Source: a bacterium
Lineage (GTDB): Bacteria; UBA8248
Reading direction: 5' to 3'
Assembly (NCBI GenBank): GCA_965213685.1
Contig: CBDBZY010000029.1
Location: 32,001-96,000, forward strand
Length of the DNA stretch: 64,000 nucleotides
Position numbers and translations under genes: made by a program. The notes below the pieces were generated by a model. That model worked only from the letters and a program-made list of their open reading frames with translations. It had not been told where the DNA came from and searched no databases. This document shows positions 1-64,000 of this stretch, piece by piece (positions within the stretch are counted from its first letter, which is position 1; every line of letters starts with the position of its first letter).

Positions 1-2261
1 CGCGCACTTGAGAGGAAGTCCGCGTGCTCGCCAAGTTGAAGATGGCTGAGCAAACGGCCATAGACGGCTTCAGAGAGCTTCGGGTGGGAGGGATAGCGGT
101 TCATCATGAGCCTGTACAAGCGATTCGCCTCCCTGTAGCGCCCCTCGTTGTAGGACGAATCGGCCGCGCGCAAATATCCCTCGCCCGCCAACGGGGAGTC
201 CGGACGCTTCTCGAGGAAATCGAGAAGTTTCCTGCGCGCCCGGGAGTAGTCGCCCCTGCGAAACGGAACGAGCGCCAGAAGGTATTCCACCTCGGGCGCC
301 GCCTCGCTTCGGGGGTAGTGCTCCAGAAACGCGCGAAAACTCCTCTCCGCCGCGTCAAAGCGATTTCGCCGGAACAACAGCTTCGCCTTCTGGTATAGCG
401 CCTCCCTCGCAACGCCGCTGCCCCTGTATTTTTTCTCCACGCTTTCAAAGGACCGCAGGGCGCCTTCGTAGTCCCTGAGGTTGAAGCGGGCCTCGCCGGA
501 GCGGGCGAGGGCCTCCGCCGCCAGGGCGCCGCGCGGCCCGGCCTCGAAGACGCGATCAAAGGCGAGGGCCGCCTCCTTCCAGTTCTTTTTCCGATATTGA
601 ACCCACGCGCGCCCCCCCAGGGCGCGGTAGAACTCCGGAGCGTCCGCAGGAACCGCGCGGAACGCCCGTTCCGCCTCATCGAGCGCCCCCAGCTCGAAGG
701 CCGCCTCCCCGTACCACAGAGCCGCCAGGGCGTCCCTGGAAATCGCGGCCTCTCCCTCCCGCAAGAAGGCCCAGTGCCTGAGCACGTCGCGGGCGCCGCC
801 GAAATCCTTGAGCCGAAACGCGGCGAAGGCCGTCGCCATCGCAGCGGAACGGGCCGCGTCCCGCTCCGCCAGGCGGTGGGTGGAAACGGGCGGATGATCG
901 GCCCCCAGACGAAGGATGCCGTAGGCGCGCTTGACCTTGTCGAGATGATACAGGGAGAGGCCCTCCACCACCCTCGCGACGCGATAGATTCTGCCGAGCG
1001 GAAACTCGTCGCTGACCCTTCCGGCCAGAACCGACGCCTCCCGGTAGGCGCCCATGCGGAACAGCTTCCAGGCCAGTTGCAGGCGCAGGGCGCCGGCGCG
1101 CGTCTTTTGGCGATGGGTGCGGGAGAACTCCAAAAGGCGCGTCCGCAATTTCCCCAGTCCCCCCCGGGATTTCGGGAGCGCTTCAATCTCGACGGAAAGC
1201 AAGCCCGCCTCGACGGACGCCCGGAGCGGATGCTTCGGGTGACGGCGCGCGAAAAGAGAAAAGGCGCGCTTCGCCTCCCCCGTTCGGCCCAGGAACAATC
1301 GCGTCCAGGCGATGCCGTAGAGCGCCTCCTCCAGCGGCGCGGAGCCGGCACCGCCCCCCTTGGAGCCGAGCGCCTCGGCCGCCGCATAGCGTTTCGCCGC
1401 CCGGGCATAGTCCCCTCTTTTCAGGTGCGTATGTCCGAGAACGACGAGTGCCCGAACCGCCAGGCGTCCCCGGACGTTCGCAAGACCCGTCCATGCGTCG
1501 AGCGCGGCATCGACGGAATCCGCCTGCGCCTGCGCCCAGCCCCTGAGGAAAATCGCCTCCTCATAGGCAAAATCTTTCCGGCTCCACGATTGGCCGTCCA
1601 ACAAATCGAGACACCCCCGGTAATCGCGCGCCTCGCAACGCTCTTGGGCCAGGGCGTAGCGCGCGGCCGCCACGTAGCGCGCGCCGGCGGTCAGAAGCAG
1701 GCGCAGCAAGCGCTTTCTTCGGGCCGTGGCCTCCCCGGCCCTTCCGAGCCGCAGCAGCGTCTCCCCCGCCCAGAACAGGGAGGCCGCGCGCCAGAAGTGG
1801 CGGCTTGTCGTTTTTGTCAGCCGATCCAGCAAGGAGAGGGCCTCCAGGGGGCTGTCTTGCCGGAGATACGCGAGCGCGGCGGCGAATTGTTCGCTCTCGT
1901 CAATAAAAATAAACTCATCCAACAAACCGCCGAGGAGACCCGCGCGGTTCTGTCCCGGTTCTTTCTCCGGCGGAATCGGGCGCGGAGGCAGGCGGACGGC
2001 CGGGATTTCCGGCTCCACAAAAACGGCGGGAAGGCGAACGCCCAGCCGCTTGGGCGGCAAGGGACGCACGCGCGAAGCGATGAGATGCTCGATGCTGGGC
2101 GATTCCACCACAATCTCGGGCAGCGAAGTCGAGAGTTGCGCCTCCCCGGCCGGGCCGCCCTCCTGTGCCCGCGCGGGATTCGCGTCCCACAGATGGCCAC
2201 AGAGGACGACCGCCGCACCCAGCAGTACCCACCGTGAATCACAGGCGGAAAATCGCATCAT
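1..2261 (-). CDS. Large exported tetratricopeptide-repeat protein, partial (runs off window start)
   Basis: Absent from the ORF track because no stop lies in the window. Manual translation from ATG 2261: MMRFSACDSRWVLLGAAVVLCGHLWDANPARAQ (signal-like), a Pro-rich linker, then TPR-like helical repeats (AASLFWAGETLLRLG, EEALYGIAWTRLFLG). GGAGAGG RBS upstream. Confidence 0.8.
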   Translation of the reverse strand, partial: MMRFSACDSRWVLLGAAVVLCGHLWDANPARAQEGGPAGEAQLSTSLPEIVVESPSIEHLIASRVRPLPPKRLGVRLPAVFVEPEIPAVRLPPRPIPPEKEPGQNRAGLLGGLLDEFIFIDESEQFAAALAYLRQDSPLEALSLLDRLTKTTSRHFWRAASLFWAGETLLRLGRAGEATARRKRLLRLLLTAGARYVAAARYALAQERCEARDYRGCLDLLDGQSWSRKDFAYEEAIFLRGWAQAQADSVDAALDAWTGLANVRGRLAVRALVVLGHTHLKRGDYARAAKRYAAAEALGSKGGGAGSAPLEEALYGIAWTRLFLGRTGEAKRAFSLFARRHPKHPLRASVEAGLLSVEIEALPKSRGGLGKLRTRLLEFSRTHRQKTRAGALRLQLAWKLFRMGAYREASVLAGRVSDEFPLGRIYRVARVVEGLSLYHLDKVKRAYGILRLGADHPPVSTHRLAERDAARSAAMATAFAAFRLKDFGGARDVLRHWAFLREGEAAISRDALAALWYGEAAFELGALDEAERAFRAVPADAPEFYRALGGRAWVQYRKKNWKEAALAFDRVFEAGPRGALAAEALARSGEARFNLRDYEGALRSFESVEKKYRGSGVAREALYQKAKLLFRRNRFDAAERSFRAFLEHYPRSEAAPEVEYLLALVPFRRGDYSRARRKLLDFLEKRPDSPLAGEGYLRAADSSYNEGRYREANRLYRLMMNRYPSHPKLSEAVYGRLLSHLQLGEHADFLSSA

Positions 2262-2274
2262 CCATCCCCTCTCC

Positions 2275-4993
2275 TCATCGAAGCAGCGGCTTGCGGTTTT
2301 TCATCCGGAACTCCCGCTCCTGGACCGAGGCCATGTAGGACTCGATCTGGCGGATTCTCGCCCGCGCCCGCCCGATCTCCTTTTTCACGCGGGCGGAAGC
2401 ATTCCCGTCTCCCAGCCCCGCGATGGCCTGATAATGGCGGATGGCCTTCCTCCACTCTCCGCGCGACTCGCGAATCGCCGCCGCCCGCCAGGTCGCCGCG
2501 CGCAGCCATGGGGCGCGTCCTGCCGCAGAACGCATCAACTCCTCGTAAAGCGCGAGGGCTTGCGCCCCCTCCCCGCTTCTCTCCAGCTGGATGGCGATTT
2601 GAAGCCGTGCGGGGCCGGAAATGTTCACGTCCTTTGAGCGGGAGGCGATCCGAAAAGCCGCCGACGCCGCCTCCGGCCTTTTTCTTCTCAGCTCCAGCCC
2701 GCCGAGGCGCAAGGCCGCCTCATCCGCCCGGATGTTCTGCGGAAATGTATCCAAAAAATAGGAGTAGGCCCCGGCAGCCTCCTCGACATCCCCCATGTTC
2801 TCGAACACTTCTCCCAACTCGAGGGCCGCCTCGGCGTCATCCGGAGCCAGGGCCAAAATATGGCGCAGCGCGCCCACGTATTTCTCCAAATCCTTCTCGC
2901 GCAGAAAACACGCCGCCCGCAGCCGGTACAGCCCCGCCTTCTCGTCGCTCGACGCCGCGAGCCGCAGCGCCCGCCCCGATACGCTGATGGCGCGCCCGCA
3001 CTCGTTTTGCCGAAACAGCGCAAACGCCCACAGCCTGAGCCCCTCCCCGGGGTCGGGGGGCGAGAGCGCGTCCCAAGCCGACAGCGCCGCATCCGCGCTC
3101 CGCCAGTCGCGCGAGGCGGCCGCGTCCCGCGCCAGCAAATACCAAACCGACCGCCTCCGGGAAGCGCTCACCTCCGCGTCGCCAGCCAGCGGCAGGAGAA
3201 ACGCCCGCGCCTGCGCCATGCGCCCCCCCGCACGATAGAGGTTGCCGATCTTGAGACGCGCCTCGCGCCGCCACTCTGCGGGGAGAGCGGGCAGCGCGTC
3301 CTGGAAGCGCTTCAGCGCCTCCTCGCGGTCTCCGCGCTTCTCCGCCACCTCGCCCAAACGGTACCGCGCCCGGGCGAGGAGCGCGGGGCGGCCTCCGCCG
3401 GAAACAACCCGGCGGAAATGCGCCTCCGCCTCATCCAGCGCCTCCGCCTTCCACGCGCATTCGGCTCTCAGGAAGGCGACTTCCGGGCGCAGGGGCCGGG
3501 GAACGTATTCTTCGGGAACCGCTTTCGCCAACCGGGTCGCCCGGGCGCAGTCTTTTTGCGCATTGTGGATGGACGCCGCCCGCAGGACGCCCTGATATAC
3601 GGCCCGCTCGAGGCCGGGCTCGATATGTTCTCCCGAGCGCCTCAGCTCCCGGAACGACGCGTGGACCTGCCGATACCGCCCCAGAAGCGCTTCGGGACGG
3701 CGGTTCGCGTCTTTCTCGAGGAGGGCGGCCAGGCGCAAACCCGACCACACCGCCTCGCGCGCGTTCGGGGCGCGGCGGATGACCTCGCGGTACTGGCCCA
3801 TCGCCTCTTTTTTCAGGCCCCGCGGCCAGCAGGCAGGCGGCCATCTGGAACCGGGCGGAGGGGGAAAGCGGCGCGCCCGCCTCGAGTGCGCCGAGTGCGA
3901 ACGCGAGGTGCTCCCTGCCGTCCTCTCGGCAATGACCCGCCTTTTGCACGCTCTGCAGCAAATAGGGGAGATGGGCGCCATCCTCCCGCGGATCGCGAAT
4001 CAACCGCCGATAGGCGCGCGCGGCGCGCGCGTATTCGCCCGCACCCCACCAGGAAGACGCCAAACCCCGCTCCGCCGCCAGACGCTGGGGCGGGGAAAGC
4101 TCCATTTTCAAAACGTCCTCAAACGCGGCGCCCGCCTTTCGGTATTTCTTTTGCGCCAGGAAACTCTCGGCCTGGCCCAGCCTCAGGTCGACGCGCTTTT
4201 GCTCCCCCGCGTATCGCTGGAATACGGACTGGAGCGTCCTCTCCGCCGCGGCGAACTTTTTCAGTCGCAATTGTATATTCGCCAGCCGAATCGCGAAGGC
4301 GCGGGCCCGCGGGTTTTGCGGGAACCGACGCACGACAAGCCGGTAGGCCGCCTCGGCCGCCTCGGCGCGCGGTATGCGGTCCAGGGCGACGGCGCGCTCC
4401 ACGAACGCATTTTCCACGCGCGGGTCTTTGGGGGGCGCGGCCCGGATGAACGCATCGAGTGCGGCGACCGCACCCGGCCAGTCGCGCGCCGCCAACCGGA
4501 GAGCGGCCATCCTGTAAGCCGCCTCTATCCGGTGCCTCCCGGACTGGACGAAGGAATAGGCGCGTATCGCCTCCTCCCTGCTCCCGCTCCTCTCCAGGAG
4601 CTCCCCGATGCGAAATCTGGCTTCATCGGCCCTCTCATACCCTGGATGCCGCCCCAGCAACGACCTGTACGCCGCTATCGCCTCTTTGGGGCGATTGTCG
4701 CGGCGCAGCGCCTCGGCGAGCAAATACCGCACGCGCGGCGCCTCGGCGCTCCTCCCCGCCTTCTGGAGATAGGCCCGGAACGCATCCGCCGCGGGCTCGA
4801 AAAATCCATCCCGATAGGCGTGGAGTCCGAACGCGAGATGGGAGCGCGCGCCCTCTTCCGTTTGCCCGCGCGCCGAGGGGAGGGGCAGGAGCACGAACCC
4901 CGCAAGAGCGAACGCCGCGAGGCAGAGGGCGCTGGGCCTCACCGCCAGGCTCCAGGGAGATGGAAAAGGGCGCCCAGCGGGCCTCCGCGCCAT
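2275..4993 (-). CDS. Large exported TPR protein (~900 aa, YbgF/BamD-like repeats) with one apparent frameshift near 3818
   Basis: ORF 3431..4993 has a signal peptide (LCLAAFALAGFVLLPLPSARG) and TPR repeats up to ACLLAAG. Repeats continue in ORF 2275..3981 from GLKKEAMGQYREVIRRAP. Removing one G from the GCGGGGCCTG run joins the two. Confidence 0.75.
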
Positions 4994-5002
4994 CGACGGG
5001 CG

Positions 5003-5857
5003 CTAGGCATCGTCGCCAGGCTCCAGGGAGATGTTGTCGATCAGTCTGGTCCCGCCAACATGGGCCGCGATGGCCAGGCGGGCGGCCCCGCGGATTCTTT
5101 CCATTTTCGCGAGCGTCGCCGGATCGACGATTTCCACGTAATCCACCCTTGCGCCGGCTTTCCCCAATTCGTCCACGCACGCCTGCACGACATGCGCACA
5201 GAGCCGCTCTCCGGCCGCCACCATTTTTTTCGCACGAAACAGGGCGCCGCTGATGGCGCGGGCGCGGGCGCGCTCCTCCTCCGACAAATAGGCGTTCCTG
5301 CTGCTCAGGGCCAGGCCGTCGCGCTCGCGGATTATCGAACACGGGACAATCTCCACCCCGAGGTCCAGATCATGCGCCATCCGCCGGATCAAGACGAGTT
5401 GCTGGTAATCTTTCTCGCCGAAATACGCCCGATGGGGGAGACATGCGGAGAACAGTTTGAGCACGACGGTGGCCACGCCCCGGAAATGTCCCGGGCGATT
5501 GCGACCGCAAAGGCGCGCGCCCAGGCCGGGCGCCTCCACCCAGGTATCGTATCCCTCGGGATACATGGAGGCCGCCCCCGGCGCGTAGAGGGCGCAAACC
5601 CCCATCTCCCGACAAACCTGTCCGTCCCTCTCCAAGGCGCGCGGGTAGGTCTGATAATCCTCGCCAGGGGAGAACTGCGCCGGATTCACGAAAACGCTCA
5701 CGACGACGGCGCCGCACTCATCCCTCGCCCGGGAGATCAGGCTTCTGTGCCCCTCATGAAGCGCGCCCATCGTGGGCACCAGACCGAGCGGCGCCCTGTC
5801 CCGCCTGAGAGATTCCGCCAATGCGCGCATTTTTTGAGGCGTGTCGACGACTTTCAT
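5003..5857 (-). CDS. panC: Pantoate--beta-alanine ligase
   Basis: VPTMGALHEGH, VSVFVNPAQF, RPGHFRGV, FGEKDYQQ, DGLALSSRN and RLIDN motifs. Confidence 0.97.
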   Translation of the reverse strand: MKVVDTPQKMRALAESLRRDRAPLGLVPTMGALHEGHRSLISRARDECGAVVVSVFVNPAQFSPGEDYQTYPRALERDGQVCREMGVCALYAPGAASMYPEGYDTWVEAPGLGARLCGRNRPGHFRGVATVVLKLFSACLPHRAYFGEKDYQQLVLIRRMAHDLDLGVEIVPCSIIRERDGLALSSRNAYLSEEERARARAISGALFRAKKMVAAGERLCAHVVQACVDELGKAGARVDYVEIVDPATLAKMERIRGAARLAIAAHVGGTRLIDNISLEPGDDA

Positions 5858-5970
5858 CCCGCGTCTCTGGGGAAATGCACAACGGAAGCGAGCGGCGCGG
5901 AGGCATCATCTCAAATATGCGGGGGAAAAGACAAGCGCGCGAAAAAACACAGAGGCTCCGCCGCCGGGCG

Positions 5971-6492
5971 TCATGGCTTGGGGCCGCATTTCTCCCGCGG
6001 CAGTTTCTCCACCCAGGGGCCTCCCGGAGGGAGGGCGGCCAGCAGGCCGGAAGCGGATTGCCGGAGGAGGGGATGAACGAGGTCGGGCGCCACCTCCGCC
6101 AGGGGAGCGAGCACAAATCGCCTCTCGTGCAATCGCGGATGCGGCACTGCCAGCCCCCGCTCGCGGATGATCGCCTCTCCGTAGAAGAGCAGATCCAGAT
6201 CGATCACCCGAGGCCCCCAACGCTCCTTCCGCACACGTCCCATTCCTTCTTCCACGCGCAACAGGAGGGAGAGCAACGCCGAGGGATCCAGCCCGCATTC
6301 GAGCGCAAAAACGGAATTGACGAAGGGAGGCTGCGCGACGGGGCTCACCGGCTGCGTGCGGTAGAAAGAGGAGGAGCGCAGGAGCCTGACCCCCGGGCTT
6401 CTCTGTAGCGCATCCCGCGCGCGCCCTATCTGGCGGATCGGCTCGCCCAGGTTCGCGCCCGCCCCGACGAAAGCAGGCGCCCAGCGGGTCAA
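5971..6492 (-). CDS. folK: 2-amino-4-hydroxy-6-hydroxymethyldihydropteridine diphosphokinase
   Basis: GAGANLG, QPPFVNSV, RWGPRVIDLDLL and VPHPRLHERRFVLAPLAE motifs. Probable TTG start overlapping the dapL stop. Confidence 0.93.
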   Translation of the reverse strand: MTRWAPAFVGAGANLGEPIRQIGRARDALQRSPGVRLLRSSSFYRTQPVSPVAQPPFVNSVFALECGLDPSALLSLLLRVEEGMGRVRKERWGPRVIDLDLLFYGEAIIRERGLAVPHPRLHERRFVLAPLAEVAPDLVHPLLRQSASGLLAALPPGGPWVEKLPREKCGPKP

Positions 6493-7664
6493 AACCCCGC
6501 CTTCTCGATCCGCGCGAGCGCCTCTCGGAGCCTGGCTTCCGGGACCGTCAAGGCCAGGCGCACATATCCCTCGCCCGAGGGGCCGAAACCGTTGCCGGGC
6601 GTCGTGACAACCCCGCAATTTCTCAGAATATGCGCCGTGAACTCGCTCGACGTGAAGCCGTCCGGACACTTTACCCACACATAGAACGTGGCCTTCGGCG
6701 TGGCCGCCTCCAACCCGAGCTTCCGCAAGCCGTCCATCACCACGTCCCGCCTGCCCTGATATATCCTGCGCATCTCGGCCACGCAGCCCTGGTCCGCGCC
6801 CATCGCCTCGATGCCGGCCTCCTGCACCGCGCCGAACACGCCGGAATCCACGTTCGTCTTGACGGCGCCCAGGCCGGCGATGGCCTCCGCGTTCCCCACC
6901 GCGCACGCGATGCGCCAGCCGGTCATGTTGTAGGTCTTCGAGCAGGAGTGGAACTCGACGCCCACCTCCTTGGCGCCGTCGGCGCTCAGGAAGCTGATGG
7001 GTTCATAGCCGTCAAAAGACATTTCCGAATAGGCGTTGTCGCTGCACACGATGATGTCGTACGAACGGGCGAACTCCACGAGTTCGTCGTAGAAGCCCAC
7101 TTCGGCGCAGGCGGCGGTGGGGTTGTTCGGATAGTTGACGAACAACAGCTTGCTGCTTCTCGCCACCTCCGATGGAATCGCGCCCAGGTCCGGCAAGAAA
7201 CCGTTCTCCGAGGTGAGCGGCATGAAATGCACCTTCCCGTCCGCGAAGTATGTCCCGATCTCATACACAGGGTACGCCGGGTCGGGAACGAGCGCATAAT
7301 CGCCGGGGTCCACAAACGCCAAAGGCATGTGGGCGATGCCCTCCTTGGAGCCGATCAGGGAGACCACCTCGGCGCCCGGGTCGAGGGAAACCCCGAATCG
7401 CGACTGGTACCAATCGGCGCAGGCTTTGCGATAGCTGGGCATCCCCTCGTAGGAGGGATACTGATGATTCGAGATTTTCCGCGCAGCCGCATCGAGCGCC
7501 TCGATGATGTGGTCGGGAGTCGGCAAATCCGGATCCCCGACGCCCAGGCTGATGATGTCCATGCCCGTATCGGCGACCTCCTGCTTCATCCTGTCGATTT
7601 CCGCGAAGAGATAGGGGGGCAAGCGCTTCAGGCGCTGCGCGCGTTCGATATGGATTGACGCCAT
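6489..7664 (-). CDS. dapL: LL-diaminopimelate aminotransferase (PLP, class I)
   Basis: RLKRLPPYLFAEID, LIGSKEGIAH, NYPNNPT and HSCSKTYNMTGWRI motifs; lies near dapB/dapF/lysA. Confidence 0.85.
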   Translation of the reverse strand: MASIHIERAQRLKRLPPYLFAEIDRMKQEVADTGMDIISLGVGDPDLPTPDHIIEALDAAARKISNHQYPSYEGMPSYRKACADWYQSRFGVSLDPGAEVVSLIGSKEGIAHMPLAFVDPGDYALVPDPAYPVYEIGTYFADGKVHFMPLTSENGFLPDLGAIPSEVARSSKLLFVNYPNNPTAACAEVGFYDELVEFARSYDIIVCSDNAYSEMSFDGYEPISFLSADGAKEVGVEFHSCSKTYNMTGWRIACAVGNAEAIAGLGAVKTNVDSGVFGAVQEAGIEAMGADQGCVAEMRRIYQGRRDVVMDGLRKLGLEAATPKATFYVWVKCPDGFTSSEFTAHILRNCGVVTTPGNGFGPSGEGYVRLALTVPEARLREALARIEKAGF

Positions 7665-7921
7665 GAAATTCCTCAAAAATGATGATGAACAGAAACCGGG
7701 AGGGCCATCATCTAGGCCGGCCTCCATGATTTGCATGCTGCTTCCCGGCACAGCCGATCAAACGCCGCCGACGACTCCAGCGTCCCCGGCGGGTTTTCCC
7801 GCTCCGTGCGAGGGGAGAACCTAACACGCCCCGAGAAATGCGGCAAGGCTCTCCCCCGGTGCGCGCAAAAACCGGGCGCAAACGCCCTGAAACTTCTTTT
7901 GAAAGATGAACGATCATATTT

Positions 7922-7934
7922 TAATTATTTGATA
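7922..7934 (-). promoter_or_regulatory. IHF consensus site in the AT-rich divergent dapL/ferredoxin promoter region
   Basis: Minus strand TATCAAATAATTA is an exact match to WATCAANNNNTTR. An inverted near-match (ATTCAAACACTTT) lies at about 7949-7961. Confidence 0.4.
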
Positions 7935-8100
7935 TATTCGGTGTTACAATTCAAACACTTTGCGCTTTCACGTTCTTCCTCCCCGTCTTGTGTTTTCGCC
8001 CCCGAAAGTGGTAGCATGTTCCCGCTGGGGAGAACGCCTTGGGGAGGCGAATGACCCCATACTGCCCGAACTTTACCTGGACCTGGAGGAGTGTGCTCCG

Positions 8101-9069
8101 ATGACCCACGTCATCGCTGAACCATGCGTCGGCACGAAAGACACCGCCTGCGTGGACGTATGCCCGGTGGACTGCATCCATGAGGCCGCGGACGGCTCAA
8201 GCCCCATGCTGTACATCGACCCCGACGAATGCATCGACTGCGCGGCCTGCGTCCCGGCCTGTCCGGTGGACGCCATTTTCGCGGAAGGCGACCTGCCCTC
8301 CAAGTGGAGCAAATACACGCAGATGAACGCGGATTTCTTCGCGGGCGGCGGCGTCGCCACAGGCGCGCCGGCGGGGGGCGGGGCACCGGCCGCCGCGCCG
8401 GCGAAAAAGAAGAAGGCGGAGCCGGAGCCCGAGCCCCTGCCCGAGCCTTTGGAGCTCACGTCCGAGGAGATGTACAAGCAACTCTCCGACCTCAGGAAGG
8501 ACGTGGCGCTGAACAGAGGAAAGGGAGAGGATACGGGCGCGGCGAGAAGGTCGCCCGGCCTCGTCTTCCTGGCCGCCGCCGTGATACTGCTGGTGGTGTA
8601 CGGCATCTCCAACAACTTCTCGAAAACCGTCAACACCAGCCTCTACGGGAAGCTGAGCGCCTTTGCGTTGGGAAGCGAAAAACCCACCCTCTCCGGCAGC
8701 ATCTATACCGTCAACCGAACGATCGGGGGCAAGCGATATACCCTCCTGGTGTCCGACTCGATTTTCGGCGGGCGCACCCTGCGGCTGCAGGCGCCGACCA
8801 ACCCGATTCAGAAGATATACCACGAGGACGAGCAGTTCTTCTCCAACGCATCGAACCAATACAGCCGCTACTACCATCTGTACATTGACGACAAGAGCGA
8901 TGGAACGGTGGACTCCATCCTCCAGGTTCGGGAAATCTGGAGCAGGGAGAACCGCTTTCTGGGCCGATACCACAACCCGATTGCGCCAAGCCCGGAATTG
9001 CAGCGATCCTACCAGGAGGCCGCGAAAACGGTTGCGGAGCAGATCGGGATCACGGGATCAGGCGCCTAG
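8101..9069 (+). CDS. 7Fe-type ferredoxin fused to a linker, one TM helix and an unknown C-terminal domain
   Basis: GGAGGAG RBS, then MTHVIAEPCVGTKDTACVDVCPVDCI...CIDCAACVPACPVDAI (C-x7-C-x3-CP and CxxCxxCxxxCP). The frame stays open through an AGP-rich linker, the TM segment LVFLAAAVILLVVYGI and about 150 further residues. Confidence 0.85.
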   Translation: MTHVIAEPCVGTKDTACVDVCPVDCIHEAADGSSPMLYIDPDECIDCAACVPACPVDAIFAEGDLPSKWSKYTQMNADFFAGGGVATGAPAGGGAPAAAPAKKKKAEPEPEPLPEPLELTSEEMYKQLSDLRKDVALNRGKGEDTGAARRSPGLVFLAAAVILLVVYGISNNFSKTVNTSLYGKLSAFALGSEKPTLSGSIYTVNRTIGGKRYTLLVSDSIFGGRTLRLQAPTNPIQKIYHEDEQFFSNASNQYSRYYHLYIDDKSDGTVDSILQVREIWSRENRFLGRYHNPIAPSPELQRSYQEAAKTVAEQIGITGSGA

Positions 9070-9115
9070 AGCGCGAAGCACGAGGAAACCCGGGCACCGG
9101 AAACATCTTCCGCCG

Positions 9116-9637
9116 CTAGAAATCGACCTTGTCCGCCTCGTCGGTCTCCGGAAAAGGCCCCTCCTTGATTTCGATGGCCCGGGTCCCCTCCTCCAGGAAT
9201 TCGATGCGGTGCCCCTCGTACATGAGGATCAAATCGCCGGGCGCCAAGGCCACGTCGGCGACGTGCTCCCCCTCTTTCGCATACACCCCGATGCGCATTT
9301 TCCCGGAGCGGCAGAGCATGATCTGGTGGCGCGTCGCGTTCGTGGGCCGCTCGGTCACCTCGTGGTAGTGCGGCTTCACCACGGCGCCCGGGTTTCTGTT
9401 CAGCATGACGATTTGGAGCGGATGCTCATCCGGCGTCATGTGGGCCTTGGTTCTCCTCTCCGTCTCCGGGTCCGCTCCGGCGTAGGCCTGCGCCAGATGG
9501 GCGCGCTCTGCCTCTGAGTCCAGGAACGGGGGAAACGCCCCGTAGTCATCGAAATGATCCCGGATGATGAGCGCCAGCGTCCTGCCATCCGCAGCCCGCA
9601 CATACTCGACGCCGGCCGCTTCGATCTCCCGCGCCAT
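9116..9637 (-). CDS. RmlC-like cupin-fold hypothetical protein
   Basis: VKPHYH...LAPGDLILMYEGHRIEF...EIKEGPF pattern, similar to small cupins seen in sugar-biosynthesis clusters. GGAGA RBS. Confidence 0.65.
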   Translation of the reverse strand: MAREIEAAGVEYVRAADGRTLALIIRDHFDDYGAFPPFLDSEAERAHLAQAYAGADPETERRTKAHMTPDEHPLQIVMLNRNPGAVVKPHYHEVTERPTNATRHQIMLCRSGKMRIGVYAKEGEHVADVALAPGDLILMYEGHRIEFLEEGTRAIEIKEGPFPETDEADKVDF

Positions 9638-9718
9638 TCCCGCATCTCCTTCCCGTGTTGTGCCCGTGTCGTGGACCTGCCGATAGACTATATCCTCATC
9701 TTCCTTATTCCTTTCGTA

Positions 9719-10516
9719 TTAAAGTCCCAGCACCTCCGCCATGCCGTATAGGCCGGCGGGCTTGCCGAACACCCATCGCACCGCGCGAATCGCACCGGCC
9801 GCAAAGTTGTCCCGGCTCCCCGCCCTGTGGGTGATCTCCACCCGCTCGCCCATTCCGAAGAAATACACCGTGTGCTCCCCGGGGACGTCGCCGCCGCGCA
9901 GCGTCTGCATCCCGATGGCACCCGGCGGGCGTTTTCCGGTCTGCCCCTCGCGGTGAAAAACCGCGTCCCGGGGATAGCCTCCGCCGGTCGCGCTCGCCAG
10001 AATCTCGCCCATGCGCACCGCCGTCCCCGAGGGCGCGTCCACCTTCTGGTTGTGGTGCACCTCCATCACCTCGATGTCGTAGCCCGCGCCGAGGAGCCTG
10101 GCCGCCTCCTCTATCAGACGAAAGGCGACGTTCACCCCCACGCTCATGTTGGGCGCGACGACGCAGGCGGTTCTCTCGCCCAGGCCCGCGATTTCCTCGC
10201 GCTGCGCATCGCTGAAGCCGGTGGTGCCGACGACGGCGGCCATCCCCTTCTCCGTCGCCAGGCGCAGGTGGGCGACGCTCGCCTCCGGAACGGCGAAGGA
10301 GACCAGGACGTCGCCGGTCAACGAGGCCGGATCGGAGGTGAGGGGGACGCCCAGCTCCCCCAGGCCGGCGCGCCGGCCTGCGTCCTCTCCCAACCCCTCG
10401 AATCCCGCGCGCTCGAGCGCACCCGAGAGAGAGAGGTCGTCCGCCGCGGCGATCTGGTGGACGATGCGGCCCCCCATCCTTCCGCCGGCTCCGGCCACGA
10501 CAATTCGTATGGACAC
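9719..10516 (-). CDS. dapB: 4-hydroxy-tetrahydrodipicolinate reductase
   Basis: GAGGRMG, VVGTTG, APNMSVGVN, EVHHNQKVDAPSGTA and RGGDVPGEH motifs. GTG start at 10516 inferred from the RBS. Confidence 0.96.
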   Translation of the reverse strand: MSIRIVVAGAGGRMGGRIVHQIAAADDLSLSGALERAGFEGLGEDAGRRAGLGELGVPLTSDPASLTGDVLVSFAVPEASVAHLRLATEKGMAAVVGTTGFSDAQREEIAGLGERTACVVAPNMSVGVNVAFRLIEEAARLLGAGYDIEVMEVHHNQKVDAPSGTAVRMGEILASATGGGYPRDAVFHREGQTGKRPPGAIGMQTLRGGDVPGEHTVYFFGMGERVEITHRAGSRDNFAAGAIRAVRWVFGKPAGLYGMAEVLGL

Positions 10517-10686
10517 GGGATTCCCCTTATGTAGAAAGGAAAACAAGTCGTTGATCGTGCGGGGCATGATACGCTTCTCGCCCGAAAATGGGAACCTGCC
10601 GACGTCATAATGGGCAGGAGACAAGAGAAAGCGGGAGCACATCTGCTCCAGGGCCGGGCGTTTGATAATTTTGATAATATAGGGCG

Positions 10687-11319
10687 ATGAACATGCGCAC
10701 CCTCGCGATACAAACATGGGGATTTGGCCTTTTGGAAGTCCCGGCGGAAGGACAGGAAGAATCTTTGTGGGTCAAACGCTGCCAGAACGGGGACAAGGAC
10801 GCCTTTGAGCCTCTCGTCCGTCAGAATGCCGGGAAAATCCAGCGCCTCGTGTGGGGGATGCTTGGCGAGCGAAGAGAGGACGCGGACGACATCGTCCAGG
10901 AGATATTCCTCAAAGCGTATATCGCCCTCCCCAAATTCAAGGGGGAGGCCAGGTTTTCCACCTGGCTATACCGCATCGCGGTCAACCATTGCCGCGACCA
11001 TCTGAGGCGCAGCGCGCCCCTGCCGGTAGCACTCGCCGAGGATCAACTCGCCGGGAGCGCTTCGCCAGAAGACGCGGAGCGCGAGCGCCGGCTGCAGCGG
11101 AGGCAGGAGAAGCGCGCGAGCGAGGCGCTGCAAAAACTCTTGTCGCGATTGCCGGAGAAGCATCGCCGCATCCTCGTGATGCGCGAGCTGGAGGGAATGA
11201 GCTACGAGGAGATTGGCGACGTCCTGCAGATTCGGCCCGGCACGGTGCGCTCGAGGCTGAACCGCGCGCGCGCGGGCCTGTTGCGGGTGGCGGCGCAGAA
11301 CGACCGGGGGGAGAGGTGA
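10687..11319 (+). CDS. ECF-family RNA polymerase sigma factor
   Basis: DADDIVQEIFLKAY, FSTWLYRIAVN and EGMSYEEIG...GTVRSRLNRAR. Start uncertain. Confidence 0.93.
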   Translation: MNMRTLAIQTWGFGLLEVPAEGQEESLWVKRCQNGDKDAFEPLVRQNAGKIQRLVWGMLGERREDADDIVQEIFLKAYIALPKFKGEARFSTWLYRIAVNHCRDHLRRSAPLPVALAEDQLAGSASPEDAERERRLQRRQEKRASEALQKLLSRLPEKHRRILVMRELEGMSYEEIGDVLQIRPGTVRSRLNRARAGLLRVAAQNDRGER

Positions 11320-11807
11320 TGGAAGCGTGGTGGAAGCGGATGCTCGAGCGACGCCGCAACGCCCGGGGCTGGGATGCGCCCCGGCAGGAAAACGGGACGG
11401 TCGCCGGGCTCCGGTCCCTGTTCGAGGCCGCGCGCGACGACGCTCCCGCACCGGATGGGAAGCTGTGGGAGAAGCTGCGGCCCAGGCTCGCCGCCCATGA
11501 CGAGACTGCGGTCCGCCATTCCCTGCCTTTCGTCACGACGCTGGCCACGACGGGGCCCCGGCTCGCCGTCGGCGCACTGGGAGTCCTGCTCCTGGCCGCA
11601 GGCCTGTTCTGGATACAAGGGACGGAGAGGCGGGCGCGGGTCTCGCCTCTTCCGACGAATTGGACGCCCAGCCTGGACAATCCGCTGAACCCCCTCAATC
11701 CCCTGCAGGCGATCGGCCACGGCCTGGAGACGCAAACGGGCCAGGAGCTGTTGCGATACGTCGCCTACGGATCGCCTGATCGCGAGACTGCGAGACAGAG
11801 ACGATGA
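11319..11807 (+). CDS. Putative single-TM anti-sigma factor
   Basis: Coupled to the sigma gene (TGATG). LWEKLRPRL helix, then TM LAVGALGVLLLAAGLFW. Confidence 0.65.
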   Translation: MEAWWKRMLERRRNARGWDAPRQENGTVAGLRSLFEAARDDAPAPDGKLWEKLRPRLAAHDETAVRHSLPFVTTLATTGPRLAVGALGVLLLAAGLFWIQGTERRARVSPLPTNWTPSLDNPLNPLNPLQAIGHGLETQTGQELLRYVAYGSPDRETARQRR

Positions 11808-12280
11808 AAATCTGGTTCACCAGAGAATTCCTGAAGGCGTCGGCCGTCCTCCTCGTCGTGTTCACGGCGGGGGCCGGCACCGGCTATATCGGCGGGCGCA
11901 AATACGCCGAATACAGGCTCCTCAAAGACACCCGAGCCTTCTCGGCGCGGGAGGCCCGCTCCCGCCGGGGCAAATACGGGAGGCGCTTCATGCGCAGGCT
12001 GGAGCGGGACCTGAACCTGAACCCCGGGCAGCGGGAGAGCGTGAACCGCACGCTCCAGCGTCACCATGCGCGAATCCGGGAGATCAGAAACCGGATGGCG
12101 CCCCAGATGAAAGCCATCATGCGGGAGGTGCGCAAGGACGTGCGCTCGCTCCTCGACGACGACCAAAAGGTATCGTTCGACCGCATCGTCAAAACGTTTG
12201 AGGAAAGACGCAAGAGGAGGTGGAGAAAATCCGGAAGGCGCCATTCGGGCGCCCCGGCAGATCGGACGGAGAAGCCGTGA
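11804..12280 (+). CDS. Membrane-anchored CpxP/Spy/ZraP-like periplasmic protein
   Basis: N-terminal TM, with LNLNPGQ and LDDDQ (LTxxQ-like) motifs. Confidence 0.7.
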   Translation: MKIWFTREFLKASAVLLVVFTAGAGTGYIGGRKYAEYRLLKDTRAFSAREARSRRGKYGRRFMRRLERDLNLNPGQRESVNRTLQRHHARIREIRNRMAPQMKAIMREVRKDVRSLLDDDQKVSFDRIVKTFEERRKRRWRKSGRRHSGAPADRTEKP

Positions 12281-12353
12281 CTCCGTGCACAATCCGCAGG
12301 CAACAGATAAGCCGCCGCCAGAGTGAAACACAGCCGCCACACGAGAGAGGAGC

Positions 12354-12962
12354 ATGAACATGAGATTCTCAAAACGCCGCACCCTGTCGACAGCCGTCAT
12401 AGCCGCCGGGCTCGGCCTGGGCATCGCCGGTGCGTCCTGGGCCGCCAGCAACGATTCGCCGGGAGACGTGATGGCGGATTTCTCCAAAATCATGAAGGAC
12501 ATGATGAGGGACACCCATTTCGGACGGCATCGCGGAGCGCACCGCAAGCCTCCGCTGGCGGCGCGCCCGCTCGTTTCCATCGCGCTGCGAAACCATGAAA
12601 AGCTCCAGCTCACCGACTCCCAGGTGAAGCGTCTCAAGGACATCCGGGACGCTTTCTCCAAAAAGGCGGTCAAGCAAAGGGCGGAGATGAAAGCCGGCAG
12701 AATCGACCTCAGACGCGCCCTGGACGTCGAGAAAATCGACTTCGCCGACGTGGAGAAGAGGATGCGCGGGATTGCGGACATGCGGGTGAGCCTGAGGCTC
12801 GCGCGCCTTCGGGCGATTCAGGAGGGCAAGGCCGTCCTGAGCGATGCGCAGCAAAAACAGCTGGTAAAAATCGCTCGCGAGCGCCGTGGCCACGGATTCC
12901 ACAGGCAGATGTTCCGGGGCCGGGGACAGGGCGACGGGGGGAACCGCCCCCAGACTTACTAG
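12354..12962 (+). CDS. Spy/CpxP-family periplasmic chaperone
   Basis: Signal peptide, LQLTDSQ and VLSDAQ LTxxQ motifs, Met/His-rich N-terminal region. Confidence 0.8.
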   Translation: MNMRFSKRRTLSTAVIAAGLGLGIAGASWAASNDSPGDVMADFSKIMKDMMRDTHFGRHRGAHRKPPLAARPLVSIALRNHEKLQLTDSQVKRLKDIRDAFSKKAVKQRAEMKAGRIDLRRALDVEKIDFADVEKRMRGIADMRVSLRLARLRAIQEGKAVLSDAQQKQLVKIARERRGHGFHRQMFRGRGQGDGGNRPQTY

Positions 12963-12982
12963 TTCGCCAGGAACCATCTCCT

Positions 12983-13031
12983 CCGGCCCCCTGTGCGGCA
13001 TGGCGTGAAAAGCCGCGCCACAGGGGGCCGG
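12983..13031 (+). repeat. GC-rich inverted repeat (13-bp perfect stem) after the spy-like gene
   Basis: CCGGCCCCCTGTG (12983-12995) pairs with CACAGGGGGCCGG (13019-13031). Confidence 0.7.
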
Positions 13032-13053
13032 GGGCATCCTGATGAGAGAGGCC

Positions 13054-13212
13054 ATGTGGATTTTGGGATATGAGATATACGCGGACTATGACTTGCTCGA
13101 TCTCGCCCTGACGGCCGCCATCCTCGCGTCCTCCGGGGCGGTGTGCGGGCTCCTGCGAAAACTCGCGCACGACGACTTGCCGGGCGTGGGCACATCCGAG
13201 CGCTATCGATGA
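13054..13212 (+). CDS. Putative 52-aa small membrane protein (below ORF-track cutoff)
   Basis: GAGAGAGG RBS. MWILGYEIYADYDLLDLALTAAILASSGAVCGLLRKLAHDDLPGVGTSERYR has one hydrophobic segment. Confidence 0.45.
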   Translation: MWILGYEIYADYDLLDLALTAAILASSGAVCGLLRKLAHDDLPGVGTSERYR

Positions 13213-13297
13213 TCCCCAAAGACCGCATCTGCCGCCGCCGGAGCATAGGACGCCAGATGGGCACATCCGAGCGCTCGCTATTGATGATCCCCAAAGA
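13187..13297. repeat. Two-copy direct repeat (36 bp and 40 bp) separated by 35 bp
   Basis: TGGGCACATCCGAGCGCTATCGATGATCCCCAAAGA (13187-13222) and TGGGCACATCCGAGCGCTCGCTATTGATGATCCCCAAAGA (13258-13297). Confidence 0.85.
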
Positions 13298-13328
13298 GCC
13301 GGGCAGAGGCGAACTCTCCCCGGCTTTT
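13297..13328 (+). terminator. Probable intrinsic terminator between convergent genes
   Basis: AGCCGGG...CCCGGCT stem followed by a T tract. Confidence 0.55.
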
Positions 13329-13342
13329 CGGCTTTCGGCGGC

Positions 13343-14170
13343 TCAAAGCAACGCCTCTTCCGTCATCTCTCCGCGATAGACGAGCCTGGCCTCCCCCTCC
13401 ATATACACGTCGCGCGCCTCCGCGCCTCCGCCCTCGAAGTAGATTTTCAGTATCTCCCCGCTGCGCACCCGCACGTCCACGGGCGCGGCGAGAAGGCCGC
13501 GCGCGGCGGCGAGCACGGCGGCAGCCACGGCGCCTGTGCCGCAGGCGAGGGTCTCGTTCTCCACCCCGCGCTCATACGTTCTCAAAACCAGGGAATTCCT
13601 TCCGCTCACCTGGGCGAAATTCGCGTTCGCGCCCGCCGGGGCGAACGCTTCGTGGGTCCGAATCGCCCGCCCGTCGGCCACGACGTCGACGCCCTCGACA
13701 TCGTCCACAAACTCCACGGCATGGGGGACGCCGGTGTTCAGTTGATCCAGGAGCGCCTCCCTTCCGTTGACCTGGAGCGGGACGCGCGCGCGGTAATCGA
13801 AGGGGGGCGTCATCCGCAGTTTGACCCTGGAATCGCGCATCGTCGCGTCAATGACGCCTGCGATGGTCTCGAACGACACCGCATCCGTGGCGATGCCCAG
13901 CTCCTGCGCAAAGCGCGCGGCGCAGCGCCCGCCGTTTCCGCACATCTCGCCCTCCGAGCCGTCGGCGTTGAAAAAACGCCACTTGAAATCGGCCCGCTCG
14001 CTCGGCTCGATGAACATCAGCCCATCGGCGCCCACGGACTGTCCCCTGCGACAAACCCTCCGGACGAACCCGATCATCTCGTCGGCCTGGTGCTCGAGGC
14101 TCCGGTTGTCGATAAAGATAAAATCGTTGCCGCTTCCGCTGAGCTTGGTGAACGGGATCGTTTTGCTCAC
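13343..14170 (-). CDS. dapF: Diaminopimelate epimerase
   Basis: GSGNDF, EMCGNGGRC and TYERGVENETLACGTGA motifs. Confidence 0.97.
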   Translation of the reverse strand: MSKTIPFTKLSGSGNDFIFIDNRSLEHQADEMIGFVRRVCRRGQSVGADGLMFIEPSERADFKWRFFNADGSEGEMCGNGGRCAARFAQELGIATDAVSFETIAGVIDATMRDSRVKLRMTPPFDYRARVPLQVNGREALLDQLNTGVPHAVEFVDDVEGVDVVADGRAIRTHEAFAPAGANANFAQVSGRNSLVLRTYERGVENETLACGTGAVAAAVLAAARGLLAAPVDVRVRSGEILKIYFEGGGAEARDVYMEGEARLVYRGEMTEEALL

Positions 14171-15444
14171 GACATCCGCCTCTGTTCGATAAACGCCGGT
14201 ATGTGCTCGCCCCGAATGAGATCCTCATACGTCTCGCGCTCGCGTATCACGTGATAGTCGCCTCCGCGCACGAGAATCTCGGGCGGCCTGGGCCGCGAAT
14301 TGTAGTTCGACGACATGGCGAACCCGTAGGCGCCCGAGCTCATGACGGCCACCAGGTCGCCTCTGTGGAGTTCCGGCAAATCCCGGTCTTTCGCCAGGTA
14401 GTCTCCGCTCTCACATATCGGGCCGACCAGGTCCGTGACGTGCCTCGCCCGCCCCCTGGCCGCCTCCTCCACGGGCCACACGTCCTGGAACGCCTCATAG
14501 AGGCTGGGGCGGATGAGGTCGTTCATTCCGGCGTCGACGATGACGAAGCGTTTCTCGGGGTTCCTCTTCTCATACAGCACCCGCGTGACGAGAACGCCCG
14601 CATTGCCCGTGATGACGCGCCCGGGCTCGAAGATGAGCGTGCACCCCAAATCCTGGAGCCGCGGCAATATGGCCGTCGCGTAGTCTTTCGGCAGGGGCGG
14701 TGCCTCATCGTGATAGGTGATGCCGAGGCCGCCTCCCAGATTCAGGTAGCGGATGTCGCACCCATCCGCGCGCAGCTCGCGCACCAGGTGCGCCACAATT
14801 TCCACCGCATCGGCAAACGGGCCGCTCGTCGTTATCTGGCTGCCGATGTGGCAATGCACGCCGGAGGGCTCGACGCCCTCGAGCCTGGCGGCCTTGCGAT
14901 ACTGCTCCCGTGCCCGGTTGATGTCGATGCCGAACTTGCTCTTCTTCAATCCGGTGGCGATGTAGGGATGGGTCTGGGGGTCGACGTCGGGGTTGACCCG
15001 AATCGCGACCTGCGCCCGCTTGCCCAGGCGGCGCGCCACCGCGCCAATGTTCACCAACTCCTCCTCGCTCTCCACGTTGAACAACAGCACGCCCTGCTCG
15101 AGTGCGAAGGCGATCTCCTCGTCCGACTTGCCGACGCCCGCGAACACGATGCGCTCCGCGGGAATCCCGGCCTTGACCGCCCGAAACAGCTCTCCGCCCG
15201 AGACGATGTCCAGTCCCCCGCCCATCGCGCCGAACAGCCGGAGTATCGCCAGGTTGGAGTTGCTCTTCATGGCAAAGCAAATGAGTCGGGGAACGGAGGA
15301 GAACGCCTCGTCAAACACCCGAAAATGGCGCGAGAGCGTCTCGTGGCTATAGGCGTAAAAAGGCGTGCCCACCTCCTCGGCCAGCTGCGTCAAGGGCACG
15401 TCCTCCGCGCACAGCGCCCCCTCCTTGTACTCAAAGTGGTGCAT
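14167..15444 (-). CDS. lysA: Diaminopimelate decarboxylase
   Basis: FAMKSN, HCHIGSQ, LNLGGG, EPGR, GPICESGD and MSSNYNSRP motifs. Confidence 0.97.
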   Translation of the reverse strand: MHHFEYKEGALCAEDVPLTQLAEEVGTPFYAYSHETLSRHFRVFDEAFSSVPRLICFAMKSNSNLAILRLFGAMGGGLDIVSGGELFRAVKAGIPAERIVFAGVGKSDEEIAFALEQGVLLFNVESEEELVNIGAVARRLGKRAQVAIRVNPDVDPQTHPYIATGLKKSKFGIDINRAREQYRKAARLEGVEPSGVHCHIGSQITTSGPFADAVEIVAHLVRELRADGCDIRYLNLGGGLGITYHDEAPPLPKDYATAILPRLQDLGCTLIFEPGRVITGNAGVLVTRVLYEKRNPEKRFVIVDAGMNDLIRPSLYEAFQDVWPVEEAARGRARHVTDLVGPICESGDYLAKDRDLPELHRGDLVAVMSSGAYGFAMSSNYNSRPRPPEILVRGGDYHVIRERETYEDLIRGEHIPAFIEQRRMS

Positions 15445-15494
15445 TCTTCATCCTCTCTTTCCGAGGCCTCGGGGGAACGGCTTTTGGCGCACCG

Positions 15495-15611
15495 CTACCC
15501 TTTGGCAGCCGCCGCCTCCGGAGGCTTCGGCGGTCCCTTGACGCCACAACCCACGGCCCCCCACGCCAGCGCGGCCATCAGAAGGCTCGCCAGCAGGATT
15601 TTCCGCATCAT
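15495..15611 (-). CDS. lptM: Small lipoprotein, LptM (YifL/LppL)-like
   Basis: MMRKILLASLLMAALAWGAVG-CGVKGPPKPPE: lipobox plus CGxKGP motif, in the usual position upstream of lysA/dapF. Confidence 0.7.
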   Translation of the reverse strand: MMRKILLASLLMAALAWGAVGCGVKGPPKPPEAAAAKG

Positions 15612-15786
15612 CCCGTGAACTCCCACACGCCCCACGCCCATCCCGCCCTGGCCACGCCCGCCCGGCAACCCACAAAAACCGGCCGCCGCCCCAGGTGGTT
15701 GGCCGCGCCCGCTGGTCTGACCAGAGGAGCGCATTCGCGGGACAGGCCGTCGCCCGCACTCTACGCCCGCACTCTCTATATGCCCA

Positions 15787-17208
15787 CTATATGCCCAGAC
15801 GTTTTTTTTCCGCCCGTATCTGGGCCGCAACGCTGTTCCGGGAGGCGCCGCCGGCGCTGCTCCTCGAACGCAAGGATTTTTCCAGATGCGCCTCCGCCAC
15901 ATCCTCCTCGCGCAGGCGCGGGTCGGCCCGCTCCAAATCAGAGGCGCTCAACTCGCTCAGCGCCGCTCCCCTGTCGAGAGCGATCCGCACCGCGCGCCCC
16001 GCCGCCTCGTGCGCCTGGCGAAAGGGAACGCCCCGCCGCACCATGGCGTCCGCCAGGTCCGTCGCCGTCATATACCCCCCCTCTGCGGCCTGCGCCATTC
16101 TTTCCGGCCGGAACCGCATGGATTCGACCATGGGCGCCATGACCAGCAAGGAGGCCAGCAGCGTGTCGGCGGCGTCGAACAGGGGCTCCTTGTCCTCCTG
16201 GAGATCCCGGTTATATGTCAGCGGCAGCCCCTTCATCAAGGTGAGCAGGGCGAGAAAATCCCCGAAGACGCGCCCGCTCTTGCCCCGGACGATCTCCGCC
16301 ACGTCCGGGTTTTTCTTCTGCGGCATCAGGGAGCTGCCCGTGGCGAAGGAATCCGCCATCTCGGCGAAGCCGAACTCCCCGCTCACCCAGAGAACGACCT
16401 CCTCGCCCAGCCTGCTGAGGTGCATCATGGCGATGGCGGCGGCAGATGCGAACTCCAGGGCGAAATCCCGATCGCTCACCGCGTCCATGCTGTTCTCCGC
16501 AACGGAGGCGAACCCCAGCTTTTTCGCCACCGCTCCCCTGTCTATCGGGTGGCTCGTGCCCGCGAGCGCGCCCGCGCCCAGCGGCAAGACGTTGACCCGG
16601 ACGCGCGCCTCCGCCAGGCGCTCCGCGTCGCGCCGGAACATCTGGCAATACGCGAGCAGATGATGCGCCAGGGAGACGGGCTGCGCGCGCTGCAGGTGCG
16701 TGTAGCCGGGCATCACCGTGTCGAGGTGCGCCTCCGCCTGGGCGAGCAGGGCGCGCCGCAGTGCCGAGAGCGCCTCGCGCGTCTCGTCAATCTGATCCCG
16801 GAGCCACAGCCTCAGCGAGGTGGCCACCTGGTCGTTTCGGCTCCTGGCCGTGTGCAGCCGGCCGCCGGCGGCGCCGATGCGCTTCGTCAGCGCCGCCTCG
16901 ACGTTCATGTGCACATCCTCGAGGCCTGTCTCAAACCGGAACCTGTTCGCCCGCACATCCCGCAGAATGGCCCGGAGGCCGGAGACGATTTTGCGCGCGT
17001 CCGCCTCGGGGATGATGCCCTGCGCCCCCAGCATCTCCGCATGGGCGATGGAGCCGGCGATGTCATGGGCCGCCAGACGGCGATCGAAGGAAACGCTCTC
17101 GGTAAAGGCCTCCACGCGCGCGTCGGTATCGCCCTGGAACCTGCCGCCCCAGGGTTTCGGGGCCCGCACCCCCCCGGCCTTCGCTTCCGCTTCCCCTTCT
17201 TCCGGCAT
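15787..17208 (-). CDS. argH: Argininosuccinate lyase
   Basis: WGGRF, LHTARSRNDQ, PGYTHLQRAQP and GSSLMPQKKNPD motifs. Confidence 0.97.
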   Translation of the reverse strand: MPEEGEAEAKAGGVRAPKPWGGRFQGDTDARVEAFTESVSFDRRLAAHDIAGSIAHAEMLGAQGIIPEADARKIVSGLRAILRDVRANRFRFETGLEDVHMNVEAALTKRIGAAGGRLHTARSRNDQVATSLRLWLRDQIDETREALSALRRALLAQAEAHLDTVMPGYTHLQRAQPVSLAHHLLAYCQMFRRDAERLAEARVRVNVLPLGAGALAGTSHPIDRGAVAKKLGFASVAENSMDAVSDRDFALEFASAAAIAMMHLSRLGEEVVLWVSGEFGFAEMADSFATGSSLMPQKKNPDVAEIVRGKSGRVFGDFLALLTLMKGLPLTYNRDLQEDKEPLFDAADTLLASLLVMAPMVESMRFRPERMAQAAEGGYMTATDLADAMVRRGVPFRQAHEAAGRAVRIALDRGAALSELSASDLERADPRLREEDVAEAHLEKSLRSRSSAGGASRNSVAAQIRAEKKRLGI

Positions 17209-17443
17209 TTGGAGAGACCCTCTCTATAGAGCTTAGAGATGAAGAGCGGCGCGCCGCCCCGGGAGGGTTCCCGCCCGGGGAGCCAGAAACAACTGCTTAC
17301 ACGATAGGGGGCATGAGGGGCAACCAGGACAAGAAAGCGGGGAGATGCACAGAGCGCGCGCCATGTGGCGCGGCCCACTTGCGGGCGGTGCGCGCCTGCC
17401 CTAGGATGCGGAGGGTCTGCGAGTCATTTTTTGCCGCATCTTT

Positions 17444-18772
17444 GTGCCCGTGTCCTTTGGAAAGAATCATTTGAGACAAAACCACCGGCTCTTCTCGCCC
17501 AGGCAGTGGATCTTCATCGCCTCCGCCTTCGTGCTCCTGGGACTTTTCTCGGGACTGAACTTTCTTTTCGGCATATTCCTGAATCCCCTGATAGACGAAT
17601 TCGGCTGGAATCGCTCGACGGCCTCGGCGGCATACTCCATCAACATGTTCATGATAGCGTTTTGCTCGATGATCGCCGGCGGCCTCTCCGACAGGTTCGG
17701 CACCAGACCCGTGCTGATCGCCGGCGTGCTGATCGCCGGCGGCTCCCTGCTTCTCTCCTGCTTCATACAGAATTTATGGCAATACTTTCTGCTGACCGGC
17801 GTGATGGCGGGGCTGGGGCGCGCCGCCATCGCCACGCCCGTCCAGGCCTTCATTCAGCGCAACCTGGACAGAAACAGGGGGCTTGCCACCGGCCTGGCCG
17901 GCTCGGGCGCCGGCCTCGGCATACTGGCGCTGGCGCCTCTCACGGGCTTTCTCGTCAGCGCCCACGGGTGGCGCGTCTCCTACCTGGCGCTGGGAGTCCT
18001 CTTTCTCGCCATCGCCATCCCTGCGGCCATCGCCCTGAAAACGCAAAAACGGCGCGCGGCGCAAGCGAGCGGCGCGCATCCCCCCAATCATAATCCCCAT
18101 GATCCCCCGGAGAAGGCGGAGGAGTCCGCCCGGATACTCCCCGAAGCGTCCCTGGGGATGCGGGAGATTCTCAAGCGCAAGCCCTTCTGGATGATCATAT
18201 CGAGTCACGCCACGGACTGCATGTGCCACTCCGTTCTGATCGTGCATCTGGTGCCCATCGCGATCGAGGCGGGCATCTCCCACGTGCAGGCGTCGGGCCT
18301 CGTCGGCGTCATGGGGCTGGGAACGATCATCGGGCGAATCAGCCTCGGAATACTGGCGGATCGCATCGGCGCCAAACGCGCGCTGTTCTCCACGCTGATG
18401 ACGCAGACGCTGCCCGTCCCCCTGCTCTTCTGGATAGGCTCTCCTCTCGCATTCTACGCCGTCGCCCTGATGGTCGGGGTCGGCCTCGGGGGACACGGGA
18501 CGATGTACCCCGTGGTCACGCGCGAATACTACGGCCCCAAAAAGGTGGGCATCCTGTTCGGCGCCTTCATCACCGGCGCGAGCTCGGGGATGGCCACGGG
18601 CGGGTTCATGGGCGGACTGCTGCACGACCTGACGGGCGACTATACGCTGTCCATCCTGTTCAGCTTCCTGACCGGCGTGGCGTCCCTGCTCTTCGTGCTC
18701 TCCTATCCCTCCAGGGATGCGCTGAAAAAACCAAAAGACATCGCGGAGACCCTCGTCCAGCCGGCGGGGTAG
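17444..18772 (+). CDS. MFS transporter (monocarboxylate/OFA-like)
   Basis: About 12 hydrophobic segments; motif A (GGLSDRFGTR, GILADRIGAK). Start uncertain. Confidence 0.9.
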   Translation: MPVSFGKNHLRQNHRLFSPRQWIFIASAFVLLGLFSGLNFLFGIFLNPLIDEFGWNRSTASAAYSINMFMIAFCSMIAGGLSDRFGTRPVLIAGVLIAGGSLLLSCFIQNLWQYFLLTGVMAGLGRAAIATPVQAFIQRNLDRNRGLATGLAGSGAGLGILALAPLTGFLVSAHGWRVSYLALGVLFLAIAIPAAIALKTQKRRAAQASGAHPPNHNPHDPPEKAEESARILPEASLGMREILKRKPFWMIISSHATDCMCHSVLIVHLVPIAIEAGISHVQASGLVGVMGLGTIIGRISLGILADRIGAKRALFSTLMTQTLPVPLLFWIGSPLAFYAVALMVGVGLGGHGTMYPVVTREYYGPKKVGILFGAFITGASSGMATGGFMGGLLHDLTGDYTLSILFSFLTGVASLLFVLSYPSRDALKKPKDIAETLVQPAG

Positions 18773-18999
18773 GAGAATCCACGCGCCCCCGAGGCGTCCG
18801 GAACGCTCCATCGTGGAAACCGGAAAGCCCCGCCTGCCCCATGCCGGCATCCAGAACCAGACGCTCCCGCGCAGACTGGAAGCCGGGGCCATCGCGCGCC
18901 GGCGGCCAGAGGGCCATCTTGCGGAAGCAGCATCCACGCGCCCCTCATTCCGGCCGTGCGCGCCAGGAGATTTTTCCGTTCCAGAGGGGGCGTCCTCCC

Positions 19000-19028
19000 T
19001 TGACACCCGCTCGCGGTGCTGATACGTT
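19000..19028 (+). promoter_or_regulatory. Putative sigma70 promoter of the atp F0 operon
   Basis: TTGACA-N17-TACGTT with an extended -10 TG. Confidence 0.55.
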
Positions 19029-19085
19029 CCCGCCCGTACGTTCTGGGATGGCGGCGTTTCCTGTCATGCGGGAGAAGAAACAGGC

Positions 19086-19358
19086 GTGGCTCCTGACCCT
19101 TCCCCGGAAGAAACGGGTCGCATACCCCCAAGGGATAAAACGCCAACAAAAAAGTCCCGGGATGAGAGAATTCGCAAAGGCGTGCGAAACGCGCACCTTG
19201 CGACGCTCGGATGGAACTTTGTAACCGCACCGCTCGTCGGCGGCGGCCTGGGCTATGGCCTGGACTGGCTTCTGGGCTCCTATCCGTGGGCGATGGTCGT
19301 TGGCCTGCTGCTGGGCTTTGTTTCCGCTTTCATCGACCTCATCAAAGGCGTGCGCTAG
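19086..19358 (+). CDS. atpZ: AtpZ/AtpI-family F0F1 accessory protein
   Basis: Two TMs with GYGLDWLLGSYPW...GLLLG; first gene before atpI/atpB. Confidence 0.8.
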   Translation: MAPDPSPEETGRIPPRDKTPTKKSRDERIRKGVRNAHLATLGWNFVTAPLVGGGLGYGLDWLLGSYPWAMVVGLLLGFVSAFIDLIKGVR

Positions 19359-19763
19359 GTGGCAAACCGGTATCCGCCGTCCATCAGCCTCAGAAGCATC
19401 GAAACCTCCGGCTGGCGGATTCTGGCGATCATGGGTGCGGCGGGGTTGATGCTGGGGTATGTTTCGGCGGCCGTTGGGCTGGCCGTTGGCGGGGGATGCG
19501 CGCTTGGAAGTTTCCGGCTGATGGACATATACTTCGCGCGCATGTTTCTTCGAGAAGGCATGAACCGCCCTGCCGCCAGATGGTGGCACCATGTTTTATA
19601 CATCCTGCGATTCGCCGCTCTCATCGGAACGGTAGCGCTTGCGATAGGCTGGCTCCGACTTTCCGTCGTGGGCGTGGTGATGGGGTTGTCTATCCCGCCA
19701 TTGGCCATATTCATTCATGGGGCACGGAGCGCCCTCCGCGCAGAAGGATCGACAAGGGCATAG
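19359..19763 (+). CDS. atpI: ATP synthase subunit I
   Basis: Four TMs with YILRF; position before atpB. Confidence 0.75.
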   Translation: MANRYPPSISLRSIETSGWRILAIMGAAGLMLGYVSAAVGLAVGGGCALGSFRLMDIYFARMFLREGMNRPAARWWHHVLYILRFAALIGTVALAIGWLRLSVVGVVMGLSIPPLAIFIHGARSALRAEGSTRA

Positions 19764-19766
19764 GGC

Positions 19767-20486
19767 ATGGAAAAATTTCACCCGTTTCTGTATTTCGACG
19801 TCTTCCCCGGACTCTCCGCCTACCCCAACATCGTGTACAGCTGGCTGGTGATGCTCTTCCTCATCGTGAGTTCCTTGCTCGTCACCAAGGCGCTCCAGAA
19901 GATACCCGTGGGCGGACAAAACGTGTTCGAGGCGATTTTCGACGCTTTTTCCGCTTTCATGGAGGGCCCCCTCGGCAAGGAGGGCAGACCCTTCTTCCCC
20001 CTCGTGTTCACGCTGGGCACCTACATTTTTCTGTGCAACGTCATCGGGATTCTGCCCGGCTTCATGGCGCCGACGAGCAACCTGAACACGAACGTGGGAT
20101 GCGCCCTCACCGTCTTTTTCGCCACGCACTACGTCGGGTTCCGGAGAAGCGGGATGGGCTACCTCAAGCACTTCACGGGGCCCATCATGTGGCTGGCGCC
20201 GCTCATGATTCCCATCGAGATCATCTCCCACCTCAGCCGCCCCCTCTCCCTCACCCTGCGCCTGTTCGGAAACATTACGGGCGAGGAGCTGGTGCTGGGC
20301 GTTCTGATGCTGCTCTGCCTGCAAATCTTTCTGCCCGTTCCCTGGGCGATGCAGATGTTCATCATTTTCGGAAGTTTCATTCAGGCTTTTGTCTTCACTC
20401 TCTTGACCATGATATACATTGCCGGTTCGCTCGAAGGGCACGACCACGACGAAGAGCATGGGCACGAGGTCGCCCACGCCCATTAA
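19767..20486 (+). CDS. atpB: ATP synthase F0 subunit a
   Basis: SRPLSLTLRLFGN, APTSNLN and IQAFVFTLL motifs. Confidence 0.97.
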   Translation: MEKFHPFLYFDVFPGLSAYPNIVYSWLVMLFLIVSSLLVTKALQKIPVGGQNVFEAIFDAFSAFMEGPLGKEGRPFFPLVFTLGTYIFLCNVIGILPGFMAPTSNLNTNVGCALTVFFATHYVGFRRSGMGYLKHFTGPIMWLAPLMIPIEIISHLSRPLSLTLRLFGNITGEELVLGVLMLLCLQIFLPVPWAMQMFIIFGSFIQAFVFTLLTMIYIAGSLEGHDHDEEHGHEVAHAH

Positions 20487-20539
20487 AACACAACCATAAC
20501 AGCCCACACCGAAATCACTTCAACAAGGAGATGTAAGGC

Positions 20540-20863
20540 ATGAAACGTTTGTTGGGAATGCTCGGACTCACCATCGCCGGCCTGGCAGCCATGGCCACCG
20601 ATGCGCTGGCCGCCGCCGCCGGGGACGCCGGAAGCGGCGAGGTTCTGAAATGGAGGATGATCTCCGCGTCATTCGCTCTGGCCATCGCCGCAGCCGCCGG
20701 CGCTTTTGCCCAGAGCAGAAGCATTGCGAGTGCACTGGACGGCACGGCGCGCAATCCGGGCGCGGCCGGAGACATTCGCGTGTCGATGATCATCGGTCTC
20801 GCCCTGATCGAGTCCCTCGTCATTTACACGTTCGTTATCTGCCTCATCATCATCCTTGGCTAG
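20540..20863 (+). CDS. atpE: ATP synthase F0 subunit c with N-terminal hydrophobic extension
   Basis: ARNP loop and GLALIESLVIY. Confidence 0.95.
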   Translation: MKRLLGMLGLTIAGLAAMATDALAAAAGDAGSGEVLKWRMISASFALAIAAAAGAFAQSRSIASALDGTARNPGAAGDIRVSMIIGLALIESLVIYTFVICLIIILG

Positions 20864-20902
20864 ATAAAAGCGCATCTCCCGTCCCGCGCGCGCGATGCGA
20901 GA

Positions 20903-20930
20903 GGGGGGGAGCCGGCCGGCTCCCCCTTTT
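20903..20930 (+). terminator. Intrinsic terminator after atpE
   Basis: GGGGGAGCCGG/CCGGCTCCCCC stem followed by TTTT. Confidence 0.7.
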
Positions 20931-21095
20931 CGCGCGGCGGGATTTTCGCTCCCCGAACGCGCGCCCTGGGCTTGGTGCGCCATGTCGCGATGCGTTCGCA
21001 ACGTCCGCTTGCTCTCCCCGCCAAAACCCATAAAATCTAACCGCGCACGAGACGCCGCGCTGTCTTACCCGTTTTCCAGCGAGCCGAGAGCCCAC

Positions 21096-21737
21096 ATGTG
21101 GGAGAACACGAAAGTCAGGATTCCCGAGGCGACCGTCAACCGATTGTCCACTTACGCCCGAATCCTGGACCAGGCCAAGGACGGGGGGACGGAGCTGATC
21201 GCGTCCGCCGACCTGGCGCGGCAATGCGGATTCAAGCCCGCCCAAATCAGAAAAGACCTCGCCTATTTCGGCGAATTCGGCGTTCGCGGCCAGGGCTACT
21301 ACGTCAAGGAGCTGCGGTACACCCTCAAGAAAATCCTGGGGGTAACCCAGACGTGGAAAGTCGTGCTCGTCGGAGCGGGGAATCTCGGCTCCGCGCTGCT
21401 GGCGTATAAAGGATTCCTGGCCCACGGCTTTGAAATCGACGCCGTCGTCGACAAATTTCCCGAAAAAATACCCGCCCACCGAACCGGCTCCCTGCCGGTG
21501 CGTCCGATGTCGGCTCTGCACCAAATCGTCCAGGAAAAAGGCATCAAGATCGGCATCGTCGCCGTGCCGAGCGCAAGTGCGCAAAACGTGGGAACGTCGC
21601 TCGTGAACGCGGGCATCACGGGCATACTGAATTTCGCCCCCACCCAGATTCAGACGCCGCGTCATGTAAAGGTAAAAAATGTGGACCTGGGCAGCGAACT
21701 CGAACACCTCTCGTTTTATCTCTCGCAAAACGCCTGA
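21096..21737 (+). CDS. rex: Redox-sensing transcriptional repressor Rex
   Basis: IPEATVNRLSTY, QIRKDLAYFGEFGVRGQGY, VGAGNLGSAL and GILNFAP motifs. Confidence 0.96.
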   Translation: MWENTKVRIPEATVNRLSTYARILDQAKDGGTELIASADLARQCGFKPAQIRKDLAYFGEFGVRGQGYYVKELRYTLKKILGVTQTWKVVLVGAGNLGSALLAYKGFLAHGFEIDAVVDKFPEKIPAHRTGSLPVRPMSALHQIVQEKGIKIGIVAVPSASAQNVGTSLVNAGITGILNFAPTQIQTPRHVKVKNVDLGSELEHLSFYLSQNA

Positions 21738-21753
21738 GACGCGCAGCGGCTCC

Positions 21754-22515
21754 ATGGGCGGACCTGGCGTCTTGAACCCGCGAACCCCCTGCATCCTGGC
21801 GCTGGACACCTCGACGCCCAGAGGAAAGTGCGCGGTGCTCTCTTTCGCCGGAGAGGCGGGCGAGGCGTCCGCACCGGAGGATATCCGCATCTCCCGAACG
21901 CTTCTCCCCCAGGTGGAGGAACTGCTGGATGCGAACAACATCCCCGCCAACATGATCCGGGCCGTCGGGGTGAGCGTCGGCCCCGGGACGTTCACGGGGC
22001 TTCGGGTGGGACTCTCGTTCGCCAAAGGGCTCGCGCTGGGGCTGGGGTGTCCGCTGTATGGTTTTTCCTCCCTGGAAACCATGGCGATGGACGCACTGCT
22101 CCGCAGGATGCGGGCACGACGGGTGCTGCCGGACTACATCCTCCCCTATCGGGACGCCGGGCATGGCGAGTTGTTCACCGCCTTGTTTCAAGTATCGGCG
22201 AACCCGGAATCTTCCCTGTCCCATACCCTTTTGCGCGTCCGGGCGGACGCCGTCACCGAGCGGGGCGCGCTTCGCCCGCCGGCGGATGGCCATACCCTGG
22301 CGGCGGGCAGAAGGAAAGAGCGGCCCGAAACCCTCGGCACCGGGGCTTCGGGAGAAGCCGTCGCGCACCATGAGGTCGATTCCTCCGCCGTTGCGGCCGC
22401 ATGGCTCGCGCGCGCGGCGATCGAGTCCCGCACGCCCCCGCCCGGTGCCGACGTATCGCTGAACTATTGCCGCAAACCGCAGGCGCAAACAAAATGGGCG
22501 GACCCGCAGGGTTGA
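21754..22515 (+). CDS. tsaB: tRNA t6A modification protein TsaB
   Basis: ILALDTS and GPGTFTGLRVG motifs. Confidence 0.88.
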   Translation: MGGPGVLNPRTPCILALDTSTPRGKCAVLSFAGEAGEASAPEDIRISRTLLPQVEELLDANNIPANMIRAVGVSVGPGTFTGLRVGLSFAKGLALGLGCPLYGFSSLETMAMDALLRRMRARRVLPDYILPYRDAGHGELFTALFQVSANPESSLSHTLLRVRADAVTERGALRPPADGHTLAAGRRKERPETLGTGASGEAVAHHEVDSSAVAAAWLARAAIESRTPPPGADVSLNYCRKPQAQTKWADPQG

Positions 22516-22651
22516 TTCCCGGTTTCATTTCTCGTATTTTCGGGGATTATGTTCGTTGCCGGCGAAACGACCGGCCAAACGCCCTTTCTGATCATGCGAA
22601 CAGGCGGAAGCCGCACATTTTCAGACATGCCCACGCGGAGGAGATTTTTCA

Positions 22652-22849
22652 TTGGAGACAACGAAAGAAACGCCGAACGCCGCCGACGCACTCGCGCGTC
22701 TCAGAAAAAAGCACGCCGTTTTGGATGAAAAAATTCTCGCTCTGGAGGACATCCGATTCCCGTCCCCGGCGGAGCAGCAGCAGATCAAATCGCTGAAAAA
22801 AGAAAAACTCGCCGTCAAGACGCAGCTGGAAACCCTGGAGCGCCGCTAG
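22652..22849 (+). CDS. YdcH/DUF465-family small protein
   Basis: LRKKHAVLDEKI...LKKEKLAVK pattern; GGAGGAG RBS before a TTG start. Confidence 0.75.
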   Translation: METTKETPNAADALARLRKKHAVLDEKILALEDIRFPSPAEQQQIKSLKKEKLAVKTQLETLERR

Positions 22850-23275
22850 GGAGCGGGAGAGGGGTTCGTCCGAGGAAAGGTGCGGTCGCCCCGTGCGACG
22901 AGATGGCGCAATGAGAGATGAGAGACGTGGTTCGATTTTCACCCTTGACCGAAGACGAAAAACATGCGGTACTGCCCCTCGTTGCGCGTTCTGGATGCGC
23001 GGGCCGACGAGACGCCCGGCCCTCCCCCCGAGTCGTTCCCGGGGGCTTGGTTTGTTGATGGACGCGCAAATCCATTTTCATCCGTTTCATCTGGAAGACG
23101 GCCATATGCATCCGAAAAAGATGTTGTGGAACAAGGAGTCTGGCGTAAAGAGGGGGCGGTGCGCCCCCGTGCGCCGTCCCCTGATTTCCGCTTGACAGTC
23201 TGCCGGCATCGTCGGCATTTTTCGGATCGACTTCCATTGCCAGAATGAGGCGAGGCCCCGTCTGGCGGAGAGGAA

Positions 23276-25060
23276 ATGGCCGTGGCGACCAAAACGCAAA
23301 ACCCCACTCCCGAACAACCGGCAAAGCTGAGGCCGAAGAAAATCCCGGGCGCCGAGATCATCTACCGCAGCCTGGAGCGCGAAGGCGTGAAGTACGTCTT
23401 CGGCCATCCGGGCGCCGTGCTCCTCACCGTCCTGGACCTGTTTCTGGAAAGAAGCGAGATCAAGCACCTGCTCATCCGCCATGAGCAGTGCGCCGCCCAC
23501 ATGGCCGAGGGCTACGCCCGCGCCAGCGGCGAGGTCGGCGTATGCCTCACCACTTCCGGGCCAGGCGCCACGAACCTCATCACGGGCATCACGGACGCCT
23601 ACATGGACTCGATTCCCATCGTGTGCCTCACGGGGCAGGTCGCCACCTCGATGGTGGGCAACGACGCCTTCCAGGAGGCCGACATCGTCGGCATGACCCG
23701 AACCGTCACCAAGCACAGCTATCTGGTGAAAGACACCGACGACCTCGCGGAAACGATTCAGGAGGCTTTCTACATCGCGCGCACGGGCAGGCCGGGGCCG
23801 GTGCTCGTCGATCTCCCCAAGGACGTCCTGCTCGGCGAGGGGAACTACCAGATTCCGGACAAGGTGGAGCTGCGCGGCTACAAGCCCACGACCAAGGGGC
23901 ACCCCAGGCAGATTCAGCGCGTGGCCAAAGCCATCCGGGAATCCAAACAGCCCCTCCTCTACGTGGGGGGCGGCGCCATTCACGCCGAAGCGCACGCGGA
24001 GATCGTGAAACTCGCGGAGACGGCGGACATTCCGGTGACATACACCCTGCTGGGCGCGGGCGCCTTCCCGAGTGCCCATGCGCTCTCGCTGGGCATGCTC
24101 GGCATGCACGGGACGGCGTACGCCAACTACGCGACCATGGAGTGCGACCTGCTCATCGCCGTCGGCGCGCGGTTCGACGACCGCGTCACCGGAAAGGTGT
24201 CGGAATTCGCGACCCGCGCGAAAATCATCCACATCGACATCGACCCCACGGCCATCGGCAAGAACAAGGTGACGGACATCCCGGTCGTGGGCGATGCGCG
24301 CCAGGTGCTCGCCGAGGTCAACAAACTCGTCGAGCCGCAAAAGCGCGCCCTGTGGCAGAAGCGGATACAGAACCTGAAAACGGAATACCCGCTGACGTTC
24401 GACTCCTCGGAGGACGCGCCGATCAAGCCGCAGGAGGCCATCCTCGCACTGAGCGAGGAGGTGGGCGAGAAGGCCATCATCACCACCGAGGTGGGACAGC
24501 ACCAGATGTGGGCCGCCCAGTTTTACAACTTCACCTTCCCGCGCCAGTTCATCTCCTCCGGCGGCCTGGGGACGATGGGGTTCGGGTTTCCCGCCGCCAT
24601 TGGCGTGGCGCTGGCGAGGCCGGACAAGCTCGCCATCGACATCGCGGGAGACGGCAGCTTTCAGATGGTGATGCAGGAGCTCGCCACAGCCGTTCAATAC
24701 GACATCCCCGTGAAGGTCTTCTTGCTGAACAACGCCACGCTGGGCATGGTGCGCCAGTGGCAGGACTTGTTCATGGACAGGCGGTTCAGCGAGGTGAACT
24801 TCGACTCCTCGCCCGATTACGTCAAGGTCGCGGAGGCGTTCGGCGCCAGCGGGCGGCGGATTGTGGACAAACACGACCTCCGGCCCGCCATCCAGGAGAT
24901 GGTCGCCGCGCCGGGCCCCTACGTCCTGGACGTGATCGTCGACCCCGACGAACTGGTGTTCCCGATGGTGCCCGCGGGCGGCGCGACAAAGGACATGATC
25001 GTTCGGGACAGCCGCAAGAAGGTTCTTCGGGGCAAGCTCAGCGCCTTGCCTGACAACTAG
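23276..25060 (+). CDS. ilvB: Acetolactate synthase large subunit, copy 1
   Basis: RHEQ, TSGPGATN, DAFQE, RFDDRVTG and GDGS...NN..LGMVRQWQ motifs. Confidence 0.93.
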   Translation: MAVATKTQNPTPEQPAKLRPKKIPGAEIIYRSLEREGVKYVFGHPGAVLLTVLDLFLERSEIKHLLIRHEQCAAHMAEGYARASGEVGVCLTTSGPGATNLITGITDAYMDSIPIVCLTGQVATSMVGNDAFQEADIVGMTRTVTKHSYLVKDTDDLAETIQEAFYIARTGRPGPVLVDLPKDVLLGEGNYQIPDKVELRGYKPTTKGHPRQIQRVAKAIRESKQPLLYVGGGAIHAEAHAEIVKLAETADIPVTYTLLGAGAFPSAHALSLGMLGMHGTAYANYATMECDLLIAVGARFDDRVTGKVSEFATRAKIIHIDIDPTAIGKNKVTDIPVVGDARQVLAEVNKLVEPQKRALWQKRIQNLKTEYPLTFDSSEDAPIKPQEAILALSEEVGEKAIITTEVGQHQMWAAQFYNFTFPRQFISSGGLGTMGFGFPAAIGVALARPDKLAIDIAGDGSFQMVMQELATAVQYDIPVKVFLLNNATLGMVRQWQDLFMDRRFSEVNFDSSPDYVKVAEAFGASGRRIVDKHDLRPAIQEMVAAPGPYVLDVIVDPDELVFPMVPAGGATKDMIVRDSRKKVLRGKLSALPDN

Positions 25061-25072
25061 GAGGTTTCATCC

Positions 25073-26767
25073 GTGGAGCGCAACGGCTCGCAAATCCTCA
25101 TCGAAGAGTTGAAGGCGGCAGGCGTCGAGATGGCGTTCGGCATTCCGGGCGGCGCCATCATGCCTTTCTACGATGAGCTCATGAAGTCGAACTTTCCGCA
25201 CATCCTCACCCGGCACGAACAGGGAGCCGCCCACATGGCGGACGGATACGCGCGCGTGAGCGGCAAGGTGGCCGCCGTGGTCACCACCTCCGGCCCCGGG
25301 GCCACCAACCTCATCACCGGACTCGCCAACGCGCAGATGGATTCCGTGCCGCTCATCGCCATCACCGGCCAGGTGGCGACCGGCATGATCGGCACCGACG
25401 CCTTCCAGGAAGCCGACATGTATGGCTGCTCGATTCCGGTCACGAAGTTCAACTGGCTCATCAAGGACGTTCGCGAAATCCAGCGCGTCGCGCGCGAGGC
25501 GATTCGCGCGGCGACGACGGGACGACCGGGCCCCGTTCTGCTCGATTTTCCCAAGGACATCCAGATCGCCAGGACGGACTACGCGCCGCGGCCGCCCGGC
25601 GCATCCCCTCCCCCGGCGCCCGGCCAGGAGCCGAACGTCGACACGGAGGGGATCGACGCGCTGCTCGAGGCCATCGAGCGCGCCAAGCGGCCCGTCATCA
25701 TTGGCGGTGCGGGCATCATCAAGTCCGGGGCGGCGGCGGAACTCACGAAATTCGCCAAGGCCGCGGGCATCCCGGTGATCAACACGCTGCTGGGGCTGGG
25801 CGGCTTTCCCGGCACGGACGAGTTGTTCCTCGGCATGCCGGGAATGCACGGCACGGCCTATGCGAACTTCGCCCTTTGCGAGTGCGATTTGCTCATCAAC
25901 CTGGGGGCGCGCTTCGACGACCGCGTAACGGGCAGGGTATCGAGCTTCTGCCCCAAGGCGACCATCGCGCACGTCGACATCGACGCCGCCGAGATTAACA
26001 AGCGGGTGCATACCCACATTCCCATCGTCGGGAACGTGCGGGACGTGCTGGCCGCGTTGAACGCGCACCTGACGCCCGGCGACTATGCGGCCTGGCGCAG
26101 GACGTGCCTGGGCTGGAAGCGGGACTACCCCCTCCAGTATGACGCGGACGGCACCATCAAGCCCCAGTACGTGATCGACGAGATTCAGGAGATCACCGGG
26201 GGGAACGGCATCTATGCGACCGGGGTGGGCCAGCACCAGATGTGGGCGGCGCAATTCATCCGCTTCAACGAACCGAAGGCCTGGGTGACCTCCGGCGGCC
26301 TCGGGACGATGGGCTTTGGCCTTCCCGCCGCCATCGGCGCGAAATTCGCCCGCCCCCAGAAAGACGTCTGGCTCATCGACGGCGACGGCAGCTTTGCGAT
26401 GACGCTCGTCGAACTCGCCACGGCGGCGACCTACAACGTTCCCGTGAAGGTCGCCATCCTGAACAACGCCTACCTCGGCATGGTCCGCCAGTGGCAGGAG
26501 CTGTTCTTCGAGAAACGCTATTCGCACTCCCATTATCCGGAAAATCCGGACTTCGCCGCCATCGCGGAGGGTTATGGCGTCAAGGGCATCAACGTCAGCG
26601 ACGTGGGCGAGGTGCGGAGCGCCCTCCAGCGCGCGGCCGCGCATGACGGCCCCGTGGTTCTGAACTTCCTCGTCAACAAAGAGGAAAACGTCTGGCCCAT
26701 GGTTCCCGCCGGTGCGGGAAACGACGAGATGCAGCTCGCACCGCCCTCAGCGGAAGCGCGATCATGA
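25073..26767 (+). CDS. ilvB: Acetolactate synthase large subunit, copy 2
   Basis: FGIPGGAIM, RHEQ, GTDAFQE, RFDDRVTG and the GDGS ThDP motif. Confidence 0.93.
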   Translation: MERNGSQILIEELKAAGVEMAFGIPGGAIMPFYDELMKSNFPHILTRHEQGAAHMADGYARVSGKVAAVVTTSGPGATNLITGLANAQMDSVPLIAITGQVATGMIGTDAFQEADMYGCSIPVTKFNWLIKDVREIQRVAREAIRAATTGRPGPVLLDFPKDIQIARTDYAPRPPGASPPPAPGQEPNVDTEGIDALLEAIERAKRPVIIGGAGIIKSGAAAELTKFAKAAGIPVINTLLGLGGFPGTDELFLGMPGMHGTAYANFALCECDLLINLGARFDDRVTGRVSSFCPKATIAHVDIDAAEINKRVHTHIPIVGNVRDVLAALNAHLTPGDYAAWRRTCLGWKRDYPLQYDADGTIKPQYVIDEIQEITGGNGIYATGVGQHQMWAAQFIRFNEPKAWVTSGGLGTMGFGLPAAIGAKFARPQKDVWLIDGDGSFAMTLVELATAATYNVPVKVAILNNAYLGMVRQWQELFFEKRYSHSHYPENPDFAAIAEGYGVKGINVSDVGEVRSALQRAAAHDGPVVLNFLVNKEENVWPMVPAGAGNDEMQLAPPSAEARS

Positions 26768-27267
26768 GGCAGGTCTATTCCATTCTCGTGAACAACCACG
26801 CGGGCGTGCTCTCCCACGTGGCCGGCCTGTTCACGCGCCGCGGCTACAACATCGAGAGCATCGCCGCCGGACCGACGGAGAACGCCGAAATCACCCGCAT
26901 CGTCATCGTCGCCATCGGCGAGGAGAACGAGCTCGACCAAATCGCCAAGCAGCTCCGCAAGCTCTACGACGTGCGGGAGGTCGACCAGATATCCTACAAC
27001 CAGGCGGTCACGCGCGAACTCGTCCTGGCGACGATCCGGGCGCCGGTGAGCCAGAGAAGCGAAGTCATACAGCTCGCCAACGCCTTCGGCGCGCAGGTGA
27101 TCAACGTGACCGACGAGACGGTCACGCTCGAGGCGAGCGGCAACGACCACAAGGTTCGAACCCTCATCAAGGCCTTCGAGAGCTACGGCATATCGCAAAT
27201 AGCGCGCACGGGGATGATTTCGCTCCCCTACGACGGAATGCCCGAGGACTGGGAGCCCATCGCATAA
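26764..27267 (+). CDS. ilvN: Acetolactate synthase small (ACT) subunit, copy 1
   Basis: LVNNHAGVLSHVAGLFTRRGYNIES...IARTG; ATGA overlap with ilvB copy 2. Confidence 0.92.
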   Translation: MRQVYSILVNNHAGVLSHVAGLFTRRGYNIESIAAGPTENAEITRIVIVAIGEENELDQIAKQLRKLYDVREVDQISYNQAVTRELVLATIRAPVSQRSEVIQLANAFGAQVINVTDETVTLEASGNDHKVRTLIKAFESYGISQIARTGMISLPYDGMPEDWEPIA

Positions 27268-27800
27268 TGCCCGGAAGCGCGAACAAGAACGCGACGGACG
27301 AGACGCACACGATAGCGGTGCTGGTGGAGAACAAATTTGGCGTTCTCGCCAAGGTGGCGAGCCTGTTCAGCGCCCGCGGCTACAACATCGACAGCCTCTG
27401 CGTGGGCGTGACGCAAGACCCGAGCGTCTCCCGAATCACCCTCGTCACGCGCGGGGACGAAAAGATTCTCGAGCAGATCCGCAAACACCTCAGCAAGCTC
27501 ATCGACACCTTCAAGGTGATGGACATGGGGGAGACGGAGAGCGTCGAGCGGGAGATGATTCTCATCAAGGTTTCGGCGCCGAAATCCGCGCGCCCGGACA
27601 TCTTTCAAGTCATCGAGATTTTTCGCGGGCGCATCGTCGACGTGTCCTCGGACACCATCACGGTCGAGGTCACCGGCGATGAGGGGAAAATTCGCGCCAT
27701 CCTGAACCTGCTCCAGCCGTTCGGCATCAAGGAGATCGCCCGCACGGGCAAGGTCGCCCTCACCCGCGGAGCCAAAACGCTCAAGGGCGCCAAAAGCTAG
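27267..27800 (+). CDS. ilvN: Acetolactate synthase small (ACT) subunit, copy 2
   Basis: LVENKFGVLAKVASLFSARGYNIDS...EIARTGKVAL; TAATG overlap. Confidence 0.92.
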   Translation: MPGSANKNATDETHTIAVLVENKFGVLAKVASLFSARGYNIDSLCVGVTQDPSVSRITLVTRGDEKILEQIRKHLSKLIDTFKVMDMGETESVEREMILIKVSAPKSARPDIFQVIEIFRGRIVDVSSDTITVEVTGDEGKIRAILNLLQPFGIKEIARTGKVALTRGAKTLKGAKS

Positions 27801-27804
27801 CCGC

Positions 27805-28461
27805 ATGCGAACGAAGAGCCACGCCCGCAGGCCGCCCGTCGCGAGAGAGGGCTGGGGCTACGTTGCGGGCCTGTGCGCCATCGGCCTCCTCTCGATCCTC
27901 TTCGGGGGCTGGGCGTGGGCGATTGTTTTCTGGGCGATGGGCGCGGCCGTGGCCGGATTCTTCAGGGACCCCCACCGCACTCCGCCGGATGAGCCGGGCG
28001 TCGTGCTGTCCCCGGCGGACGGGCGGGTCGTGGAGGTCGCATCCACCGGGGACGGCGGCGGCGTGGTGCGGATTTTCCTCTCCCCCCTGGACGTTCACAT
28101 CAACCGCTCCCCCGTGGAGGGGAGAATTTCGAGCGTCCGTTACCGGAAAGGCCGGTTTCTGGCCGCCTATAAAGAGGACGCCTCGAGCGTCAACGAGCAA
28201 AACGCCCTGGAAATCGAAACGGACGCCGGCAAGCGCTTTGGCGTCGTCCAAATCGCCGGCGTCCTGGCCCGCCGCATCGTCTGTTGGCGGCGGGCGGGCG
28301 ACGTCCTCGGCGCGGGGGAGCGCTTCGGGCTGATTCAGTTCGGCTCGCGCACCGACCTGTATTTGCCTGGCGGGTATGATATCATCGCGCGGCGGGGACA
28401 GCGCGTGCGCGGAGGAGAAACCATCATTGGACGGAGAACAGACCGGGCGGCCGCGCAGTAG
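27805..28461 (+). CDS. psd: Phosphatidylserine decarboxylase proenzyme
   Basis: FFRDP, SPADG, DVHINRSP and the FGS cleavage motif. Confidence 0.93.
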   Translation: MRTKSHARRPPVAREGWGYVAGLCAIGLLSILFGGWAWAIVFWAMGAAVAGFFRDPHRTPPDEPGVVLSPADGRVVEVASTGDGGGVVRIFLSPLDVHINRSPVEGRISSVRYRKGRFLAAYKEDASSVNEQNALEIETDAGKRFGVVQIAGVLARRIVCWRRAGDVLGAGERFGLIQFGSRTDLYLPGGYDIIARRGQRVRGGETIIGRRTDRAAAQ

Positions 28462-29266
28462 ATTTGTCCGCCGTCCGCGCAGGAGAAGGCGTCGCTCCAG
28501 AAGGCGCTCCTACCAGCGAGGGATATACCTCGTCCCCAACCTGCTGACGACGGGTAGCCTCTTCGCCGGATTCTACGCGATAGTCGCCTCCATCCAGGGA
28601 GACTTCGCCTGGGCCTCCCTGGCCATTCTGCTGGCCATCTTCCTGGACGGGGTTGACGGCACCGTCGCCCGGTTGACGAAGAGCACAAGCGCCTTTGGCC
28701 TTCAATACGACTCGCTATGCGATCTGACGGCTTTCGGCGTCGCTCCCGCCGTTCTGATATACACGTGGGCTCTCGCCCCGTATGGGAGAATCGGCTGGCT
28801 GGCCGCATTCATATTCGCCGCCTGCGGCGCATTGCGGCTCGCGCGCTTCAACGTGATGGCCCAGGCCGGGGGCGGCTCGCTCGATTTCCGGGGGCTGCCG
28901 ATACCGGGTGCGGCCGGCGTGTTGGCCTCCATCGTGTATCTGGCCGAGGATTTCGCGCTCAAGGCCTACATTCCTCTCATCGCGGTCGCTGCGCTCGGCT
29001 ACATTCTGGCGTTCCTGATGGTCAGCACCATTCGCTACAAGAGCTTCAAGGATTTGAGCGGACCGCTCAAAAGGCCGTTTCGCGTCCTCGTCGGCGCCGT
29101 GCTCGCCCTGTTCGTCGCGGCGGCGATCCCCCAGGTGGTCGCCTGCGTCGCGTTCGGCGGCTACGCCGCGTCCGGCCCTTTGGGGACGATCCGGAGGTGG
29201 CGTAGGAAGGCGAAGCCGGAGCCCCCCCCGGAGGTTCTCGAAAAAAACCATGCGGAATCCTCCTAG
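28427..29266 (+). CDS. pssA: CDP-diacylglycerol--serine O-phosphatidyltransferase
   Basis: DGVDGTVAR...G.QYDSLCD and ALRLARFN motifs. TTG start after GGAGGAG inferred. Confidence 0.92.
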   Translation: MDGEQTGRPRSRFVRRPRRRRRRSRRRSYQRGIYLVPNLLTTGSLFAGFYAIVASIQGDFAWASLAILLAIFLDGVDGTVARLTKSTSAFGLQYDSLCDLTAFGVAPAVLIYTWALAPYGRIGWLAAFIFAACGALRLARFNVMAQAGGGSLDFRGLPIPGAAGVLASIVYLAEDFALKAYIPLIAVAALGYILAFLMVSTIRYKSFKDLSGPLKRPFRVLVGAVLALFVAAAIPQVVACVAFGGYAASGPLGTIRRWRRKAKPEPPPEVLEKNHAESS

Positions 29267-29374
29267 GCTCTCCTCCGGACGGCGCCACGACGCACGCGCC
29301 CCGTCCGTTTTCCCGATTGCGCTCCCGCCCGACACCCTTCATAATCGAGCGCATTAGACGGCCCAATCCACCAC

Positions 29375-31819
29375 ATGACGCGACCACTTTTCAAACGCCC
29401 GACCCATCCGGGGCTGGAGAGGTTTCACGCAAATCCCGGCTGCAAAAGGAAAAGGGTTCGCCAAGCCGCGATGACGAAAGGGCCCGCCTTGCATATGCCG
29501 AAATCCGCTTTCTGGAAAACCCGGGCGCTTTGTTTGCCGTTCATCGTTTTCGCCCTCGCGTTTTTCTGGCGGCCGCCCCACCCGGCGGCACAATCCGCCC
29601 CCGCCGGCGCGCAAAGCCCGTCGCCGGCCACCCCGCCTCCGGCGAGCGACGCGGGGTTGCGGTTTTTGAGAGACCCCGGCGCGGCCATCGCCATTACGGC
29701 GGATCAGATCATCGAGGACAGGAAGCGGCAGCGCATCATCGGCCGCGGGGATTCGGACATCCGCTATCTCGGCAACCGAATCCAGGCGGACTACATCGAC
29801 GTGCAAACGGCCACCCGCGACGGCGTGGCCACGGGGAACGTCGTCTTTCACTCCGGGGACGACCGCCTCACGGCCAGCCGCGTCGAGTTCAACCTCGACA
29901 CGGAGCGCATGGTCATATTCGACGCGCGCGGCTTCATCGGCGCCACCCACTACGTGACGGGGCAGATGGTTCGACGCCTCTCCGAGGATCGATTCGAAGT
30001 CCAGGATGGCACCTTCACCACGTGCGAAGGCGACCTTCCCGACTGGGCTTTCGGCTTCAGGAGCGCCATCTTTCAGGTGGAGGGCTACGCCCGGCTTCAG
30101 TCCCCCGTCATGACGGTGAAGGGCGCGCCCGCCGCGTTTCTCCCTTGGGCCATGGTTCCCGTCAAGACCAAAAGAGCCACCGGCTTTCTCGTGCCGGACG
30201 TCGGTTACGGCAGCCGGAGCGGCCTTCAGTTTTCCCCCTTGTTTTTCTGGGCCATCAACGAATGGTCGGACGCCACCCTGGGGGTCGATTACTTCAGCAG
30301 GCGCGGCACCCGCTACAAGGGGGAGTATCGCTACACCCCGAGCCAGAACACGTCGGGAGAGATCGCGGGGCGGTACCTGGAAGACAGGCTCGAGGGAGCG
30401 ACCTTTGAGGACATCAAGGGCTTCCACCGGACGGATTTCGGCGCCGGCTCCCGTTTGCACGCGGTGCTCGACATGGAGAAGCGCCCCGCCCCCAAGGACA
30501 GCTCCCTCGAAAGCGACCTGGTGGCGCGCACGCGCCAGCGCACGGACAGCCACGTCACCTTCCAGCAAGACCTCCCCCGCATCTCCGGCCAACTGCAGAT
30601 AGGGGCAAGGCGAGAGGAGGGATTGAACGAAAAAGAGGGGCAAGTATTCCAGAAGGCGCCGGAAATCGTGGTGGACATCCAGGACAGGCGCCTCGGCTCA
30701 AGTGACCTGTACTTCAAGATGAACTCCTCCCTCATCCGTTTCCGAAAAACCGAAGCCGACAGAACGGTGCGCTTGAGCCGGTTTCACGCCGAGCCGTCCC
30801 TGTCGCTTCATCTGGCGTCGTTCCCCTGGCTCCAGGTGACGCCCGAAATCGGACTTCGCAAAACCTACTGGACCCATCAAAAAGCGGACCGGAGCGTGGG
30901 GCGCGTCCCGGATGCGGACGAACTGCTGGAAGACGGCCTGGGGCGCGACATGTGGTTCGCGAGGCTCCATACGGTCGGCCCGCGATACAGCAAGATATAC
31001 CGGGGCGCCCTTGGCCCCTTCCGGGATTTCAAGCACATCATATCGCTGGAGACGACGTACAAATACAGCCCGGCGAATGACGCCGAAGACAGGCGGCTGA
31101 TCATTCCGTTCGATTCGGTAGACACCCGCGGGGACGAAAACGCCATTGAGTACGCCCTCGTGAACCGCGTGCTGACAAAGCTGCCCCGAAAAAACGGCCA
31201 CGAGACGAGACAGCTGCTCCGGTATGAAATCCGCCAGGAGTACAACGTCGATGAAGCCCGAAGAAGCCAGCGTCTCTTCACGCGCCCCAGACGCACTTTC
31301 AGCGACATCACGTTCAAGCTGGTATCCGAACCCATATCCTCGTTTCGCCTGCTCCAGGAAATCAAATACAACCCGTATGATTCGGAGATCAGCGAACACT
31401 CCACGGACCTGTTTCTTCATAGCGGCCAGGACTGGTATCTGGGCGTGGACCGAACCTGGAAGCGGCAAAGAAACAGTTTTCCCAAAAGCGAGGGAAGCAG
31501 CTCCATCAATTTCGCAGGCGGCTTCTCCATCAACCAGAGGCTCTTTCTGGAATACATCACGCGCCTGAACGAAACCGAGGAGACCACCATCGAGCGAAGC
31601 ATCAGCGCCCGCTACCGGGACTGCTGCTGGGCAATGGAGCTCACCTACACGGCCCTGGAGGATCAAGACGACATTTTCTTCGGGTTCAGCCTCCTCGGCG
31701 TGTTCGAAGCGGAAAGGTCCCCGAGGTTCCGGACCGGAAAGAGCATCTGGCGCGGAAGCATGTTCTCCGGAAGCGACCTGCTGAAAAGCCGTCGGCCGGG
31801 GCGCCGGCCCTCTAGGTAG
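29375..31819 (+). CDS. lptD: LPS-assembly outer-membrane protein LptD
   Basis: OstA-like N-domain (ITADQI, GTFTTC..W), KRATGFLVP, beta-barrel strands and C-terminal YRDCCW. Start uncertain. Confidence 0.85.
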   Translation: MTRPLFKRPTHPGLERFHANPGCKRKRVRQAAMTKGPALHMPKSAFWKTRALCLPFIVFALAFFWRPPHPAAQSAPAGAQSPSPATPPPASDAGLRFLRDPGAAIAITADQIIEDRKRQRIIGRGDSDIRYLGNRIQADYIDVQTATRDGVATGNVVFHSGDDRLTASRVEFNLDTERMVIFDARGFIGATHYVTGQMVRRLSEDRFEVQDGTFTTCEGDLPDWAFGFRSAIFQVEGYARLQSPVMTVKGAPAAFLPWAMVPVKTKRATGFLVPDVGYGSRSGLQFSPLFFWAINEWSDATLGVDYFSRRGTRYKGEYRYTPSQNTSGEIAGRYLEDRLEGATFEDIKGFHRTDFGAGSRLHAVLDMEKRPAPKDSSLESDLVARTRQRTDSHVTFQQDLPRISGQLQIGARREEGLNEKEGQVFQKAPEIVVDIQDRRLGSSDLYFKMNSSLIRFRKTEADRTVRLSRFHAEPSLSLHLASFPWLQVTPEIGLRKTYWTHQKADRSVGRVPDADELLEDGLGRDMWFARLHTVGPRYSKIYRGALGPFRDFKHIISLETTYKYSPANDAEDRRLIIPFDSVDTRGDENAIEYALVNRVLTKLPRKNGHETRQLLRYEIRQEYNVDEARRSQRLFTRPRRTFSDITFKLVSEPISSFRLLQEIKYNPYDSEISEHSTDLFLHSGQDWYLGVDRTWKRQRNSFPKSEGSSSINFAGGFSINQRLFLEYITRLNETEETTIERSISARYRDCCWAMELTYTALEDQDDIFFGFSLLGVFEAERSPRFRTGKSIWRGSMFSGSDLLKSRRPGRRPSR

Positions 31820-31876
31820 AATGGCCACGCCGGATTTTTTGGGGGATTTTTGGGGGAAGAAGGGGCGGCCGCAGGC

Positions 31877-31906
31877 TTGACATCCCCCCAGGGGTGTCCT
31901 CATTAT
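31877..31906 (+). promoter_or_regulatory. Putative sigma70 promoter upstream of the long ugd leader
   Basis: TTGACA-N18-CATTAT; the -35/spacer carries the palindrome GACATCCCC-N-GGGGTGTC. Confidence 0.45.
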
Positions 31907-32230
31907 TTGACAGCCCGAACAGGGAGAAGGAAGCGATTTCATCCACATTTTCAGCCGCCGTCCCGCCCATGCATCCTGCGATGACAGCTCCCCTCCGAGC
32001 GGGGGAAACCGCGGGCACAGCAGAAACCATCCGCCGGGGCGCCGGCGGCGCTGTCATCGCCCGCATTGCGGAGGGGAGTCCCGGGCCATAAAACGGATTT
32101 TTCATCGCCGCAAGGCGAGGACGGCGGACCGGCGGCTTCCCTGCCAAGTTCCGCGCGACAACCATTTTCTTTATGTTCCATATACTCGCCCGCGAAACTT
32201 GACCATTTCCATCCGGAACAGAGAAGCGAA

Positions 32231-33556
32231 ATGAACATTTCCATCATTGGCTGCGGATACGTCGGGCTGGTCACGGGAACCGTGTTCGCACACCTGGGCA
32301 ACAACGTCACCTGCGCGGACATCGATCACAGGCGCGTCGCCGCCCTGAACGCGGGCGACTGCCCCATCTATGAGCCCGGGCTGCCCGATCTGCTGGAGAG
32401 CAACCTCCGGCAAGGCAGGCTCACGTTCACCACCTCCACGTCCCGGGCCGTCTCCGAAAGCGAGAACGTATTCATTTGCGTGGGCACGCCATCCGACGGG
32501 AACGGCGCGACCGAGCTCTCGCAGATAGAGGCGGCGGCGGCGAGCGTCGCCCGCGCGTTGAACGGCTACAAGATCGTCGTCAACAAAAGCACCGTGCCCG
32601 TCGGCACGGGGGATTTCGTCCGAAGCGTCATGGAAAAAAACGGCGCCGCCCCGGAAGATTTTGACGTGGTGTGCAACCCCGAGTTTTTGCGCGAAGGACA
32701 AGCCGTGCAGGATACGATGCAGCCGGACCGCATCGTCATCGGCGCCTCATCGCCCAGGGCGGCGGAGGCCATGCAGCACCTGTATAGCCCCCTCAACGCC
32801 CCCATCCTGCACACGGACATACAAAGCGCCGAGTTGATCAAATACGCCTCGAACGCATTTCTAGCGACGAAAATCGCGTTCATCAACGCGGTGGCGAACA
32901 TTTGCGAGCAGACGCAGGCGAACGTCCGCGACGTCGCCCGGGGGATGGGCGCGGACTCCCGGATCGGCCCCGCTTTCCTGGGGGCGGGACTGGGCTACGG
33001 GGGCTCCTGCTTTCCGAAAGACGTGGATTCCCTGCTGGACACCTCCAGGCGGCTGGGCGCGGAGATGGGGATTCTCGAATCCGTGAAGGCGGAAAACGAA
33101 AACCGCGTCCCCCGGTTGATTCAGAGAATCATCCGGCGAATCGGCGAGGCGGGCGGGCCGCCGCTCGAGGGAAAAACCATCGGCGTTCTGGGATTATCGT
33201 TCAAGCCGGACACCGATGACATGCGGGAGGCGAAAAGCGTCGAGGTTTGCCGGGCACTCCGCGACGCGGGGGCGCGGCTGCGCGCCTACGACCCGGTCGC
33301 CACGGAAAACGCCCGGCGCGTCATCGGGAGCGATCGCGTGGAGTATTGCCGAAGCTCCTATGACGCCGCGAAAGGCGCGAGCGCAATCGTCATCGTCACC
33401 GAGTGGCGCGAGTTCGTCCAGCTGGACCTAAATCGCCTGAAATCGCAGATGCGCACGCCCATCCTGTTCGATGGGCGAAACGTCTACTCCCCGAAACAGG
33501 TGGCGGACGCCGGCCTGGAATACCACGGCATCGGGCAAACGCTGGCGCGGTCCTGA
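32231..33556 (+). CDS. ugd: UDP-glucose/GDP-mannose 6-dehydrogenase
   Basis: [23 protein letters not shown] and [10 protein letters not shown] motifs. Confidence 0.95.
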
Positions 33557-33558
33557 AA

Positions 33559-34515
33559 ATGGAGAATTCCCGCATCGTGATCACCGGTGGGGCGGGCTTC
33601 ATCGGCTCCCATCTATGCGACCACCTCCTCTCCCTGGGGAACGAGGTCGTATGCGTGGACAACTTCATCACGGGGGAGCAGTCGAACATCCGGCATCTCC
33701 TCCAAAACGGAAGCCCGAATTTCACGCTCCTCGAACACGACATCTGCCAGCGCATCGAGGTCTCGGGAAGCGTGGACGCCGTTTTTCACTTCGCGAGCCC
33801 CGCCAGCCCGATCTACTATCTGAAATTTCCCATCCAGACGCTGAAGGTCGGCTCCCTCGGCACGCACAACGCACTGGGCCTTGCGAAGGAGAAAAGGGCG
33901 CGCTTTCTTCTCGCCTCCACCTCCGAGGTGTATGGCGACCCGCAAATCCATCCGCAGCACGAGGAATACTGGGGCCACGTCAACCCGATCGGCCTGCGCG
34001 GGGTATATGACGAGGCCAAGAGGTTCGCTGAGGCGATGACGATGGCGTACCAGCGGACGCATGGCCTCAACGTGCGCATCGCCCGCATTTTCAACACCTA
34101 CGGCCCGCGAATGCGCATCAAGGACGGGCGCGCGATTCCCGCCTTTATCTCGCAAGCCATCCGGAACGAACCCATCAGCGTCTTTGGCGACGGCCAGCAG
34201 ACGAGAAGTTTTTGTTTCATCACCGACCTCATCGACGGCCTCATCAAACTGATGGGCAGGGAGATCCATACGCCCGTCAACCTCGGCAACCCCGCCGAGA
34301 TGACCGTCCTCGCCCTGGCGCGGAGAATCATCGCCATCACAAACGCGGGCTCGGAAATCCACTACATGCCGTTGCCCGTGGATGACCCCAAAATCCGGCA
34401 GCCCGACATCCAGAAAGCGAAAAAACATCTCGGCTGGGAACCGGTTGTTCCACTGGAGGGGGGACTGCGGGTCACCATCCAGGATTTTCAGGAACGCCTG
34501 GGCACAGCGCGCTGA
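33559..34515 (+). CDS. uxs: UDP-glucuronate decarboxylase (UDP-xylose synthase)
   Basis: [31 protein letters not shown] and [10 protein letters not shown] motifs. Confidence 0.9.
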
Positions 34516-34698
34516 ACGCCCCCGCGCGGGCCGCGCGCATGTCCGGCGGAACGCGCCGACGCCGCGCACCCTTTCCGCCTGGTTCTCCTCACGCGCCTTG
34601 AAATCCGGCGCGCAGATCGGCTAGATTCATGGCCGGCGGACAAACTCGCCCTCCCCATCGTCTGCGCCGCCCGGCAGGCCTTCACGCAGAGGTGTCTT

Positions 34699-35355
34699 TT
34701 GTTGGAATCCTCGGCAAAGGAATTCCTGGCCGGCCGCGCCGCCAAATACGCATCGCTCGCCGCGGGCGACTACCCCCGTCAGATAGACGGGGTCTGCGAC
34801 GTCATCCTCGAGTGTCTGCTGAACGGCGGGAAAATCATCGCCTTTGGCAACGGGGGGAGCGCAGCACTCGCCGCGCACTTCACCGGCGAGCTCGTCGGCC
34901 GCTTCCTGGCCGATCGCCCCCCCCTGCCCGCCATCTGCCTGCACGCCGAGACGAGCGCCCTCACCGCCATCGGAAACGACTACGGGTATGAAGAGACGTT
35001 CTCGAGGCAGATTCAGGCGCATGGCCAAAAAGGGGACGTCGCCCTGGGCTTGAGCACGAGCGGCAACTCCGGCAACGTCGTCGCCGCCCTCCGGCGGGCG
35101 AGCACCCAGGACATGCGGGGCGTCGCGATGACGGGAAGGGGCGGGGGGCGGGCCTCCGGAGCAGCGGAGTTCGTGGCGAAAGTCCCGTCGGAGGACACCG
35201 ATTTCATACAGGAAGCCCATGAGGCCGCCCTGCATTACATATGCCACCGCATCGACGGAGCTCTCGCCGGGGGGGACGCGCGGGGGCTGACGCGGCGCGA
35301 CGCGGACGAGACGCCCTCCGGAAGCGGACAGGGGGAAGCCGCCCCGGGCGGATGA
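34699..35355 (+). CDS. gmhA: Phosphoheptose isomerase (SIS domain)
   Basis: FGNGGSAA, TAIGNDYGY, STSGNS and IQEAH motifs. Confidence 0.88.
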   Translation: MLESSAKEFLAGRAAKYASLAAGDYPRQIDGVCDVILECLLNGGKIIAFGNGGSAALAAHFTGELVGRFLADRPPLPAICLHAETSALTAIGNDYGYEETFSRQIQAHGQKGDVALGLSTSGNSGNVVAALRRASTQDMRGVAMTGRGGGRASGAAEFVAKVPSEDTDFIQEAHEAALHYICHRIDGALAGGDARGLTRRDADETPSGSGQGEAAPGG

Positions 35356-35385
35356 GCGCAACAACGACGACAGGACGCGCGAGAC

Positions 35386-36189
35386 GTGGAAATCGGAATT
35401 CTGGGGAGCGGAAGCCGGGGAAACGCCGCCGTGGTCCGCGCAGGCGGTGCGGCCTTTCTGGTGGATGCGGGCCTCAGTGCGCGCCAGATCACAAAACGCC
35501 TCGAAGCCTACGGCCTCCACCCGCGGGATTTGGCGGCCATCGTGCTCACGCATGAGCACATCGACCACGTCCGAGGCGCGGGCACCCTAGCGAGAAGATG
35601 GGATTTGCCCCTCTGGACGAACAAGGGCACATACGAGGCTAGCCTCCGGACGATAGGCGAGACGCCCAGGTGGATCGAAATCGAGGTGGGCCTCCCCTTC
35701 CACATCGGCGGCGTGCGGCTCGAGCCTTTCAGCACGCCCCATGACGCGGCGGATCCGTTCGGAATGATATTGCGGGGGGAGGACGGGCGGCGCATCGGCT
35801 TCGCCACCGACATGGGGTTCGCCACGAACCTGGCGCGCCGGCGACTCCAGGGGATTCAGGGACTCGTGCTGGAATTCAACCATGACGTGGAGATGCTCAT
35901 CAACGGTCCCTACCCCTGGCCGCTCAAGCAAAGGATCCGGGGGAAACTCGGACACCTCAGCAACGAGGACGCGGCCCGCCTCCTCGAGGAGGTCGCCACG
36001 GACGAGTTCGAGTGGCTCGTCTGCGCCCACGTCTCGCAGGAGAACAACGAGGACCGGCTTCTTCTCGGGGTAGCGCGAAAGGCGTTGGGCGGCAACGGGA
36101 GGGGAGGCGAAAGAAACCTCCTGTGCGCCGGCCAGGACGCGCCCACCCCCCTCATCGGTCCCGGAGGAGAGGGGGAGGGCATCTCGTGA
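35386..36189 (+). CDS. MBL-fold metallohydrolase (YycJ/WalJ-like)
   Basis: GSGSRGN, THEHIDH, PHDA, TDMG and GHLSN motifs. Confidence 0.88.
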   Translation: MEIGILGSGSRGNAAVVRAGGAAFLVDAGLSARQITKRLEAYGLHPRDLAAIVLTHEHIDHVRGAGTLARRWDLPLWTNKGTYEASLRTIGETPRWIEIEVGLPFHIGGVRLEPFSTPHDAADPFGMILRGEDGRRIGFATDMGFATNLARRRLQGIQGLVLEFNHDVEMLINGPYPWPLKQRIRGKLGHLSNEDAARLLEEVATDEFEWLVCAHVSQENNEDRLLLGVARKALGGNGRGGERNLLCAGQDAPTPLIGPGGEGEGIS

Positions 36190-37511
36190 TTCCGCGATAC
36201 GCGCGCCCGGAAATGGCGAGGATATGGGAGGAGCGGGAAAAACTGCAGCGGATGCTGGACGTCGAGATCGCCGTTTGCGAGGAGATGGCCGCGCGGGGCG
36301 AGATTCCCGCGGACGCACTGGAGGAGATTCGCTCGAAAGCGGCGTTCGACGTCGGGCGGATCAAGGAGATCGAGCGCACCACCAAGCACGACGTCATCGC
36401 GTTTCTCACCAGCGTGGCGGAGCACGTAGGGCCCGCCTCGCGCTACATTCACCTCGGCATGACGAGCAGCGACGTCCTCGACACCGGTCTCGCCCTGCAA
36501 CTCGTATCGGCGGCCGACATCATCATCGAGAACATCCAGCACCTGCGAGAGACCCTCCGGCGGCGCGCCCTCGAGCAAAAGCGCACCCTCATCGCGGGCA
36601 GAACCCACGGGATGCACGCCGAACCCACCACGCTGGGACTGAAAATAGCCACGTGGCACGCCGAATTCGGACGCGCGGACGAGCGCATGCGAAGGGCGCG
36701 GGAAGCCGTTCGCGTTGGCCAGATATCGGGCGCCGTGGGCGCCTGTCCGCACATTCCGCCGGACGCCGAGGAGGCTGTCTGCGAGCGCCTGGGCCTCGAG
36801 GCGGACCGCGTCAGCAGCCAAATCATCCAGCGCGACCGCCATGCGGAGTATCACCTGGCGCTCGCCCTCGTGGCGGCGAGCATCTCGCGCGTGGCGACGG
36901 AGGTGCGCCACCTGCAAAGAAACGAGGTGGGCGAGGCGGAAGAATTCTTCAGCAAGGGACAAAAGGGAAGCTCCGCCATGCCCCACAAGAGGAACCCCGT
37001 CGTCTCGGAGCAGCTCTGCGGCCTCGCCCGGGTGGTGCAGGGAAACGCCTCGGCGGCCCTGCAAAACGTGCCCCTCTGGCACGAGCGCGACATCTCCCAC
37101 TCATCCGTGGAGCGCGTCATCCTGCCGGACAGCACGATTCTCGTCGATTACATGCTCCACAAGCTCAACGACTTGATGACAAACTGGGTGGTCTATCCCG
37201 GAAGGATGCGGGAGAACCTGGATCGCTCCCGGGGGCTGCTCCTCAGCGAGCACGTCATGCTCGCCCTGATTCGCAAGGCGGGCATCACCCGCGAGGAGGC
37301 CTACGCGCGCGTCCAGGCCCCCGCCATGGAGACGTGGGCCGAGGGCGGCGATTTTCAGGCCAGGCTGGCGGCGGACCCCGCGGTGGGGGGCGTCCTGGGC
37401 GAGGCGGCGCTCGCCCGCTGCTTCGACGTGGACGCCCATCTGAAGAACCTGGACCGGATATTCGAGCGGGCCTTTGGCCCCGGTGCGGAACGAACCCCCG
37501 GCGGCGGATGA
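36186..37511 (+). CDS. purB: Adenylosuccinate lyase
   Basis: IPRY, KHDVIAF, GRTHGMHAEP and GSSAMPHKRNP motifs. Confidence 0.96.
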   Translation: MIPRYARPEMARIWEEREKLQRMLDVEIAVCEEMAARGEIPADALEEIRSKAAFDVGRIKEIERTTKHDVIAFLTSVAEHVGPASRYIHLGMTSSDVLDTGLALQLVSAADIIIENIQHLRETLRRRALEQKRTLIAGRTHGMHAEPTTLGLKIATWHAEFGRADERMRRAREAVRVGQISGAVGACPHIPPDAEEAVCERLGLEADRVSSQIIQRDRHAEYHLALALVAASISRVATEVRHLQRNEVGEAEEFFSKGQKGSSAMPHKRNPVVSEQLCGLARVVQGNASAALQNVPLWHERDISHSSVERVILPDSTILVDYMLHKLNDLMTNWVVYPGRMRENLDRSRGLLLSEHVMLALIRKAGITREEAYARVQAPAMETWAEGGDFQARLAADPAVGGVLGEAALARCFDVDAHLKNLDRIFERAFGPGAERTPGGG

Positions 37512-37646
37512 CAAGCGGGGGCGCGGATATGGTAGGATGCGGAATCCCGGCGGCCGGGACCCCCGCTTTCTCGAGCGCCCGAATGATCGAACCGCCCCGG
37601 AACGCAGGCCCGGAAAACCCCTCGCTCCCCGAATGGAGAACGCTTC

Positions 37647-38360
37647 ATGCAACGCGGCAGACAGATATACGAAGGCAAGGCCAAGATCATCTATGAAACG
37701 GACGACCCCGCCTACTGCATCCAGTTCTTCAAGGACGACGCCTCCGCCTTTAACGCCAAGAAGCTGGGCACCATCGAGGCCAAGGGCGTCTTCAACAACT
37801 CCATATCCTCCCGCCTGCTTCAGGAGGTGGAGCACCAGGGCGTGCCCACGCATTTCGTCCGGAAACTCTCCGAGCGGGAGATGCTGGTGAAAAAACTCGA
37901 CATCATTCTGGTCGAGGTGGTGCTGAGAAACATCATCGCGGGGAGTCTGGCCAAGCGGATGGGCGTGGCGGAAGGCGCGCGCCTTCCCCACACGATTGTC
38001 GATCTGCACCTGAAAAACGACGCGCTGGACGACCCGCTCATCAACGAGGACACCGCCGTGGCCTTTGCGCTGGCGACGCGCGCGGAGCTCGCCCGGATGC
38101 GCGAATGCGCCCTGCGGGTGAACGATATCCTCACCGCGTTTTTCTCCGAGCGCAACATCGACCTCGTGGACTTCAAGCTCGAGTTCGGGCGTTGCGGGGC
38201 CGAGGGCGGCCGGCTGCTCCTGGGCGATGAAATCACGCCGGACGGCTGTCGCCTCTGGGAGAAGGAGACGGGCAGAAGGCTGGACAAGGACCGCTTCCGC
38301 AGAGATATGGGAAACGTGGAAGACGCATACGCCGAGGTCGAAAAAATCGTCCAGAGCTAA
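37647..38360 (+). CDS. purC: SAICAR synthase
   Basis: YEGKAK, DFKLEFG, DEITPDGCRLW and DKDRFR motifs. Confidence 0.96.
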   Translation: MQRGRQIYEGKAKIIYETDDPAYCIQFFKDDASAFNAKKLGTIEAKGVFNNSISSRLLQEVEHQGVPTHFVRKLSEREMLVKKLDIILVEVVLRNIIAGSLAKRMGVAEGARLPHTIVDLHLKNDALDDPLINEDTAVAFALATRAELARMRECALRVNDILTAFFSERNIDLVDFKLEFGRCGAEGGRLLLGDEITPDGCRLWEKETGRRLDKDRFRRDMGNVEDAYAEVEKIVQS

Positions 38361-38389
38361 TCCATCATCCCCCGCCTCAAGAGGCAGCG

Positions 38390-38650
38390 ATGGCGAAAGC
38401 CCGTATCTACGTGACGCTCAAGGCCGGCGTCCTCGACCCCCAGGGGGAAGCCGTTCGGAGCGCCCTCGCCTCTCTGGGATTCGGGGGCGTCATCGACGTG
38501 CGCGTGGGCAAATTCATCGAGATGGAGCTCGGAGACTCGCACAGCGTCCGCGCCGACCTCGAACGGATGTGTCGGGACCTTCTCGCGAATCCCGTCATCG
38601 AGGATTATCGCATCGAAGTGGCGGACGGCTCCGCGAACGGCGAGGGCTGA
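38390..38650 (+). CDS. purS: FGAM synthase subunit PurS
   Basis: LDPQG and LLANPVIE motifs. Confidence 0.95.
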   Translation: MAKARIYVTLKAGVLDPQGEAVRSALASLGFGGVIDVRVGKFIEMELGDSHSVRADLERMCRDLLANPVIEDYRIEVADGSANGEG

Positions 38651-39344
38651 TGATGCGGTTCGTCGTCGTCGTGTTCCCCGGCTCGAATTGCGATCACGAC
38701 TGCTACCACGCCATCAAGGACGGCCTCGGGCAACCGGTGCGCTTCGTCTGGCACAAGGAAACCTCCCTGGGGGACGCGGAGGTGGCGATACTCCCCGGGG
38801 GGTTCAGCTACGGGGATTATCTGCGCGCCGGCGCCATATCGCGCTTCTCCCCCATCATGCGGGCCGTGGCGGCACACACCCGGGAGGGGCGTCCCGTCAT
38901 CGGCATATGCAACGGCTTTCAATGCCTGGCCGAATCCGGCCTCCTCCCCGGGGCGCTGAGGCGAAACGAGTCGCTTCGCTTCATCTGCGACGACGCCTGG
39001 CTGAAATGCGAAACCTCCAGAACCCCCTTCACCCGCGGGATTCCGGCGGGAGAACTCCTCCGGATGCCCATCGCGCACGCGGAGGGAAACTACTACTGCG
39101 CACCCGATGCGCTCGCCGCACTCGAGGATAACGATCAGATCGTTTTTCGGTACGCGGACGCAGAGGGCCGCGCGGACACCGCATCGAACCCCAACGGCTC
39201 TGTCGGGAACATCGCCGGCGTATGCAACCCGCAAGGAAACGTGGTCGGCCTCATGCCGCATCCGGACCGCCGTTGCGATGCGTTGGTGGGCGGAGAGGAC
39301 GGGCTGCGGCTGTTCGCCTCCCTCGCGCAAACGGCGGCGTCGTC

Positions 39345-39348
<4 letters not shown>
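38650..39348 (+). CDS. purQ: FGAM synthase glutaminase subunit
   Basis: [24 protein letters not shown] and MPHP motifs. Confidence 0.96.
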
Positions 39349-41582
<2,234 letters not shown>

Positions 41583-41583
41583 G

Positions 41584-43035
41584 ATGTCCGGCTGGCAGGA
41601 TGACCATCCGAGAGAAGAATGCGGCGTCTTCGGGATTTACGGCCATCCCGAGGCGGCCAACATGGCGTATCTCGGCCTCTACTCCCTCCAGCACAGGGGA
41701 CAGGAGAGCTCCGGCATCGTGGCCTCCGACGGCGAGAGGGTGCACAGCGAAGTCGGCATGGGGCTGGTGGCCGACGTCTTCACGAAAGAGCGCATCTCCA
41801 AACTCCGGGGGCACATCGCCATCGGGCACAACCGCTATTCCACCGCGGGGCAATCCGACATCAAGAACGCCCAACCCTTTTTGGTGAACTACGCCAAGGG
41901 AACGCTCGCCCTCGGCCACAACGGAAACCTCGTCAACGGCGGCGCCCTGCGCGCGGAACTGGAAGCCACCGGCTCCATATTTCGCAGCGCGACGGACCAG
42001 CGAGGTCATCCTGCACCTCATCGCCCGCTCCGGGGAGAAAACCATCGAGGGCGCCATCATAGAGGCCTTCCAGCGGCTCGAGGGCGCCTACACGCTCACG
42101 ATGATGACCGAGGACGCGCTGATAGGGACACGGGACCCCCACGGCTTCCGCCCCCTCGTTCTGGGCAAACTCCCCTCCGATCCGCCCGAGCTTGACTCCT
42201 GGGTTCTCGCGAGCGAGACGTGCGCGCTCGACCTGATTGACGCCGCCTACGTGCGCGAAATAGAGCCGGGCGAGATGATCGTGATAGATCGGAACGGTCC
42301 AAGGAGCATCAGCCATTCCCCCGCCCGTCCAGCACCAGCAATGCATCTTCGAGTTCATTTACTTCGCTCGTCCGGACAGCTTCATCTTTGGCAAAAACGC
42401 CTATTCCGTCCGACAGGCGCTGGGCGCGCAGCTCGCCAGGGAGGACGATCTGGAAGCGGACGTCGTCATCCCCGTTCCCGACTCCGGCCTCGCCCGCCGC
42501 GCTTGGATACGCGAACGCCTCGGGCCTTCCGCTCGAATGGGGACTGATACGCAACCACTACGTGGGCCGCACGTTCATCGAGCCGGAGCAGTCCATCCGG
42601 CATTTCGGCGTCAAGCTCAAGCTGAACCCCATCAAGGAGCTGTTGGCGGACAGGCGGGTCGTCGTGGTCGACGACTCCCTCGTGCGGGGCACGACGAGCA
42701 AGAAAATCGTGGAACTCATCCAGCGGGCGGGCGCGAGGGAGGTGCATATGCGCATCAGCTCTCCCCCCATCACCCACCCGTGCTTTTTCGGCATCGACAT
42801 GCCCACCCTCTCGGAACTCAAGGCCTCCTCGCAAAGCGTCGAGGAAATCAGGCGCTTCATCGGGGCGGACAGCCTTCGCTACCTCTCGCTGGAGGGCCTG
42901 CTCCACTGCGTTCACCCCAACGAGCGCGCATTTTGCACGGCGTGTTTTTCCGGGGAGTATCCGATGCGCGTCGAGCCGAACGATCATCAGCTCTCTCTTT
43001 TTCGGGAATCCCGCACCTCCGAGCACCGCGTATAG
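41584..43035 (+). CDS. purF: Amidophosphoribosyltransferase, broken by three +1 frameshifts (probable sequence errors)
   Basis: EECGVFG and LQHRGQE, then RDPHGFRPL, then [13 protein letters not shown], then [10 protein letters not shown], in successive frames. Shifts near 42000, 42320 and 42490. Confidence 0.9.
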
Positions 43036-43039
43036 GAAT

Positions 43040-43068
43040 TTGACCGGGCGATCCATGGCGGGTATGCT
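43040..43068 (+). promoter_or_regulatory. Putative sigma70 promoter of the mltD-like gene
   Basis: TTGACC-N17-TATGCT. Confidence 0.5.
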
Positions 43069-43146
43069 GTGCACGCAGGCAACGGCTGGTTCCGTCTTCT
43101 CGGCCGCAAAGCGAGACAACAACCGGAGGAGCGCCTGTCCTTGGGC

Positions 43147-44829
43147 ATGAAACGGAAACTCCCGCTTTTCATCATCCTGCTCGCCACCGGCTGCGGCGCA
43201 GCGCCTGTCGTCGAGAACCGCATCCCTCCCCGGGAAGCGGCTGCGACCGAATCGGCCGAAACGCAGGCCCGCGTCGCCGTCGTCCCCGCGAAGCGCGCGT
43301 CGGCGCCCCAACGGCTCTCCGCACCCATCGGGGAAACCCTCCCGCCCGCCGCGGAACCCGCGCTCCCCCAAGGCGAGGGAGGCGGACAAAGACGCGGAAC
43401 CCTCTCCGCACGACATCAGCCTGCCCATCGCCGGAAATCGAAGAGGGTTTCCTCCCTTCGCCGACGCCGCCCGCCCAGGTGCCGCCGGCCTTTTTGTATG
43501 ACGTTGCCCGTCGTTCGCAACGCCCTCGTGGACAGGTGGATCGAATACTTCACGGGGCCTGGACGCGCGAGTTTCGCTCGCTGGCTGGGCAGGAGCGGCC
43601 GCTACGTCGGCATGTTCCGCGAAATTCTGGAGGAAAACGCCCTGCCGCAGGATCTCGCGTATCTGTGTCTGATCGAGAGCGGGTTCAGCCTCAAGGCGCG
43701 CTCCAGAGCGGGCGCCGTCGGCCCGTGGCAGTTCATGCCGGGCACCGCGAGGATGATGGGGCTGAAGATCAACTTCTACGTAGACGAGCGGCGCAACCCG
43801 ATCAAGGCGACCCGCGCCGCCTCGGCGTATCTCTCGCAACTCTACGAGGAGTTTGGCGACTGGCATCTGGCGCTCGCCGGATACAACGCGGGGGAGCGCC
43901 GCGTCATCCGGGCAATGCGCAGATCAGGGAAAAGGGACTACTGGTCCCTCGCCAGAACGAGATATTTGCCCAACGAGACGCGCCACTATGTCGCCAAATA
44001 CCTGGCGGGGATGATCATCGCCAAAAATCCGGAAGTTTTCGGCTTCGTCGGCATCGATTACGACGCCCCGTGGGATTATCCGTCCATCGCGCTTCCGCAC
44101 GGCATCAGCCTGCGGGCCATCGCGCGCGCGGCGAACGTTCCGCTGCGCACGTTGCGGCGCATCAACGCGGAGCTGCGAACCTCCGTCACGCCTCCGGGGC
44201 GGGGATACCACGTTTTTCTGCCGAACGAGGCAGCTGCGCGTTTCGCCGTCAAGCTGGAGAAGTTCCCCAGAGAGTACGCCTCGGCGAACGGGTATTACCG
44301 GATACGTCGCGGCGACACTTTCGGCGTCATCGCGCAAAGGTTCCGGATTCCGCTCCGCAGGCTCATGGAGGCGAACGCCCACATCCATCCCCGAAAACTT
44401 CGCCTCGGCACCAGGATTCTCCTCCCCACGTCAGGAACAAGCCGCCGGGAGGCGGCGCGCCGACGAAAGCCCGCACCGCCCGCCATGCCGAGGACGCACG
44501 TCGTGCGGGACGGGGAGAGCTTCTGGCACATCGCCCAAAAATACAACGTCTCCACCCGACAGCTGGTCCGGCTCAATCCGGGGCTCCGCCCGAAGCGCAT
44601 ACGGGTCGGCGCGAAAATTCGCCTCCCCTCCCCCCGGCGTCTCGCAAAGGCGAAAAAAAATCAGGCACCGGCCCCGAAGAGGCCATCGCACCACGTCGTC
44701 GGCCCGGGAGAGAACATCTGGCTCATCGCCAAACGATACGGAATTCCCGCAAAATCCCTGCTCGCCTGGAACCGGCTGGCTCCCTCGGACAAAATTTTCC
44801 CCGGCAACAAGCTCAAAATCCGCCGATAG
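43147..44829 (+). CDS. mltD: MltD-like lytic transglycosylase lipoprotein with three LysM domains
   Basis: Lipobox LATG-C; SLT motifs IESG, AVGPWQFM, ALAGYNAG and ETRHYV; three LysM repeats. Confidence 0.87.
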   Translation: MKRKLPLFIILLATGCGAAPVVENRIPPREAAATESAETQARVAVVPAKRASAPQRLSAPIGETLPPAAEPALPQGEGGGQRRGTLSARHQPAHRRKSKRVSSLRRRRPPRCRRPFCMTLPVVRNALVDRWIEYFTGPGRASFARWLGRSGRYVGMFREILEENALPQDLAYLCLIESGFSLKARSRAGAVGPWQFMPGTARMMGLKINFYVDERRNPIKATRAASAYLSQLYEEFGDWHLALAGYNAGERRVIRAMRRSGKRDYWSLARTRYLPNETRHYVAKYLAGMIIAKNPEVFGFVGIDYDAPWDYPSIALPHGISLRAIARAANVPLRTLRRINAELRTSVTPPGRGYHVFLPNEAAARFAVKLEKFPREYASANGYYRIRRGDTFGVIAQRFRIPLRRLMEANAHIHPRKLRLGTRILLPTSGTSRREAARRRKPAPPAMPRTHVVRDGESFWHIAQKYNVSTRQLVRLNPGLRPKRIRVGAKIRLPSPRRLAKAKKNQAPAPKRPSHHVVGPGENIWLIAKRYGIPAKSLLAWNRLAPSDKIFPGNKLKIRR

Positions 44830-44842
44830 CGCCAAAGGATTC

Positions 44843-44872
44843 TTGACACCCGTTCTCCTGCTCTCCTAAGAT
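44843..44872 (+). promoter_or_regulatory. Putative sigma70 promoter of bamD
   Basis: TTGACA-N18-TAAGAT. Confidence 0.5.
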
Positions 44873-44938
44873 GCACGGTGGCGCCACAGGCGCAAGGATG
44901 CATCTCGGCCCATCTTCTGCTTTTGGATAGGGAACGAC

Positions 44939-45712
44939 ATGACCCATCGCACTGCACGCCGCTTCCCGCTTGTCGCCTTCTCCCTGGCCTGCCTGCTCCT
45001 CATCTCGAGCGGCTGCGTCTCGCGTCCGAAAGAGCAGGCCTCGCCCGGGGAGTTGCTCGTCCTCGGCGAGGAGGATTTGCGAACCGAGCGCTTCGAGGCG
45101 GCGCGCCTCGCGTTCAAGCGCCTGCTGGAGGAATACCCCAACAGCAAGCACCGCAGAAGGGCGTTGCTGCGCCTCGCGGATTCATACTACAAAGAGGAGG
45201 AGTACATCGAATCGAAGCTGCAGTATTTTGAATACGTGCGCCTCTACCCGGTGAGCGCGGGGACGCCGAAAGCCTATTATTTTCTCGCGATGAGCGACTA
45301 CCAGCGCAAGCTGGCACCCGACCAGGACGCATCGGTCGCGAAAGACGCCCTCGAGAATTTTCAAACCCTCGTCAGTCGCTTTCCCCGCTCGCAGTACGCC
45401 GCCGACGCGACCAACAAGATTCTCGAGTTGCGGGAGCACCTCGCCAAGCACGCCATATTCATCGCCAATTTCTATTACAGAACCGATCTGCGCGTCTCGG
45501 CGATTCCGCGCTACAAGGAAATTATCCGGGACTTCGAGGACGTCCCCCACATTCGGGCCGAGGCCATCTACAAACTCGCGGAGAGCTATCGGGCGGAGGA
45601 GAGCTTCGAGAAGGCGGGAGAGGCCTATCACGCGCTTTTGAAGTCATATCCCGGCAGCGCGTACGCCTCGGCGGCACACGATAGCCTCCTCACCCTCACG
45701 GGCAGAAAATGA
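44939..45712 (+). CDS. bamD: Outer membrane protein assembly lipoprotein BamD
   Basis: Lipobox ISSG-C, TPR repeats, DQD...FP.SQYA and IANFYY. Confidence 0.85.
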   Translation: MTHRTARRFPLVAFSLACLLLISSGCVSRPKEQASPGELLVLGEEDLRTERFEAARLAFKRLLEEYPNSKHRRRALLRLADSYYKEEEYIESKLQYFEYVRLYPVSAGTPKAYYFLAMSDYQRKLAPDQDASVAKDALENFQTLVSRFPRSQYAADATNKILELREHLAKHAIFIANFYYRTDLRVSAIPRYKEIIRDFEDVPHIRAEAIYKLAESYRAEESFEKAGEAYHALLKSYPGSAYASAAHDSLLTLTGRK

Positions 45713-45771
45713 CCTCCCCGCGAACCCGGGCCACTTCTCCAGCCGACCTCGCCACATGCGGGTAACTCCCG

Positions 45772-46773
45772 ATGTCTGAGTCGAGCTCCGAGGAGCCCGA
45801 AGGCAGGAGTTTCCCCGACGCCGCGCCGGGCAACATCCCCGGGACGAAAGAAAAACGGGCCGGCTTCCACCCGACGAGCGATGCCGCCGATCGAGCCGCG
45901 CTACCCGACATCTCCAACGACTCCGAGGGAGCGGAACCAGCGGGTTCCCCCGCCACGGACGTCTTGTCCATGTACATGCGAGACATCGGCGCCCACCCTG
46001 TTCTCACGCGCGCGGAGGAGCGCGCCCTCGCCCTGCGCTCCCGAAAGGGGGACGAGGAGGCGTTCGGCCAACTCGTTCGCTCGAATTTGCGCTACGTCAT
46101 CAGCGTGGCAAAACGCTACAGACACTTCGGGCTTTCCCTCGAGGACTTGATCAACGAGGGCAACATCGGGCTGATCCACGCGATCAGGCGCTTCGATCCG
46201 GAGAAGGGCGTCAAGCTCATCACCTACGCCGTATGGTGGATCAGACAGAGCATCATGCACGCGATGGCGGATCAGAAGAACACCGTCCGGCTCCCCGTCA
46301 AGCAGGCCGGCCTCCTCCACAAAATTTCCATCACGCACGAGAGGCTCCGCCAGGATCTGAAGCGCGAACCGACGATGTCGGAGCTCTCCGAGCAACTCGA
46401 CCTCAAGGCGGCCGACATCTGCAAACTCATGCGCGCCAATCAGCACTGCCTCTCCCTCGACGCCGCCGTCTCTCCCGACGATGACACCAGCTACCTCGAC
46501 CTGCTCGAGGAGCAAGACGCCGTATCCGTGGAAGAAAGCGCGGCGCGCCACTCCCTCGAAGAAGAGGTGGAAGACCTGCTGCAGGAGCTCGACCCCCGGG
46601 AGCGCGAGATCATCCGGATGCGCTACGGATTCGATGGAGAGGCGATGACGCTGGAGGAAATCGGACGCAAGCTCGGGCTGTCGCGCGAGAGGGTCAGACA
46701 GATAGAAAAAAAAGTGATCCACCGCTTCCGCGCGCAAGGCAGCCACCAGGTGCTGCATGATTTTCTGGGTTGA
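45772..46773 (+). CDS. Sigma70-family (RpoD/RpoS-like) sigma factor lacking region 1.1
   Basis: Region 1.2 DVLSMYMRDIG, NLRYVISVAKRY, YAVWWIRQ and TLEEIG...SRERVRQIE. Confidence 0.92.
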   Translation: MSESSSEEPEGRSFPDAAPGNIPGTKEKRAGFHPTSDAADRAALPDISNDSEGAEPAGSPATDVLSMYMRDIGAHPVLTRAEERALALRSRKGDEEAFGQLVRSNLRYVISVAKRYRHFGLSLEDLINEGNIGLIHAIRRFDPEKGVKLITYAVWWIRQSIMHAMADQKNTVRLPVKQAGLLHKISITHERLRQDLKREPTMSELSEQLDLKAADICKLMRANQHCLSLDAAVSPDDDTSYLDLLEEQDAVSVEESAARHSLEEEVEDLLQELDPREREIIRMRYGFDGEAMTLEEIGRKLGLSRERVRQIEKKVIHRFRAQGSHQVLHDFLG

Positions 46774-47384
46774 CCATGACCGAGGCGAAAGAAAGAAAAC
46801 CGGCTCCTCTCCCCCCGGGCTGGCGGAAGGCGACCTCGCGCCTCATCGCGAGCGGAACCGGCGAGAAGCTGACGCTCTCCAACACCCTCACCTTCGCCCG
46901 CATTCTGATGGTTCCGCTGCTCGTCCTGTTCCTGCTGCAAGGATCGCCCCCCGCGCAATACTTTGCCGCCGGCCTGTTTGTGATGGCCGCCTTCACGGAC
47001 TGGCTCGACGGCCATCTCGCCAGAACGCGCGGCCAGATTACGCCGCTGGGAGAGATTCTCGACCCTGTGGCCGACAAGCTGCTCATACTCGCCGCCCTGA
47101 TCCCCCTGGTATCGCTCGGGAAGGTGGACGCCTGGGTCGTGGGGATACTCCTCGGCCGGGAGCTCGTGGTGACCGCCTTTCGCGCCGTGGCCATGCGACA
47201 GGGACTGGTGGTGCCGGCGGGTGCGCTCGGCAAAATCAAGATGGGGCTCGAGGTCGCCGCAATCTTCTTCCTGATCCTGGGCCTCCTCCCCCCCCTGGGC
47301 ACCGTTTTGATATGGGCCGCCATGGCGGCGGCGGTCATCTCCGCGATTGATTATTTTCGGCAGATCATTCGGAGCCTCCCTTGA
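46770..47384 (+). CDS. pgsA: Phosphatidylglycerophosphate synthase
   Basis: TDWLDGHLAR...G.ILDPVADK motif. Confidence 0.9.
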   Translation: MTMTEAKERKPAPLPPGWRKATSRLIASGTGEKLTLSNTLTFARILMVPLLVLFLLQGSPPAQYFAAGLFVMAAFTDWLDGHLARTRGQITPLGEILDPVADKLLILAALIPLVSLGKVDAWVVGILLGRELVVTAFRAVAMRQGLVVPAGALGKIKMGLEVAAIFFLILGLLPPLGTVLIWAAMAAAVISAIDYFRQIIRSLP

Positions 47385-47989
47385 TTCCCGCCCTCGTTCT
47401 CCTCCTCCTTGCCGCCGGATGCCTCGGCGCCATCCCGTTCGGGGTGGTGGTCACCCGGCTGCTCGGCGCCACGGACCCGCGAACGTCGGGAAGCGGAAAC
47501 ATCGGCGCGACGAACGTCCTGAGAACGAGCGGATGGAAGGGCGGCGTCCTCACCCTGGCGCTCGACGTGCTCAAGGGCGCGGCGGCCGTCCTTCTCGCCC
47601 GCTACGTCGCCGCGCGGATCGCCGCGCCGTCCCTGGAGCCTCTCGCCGCCCTCGCGGCGGTGATCGGCCACATGTATTCGCCGTTCACGGGATTCCGCGG
47701 GGGCAAGGGCGTGGCCACCGGCCTGGGCGCGTTCGCACTGCTGGCGCCGGGGCCGACGACCGTCGCGGCGCTCGTCTTCATCGGCGCGGTGGCCTCGACG
47801 CGTTACGTGTCCGTCGGCTCCATCCTCGCCGCGGCGACGGTGCCGACTGCGGGCTTCGCCATGGGCTATCCCGCGATGGCGTGCGCCTCCGCCGGCGTCG
47901 TCTGTTTGTTGGTGATCTGGAAGCATCGGGACAACATCGAAAGACTGGCGCGCGGGGAGGAGCATCGCGTCGGCCAGAAGAAAGGATGA
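47381..47989 (+). CDS. plsY: Glycerol-3-phosphate acyltransferase PlsY
   Basis: GSGNIGATN, FRGGKGVAT and HRDNIERL motifs. Confidence 0.95.
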   Translation: MIPALVLLLLAAGCLGAIPFGVVVTRLLGATDPRTSGSGNIGATNVLRTSGWKGGVLTLALDVLKGAAAVLLARYVAARIAAPSLEPLAALAAVIGHMYSPFTGFRGGKGVATGLGAFALLAPGPTTVAALVFIGAVASTRYVSVGSILAAATVPTAGFAMGYPAMACASAGVVCLLVIWKHRDNIERLARGEEHRVGQKKG

Positions 47990-48042
47990 AACCCTTTCCG
48001 GCAGCGGGGGGCGTCCGGCGCCCCTAACCCATTGGAGAGACC

Positions 48043-48408
48043 ATGCTCACGGGCTGTTCCCCGGTTTTTCTTCTCGTCATTCTGGGCGTGGGAATCGGGA
48101 GCTGGATTTTTGGAAACCACACCGCCGCCCGCATCACCGGTCTCGGGGCGATCACCGCGTTTCTCGCCTACTTTGCCCTGTTGAACTGGACGGCGCAGAA
48201 CCGCCAGAAACAGGCGGCGGACTCCCCCCGGGAGAAGGATTTGTATCAGGAGATCACCGGCCCGCACGACGAGGGGACGCGCAGAGAAATTTTTACCGAA
48301 CAGGACAAGGCGGAATGGCGCAGCTATCTCAAGACGGAGGGGAAAATCCTCTGGTTCGGCGTGGGAGGGCTGCTACTGGCGTTGCTCTATCTCATCCTGA
48401 AGGGCTAG
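48043..48408 (+). CDS. Hypothetical three-TM membrane protein
   Basis: GGAGA RBS; two N-terminal and one C-terminal hydrophobic segments. Confidence 0.6.
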   Translation: MLTGCSPVFLLVILGVGIGSWIFGNHTAARITGLGAITAFLAYFALLNWTAQNRQKQAADSPREKDLYQEITGPHDEGTRREIFTEQDKAEWRSYLKTEGKILWFGVGGLLLALLYLILKG

Positions 48409-48425
48409 AGGTTGGCCGGAACCGC

Positions 48426-49532
48426 CTACGCAAAAAACCGGGCCACGGCGTCCGCCACCATCTCCAGGTCGGCGTCCGGCAGTTCGGGATAGACGGGCAG
48501 CGACAACACCTGCGCCGCCGCCGCCTCGCTCTCGGGCAAGTCCCCCTTTTTGTATCCCCCGAAGCAGGGCTGAAAATGCAGGGGCGAGGGATAGTACACC
48601 CCGCACCCGACGCCGTTCGCGGCCAGATGCGCCTGAAGCGCGCCCCGCTCAGGCGTCCGCACCACATACTGGTGAAACACGTGGTCCTCCCCGGGAATCG
48701 AGGGCGGGGCGAACCGCTCCCCGATGATTCCGCTGGCCTCGAACATGGACTGATACTTCCGGGCGTTCTCCCGTCTTTTTTCGTTCCATCTCCCCAGGCG
48801 TTCGAGCTTGACGGACAAAGCGGCCGCCTGCATCGTGTCCATCCTGAAATTCCCCCCCACCTCGGAATACTCGGAATTATCGGGCGAGCCGTGAATCCGC
48901 AGCCTGCGAATGCGCTCGGCCCGCGCTCCGTCTCGCACCAGCACCATCCCGGCGTCGCCGAGTGCGCCGAGATTTTTGGTGGGATAGAACGAGAGACAGC
49001 CAGCATCCCCGATGGCGCCGGCCACGCCCAGGCGCAGCCGGGCGCCGACCGCCTGGGCGGCGTCCTCCACCACGAAAAGACGGAAGCGCCGCGCGATCTC
49101 GAGAATCTCCGCCATCGGCGCGCAGCGGCCATACATGTGAACGGGGATGACGCCCCTCGTCCGCCGCGTGATGGCGGCCTCCACCCGCTCCGGGGCCAGG
49201 TTGAACGTGGCGGGGTCAATGTCCACGAACACCGGCCTCGCCCCCAGGCGCTGGACGACGCCCGCCGTGGAGAAAAACGTGAACGCCGACGTGATGATCT
49301 CGTCTCCCGGGCGGACGTCGTTCGCCATCAGCGCCAGCAGCAGGGCGTCCGTGCCCGAGGAGACGCCGATCGCGTGGACCGCGCCGCAGTAGGCCGCCAT
49401 CTCGGACTCGAAAGCGCCGATCTCCGCTCCCATGACGAACCTTTGGTGGTCCATCACCTCTTCGATGGCCGCCAGCGTCCGCGCCTTCAGCGGCCTGTTT
49501 TGCGCTTCCAGATCATACAGGGGTATGCGCAT
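48426..49532 (-). CDS. DegT/DnrJ/EryC1/StrS sugar aminotransferase
   Basis: SSGTDAL, PVHMYG, EDAAQA and SFYPTKNLG motifs. Confidence 0.93.
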   Translation of the reverse strand: MRIPLYDLEAQNRPLKARTLAAIEEVMDHQRFVMGAEIGAFESEMAAYCGAVHAIGVSSGTDALLLALMANDVRPGDEIITSAFTFFSTAGVVQRLGARPVFVDIDPATFNLAPERVEAAITRRTRGVIPVHMYGRCAPMAEILEIARRFRLFVVEDAAQAVGARLRLGVAGAIGDAGCLSFYPTKNLGALGDAGMVLVRDGARAERIRRLRIHGSPDNSEYSEVGGNFRMDTMQAAALSVKLERLGRWNEKRRENARKYQSMFEASGIIGERFAPPSIPGEDHVFHQYVVRTPERGALQAHLAANGVGCGVYYPSPLHFQPCFGGYKKGDLPESEAAAAQVLSLPVYPELPDADLEMVADAVARFFA

Positions 49533-49593
49533 GGGGCGTGTTCGGCCTTATCGAGGCGGCTCATTTTCCGTTGCGGGGCAAGGCGCATTCAAC

Positions 49594-49680
49594 TGGTGCC
49601 GGAGGCCGGACTCGAACCGGCAAGGGGTCGCCCCCGGTGGATTTTGAGTCCACTGCGTCTACCAATTCCGCCACTCCGGC
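49594..49680 (-). tRNA. tRNA-Leu (anticodon CAA)
   Basis: GCCGGAGTGGCGGAATTGGTAGACGCAGTGGACTCAAAATCCAC...GGTTCGAGTCCGGCCTCCGGCACCA; long variable arm and encoded CCA. Confidence 0.97.
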
Positions 49681-49759
49681 AGAAAGAGCGCCCAACTTAG
49701 CCTGTCCCCGCGCTCTCTGGCAAGATGCGTCCCGCATTTTCGGCCCGGGGGCGCGAGGC

Positions 49760-49996
49760 TCAGCCGTCATACTCCGCCCAGCCCGACGCCGAAACCTCCT
49801 GCGCGTCCACCCGCCAGGCGACGGAATCCTCGCACCCGGGACATAAGACGATAAAACGCCCCTCGCGCTCCTCTTCCATCTCATCCTCGAACACCCGGAG
49901 GCAGTTGCGGCAGTGCACCCGGCCGCAAGCGGTGCACGCATTCGGACGCGGATGCCGAAAGCGCAAGCCGCACGCGGGACACTCATGGGTTTCCAC
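49760..49996 (-). CDS. Small 8-Cys double zinc-finger protein
   Basis: GGAGGGG RBS, GTG start, four CxxC pairs (CPAC, CTAC, CRNC, CPGC). Confidence 0.65.
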   Translation of the reverse strand: METHECPACGLRFRHPRPNACTACGRVHCRNCLRVFEDEMEEEREGRFIVLCPGCEDSVAWRVDAQEVSASGWAEYDG

Positions 49997-50237
49997 GTTT
50001 TCCCCTCCATCTTCGCCGCCGCCCGTCGTGCGGCTTCCTCGGGAGTTTTCGGGTCGGTCCGGGAGGCCGCCGAACCAGGAGGGCGTATGACAGGCGCGAG
50101 GCGCCTCCAAAATCCCTCCAAAGGGCGCGCGCCATCATGGGGAGGCACCATGGCGGGGCGCTCCCGAATTTGCTAGGTTACGATGAAATTCAAACCCATC
50201 CAACTTCTCTCCCCCGCTCCGGGAGGAGGCACTTGCC

Positions 50238-51011
50238 ATGATCATCGACACGGACCGCCTGGATGACTACGACCTCGTCGACCTGAGCCACCCCTGGGGC
50301 CATGGCGCTCCGCTGTGGCCCTATTTTCCCGATCTGAAGATCGAACGATTCCACTACCACGCCAAAAGCCAGGTGCTGAGCCAGCAAATCACCACCTTCA
50401 TGCACTGCACCACCCATACGGACGCTCCGGCCCACGTCATCGAGGGAATGCCGTTCATGGATCAGGTGCCGCTTCGGAGCTATTTCGGCAACGCCGTTTG
50501 CGTCGATATCCCCAAGGGGGAGTGGGAGGTCATCACGCCTGAGGATCTGGAAAACGCGGAGCCGGAGATTCGGCCGGGCGACATCGTCATCGTGCACACC
50601 GGATGGCACCGCCACTATGGCGACAACACCAAATACTTCATCTATTCCCCCGGCCTCTACAAGGAGGCCGGCGAGTGGTTCGTGGAACGCGGCGTGAAGG
50701 GCGTGGGCGTGGATCAACAGGCGCTCGACCACCCGCTGGGAACGAAAATCGCCTGGGGGCCTCAGCCCATATGCCCGTTCACCCTCGATGAATACCGAGA
50801 GCGCTTCGGCCGCTCCACCAGCGAGGATTTTCCCGACTGGGAGCCCTGCCACCGCGCGCTCCTGGGGAATGGAATCGTCGGCTTCGAGAACGTCGGGGGA
50901 GACGTCGCCAGGGTCGTGGGCAAACGATTCGCCCTCGCCGCCTTCCCGTGGCGCTGGACGGGCGGCGATGGCTGCATCGTGAGAATGGTGGCGTTTCTCC
51001 CCAGAGGCTAG
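50238..51011 (+). CDS. Cyclase-family (kynurenine formamidase-like) metallohydrolase
   Basis: DLSHPW, HCTTHTDAPAH, GDIVIVHTGW and GFENVGG motifs. Confidence 0.88.
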   Translation: MIIDTDRLDDYDLVDLSHPWGHGAPLWPYFPDLKIERFHYHAKSQVLSQQITTFMHCTTHTDAPAHVIEGMPFMDQVPLRSYFGNAVCVDIPKGEWEVITPEDLENAEPEIRPGDIVIVHTGWHRHYGDNTKYFIYSPGLYKEAGEWFVERGVKGVGVDQQALDHPLGTKIAWGPQPICPFTLDEYRERFGRSTSEDFPDWEPCHRALLGNGIVGFENVGGDVARVVGKRFALAAFPWRWTGGDGCIVRMVAFLPRG

Positions 51012-51337
51012 CTGGCGGCTACCGGCTTTTTGGCCTCCTTCTGGGCGGTTTTCGCCGCCTCGCCGCTGGCCGCCGCCTCTTTCTTGTCGGCGACTTTCTC
51101 CGCTGGCTTGGAATCAGAGGCCGCGCTCCCGGCGTCCTCCTTCTTCTCCTTGCCGTTCGAGGCGTAGTCCGTCACATACCAGCCCGTTCCCTTCAGATGG
51201 AAGGCGGAGCGGGAGATTTTCCGCCGGAGGCCGAGCGCGCCGCAACCCGGACACTCCCGGAGCGCGTCGTCCCCCATCCTCTGGATAACCTCGTGCTCCT
51301 CCCCGCATGTGCTGCATTCATATTCGTAGATCGGCAC
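51008..51337 (-). CDS. FmdB-family zinc-ribbon protein
   Basis: PIYEYECSTCG...CPGCG...FHLKGTGWYVTDY. Confidence 0.9.
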   Translation of the reverse strand: MPIYEYECSTCGEEHEVIQRMGDDALRECPGCGALGLRRKISRSAFHLKGTGWYVTDYASNGKEKKEDAGSAASDSKPAEKVADKKEAAASGEAAKTAQKEAKKPVAAS

Positions 51338-51354
51338 TTCACACCTCTCCTGTC

Positions 51355-52287
51355 TCAAACAAGGGTCAGCCAATGGAGCTTGCTCTCGTCGCGTCCGTTC
51401 ACAATCCCGAAAAACGCGGACTGGATTCTCTTCGTCACCGGGCCCGGCTTCCCCTCGCCGATGCGCCTGGCGTCCACCTCCCGAATGGGGGTCACCTCCG
51501 CCGCCGTGCCGGTGAAGAAGGCCTCGTCCGCCACATAGACCTCATCCCGGGCGAAGGGGGCGACCTGCACCTCCACCCCCTGCTCATGGGCGAGCTGCAT
51601 GACGGTGTCGCGCGTAATGCCCCCCAGCACCCCATGCAGCGGCGGCGTCTTGAGCACGCCATCGCGAACGATGAAGATGTTCTCGCCCGACCCCTGGGTG
51701 ACGAGACCCTCCGGGTCCAGCATCAGCGCCTCGTCGTAGCCCGAACCCACGGCCTCGAGCTTCGCCATCTGGCTGACGGCGTAGTTGCCCGTGGTCTTGG
51801 CCTTCGTCATGTAGCTGTTCGGGTGATGGGACGTGAAGGAGGAGACCTTGACGCGAATCCCCTTCGCCAGTCCGTCCTCGCCCAGATACGCCCCCCAGCT
51901 CCAGACGGCGACCATCACATGGGTGGGCGCACCCTTGGGGTTCACCCCCATGGAGCCGTAGCCCAGCCAGATGAGCGGGCGAACGTAGCACGCCTCCATC
52001 TTGTTGACCCGTATCGTCTCGAGCAAGGCGGCCGTGAAGTCATCCCGCGTCACGGGCACGTCCAGCCCCACGATCCGGGCGGAATCATAGAGCCTTCTCA
52101 TGTGCTCCTCGAGGCGAAAAATGGCCGCGCCCCGATCTGTCCGATAGCACCGGATGCCCTCGAATACCCCCAATCCGTAGTGCAGCGAATGCGTGAGGAC
52201 GTGAATCTTCGCTTCATCCCAGGCGACGAAGTTTCCGTCCATCCATATGTGATCTGTCGCGCCTTCCAAAAAAGCATCCTCCTGCAT
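51355..52287 (-). CDS. ilvE: Branched-chain amino acid aminotransferase
   Basis: HSLHYGLGVFEGIR, AKTTGNY, GITR and TGTAAEVTP motifs. Confidence 0.95.
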   Translation of the reverse strand: MQEDAFLEGATDHIWMDGNFVAWDEAKIHVLTHSLHYGLGVFEGIRCYRTDRGAAIFRLEEHMRRLYDSARIVGLDVPVTRDDFTAALLETIRVNKMEACYVRPLIWLGYGSMGVNPKGAPTHVMVAVWSWGAYLGEDGLAKGIRVKVSSFTSHHPNSYMTKAKTTGNYAVSQMAKLEAVGSGYDEALMLDPEGLVTQGSGENIFIVRDGVLKTPPLHGVLGGITRDTVMQLAHEQGVEVQVAPFARDEVYVADEAFFTGTAAEVTPIREVDARRIGEGKPGPVTKRIQSAFFGIVNGRDESKLHWLTLV

Positions 52288-52395
52288 TGCGGGGGGTGTC
52301 GGTATCCGGGGTTCCGGAGAACCGCTCCAGTATAGTGATTTCCGGCGGACGGACGCAAGCCTCTCCGGGCAAACGCATCCTGCGAAACCGATCCG

Positions 52396-53355
52396 TCAGG
52401 TGGCGTACGCTTCCGGGTTGAGCAGGGTGGCGGGATTCACCCGCTCCCCCCGCAGGGCGGCCAGGGCGTTCTCGGCGGCCGACCGGTTCACCCGCTCGCG
52501 CGCCTGGCGGCTCGCTCCGGCCAGGTGCGGCGTCACCACGGCGTTCGGCAGCCCGAAAAGGGGATTGTCCGCATCCGGGGGCTCCTCCTCGAACACGTCC
52601 AGGCCCGCCGAGGATATCTCCCCTTCCCGGAGGGCGTGAAACAGCGCCTCCTCGTCGACGATCGCCCCGCGCGCGCAATTCACGAGGACGGCTGATTTCT
52701 TCATCATCCGGAACCGGCGGGCGTCGAACATATGGCGGGTGTCGGGCGTCAGGCTGCAATGGATCGAGATGAAATCCGAATCGCGCGTCAGAGCGTCCAA
52801 ATCCGCCGGCTCGGCGCCCCCTGCGCGTATCGCCTCATCCTCCACGAATGCGTCGAACGCCAGGACGCGGCCCCCGAAGCCGGACAAAAGCCTGGCCAGT
52901 TCCCGACCGATGTTCCCGAAGCCGACGATCCCGAACGTGGCCCCGCTCATCTCGCCCGCGATCCAGATGCCGTCGCGCCAGCCCCCTCCTCGCAGCCTCG
53001 CCATTCCCTGGGGGATGCGGCGGCTCGCGGCCAGCATCAGTCCCAGGGAAGCCTCCGCCACGGCGATGGCGTTGGCGCCCGGGCAGTTCGTCACCGGAAT
53101 TCTCCGCCTCGTCGCCGCGGGAATATCAATGTTCTCCACGCCCACGCCGAGCTTGGCGACGAGCTTCAGGCGCGTCGCGGCCTCGAGCACCCGCCCGGTG
53201 ACGCGCTCTCTCGAGGTCACCAGAAGAGCGTCCCATTCATGGGCGTCGCGCACCAGCTCCTCTTCCGACCATTTTCGGTGCCCGCCGACGCGGAACTCGC
53301 CGTGCGGCTCCAGCATGCGCCGCAAAGATTCGATGGGCGCGCGCGCCTCCGGCAC
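52396..53355 (-). CDS. D-isomer-specific 2-hydroxyacid dehydrogenase (SerA-like)
   Basis: GVGVENID, GFGNIG, NCARG, DVFEEEP and TPHLAG motifs. The true start may lie upstream across a T9 run. Confidence 0.9.
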   Translation of the reverse strand: MPEARAPIESLRRMLEPHGEFRVGGHRKWSEEELVRDAHEWDALLVTSRERVTGRVLEAATRLKLVAKLGVGVENIDIPAATRRRIPVTNCPGANAIAVAEASLGLMLAASRRIPQGMARLRGGGWRDGIWIAGEMSGATFGIVGFGNIGRELARLLSGFGGRVLAFDAFVEDEAIRAGGAEPADLDALTRDSDFISIHCSLTPDTRHMFDARRFRMMKKSAVLVNCARGAIVDEEALFHALREGEISSAGLDVFEEEPPDADNPLFGLPNAVVTPHLAGASRQARERVNRSAAENALAALRGERVNPATLLNPEAYAT

Positions 53356-53420
53356 AAAAAAAAACCGCGCCTTCGCTCAAAAACGCCCCCCTCCCCTTGC
53401 GGAAACCGCGCGTCCGGCGG

Positions 53421-54218
53421 CTAGGTGCCGACGACCAGCGTGGACGTGCGCTCCTTGAGAAAGGACAACGCGGAAAGATAGGTCAGCACGCCCGTCCGAT
53501 GGTTCTCCGAGGGCACGTTCTCGATCCGGACGAAGGAGCGCCCGAACTCCCCCACCGCCTCCACCTCGTGAATGTTCCTGTCCACCGCGGGGTCGCAAAA
53601 AATCCGCACCCTCGTCCTGCGCGGCCCGATGCCGGCGAAGCTCACGGCGGCCGACACGTTCACGTTCGCCGGAAACGCCTTGCACGCCTCCAGCGGGTTT
53701 CCCTCGAAAATCAGCGTCGGCTCATCCATGGCGTCGAGGTCGATGCGCCGCTCTTCGATGTAGGGGGCGCCCCTGAGGCTCGCGGGCGGCTTTCGGGTCG
53801 TCATGGTGACGGACTCCACCTCGCCGACCGATGCGCCCTTCAGCCCGTCCAGGCCGATGATGGCGCCCGAGGGGATGAATATGCGCGCCCCGCCCCGCCG
53901 CGCCTCCTCCATCAAATCATCCCGCTCGAGGAGGGCGCCCACCGAGTTGAGAATCACGTCCTTCCCCCGCGCAAAGCACGCGCGGCAAATCGCCTCCACC
54001 GTGCCCCCGCCCGAGGCCTCCATGACGAGTTCCGCCCCCTCCGCCACGCCCGCCAGGTCCGTCATTCGCGGCGGATTGCGCAGGCTCGCCAGAAAACTCT
54101 CCACCGCCTCCGGCGTGCGGGTCGCGGCAACCGGCACGTCGACCGGGACTCTCCCCTCATCCGCCGCCCGCACCACGGCCCTGCCGATGACGCCCAGCCC
54201 CACCACGCCCAGTTTCAT
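53421..54218 (-). CDS. nadX: L-aspartate dehydrogenase (DUF108)
   Basis: GLGVIG, SVGAL, PSGAIIGLDG, FPANVNV, NIHE and ENVPS motifs. Confidence 0.85.
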   Translation of the reverse strand: MKLGVVGLGVIGRAVVRAADEGRVPVDVPVAATRTPEAVESFLASLRNPPRMTDLAGVAEGAELVMEASGGGTVEAICRACFARGKDVILNSVGALLERDDLMEEARRGGARIFIPSGAIIGLDGLKGASVGEVESVTMTTRKPPASLRGAPYIEERRIDLDAMDEPTLIFEGNPLEACKAFPANVNVSAAVSFAGIGPRRTRVRIFCDPAVDRNIHEVEAVGEFGRSFVRIENVPSENHRTGVLTYLSALSFLKERTSTLVVGT

Positions 54219-54284
54219 GCCACGCTCCCGCCACATGCGCGAGGCGGGCCCGCCAGAGGCCGGTGCCGCGGCCTTCGGCCCGGC

Positions 54285-55370
54285 TCATACGCTGTGCGCA
54301 CCGATGCGACCCCCCAGACCCAGACGCCAGTGATCCGCCAGCACGAGGGCCATCATCGCCTCGCCGATGGGCACCGCCCTCGTCGCCACGCACGGGTCGT
54401 GGCGTCCCTCCACCCGCACGGTCGTCTCCTCTCCCGACGCCGTCACCGTGTCCTGCTCCAGCAAGATGGAGGACGTCGGCTTCACGGCGAAGCGCACCAC
54501 AATCGGCGCGCCCGTGGATACGCCCCCCAGAACGCCGCCCGCGTTGTTCGTCCTCGGTCTGGGCCTGCCCTGCCTCATCTCGAAGGGATCGTTGTTCTCC
54601 GACCCTCTCATACCGGCGGACCGGAAGCCCGTGCCGATCTCCACCCCCTTGACCGCGTTGATGCCCATCATCGCCGCCGCGAGGTCGGCATCGAGGCGCC
54701 CGTAGAGCGGCTCCCCCCAGCCGGCGGGAACGCCATCCGCCCGGATGGTGATGGCCCCGCCCACCGAATCGCCCGCCTTGCGGGCCGCGAGGATGGCCGC
54801 CTCCATCCGCGCCGCCGTTTCTCCGTCGGGGCAGCGAACGACGTTGCGCTCCACCTCGTCCGCGTCGAAGCGGCCGCCATCCCATACGACCTCCCCCACC
54901 TGGTGGACGTAGCCCAGAATCGAGACGCCCAGGTGGGCGAGGAGCTTCTTGGCTATCGCCCCGGCCGCCACGCGCGCGGCCGTCTCCCGCGCACTGGAGC
55001 GCCCCCCGCCCCGATGGTCGCGAATCCCCCATTTTTCGGTGTAGGTAAAATCCGCATGCCCCGGCCGAAAGAGGTTGCGCAGGGGCTCGTACTTGCTGGA
55101 GTCCGCATCCTTGTTGCGAATGAGCACCGATATGGGATGCCCCGTCGTCTCGCCCTCGAAAACGCCGGACAAAATCTCCGCCCGGTCCTCCTCTTTGCGC
55201 TGGGTCGTCACCCGGCTCTGCCCCGGCCGCCTGCGATCCAGATCGCGCTGCAGGTCGGACGCATCGAGCTGCAGGCCCGCCGGACAGCCGTCCACCACGA
55301 CGCCCAGCGCGGGACCGTGGGACTCCCCCCAGGTGGTGAAGCGAAACAGACGACCAAACGTGTTCGACAC
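54285..55370 (-). CDS. aroC: Chorismate synthase
   Basis: TWGESHG, RPGHAD, RSSARET and GRHDPC motifs. Confidence 0.97.
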
Positions 55371-55380
55371 GGCTCCCCCT

Positions 55381-55920
55381 CTAGGCTCCCGGGTTCGGCA
55401 TCGCGGCGCGTATCCGGGAGAGGGCCGCCCCGGCCACCTCCTCCGGTGCGCGCGTGTTCTCCACCACCACATCCGCAAGTTCTTCATATCGCGGCGCGCG
55501 CTTTTTGAAAAGCGAACGCAACGCCCGCTCAGGCTCCGCCTCGTTTTCGAGGTAGGCGGGCCAGCCGGCGGCGCGCACCCTTGCGACGATATCATCCTCC
55601 GGCACCCGGAGATACACCACGCAGTGGGGGAAGAGCAGGGAATCGGCACCCGGCGACATCGGCGTTCCGCCGCCGAGGGCCAGCACGAGCTCCTCCCCCC
55701 CGAGCCGCTCGCGCAGCAGGGCGTGCTCCATCGCCCGGAAGGAGGTTTCGCCCTTTTTTCTGAAAATCTCCCGAAAATCCAGCGCCTCGCCCGTTTCCTC
55801 GAACCATCTGCGCTCCATCACATGGTCGAGGTCCTGAAAGGGGCGCCCCATTTTCTGGGCGAGCAAGGGCCCGATGGTGGATTTCCCGCATCCCTTGAAA
55901 CCGATGAGTACGACGCTCAA
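55381..55920 (-). CDS. aroK: Shikimate kinase
   Basis: [15 protein letters not shown] and LGGG motifs. Confidence 0.9.
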
Positions 55921-56903
55921 CGGGACTCCTCCCGAGGCCAGGCGGCCAGGTATCGGGACACCCTGTCATGCACGGCGTCCAGCAAAACATGGGTCGGCAT
56001 CCCCTCCGGAGAATACCAGCACACGCCCTCGATCTTCCGAAACCAGGTGCGCTGCCGCTTCGCGTAGCGGCGGTGGAGGCGGGATATTTCCCGAACCGCC
56101 TCCTCTGCGCCGATCCGCCCCTGACGCAGCGCGAGCGCTTCCCGAAAGCCGAGTCCCTCGAAAACCCGGGCGTCGGTGAGATTCATCCCGGCCAGCATCG
56201 CCACCTCGTCCAGCATCCCGCCCCGGAGCATTCGCCGCACCCTGCGCTCGATGCGCTCGGCGAGGACGGACGCCGGATACCGGAGGCCGACGTACAGCGG
56301 AGAGGCGAACCGGGGCGCCCCCTGCTCGGCGCGCAAGCGGGAAACCGGACGCCCCGTCGCCTCATACACCTCCAGGGCGCGAACCACGCGCCGAACGTCG
56401 TTGGGGTGGAGTTTGGCGGCCGTATCGGGATCAACGGCCGCGAGGCGTTCGTGCATGGCGCCGGCCCCCCATCGGGAAGCCTGGGCCTCCAGCCGCTCCC
56501 TTATCTCCGGCCGCACCGGGGGGCTGTCGAAGAACCCCTCCACCAGGGCGCGGACGTACAACCCGCTCCCTCCTACCAGGAGTGGATACGCGCCCCGACG
56601 ATATATGTCCTGCAGACAGGACACTGCCTCGTCCGCATAGCGCGCGGCGCTGTAGGTCTCCCCCGGCTCCGCAACGTCCATCATATGGTGCGGAATCCCG
56701 CCCCGCTCGTCGGGGCCGGGCCTGGCGGTGCCCACGCCGACCTGCCGGTAGATCTGCCTCGCGTCGGCGCCCACGATTTCCAGCGATACGCCCTGCTCCC
56801 GGAAGCGCCTGGCGAGCGCCACGCCCAAAGCCGTTTTGCCCGAGCAGGTTGCGCCCACGAGGAGGACGATGGGCTGCGAACCCGTGGATTGGGTCTGGTC
56901 CAT
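55917..56903 (-). CDS. miaA: tRNA dimethylallyltransferase
   Basis: GATCSGKT, DARQIY, VGGSGLY, RALEV and YAKRQRTWF motifs. Confidence 0.95.
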   Translation of the reverse strand: MDQTQSTGSQPIVLLVGATCSGKTALGVALARRFREQGVSLEIVGADARQIYRQVGVGTARPGPDERGGIPHHMMDVAEPGETYSAARYADEAVSCLQDIYRRGAYPLLVGGSGLYVRALVEGFFDSPPVRPEIRERLEAQASRWGAGAMHERLAAVDPDTAAKLHPNDVRRVVRALEVYEATGRPVSRLRAEQGAPRFASPLYVGLRYPASVLAERIERRVRRMLRGGMLDEVAMLAGMNLTDARVFEGLGFREALALRQGRIGAEEAVREISRLHRRYAKRQRTWFRKIEGVCWYSPEGMPTHVLLDAVHDRVSRYLAAWPREESR

Positions 56904-56946
56904 GGCATGGGATTTCAGGGGGGCGGGGGGTCGTCTCGCCGCGGAG

Positions 56947-57474
56947 TCAAAGCGCCTCGAGGGCGTCTTGGAACGCGGCCAAGTCCGCCTCCGAGAACAG
57001 CGCGAACTCCACGCGCGCGAGGGTGCCGGCGGGGGAGCGCAGATGCGCCGCGCAGGCCCGGAGCATGGGGAAGGCGACCGCCTTCGCGTCCAGGCCCCCG
57101 ACGCCCGTCCCGATGGCGGGGAACGCGATGCTCTCCAGCCCGTTCTCCTCGGCCACCTCGAGGCTCGCCCGGGCGCAGGCTTCGACGATCTCCGCCGAGG
57201 TTTGGAGATCCAGCCCCATTGCCGCCGCATGGATCACGCGCCGCGCGGGGAGCCTGCCGCCATCGGTGATGACGGCGCTTCCCACCGGAATCGGCCCTTT
57301 CGACACCGCTTCGGCCTCTATCGCCGCCCCGCCCCTGCGCCTGATCGCACCCGCCACGCCCGCTCCCATCCGCAGGCTGCTGTTGGCTGCATTCACGATG
57401 GCGTCCGCCGCCGACTCGGTGATGTCGCCCTGGCGAAGAACCACGCACCCGCGACCGACGCGCTTTTCGTTCAT
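56947..57474 (-). CDS. Macro domain (ADP-ribose hydrolase/YmdB-like) protein
   Basis: GDIT, AIVNAAN..L..GAGVAGAI, VIHA and FPAIGTGVGG motifs. Confidence 0.92.
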   Translation of the reverse strand: MNEKRVGRGCVVLRQGDITESAADAIVNAANSSLRMGAGVAGAIRRRGGAAIEAEAVSKGPIPVGSAVITDGGRLPARRVIHAAAMGLDLQTSAEIVEACARASLEVAEENGLESIAFPAIGTGVGGLDAKAVAFPMLRACAAHLRSPAGTLARVEFALFSEADLAAFQDALEAL

Positions 57475-57534
57475 GCGGAAAATTTCCGGCTGGCGGCGCC
57501 GTCCCGGTGCAGAACACCCATCCCGGAAATCGCC

Positions 57535-57927
57535 CTAGAAGAAGGGGTCGCTCTCGGATGCCCCCTGATACGCCTCGGAATCGGCGGGGGCGAGAGCGCT
57601 GACGTCGAACGCCTCGTCCGGCTTCTCCTCATCCGCGAAGGAAGCGGAACCGGGCTGATCCACCATCTCCCTCAACTCCTTGCCGGCCCTGAAAAAGGGG
57701 ACGTTCTTTGGCGGAATCGCCACCGCCTCGCCCGTCCGGGGGTTGCGGCCGCTGCGGCTGTTTCTCGAGCGCACGCGAAAACTCCCGAACCCTCGTAACT
57801 CCACCTTTTCGTCTTGCGTCAAGGAATGCATGATGCTTCCAAACACGAGGTTCACGACGCGCTCGGTGTCTTTCTTCGTCAGGTGTATCTTGTCGGCAAC
57901 GCGATCCACCAACTCCGCCTTGGTCAT
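57535..57927 (-). CDS. ihfB: Integration host factor beta/HU family protein with acidic C-terminal extension
   Basis: MTKAELV, VELRGFGSF, GRNPRTGE and FRAGKEL motifs; downstream of rpsA. Confidence 0.88.
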   Translation of the reverse strand: MTKAELVDRVADKIHLTKKDTERVVNLVFGSIMHSLTQDEKVELRGFGSFRVRSRNSRSGRNPRTGEAVAIPPKNVPFFRAGKELREMVDQPGSASFADEEKPDEAFDVSALAPADSEAYQGASESDPFF

Positions 57928-57990
57928 GAGACCCTGTATCCTCCCTTATCCTGCTTGCGGGCCTTGCGAGCGCACCGGACGACGCATTTG

Positions 57991-58025
<35 letters not shown>

Positions 58026-58262
58026 AGAAGTTCGTGCGGGTTTCCGGGGCATCCGCGCGCCAGGAGAAGCGAAGCCACCCTCCGCCGAGTCGAGCGCGTC
58101 TCGGGGCATGAGGGGCAGGATATGCGGAGGGGCGCGCGCCTCGCTCCGCCTTGTGCCCTCTCACCCTTGCCGTTCTCCTGCGGACCGCCTCCTGCGGGAG
58201 TCCGCCGCTCATCCCGGCATGACGCATATCCGGCGCGACAGCGCCTCGCTCTCTCCGCACGG

Positions 58263-60032
58263 CTACTCCGGATTCTTGTTCGCCGGCGGGCCGCTTCCCC
58301 CTGAGGAAGACGCGGACTCCGCGCTTACGGCCGCCGGTTCGGGCGCCGGTGCGCGGCTGACGAGCGGGTCCTCCCCAGTGGATTCCACATACGCGCGGAT
58401 GCTCAGCCCCAGCCTCCTTTGCTCCCGATCGATTTTGATGACGCGCATCCTGAACACGTCGCCCACGCGCACCACGTCCTCCGGCTCCTTGACCTTCTCC
58501 GTGTCCAGCTCCGAGATGTGCACCAGCCCCTCCAGGTCCTCCTCGGGAGCGGCGAATACGCCGAAGTTCGTGATTTTCGTGACCCTCGCCTCGATGTCAT
58601 CGTCCACCGCATAGCGTTCGTTGATGCTGGACCAAGGGTCCGGGGTAATTTGCTTCACCCCCAGGGAGAGGCGCTCTTTCTCGACGTCCACGCTCAGGAC
58701 GACCGCCTCGATTTCCTGTCCCTTGCGCAGGATTTCGGAGGGATGCTTGAAGCGCTGGGTCCAGGAGATGTCCGAGATGTGGACGAGGCCGTCGATCCCC
58801 TCGTCCAGGGCCACGAAGGCGCCGAACTCCGTCAGATTCCGGATGCTTCCCTTCACCCGCATCCCCACGGGATACTTCTCCCCCACCGTGGTCCACGGGT
58901 TGGCCTCCACCTGCTTCATGCCCAGGGAAATTCTGCGGGCGTTCTTGTCCAGATTCAAAACGACGGCCTCCACCACATCTCCCACGGCGACGAATTTCGA
59001 GGGATGGCGGACGCGCCTCGTCCAGGACATCTCCGAGACATGCACCAGCCCCTCGACGCCCTTCTCGAGCTCCACGAACGCCCCGTAATCGGTGATGGAG
59101 ACGACCCGGCCCCGCACCCTGCCGCTCACGGGGTATTTGATCTCCACATGCTCCCAGGGGTCCGGCGTGATTTGCTTATGGCCCAAGGAGACGCGCTCGC
59201 GCTCCTTGTCATACTTGAGCACGATCACCTTGACGCTGTCCCCGATGGCGAAAAGTTCGGTCGGATGGCCGACCCGTCCCCAGGACATGTCCGTAATATG
59301 CAGCAGGCCGTCTATTCCGCCGAGGTCGATGAACGCCCCGTAGTCGGTGATGTTCTTGACGACGCCCACCTTCTCCATGCCTTCCTTGAGGTTCGCCAAC
59401 GTCTCGCGCTTGAGCTCGGCCCGCTCGCCCTCGAGCAGCACGCGCCGGGAGAGAACGATGTTGCCGCGCTTTCTGTTGAGTTTGATGATCTTCATGTCGA
59501 AGGATTTGCCGATGAACTGGTCGAGGTTTCTCACCGGCCGCAGATCGACCTGGGAGCCCGGCAAAAAGGCCTTGAGGCCGACGTCGACCGTGAGGCCCCC
59601 CTTGATGCGCGCGATGATCACCCCCTTGATGACCTCGTCGTTGTCGTGTGCCCTGCTGATCTCGTCCCATATCTTGATGCGGTTGGCTTTCTCCTTGGAA
59701 AGCGCGATGAGGCCGTCTTCGTCCTCGCGCTCCTCGACGAAGACCTCCACCCGGTCGCCAGGCTTGAGGTCCCGCCCGCGGCCCGGGAACTCATAGCGGG
59801 GCACCAGTCCCTCGGACTTATAGCCTACGTCTACAAGGACATACTCTCCTTCGATGCCCACGACGGTTCCCGAGATGATTTCGCCATCCCGCACCCGCAT
59901 CGTGGCGGCATACAAATCGTCCATCTGTTCGGAGGAAAGGGAGTCGGGGTCCACCTCGTCCGGGAGCAGTTCCGCCACCTTCGCCGAGAGGGTGGGGGCG
60001 GCTTCGGACGTGTTCGGGGAAGTTTCACTCAT
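58263..60032 (-). CDS. rpsA: 30S ribosomal protein S1
   Basis: Six S1 repeats (VDVGYKSEG, FLPGSQVD, YGAFIDLGG, EGLVHVSE). Confidence 0.98.
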   Translation of the reverse strand: MSETSPNTSEAAPTLSAKVAELLPDEVDPDSLSSEQMDDLYAATMRVRDGEIISGTVVGIEGEYVLVDVGYKSEGLVPRYEFPGRGRDLKPGDRVEVFVEEREDEDGLIALSKEKANRIKIWDEISRAHDNDEVIKGVIIARIKGGLTVDVGLKAFLPGSQVDLRPVRNLDQFIGKSFDMKIIKLNRKRGNIVLSRRVLLEGERAELKRETLANLKEGMEKVGVVKNITDYGAFIDLGGIDGLLHITDMSWGRVGHPTELFAIGDSVKVIVLKYDKERERVSLGHKQITPDPWEHVEIKYPVSGRVRGRVVSITDYGAFVELEKGVEGLVHVSEMSWTRRVRHPSKFVAVGDVVEAVVLNLDKNARRISLGMKQVEANPWTTVGEKYPVGMRVKGSIRNLTEFGAFVALDEGIDGLVHISDISWTQRFKHPSEILRKGQEIEAVVLSVDVEKERLSLGVKQITPDPWSSINERYAVDDDIEARVTKITNFGVFAAPEEDLEGLVHISELDTEKVKEPEDVVRVGDVFRMRVIKIDREQRRLGLSIRAYVESTGEDPLVSRAPAPEPAAVSAESASSSGGSGPPANKNPE

Positions 60033-60134
60033 GGGCCTGTGCTACCTCGTTTTGGGAAAAGAGAATTGCCGCCACGGATCAAGCGTCCATCGCCATCACG
60101 GTCATCGGCATGAAATTGGTAGAAAAGGAACCCC

Positions 60135-60163
60135 ATACTACACCTTGATGCGGGGAGAATCAA
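60135..60163 (-). promoter_or_regulatory. Putative sigma70 promoter of rpsA
   Basis: Minus strand TTGATT-N17-TAGTAT. Confidence 0.5.
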
Positions 60164-60546
60164 GGGACACTGCGCACACCCGTGGCACCCCCATACATCA
60201 GCGCGCAAGAGCACGAGCGCATACGAACGCGGAGAGCCTCGGAAACCACTGCTTTTGCAATGACTTGGATGGTGCTTGCGAACCTGATACCTGAGCCCTC
60301 TCACGGAGCCGCTCCGCCCGTTCCTTGTCGTCGTCGTCAAACGCCCGCGACGCTTTGTCGCCCGGAGGTTCGGCGTTCACAACCCAGGCGGACTTTTCCG
60401 GCGGACAGGTTTTTGTTTGGGCCATTAAGCTTCTTCTTCGTTTTTTCAATAGCTTCAACAGCGCGGATTCGCGTGCGGCCAAAATTCTACCAGAGCCCAC
60501 AGCGGAACCCGAAACCCTCGCCTACAATCTAGGCCTTCGCGCCTCG

Positions 60547-60648
60547 CTACACTCTATCCCATTCCGCATGAACGGTGCAGGCAGCGACAAATTCGATCTG
60601 GACTGGCGAGAACGAATCCAGCGTCGCCTTGAGTTCATCGAGCGTCAT
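60547..60648 (-). pseudogene. Probable restriction endonuclease remnant (33 aa) coupled to the methyltransferase
   Basis: ATGA overlap with the MTase stop; MTLDELKATLDSFSPVQIEFVAACTVHAEWDRV*. Identity inferred from position only. Confidence 0.35.
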
Positions 60649-61592
60649 GACACGCGCAACCGCCGCTCCATCAAATCCACGAAAGCGGGCTTGATTTCAA
60701 TCCCGACCCACCGTCGCCCGAGTTCGCGAGCCGCCAGAAGCGTTGTCCCCGAACCTGCATAGGGGTCGAGCACAATGCTGCCCTCGTGACTTGTGAGGGC
60801 TACGCAGCATCGAGCAAGCGAAAGGGGCATCATCGCGGGGTGATCATCCGCTTTCCCATTCACGCGCTTCACCGGCTCCGTGGGAATCTCCCATACCGTT
60901 CGCAGGCGACGGTCGCGCGGCCCCTTGACGATTTCGTGGTCGTAGCAATAGTCCTTGCCCTTTGACAAAAGGAAAACTGTCTCGTGCGCTTTGGTTGGTC
61001 GGTCTCGAACGGACTCCGGGTGAGCGTTCGGCTTGTGCCAAATGACTTCACTGCGCACCCACCAACCCGCATCCTGTAGGGCGAACGCCAATCTCCACGG
61101 AACGCCTATCAAGTCCTTTGGCTTCAGTCCTTCCGGCGTCGGCGGTCGCACTGCCATGGCGCGCGCACGATTTTTCCGATCCGATGCCCGATATCTCCGG
61201 TTGCCGGACGTGTAGGAATCGCCAACGTTCAGCCAGACAGTGCCGTCGTCGCGCAGGACGCGCCTGATCTGCTCAAAGGCGCATACGATGCTCTTGATGT
61301 CGTCCCGCCCAATCTGTTCATCTACCCCGTAATCGCGCAGCGACCAATATGGCGGTGACGTGACGACCGTCTGAATGGAACTATCCGGGAGAAGCTGCAG
61401 CGCTTGCGTGGCATCGCCGCACATCACCATGGAACGGGTTATCGCCTCGAACGGCTTTCTCTTCAGGCTGTCAACCCGCATGTGGGATTGTTGCGCTTCG
61501 CTCCCTGCATCCGGCGGCGAATGCCCAGAACGCCCGAATGGCGCAATCTGGTCACCCTCCGACGGTATGGCCCGTAAGGCGCTGTCATTCAC
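60645..61592 (-). CDS. Beta-class N4-cytosine DNA methyltransferase (M.SmaI/M.Cfr9I-like)
   Basis: TSPPY before DPYAGSGTT; KPKDLIGVPWRLAFALQ..W..R...IW.KPN..PESV.DRPT signature. Start uncertain. Confidence 0.88.
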   Translation of the reverse strand: MNDSALRAIPSEGDQIAPFGRSGHSPPDAGSEAQQSHMRVDSLKRKPFEAITRSMVMCGDATQALQLLPDSSIQTVVTSPPYWSLRDYGVDEQIGRDDIKSIVCAFEQIRRVLRDDGTVWLNVGDSYTSGNRRYRASDRKNRARAMAVRPPTPEGLKPKDLIGVPWRLAFALQDAGWWVRSEVIWHKPNAHPESVRDRPTKAHETVFLLSKGKDYCYDHEIVKGPRDRRLRTVWEIPTEPVKRVNGKADDHPAMMPLSLARCCVALTSHEGSIVLDPYAGSGTTLLAARELGRRWVGIEIKPAFVDLMERRLRVS

Positions 61593-61595
61593 AAC

Positions 61596-62309
61596 CTACG
61601 CATCCTCAAGGACTTCCCCGTACATCCGGCGGATTTTCTCTAACATGAGGCCGAGCACCTGATCAACGCCCATGTCCGTCGTCCGTATCTCCACCGCGTC
61701 CTCGGCCTTGCGCAGCGGCGCCGCGCTCCTGCTCCTGTCCCTCTCGTCCCTGCGCCGCAAGTCTTCCCGAAGGCGCTCGGGGTCAAAATGAACGCCCCGC
61801 GCCTCCAGCTCGGCGAGACGCCGCTCGATTCGCACCTCCACCTCCGCATCGAGAAAGAACTTGAGCCTGGCGTCCGGGAAAACGACCGTGCCGATGTCGC
61901 GCCCGTCGATGACGGCGCCGCGCGCCCGCCCGAAGTTCCGCTGAAAATCCAGAAGCGCCTCCCGCACCTGCGGGATGGAGGAGACCAGCGAAGCCGCGTC
62001 GCTCACCGCCTCGTCCCGAAGCGCGCCGGTCACGTCCTCCCCGTCGAGAATGTTCCGCCAGGCCTCCCCCTCTTTCCGGCACGCGAAGCGCAACCCGCGC
62101 GCGATCCGGATGGCCTCGCCCTCGAAATCGTCCGGTTCGCCCCTGCGCAACATCCGGTAGCCCACCGCCCGGTACAACGCCCCGCTCTCGAGGTAGTCGA
62201 AGCCCAGCGCGTCCGCTATCGCCTTGGCCGCCGTGCTCTTGCCCGAGCCTGCGGGACCATCGACGGGAATGACGATGCCGGCGGACGCCCGGCGCAGCCC
62301 CCCGCTCAA
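61596..62309 (-). CDS. cmk: Cytidylate kinase
   Basis: DGPAGSGKST, SGALYRA, DGRDIGTVVFPDA and RDERDRSR..APL motifs. TTG start overlapping the tyrA stop. Confidence 0.95.
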   Translation of the reverse strand: MSGGLRRASAGIVIPVDGPAGSGKSTAAKAIADALGFDYLESGALYRAVGYRMLRRGEPDDFEGEAIRIARGLRFACRKEGEAWRNILDGEDVTGALRDEAVSDAASLVSSIPQVREALLDFQRNFGRARGAVIDGRDIGTVVFPDARLKFFLDAEVEVRIERRLAELEARGVHFDPERLREDLRRRDERDRSRSAAPLRKAEDAVEIRTTDMGVDQVLGLMLEKIRRMYGEVLEDA

Positions 62310-63166
62310 GCCCAGCCCTTTTCCCGCGCCCACTCGTCCCTGCCGTCTTTGGCCAGGCGAAACGCGCGCTCGAGCGACCCGGAATCTCCCCCCTCGAGGA
62401 AGCGGCGGAGGTCCGCCAGTTTTCCCTCGAACGTATCGAGCGAGCGCAGCAGCGCCTCCTGGTTGTCCTGGCATATCTCGCGCCACATCTCCGGGCCGGA
62501 GGACGCGATGCGGGAAAAATCGCGAAACCCGCCAGCCGCATAGGGAAGCCCCTCCCCCTCGAGGGCGGCGCCCATGATGGCGTAGGCCACCAGATGCGGG
62601 AGGTGGCTGATCTCGGCCATCACGCGATCGTGGGTCTGCGGGTCGAGGATATCCACCCGGGCGCCCACCCCCTCCCAAAGCGCGCGCAGGCGCTCGAGGG
62701 CCGCCGGGTCCGTCCGCTCCGTGGGCGTCAGAATGGTTTGATGCCCATCGAACAGGGAGGAAAAACTCGCCTCCACGCCCGACTTCTCGGCGCCGGCGAC
62801 GGGGTGGCTCGCCAGGAAGCGCACATCCCCCCAATCCATCTCCTCCACCGCCCGCACATAGGGTGCCTTCACGCTGCCCACATCGGTGAGAAGGGCGCCC
62901 GGGGCCATTTCGGGCAGAATCGCCTCCGTCACGCGCACCGCCGCCCGCACAGGGGTGCACACGACCACGAGGTCGGAGTCGCGCACCGCCTCGAGGTGGT
63001 CGGTCTCGAGGCGATCCACGACGCCGAGCGCAACCGCGCGCTCGAGATTGGCGAGGCTCCTTCCGGCGCCGATGAACCTGGAAGCGAGGCCCCTCTCCCG
63101 CGCCGCCCGGGCCAGCGAACCGCCGATGAGGCCCACGCCGATGATCGTCATCTGCTCGAAAAGCAC
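62306..63166 (-). CDS. tyrA: Prephenate/arogenate dehydrogenase
   Basis: GVGLIGGS, TDVGSVK, HPVAGAE, HD..MA.ISHLPH and GFRDFSRIA motifs. Confidence 0.93.
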   Translation of the reverse strand: MLFEQMTIIGVGLIGGSLARAARERGLASRFIGAGRSLANLERAVALGVVDRLETDHLEAVRDSDLVVVCTPVRAAVRVTEAILPEMAPGALLTDVGSVKAPYVRAVEEMDWGDVRFLASHPVAGAEKSGVEASFSSLFDGHQTILTPTERTDPAALERLRALWEGVGARVDILDPQTHDRVMAEISHLPHLVAYAIMGAALEGEGLPYAAGGFRDFSRIASSGPEMWREICQDNQEALLRSLDTFEGKLADLRRFLEGGDSGSLERAFRLAKDGRDEWAREKGWA

Positions 63167-63362
63167 TCGAAAATCCCTCTCTCCCCCAAAAGGCGACGCC
63201 ATCCCCTCCTGCGCGCCATTCCGGTGGTGCCCCCGCGCAGAATCCGGAAACGCTCCCGCAAGCCGCCGGCTCCCGCATGAAGACGCCGGGGGCACCGCGC
63301 GTTTCAGCGTGTCGCCATACCTATAAAATACATCACATAATAAATGTATATATTTGTTGTTA

Positions 63363-64000
63363 TTATATATTCAACACTTTTGACAGCGCGCGAACCATCT
63401 GTTCGTTCTCCTGCGGCGTCCCGATGGAAATCCGCACGTGCCGCGGAAAGCCATACCCCGCCACGGGCCGAACGATGACGCCCTCCCTGAGCAGCCCCTC
63501 ATACGCCCTCATCCCATCGCCCACCTCCACCATCAGGAAATTGCCCTGCGTGGGCACGAAGGGCAGCCCCATCGCCGCCAGCTCATACACGAAATACTCC
63601 CTGCCCTCGGCGTTCGCCGCCACCGTCCGCTCCACGTGCTCGACGTCTCCCAGGGCGGCTTGCGCGGCGGCCAGGGCGAGGGAATTGACGTTGAACGGCT
63701 CGCGAACGCTTTCCATCGCCTGGGCAACCTCCGCATCCGCCACGCCATAGCCGACCCGCAGGCCGGCCAGTCCGTAGGCCTTCGAGAACGTGCGCACGGC
63801 GATGAGGTTCGGGAATTCGGCCAGCATTTCCGTCGCGTCGGGATAATCCTCCAGGTGCGCGTAATGGCAATACGCCTCATCCACCGCCACGAGGGTGGCC
63901 GGGGGGATTTTTTCGAGAAACGCGCGGAGCGCCCTCCCGTTCACCGCCGTGCCCGTGGGGTTGTTGGGGTTCGCCAGGAAGACGATCTTCGTCTTCTCGC
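63363..64000 (-). CDS. hisC: Histidinol-phosphate aminotransferase, partial (start beyond window)
   Basis: ANPNNPTG, VDEAY and RTFSKAYGLAGLRVGY motifs. Confidence 0.93.
   Translation of the reverse strand, partial: EKTKIVFLANPNNPTGTAVNGRALRAFLEKIPPATLVAVDEAYCHYAHLEDYPDATEMLAEFPNLIAVRTFSKAYGLAGLRVGYGVADAEVAQAMESVREPFNVNSLALAAAQAALGDVEHVERTVAANAEGREYFVYELAAMGLPFVPTQGNFLMVEVGDGMRAYEGLLREGVIVRPVAGYGFPRHVRISIGTPQENEQMVRALSKVLNI

Follow-up and report, generated by a model that had tools for sequence, protein, structure and literature searches.

The gene at positions 8101..9069 of the 64-kb window (the whole stretch of DNA analysed here, 64,000 nucleotides) encodes, in a single frame, a 7Fe ferredoxin, a flexible linker, a charged helix, one transmembrane (TM) helix and a conserved outer domain. 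By the comparisons set out below, this fusion is a real and conserved gene of Nitrospinota-like bacteria, the lineage being taken from the named relatives. Its helix, TM segment and outer domain are, on the same kind of evidence, a separable, lineage-specific module, a finding that goes beyond the initial annotation of this DNA. We propose that the protein may act as an N-in/C-out anchor that holds a working ferredoxin at the cytoplasmic face of the membrane, a model that, taken as a whole, we give about an even chance of being right.

A ferredoxin gene that runs into a membrane anchor

The features of the gene and its surroundings are as follows:

6489-7751, strand opposite to the ferredoxin gene: upstream neighbour, an aminotransferase
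7899..7928, + strand: promoter-like site TTGAAA-18-AATTAT (consensus scan, 9/12 matches; weak evidence)
8085..8091, + strand: Shine-Dalgarno-like GGAGGAG, read from the sequence, 9 nt before the ATG
8101..9069, + strand: complete coding sequence, ferredoxin-linker-helix-TM-outer domain (by translation, 322 aa plus stop)
8101..8346, + strand: 7Fe ([3Fe-4S][4Fe-4S]) FdxA-type ferredoxin head, residues 1-82 (PDB, NCBIfam, Cys pattern)
8347..8448, + strand: flexible linker, residues 83-116, G/A/P-rich with a KKKK patch and a near-invariant PEPEPLPEP
8449..8550, + strand: charged juxtamembrane helix, putatively cytoplasmic, residues 117-150, with the motif LS-x2-R-x-[DE]-x4-RG and RR at its end
8551..8607, + strand: single TM helix, residues 151-169 (Kyte-Doolittle mean 2.35 over 19 aa)
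8608..8697, + strand: outer juxtamembrane segment, residues 170-199, SNNFSK-x2-N-x3-YG-L ... KPTL-G, highly conserved
8698..9066, + strand: outer alpha/beta domain, residues 200-322 (AF2 model; no Cys)
8884..8913, + strand: acidic hairpin loop I-D-D-K-S-D-G-T-V-D, residues 262-271 (alignment A4 and model)
9116..9637, - strand: downstream neighbour, a 173-aa cupin-like protein, convergent here and also in L001, a locus from a Nitrospinota MAG

Translation of 8101-9066 gives 322 aa without a stop, the stop codon being 9067-9069, and the intact ferredoxin first described as continuing into linker, TM segment and C-terminal domain is present with every feature in its place. The N-terminus of all full-length relatives reads MT(H/Y)VIAEPC, which, together with the Shine-Dalgarno-like motif, marks the ATG at 8101 as the start in preference to the upstream TTG at 7960. 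The promoter-like site falls in AT-rich intergenic DNA between the gene and its divergent upstream neighbour. With its upstream neighbour divergent and its downstream neighbour convergent, the gene appears to be monocistronic.

The head carries Cys at residues 9, 17, 21, 25, 44, 47, 50 and 54, in the pattern C-x7-C-x3-CP ... C-x2-C-x2-C-x3-CP of one [3Fe-4S] and one [4Fe-4S] site, Cys25 being a non-ligand Cys. Sequence searches of the PDB returned 2v2k (E 8.9e-32, query residues 2-90), 1bc6 ('7-Fe ferredoxin'; 1.7e-27) and 1h98 (1.9e-26), and Fer4 of Pfam is matched at 39.2 bits (cut-off 21.1). The assignment to the Thermus and Bacillus schlegelii type made in the initial annotation is thereby confirmed, and the Mycobacterium type can be added to it. 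FdxA_Actino is the best NCBIfam family (113.1 bits, E 7e-33), yet this score lies below its equivalog cut-off of 125 bits, as does that of FdxA_Protbact (82.5 vs 135 bits). By these scores the head is a relative of the FdxA family, not an equivalog by the NCBI threshold.

The FdxA-type 7Fe ferredoxins of Mycobacterium smegmatis (2v2k), B. schlegelii (1bc6), Thermus thermophilus (1h98) and Azotobacter (FdI) align end to end with residues 1-~90 and share the Cys pattern, including the cysteine of CPVDC. They are soluble proteins of 77-107 aa, whereas the present protein has 240 further residues with a TM segment and an outer domain; at 322 aa, and with a TM helix, it falls outside the class of small soluble ferredoxins (about 77-110 aa). 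All eight Cys are invariant in 19/19 aligned members, and the head, which has a net charge of -11 over residues 1-82, shows the highest mean pairwise identity of any segment (0.89). Because it is the most conserved part and all of its cluster ligands are invariant, a working redox centre is indicated, and the head is probably a complete and functional 7Fe ferredoxin.

A join of this kind could in principle be an artefact, in which an error of sequencing or assembly within the G+C-rich linker ran separate ferredoxin and membrane-protein genes together. By codon position the GC content of the linker is 0.85/0.71/0.88, and none of the three frames is closed across 8330-8500, so that a single indel there would escape notice in the window alone; in addition, four related clusters (P0013, P0024, P0026 and P0041) have no ferredoxin part. 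The relatives effectively refute this explanation. In 18 of the 21 close protein clusters the reading frame continues unchanged through the linker; these 18 are 317-330 aa long with Fer4 domains, come from many independent assemblies and in some cases sit on Mb-size contigs. The frame continues likewise in L001, whose DNA, at 57% identity, is colinear with residues 1-318. The linker is held at 31-37 aa in all 19 members (counted from residue 81), with PEPEPLPEP conserved in frame. As for the clusters without a ferredoxin part, P0013 and P0041 begin inside the cytoplasmic helix and P0024 inside the TM helix, and the short forms otherwise contain scrambled stretches of the sort seen in fragments or frameshifted calls. 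Codon-position GC is coding-like in every segment, linker included (GC3 0.80-0.88). The bitopic protein of the initial annotation is supported by the single TM segment, and these clusters and L001 show a genuine fusion, with C-terminal homologs that recur joined to ferredoxin.

L001 is the only full-length relative among the genome-collection matches listed. Within the best 80 of 581 confirmed FdxA-related matches, 78 loci encode ferredoxins of 60-119 aa and one encodes a 157-aa ferredoxin without a TM segment, the TM form being seen in L001 only; judged by these best 80 of 581, the membrane extension is exceptional among FdxA relatives. Two further candidates were set aside: L003 (Chloroflexia), an apparent match to residues 1-228, has a stop after NADFFKH, its remaining match being of low complexity and running into the next gene, and L005 encodes a 110-aa ferredoxin. 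The trees do not reject a single origin for the fused heads (AU p 0.88), and neither the window nor the 80 loci contain a second copy of the module.

The cupin-like neighbour is 77% identical (133/173) to L001:2273-2794(-), scores 40 bits against a cut-off of 42 for the NCBIfam WbuC-type cupin, and has 73 related clusters whose named taxa are Nitrospinota, Nitrospinae, Tectomicrobia and, once, Methyloligellaceae. The 64-kb window as a whole holds housekeeping genes only.

The linker, the membrane module and its exchangeable heads

The linker is made up of a G/A/P-rich stretch (81-101), KKKK (102-105) and AEPEPEPLPEP (106-116). Its length (31-37 aa) and composition are kept and its sequence is not (identity 0.68, with P108, P110, E111, P112, P114, E115 and P116 invariant or nearly so), which is the behaviour of a leash. 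The helix that follows has R132, D134, V135, A136, N138, R139 and G140 invariant (alignment A1) and ends in RR at 149-150, replaced by RK, KR or KK in some members; given these replacements, the idea of a Tat-type export signal here was dropped as a strict feature. No second hydrophobic segment rises above Kyte-Doolittle 1.6 in the 322 aa, no N-terminal signal peptide is present, and the AF2 model has an unbroken helix at residues 152-179.

Beyond the membrane, residues 171-199 are conserved nearly as strongly as the head (11/29 columns invariant, mean identity 0.79). Residues 171-322 contain 0 Cys and 10 Tyr. A full-length AlphaFold model, built from a 19-row alignment of close relatives, was uninformative (pLDDT 37.6); a model of residues 150-322, built from a more diverse alignment, reached pLDDT 84.5 and pTM 0.76. 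The predicted fold consists of two three-stranded antiparallel meanders and a long amphipathic C-terminal helix, with strands at model positions 51-59, 62-71, 75-83, 104-114, 123-132 and 137-145 and the helix at 149-166 (protein residue = model position + 149).

The folds and families searched offer no counterpart to this part of the protein. Foldseek with the 150-322 model gave 0 PDB matches at E<=0.001 and a best query-normalised TM-score of 0.25, a value that may be low on account of the model's long TM helix; the top rows (CapZ, p32, Pur-alpha and similar sheet-plus-helix proteins, TM-score <=0.25) were treated as noise. Neither Pfam nor NCBIfam has a match for the C-terminal part, and PDB sequence profile searches with the module (A4) and with the sister subfamily described below (A5) gave 0 hits at E<=10. 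In the ESM Atlas the best score for residues 175-322 was 0.80, which is chance level, and a 'Dockerin 11%' row was discounted. The repeat proteins P0028, P0031 and P0032 were also rejected as relatives: several of their stretches match residues ~188-237 only, which was judged to be a beta-hairpin resemblance added up over the repeats and not homology of the domain (P0028 scans as LVIVD, and the P0032 sequence has the same repeat). The C-terminal part is rare, with 12 representatives among 1.84 billion proteins. The C-terminal module thus represents a protein family not yet described, whose fold is predicted with confidence and which has no solved relative. Nor was a described family with the architecture of the whole protein found in Pfam, NCBIfam, the PDB or the full-text literature searched, as the initial annotation had surmised.

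The module does recur with a different head, which the initial annotation had not seen. Residues ~124-317 align with a ferredoxin-less subfamily of ~299 aa (hhalign 99.7%, E 2e-25, 193 columns, 29% identity), which comprises P0029 and P0033-P0046, includes 14 clusters of 297-310 aa, and has one member, P0035, labelled 'Nitrospinota bacterium'. The alignment begins at residue 124/125, and homology extends from the juxtamembrane helix through the TM segment to the end of the outer domain, with invariant N, K, N, P, D-S, E, D-x3-DG-x2-D, V-x-E and G positions; N172, K175, N178 and P195 are invariant in both subfamilies. The sister proteins differ in having a ~70-aa head with a predicted SH3-like fold and no Cys motif (Atlas TM by query 0.57-0.67, to be taken as a lead only) and a basic linker (KGKTRRKR), where the ferredoxin subfamily has its G/A/P plus EP linker. 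The C-terminal module is homologous in proteins with another head, and hence is a carrier for exchangeable cytoplasmic heads.

Exchangeability bears on what the module is for. The chief role could belong to the outer domain, as a structural or assembly factor of the envelope or periplasm, with the heads as accessory adaptors and the ferredoxin as a redox-dependent regulator or interaction domain instead of a bulk shuttle. The 14 ferredoxin-less clusters would fit such a role, as would P0026 (215 aa), which resembles an in-frame loss of the ferredoxin alone, and an outer juxtamembrane segment conserved nearly as well as the head. RodZ-type and ZipA-type envelope proteins have a bitopic N-in layout with a cytoplasmic adaptor head, and the present protein may be likened to them. 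Yet no part is more conserved than the ferredoxin head, its cluster ligands being all invariant, and this points to a working redox centre; the outer domain, moreover, is unlike any known envelope-binding domain by Pfam, by Foldseek against the PDB and by PDB profile search. We consider an envelope role of this kind unlikely.

The acidic loop raises a second alternative. In the 7-row alignment A4, neither subfamily departs from D263, D267, G268 or D271, although position 267 is N in a few other members and position 266 is S or A. The DxxxDG-type loop pointed out in the initial annotation is retained in its D263, S266, D267, G268 and D271. It is at most a candidate for a Ca2+-binding loop of the DxDxDG or EF-hand-like kind, which has D/N/S at positions 1, 3 and 5, G at 6 and an acidic residue at 9 or 12: positions 1 (D263), 5 (D267), 6 (G268) and 9 (D271) are conserved and position 3 is K/N/R/V/G, and in the model the loop caps a beta-hairpin formed by strands 253-263 and 272-281. 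Transmembrane signalling might use such a hairpin: the outer domain would bind a ligand or cation, for example at D-x3-DG-x2-D, and this would be coupled across the membrane to the Fe-S head, to its state or how accessible it is, or, inside-out, the redox state of the head would control the outer domain. The outer domain is conserved, both subfamilies share the invariant acidic residues D219, E244, D263, D267, D271 and E278, motifs are conserved on either side of the membrane, and the exchange of a ferredoxin for an SH3-like head recalls the input and output domains of signalling proteins. Against this, Pfam and NCBIfam find no kinase, cyclase, DNA-binding or anti-sigma output domain, to our knowledge a ferredoxin is no signalling output, and the predicted hairpin tip offers no ligand residue at position 3 of DxDxDG. 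Signalling in either direction is thus an improbable reading, and for the one-component sensor put forward in the initial annotation nothing was found in support.

Topology and a proposed tethering model

Under the tethering model, the protein would be bitopic, crossing the inner membrane once so that the N-terminus lies in the cytoplasm and the C-terminus on the outside. Fe-S domains need cytoplasmic loading, and it is mainly the cofactor-bearing head, which has no signal peptide, that leads us to infer the N-in topology. The positive-inside rule invoked in the initial annotation agrees with it modestly in the ferredoxin subfamily (3-6 K/R before the TM segment vs 1-2 after), but the bias is ambiguous or reversed in the ferredoxin-less subfamily (2-3 inside vs 3-4 outside), and charge distribution across the two subfamilies would count against the model.

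A ~35-residue leash (flexible G/A/P stretch, basic patch and stiff Glu-Pro motif) and the charged helix would join the ferredoxin to the TM segment, and the tether would give a high local concentration of a one-electron carrier at the cytoplasmic membrane face. There the ferredoxin may shuttle electrons to or from a putative membrane-bound redox partner. The charged helix, the TM segment and the ~150-residue outer alpha/beta domain would be the anchoring module, on which the sister subfamily would carry its SH3-like head, and the conserved juxtamembrane segments and outer domain would probably dock this module to the redox partner or to an envelope structure. Conservation peaks at both membrane faces (LS-x2-R...RG inside, NNFSK...YG outside), which suggests contact with another membrane component. 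Since a plain TM helix would be enough for tethering, the conserved 150-aa outer domain implies an extra function outside the tether model.

Carriers of comparable build are known. Cytochrome cy of Rhodobacter and the rubredoxin RubA of cyanobacteria and plastids are small redox proteins with a flexible Ala/Pro-rich linker and a single TM anchor, whose accepted role is to keep diffusion confined to the membrane surface beside partner complexes. The likeness to them is one of build, with no sequence relationship, and by this analogy the present protein most plausibly works as they do; the leashed electron carrier of the initial annotation is still the best reading. The differences are that cytochrome cy acts on the periplasmic side, whereas the present ferredoxin would be in the cytoplasm, and that the anchors of cytochrome cy and RubA are bare helices, whereas the present anchor has a conserved 150-aa domain on the far side.

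RnfB and NqrF may be compared as well, since they likewise hold a ferredoxin-type domain at the cytoplasmic face through one TM helix and a flexible linker, in their case as parts of redox complexes that pump ions. Their anchor is N-terminal and without a periplasmic domain, whereas the anchor here is C-terminal of the head and has its only TM segment at 151-169; with the rnfB model the protein reaches 24.6 bits, short of the 68.7-bit cut-off. The literature on Na+-NQR and RNF uses the phrase 'tethered ferredoxin', and among the papers searched '7Fe ferredoxin' and 'transmembrane helix' come together only in one on RnfB of Methanosarcina. RnfB and NqrF are encoded in rnf or nqr operons; the present gene stands alone. 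The 44 scanned window ORFs and the six window neighbours include no gene of rnf, nqr or nuo type and neither a hydrogenase nor an oxidoreductase, and a window without a candidate gene for the redox partner, around an apparently monocistronic gene, would also count against tethering.

One nearby gene invites another interpretation. ECF anti-sigma factors have the order cytoplasmic head, TM segment and periplasmic domain, the order seen here, and an ECF sigma gene lies 1.6 kb off at 10687-11319. The protein might accordingly be an anti-sigma-like substrate of regulated proteolysis, its head held at the membrane and freed by intramembrane cleavage upon degradation of the outer domain or stress sensing. 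However, Pfam and NCBIfam find no anti-sigma domain, the head being a ferredoxin; two opposite-strand genes intervene between the ferredoxin-fusion gene and the sigma gene; the latter has a small TM protein of its own (11319-11807), followed by two LTXXQ/CpxP-like proteins; and no sigma factor is present among the 6 ORFs scanned around the gene in L001. We regard this interpretation as very unlikely.

Implications for low-potential electron transfer

Ferredoxins are normally freely diffusing carriers. A conserved ferredoxin leashed by a module that reaches into the periplasm would be a new wiring of low-potential electrons to membrane processes. If the module is only a passive anchor, the protein would extend the known range of ferredoxin architectures only modestly.

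According to PMC3578206 and PMC10839748, Nitrospinota rely on reduced ferredoxin for the rTCA cycle, and the route by which ferredoxin is reduced at their membrane is an open problem. The two occurrences of 'ferredoxin' inspected, out of 11 in the supplementary table of PMC3578206, concern enzyme names, and neither mentions the present protein. In Nitrospinota-like bacteria the tethered ferredoxin might conceivably, though this is a long shot, be an electron carrier dedicated to the membrane surface. It would link CO2 fixation or assimilation that depends on ferredoxin to a PMF-driven membrane complex, perhaps one of unusual complex-I-like type or a ferredoxin-reducing complex of a new kind, and the module would be the docking subunit for that complex. 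The exchangeable heads make the C-terminal module tractable for structure determination and pull-downs. Were the coupling true, it would give a handle on how these organisms obtain low-potential reductant.

A ferredoxin head in frame with a membrane module

By its sequence, the head of the fusion protein (residues 1 to ~90) is predicted to be a 7Fe ferredoxin. The eight cysteines, at residues 9, 17, 21, 25, 44, 47, 50 and 54, follow the pattern C-x7-C-x3-CP / C-x2-C-x2-C-x3-CP, and the closest solved relatives in a PDB search are 2v2k (E 8.9e-32), 1bc6 (1.7e-27; deposited under the title '7-Fe ferredoxin') and 1h98 (1.9e-26), in agreement with the 7Fe assignment of the initial annotation. Pfam Fer4 matches the head above threshold, and the top NCBIfam model, FdxA_Actino (7e-33), scores 113 bits, under its cut-off of 125; past residue ~109, neither Pfam nor NCBIfam gives a match.

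The fusion of this ferredoxin to the module is real. A search with residues 150-322 returned 21 clusters (53-92% identity), 18 of which are 317-330 aa long and carry Fer4 domains, and locus L001, from a Nitrospinota MAG, has a protein of 319 aa that is colinear with residues 1-318 and 57% identical over them. All of these keep the frame, as expected from the earlier proposal that the ferredoxin runs without a stop into the membrane part. The other three clusters, and the later short forms P0013, P0024 and P0041, have an internal start or garbled stretches. Throughout a 19-row alignment the eight cysteines are invariant, and mean pairwise identity is highest in the head (0.89), followed by the outer juxtamembrane segment (0.79), the TM helix (0.74), the outer domain core (0.73), the linker (0.68) and the cytoplasmic helix (0.65). 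The linker keeps a constant layout, G/A/P then KK(K) then PEPEPLPEP, over a length of 31-37 aa.

FdxA-encoding loci in species-representative genomes, namely the best 80 of 581 confirmed matches listed and not a random sample, provided the control. Of these, 78 encode proteins of 60-119 aa, one a 157-aa form without a TM segment, and the long TM form occurs among them only at L001. A quick tree of the heads (98 heads, 89 columns) is poorly resolved; a common origin for all 19 fused heads is not rejected (AU p 0.88; under the constraint the tree outscores the free search), and the smallest clade enclosing them also holds three non-fused rows, all long-branch sequences.

One single-member cluster, P0026 (215 aa), reads MARVIAEP-EPEPETQPL... 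and aligns to residues 1-8 and ~106 onward. It has apparently lost, in frame, the entire ferredoxin and G/A/P linker between the 'AEP' motifs VIAEP/C and KKAEP/EPEP, and retains the helix, TM segment and outer domain; a deletion in nature or an assembly error could account for this.

The gene and its surroundings

GC by codon position is coding-like in all segments of the fusion gene, the G+C-rich linker included, and the intergenic region 5' of it, between divergent genes, is AT-rich and contains a weak promoter-like site. Because the aminotransferase gene on its 5' side is on the minus strand and the cupin gene on its 3' side is convergent, the fusion gene appears to have its own transcript, alone.

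Features of the window
6489-7751, minus: class I/II aminotransferase, possibly DapL-like; 5' neighbour of the fusion gene
Nine bases 5' of the fusion-gene ATG: Shine-Dalgarno-like GGAGGAG, read from the sequence
8101-9069, plus: fusion gene, a single ORF of 322 codons by translation
9116-9637, minus: cupin-like protein, 173 aa; 3' neighbour, convergent to the fusion gene, then dapB
10687-11319, plus: ECF sigma factor, first gene of an envelope-stress-like cluster
11319-11807, plus: small protein, one hydrophobic segment, without a family match; possible anti-sigma
11804-12280 and 12354-12962, plus: two LTXXQ/CpxP-Spy-like periplasmic proteins
26764-27267, plus: acetolactate synthase small subunit, one copy, after tandem large subunits
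49597-49680, minus: tRNA gene; nothing else in the 64-kb window reaches the gathering threshold of an Rfam model

The window (65% G+C) carries housekeeping genes of a diderm bacterium, among them LptD, BamD, dapL/dapB/dapF/lysA, argH, ilv, pur, Rex and subunits a and c of ATP synthase. Lysine-pathway genes around the fusion gene (6489-7751, 9719-10717 and 13343-15444, all minus; an aminotransferase, possibly DapL-like, with dapB, dapF and lysA) are broken up by two insertions in their series, the ferredoxin-cupin pair and the envelope-stress-like ECF cluster (10687-12962, plus). At 19767-21737 (plus), the gene for the redox-sensing repressor Rex comes immediately after those for ATP synthase F0 subunits a and c; the called Rex ORF extends ~70 aa beyond the Rex model at the N-terminus, the model covering residues 72-279 of 280. 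The large subunit of acetolactate synthase is encoded by two full-length genes in tandem (23276-25060 and 25073-26767, plus; 834 and 738 bits to TIGR00118).

The neighbours in L001 differ (TPR, phosphodiesterase and Sel1 proteins), and only the cupin pairing is conserved: the cupin there (L001:2273-2794, minus) is 77% identical and also convergent to the fusion gene. This orientation gives no reason for co-transcription, and a functional link is not shown. The 173-aa cupin has no above-threshold Pfam match, and the NCBIfam WbuC-type cupin model scores 40 bits, below its cut-off of 42. Its 73 related clusters, where named, are largely Nitrospinota or Tectomicrobia; taxon labels on fusion and cupin relatives together are Nitrospinota, Nitrospinae, 'Candidatus Tectomicrobia' and one Methyloligellaceae, and one relative of each lies on a contig of 10,655 bp. 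Cupin relatives at 55-58% identity share a longest-contig size with close relatives (P0095 and P0051, 2,917,376 bp) or with a fusion relative (P0078 and P0006, 2,934,324 bp), and these shared sizes hint at paralogues.

A module with exchangeable heads and an undescribed outer domain

The fusion protein has one strong TM segment and no N-terminal signal sequence. Since maturation of an Fe-S head takes place in the cytoplasm, no orientation other than N-in/C-out would make sense; the positive-inside argument put forward earlier agrees with the charge bias of the ferredoxin subfamily, though not clearly with that of a second, ferredoxin-less subfamily. The latter emerged from a profile search (40 clusters at E<=0.01 from 8000 scored candidates, lengths 86-524 aa) as 14 clusters of 297-310 aa and one 195-aa fragment, one cluster being labelled 'Nitrospinota bacterium'. 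Profile-profile alignment matches the two subfamilies from residue 124/125, in the cytoplasmic helix, to 316/317 (99.7% probability, E 2e-25, 193 columns), and among the positions invariant in both are a cytoplasmic LS-x2-R...RG motif, N172, K175, N178, P195, D219-S220, P232, E244, D263, D267-G268, D271, V276, E278 and G288. The alternative head of the ~299-aa subfamily has no match in Pfam or PDB; in its Atlas model it looks similar to SH3 domains of bacteria (TM by query 0.57-0.67), and an SH3-like fold is a lead only. Listed contig sizes of the two subfamilies never coincide, which hints, no more, that they occupy different genomes.

AlphaFold models residues 150-322 (24-row alignment) confidently (pLDDT 84.5, pTM 0.76): a long TM helix runs on as a polar helix, then come two antiparallel meanders of three strands each with a short helix between them, and the C-terminal helix is long and amphipathic. 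In this model the acidic loop at residues 262-271, which is conserved in both subfamilies, forms a hairpin tip; as a candidate Ca2+ site, it has no ligand residue at the third position of DxDxDG.

The exported domain, called unknown in the initial annotation, keeps that standing: Foldseek of the model against PDB gave no match at E<=0.001 (best query-normalised TM-score 0.25), a profile search of PDB sequences with the module none at E<=10, and the ESM Atlas scored it no higher than chance. With no Pfam or NCBIfam match either, we therefore count the outer domain as an undescribed family, as far as Pfam, NCBIfam, PDB and ESM Atlas show. Exhaustive phmmer with residues 150-322 against 1.84 billion representatives yielded only 12 proteins at E<=0.001, three of which are repeat proteins (P0028, P0031 and P0032) matching the ~50-residue hairpin region only; P0028 is LVIVD by Pfam, and the same repeat is visible in the P0032 sequence. 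In each of these large proteins, 4-7 stretches match residues ~188-237, the first beta-meander (…TIGGKRYTLLVSDS…). Such matches may be chance, or the meander may derive from a propeller-blade-like hairpin.

A proposed membrane leash for the ferredoxin

The evidence is best read as a ferredoxin that a lineage-specific bitopic module leashes to the cytoplasmic membrane face. Cytochrome cy and RubA are anchored carriers of a similar kind, and RnfB and NqrF are similar in principle; among the papers listed for it, the phrase 'tethered ferredoxin' occurs in the RnfB/NqrF context only. Conservation on both membrane faces, together with the 150-aa outer domain, argues that the module contacts something else, and the gene neighbourhood offers no clue to a partner candidate. 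It is conceivable, if improbable, that the tethered ferredoxin couples a ferredoxin-reducing membrane complex to CO2 fixation or assimilation in Nitrospinota-like bacteria, a reading of interest because ferredoxin reduction in Nitrospinota is described as an open problem in two papers (PMC3578206, PMC10839748).

Searches of freely accessible full-text papers turned up no ferredoxin described as having, on its C-terminal side, a TM helix and a periplasmic domain. The initial observation is confirmed, and its interpretation is supported in part. The kind of ferredoxin is already known; the novelty lies in the membrane architecture around it, which is conserved and has an undescribed module as its basis.
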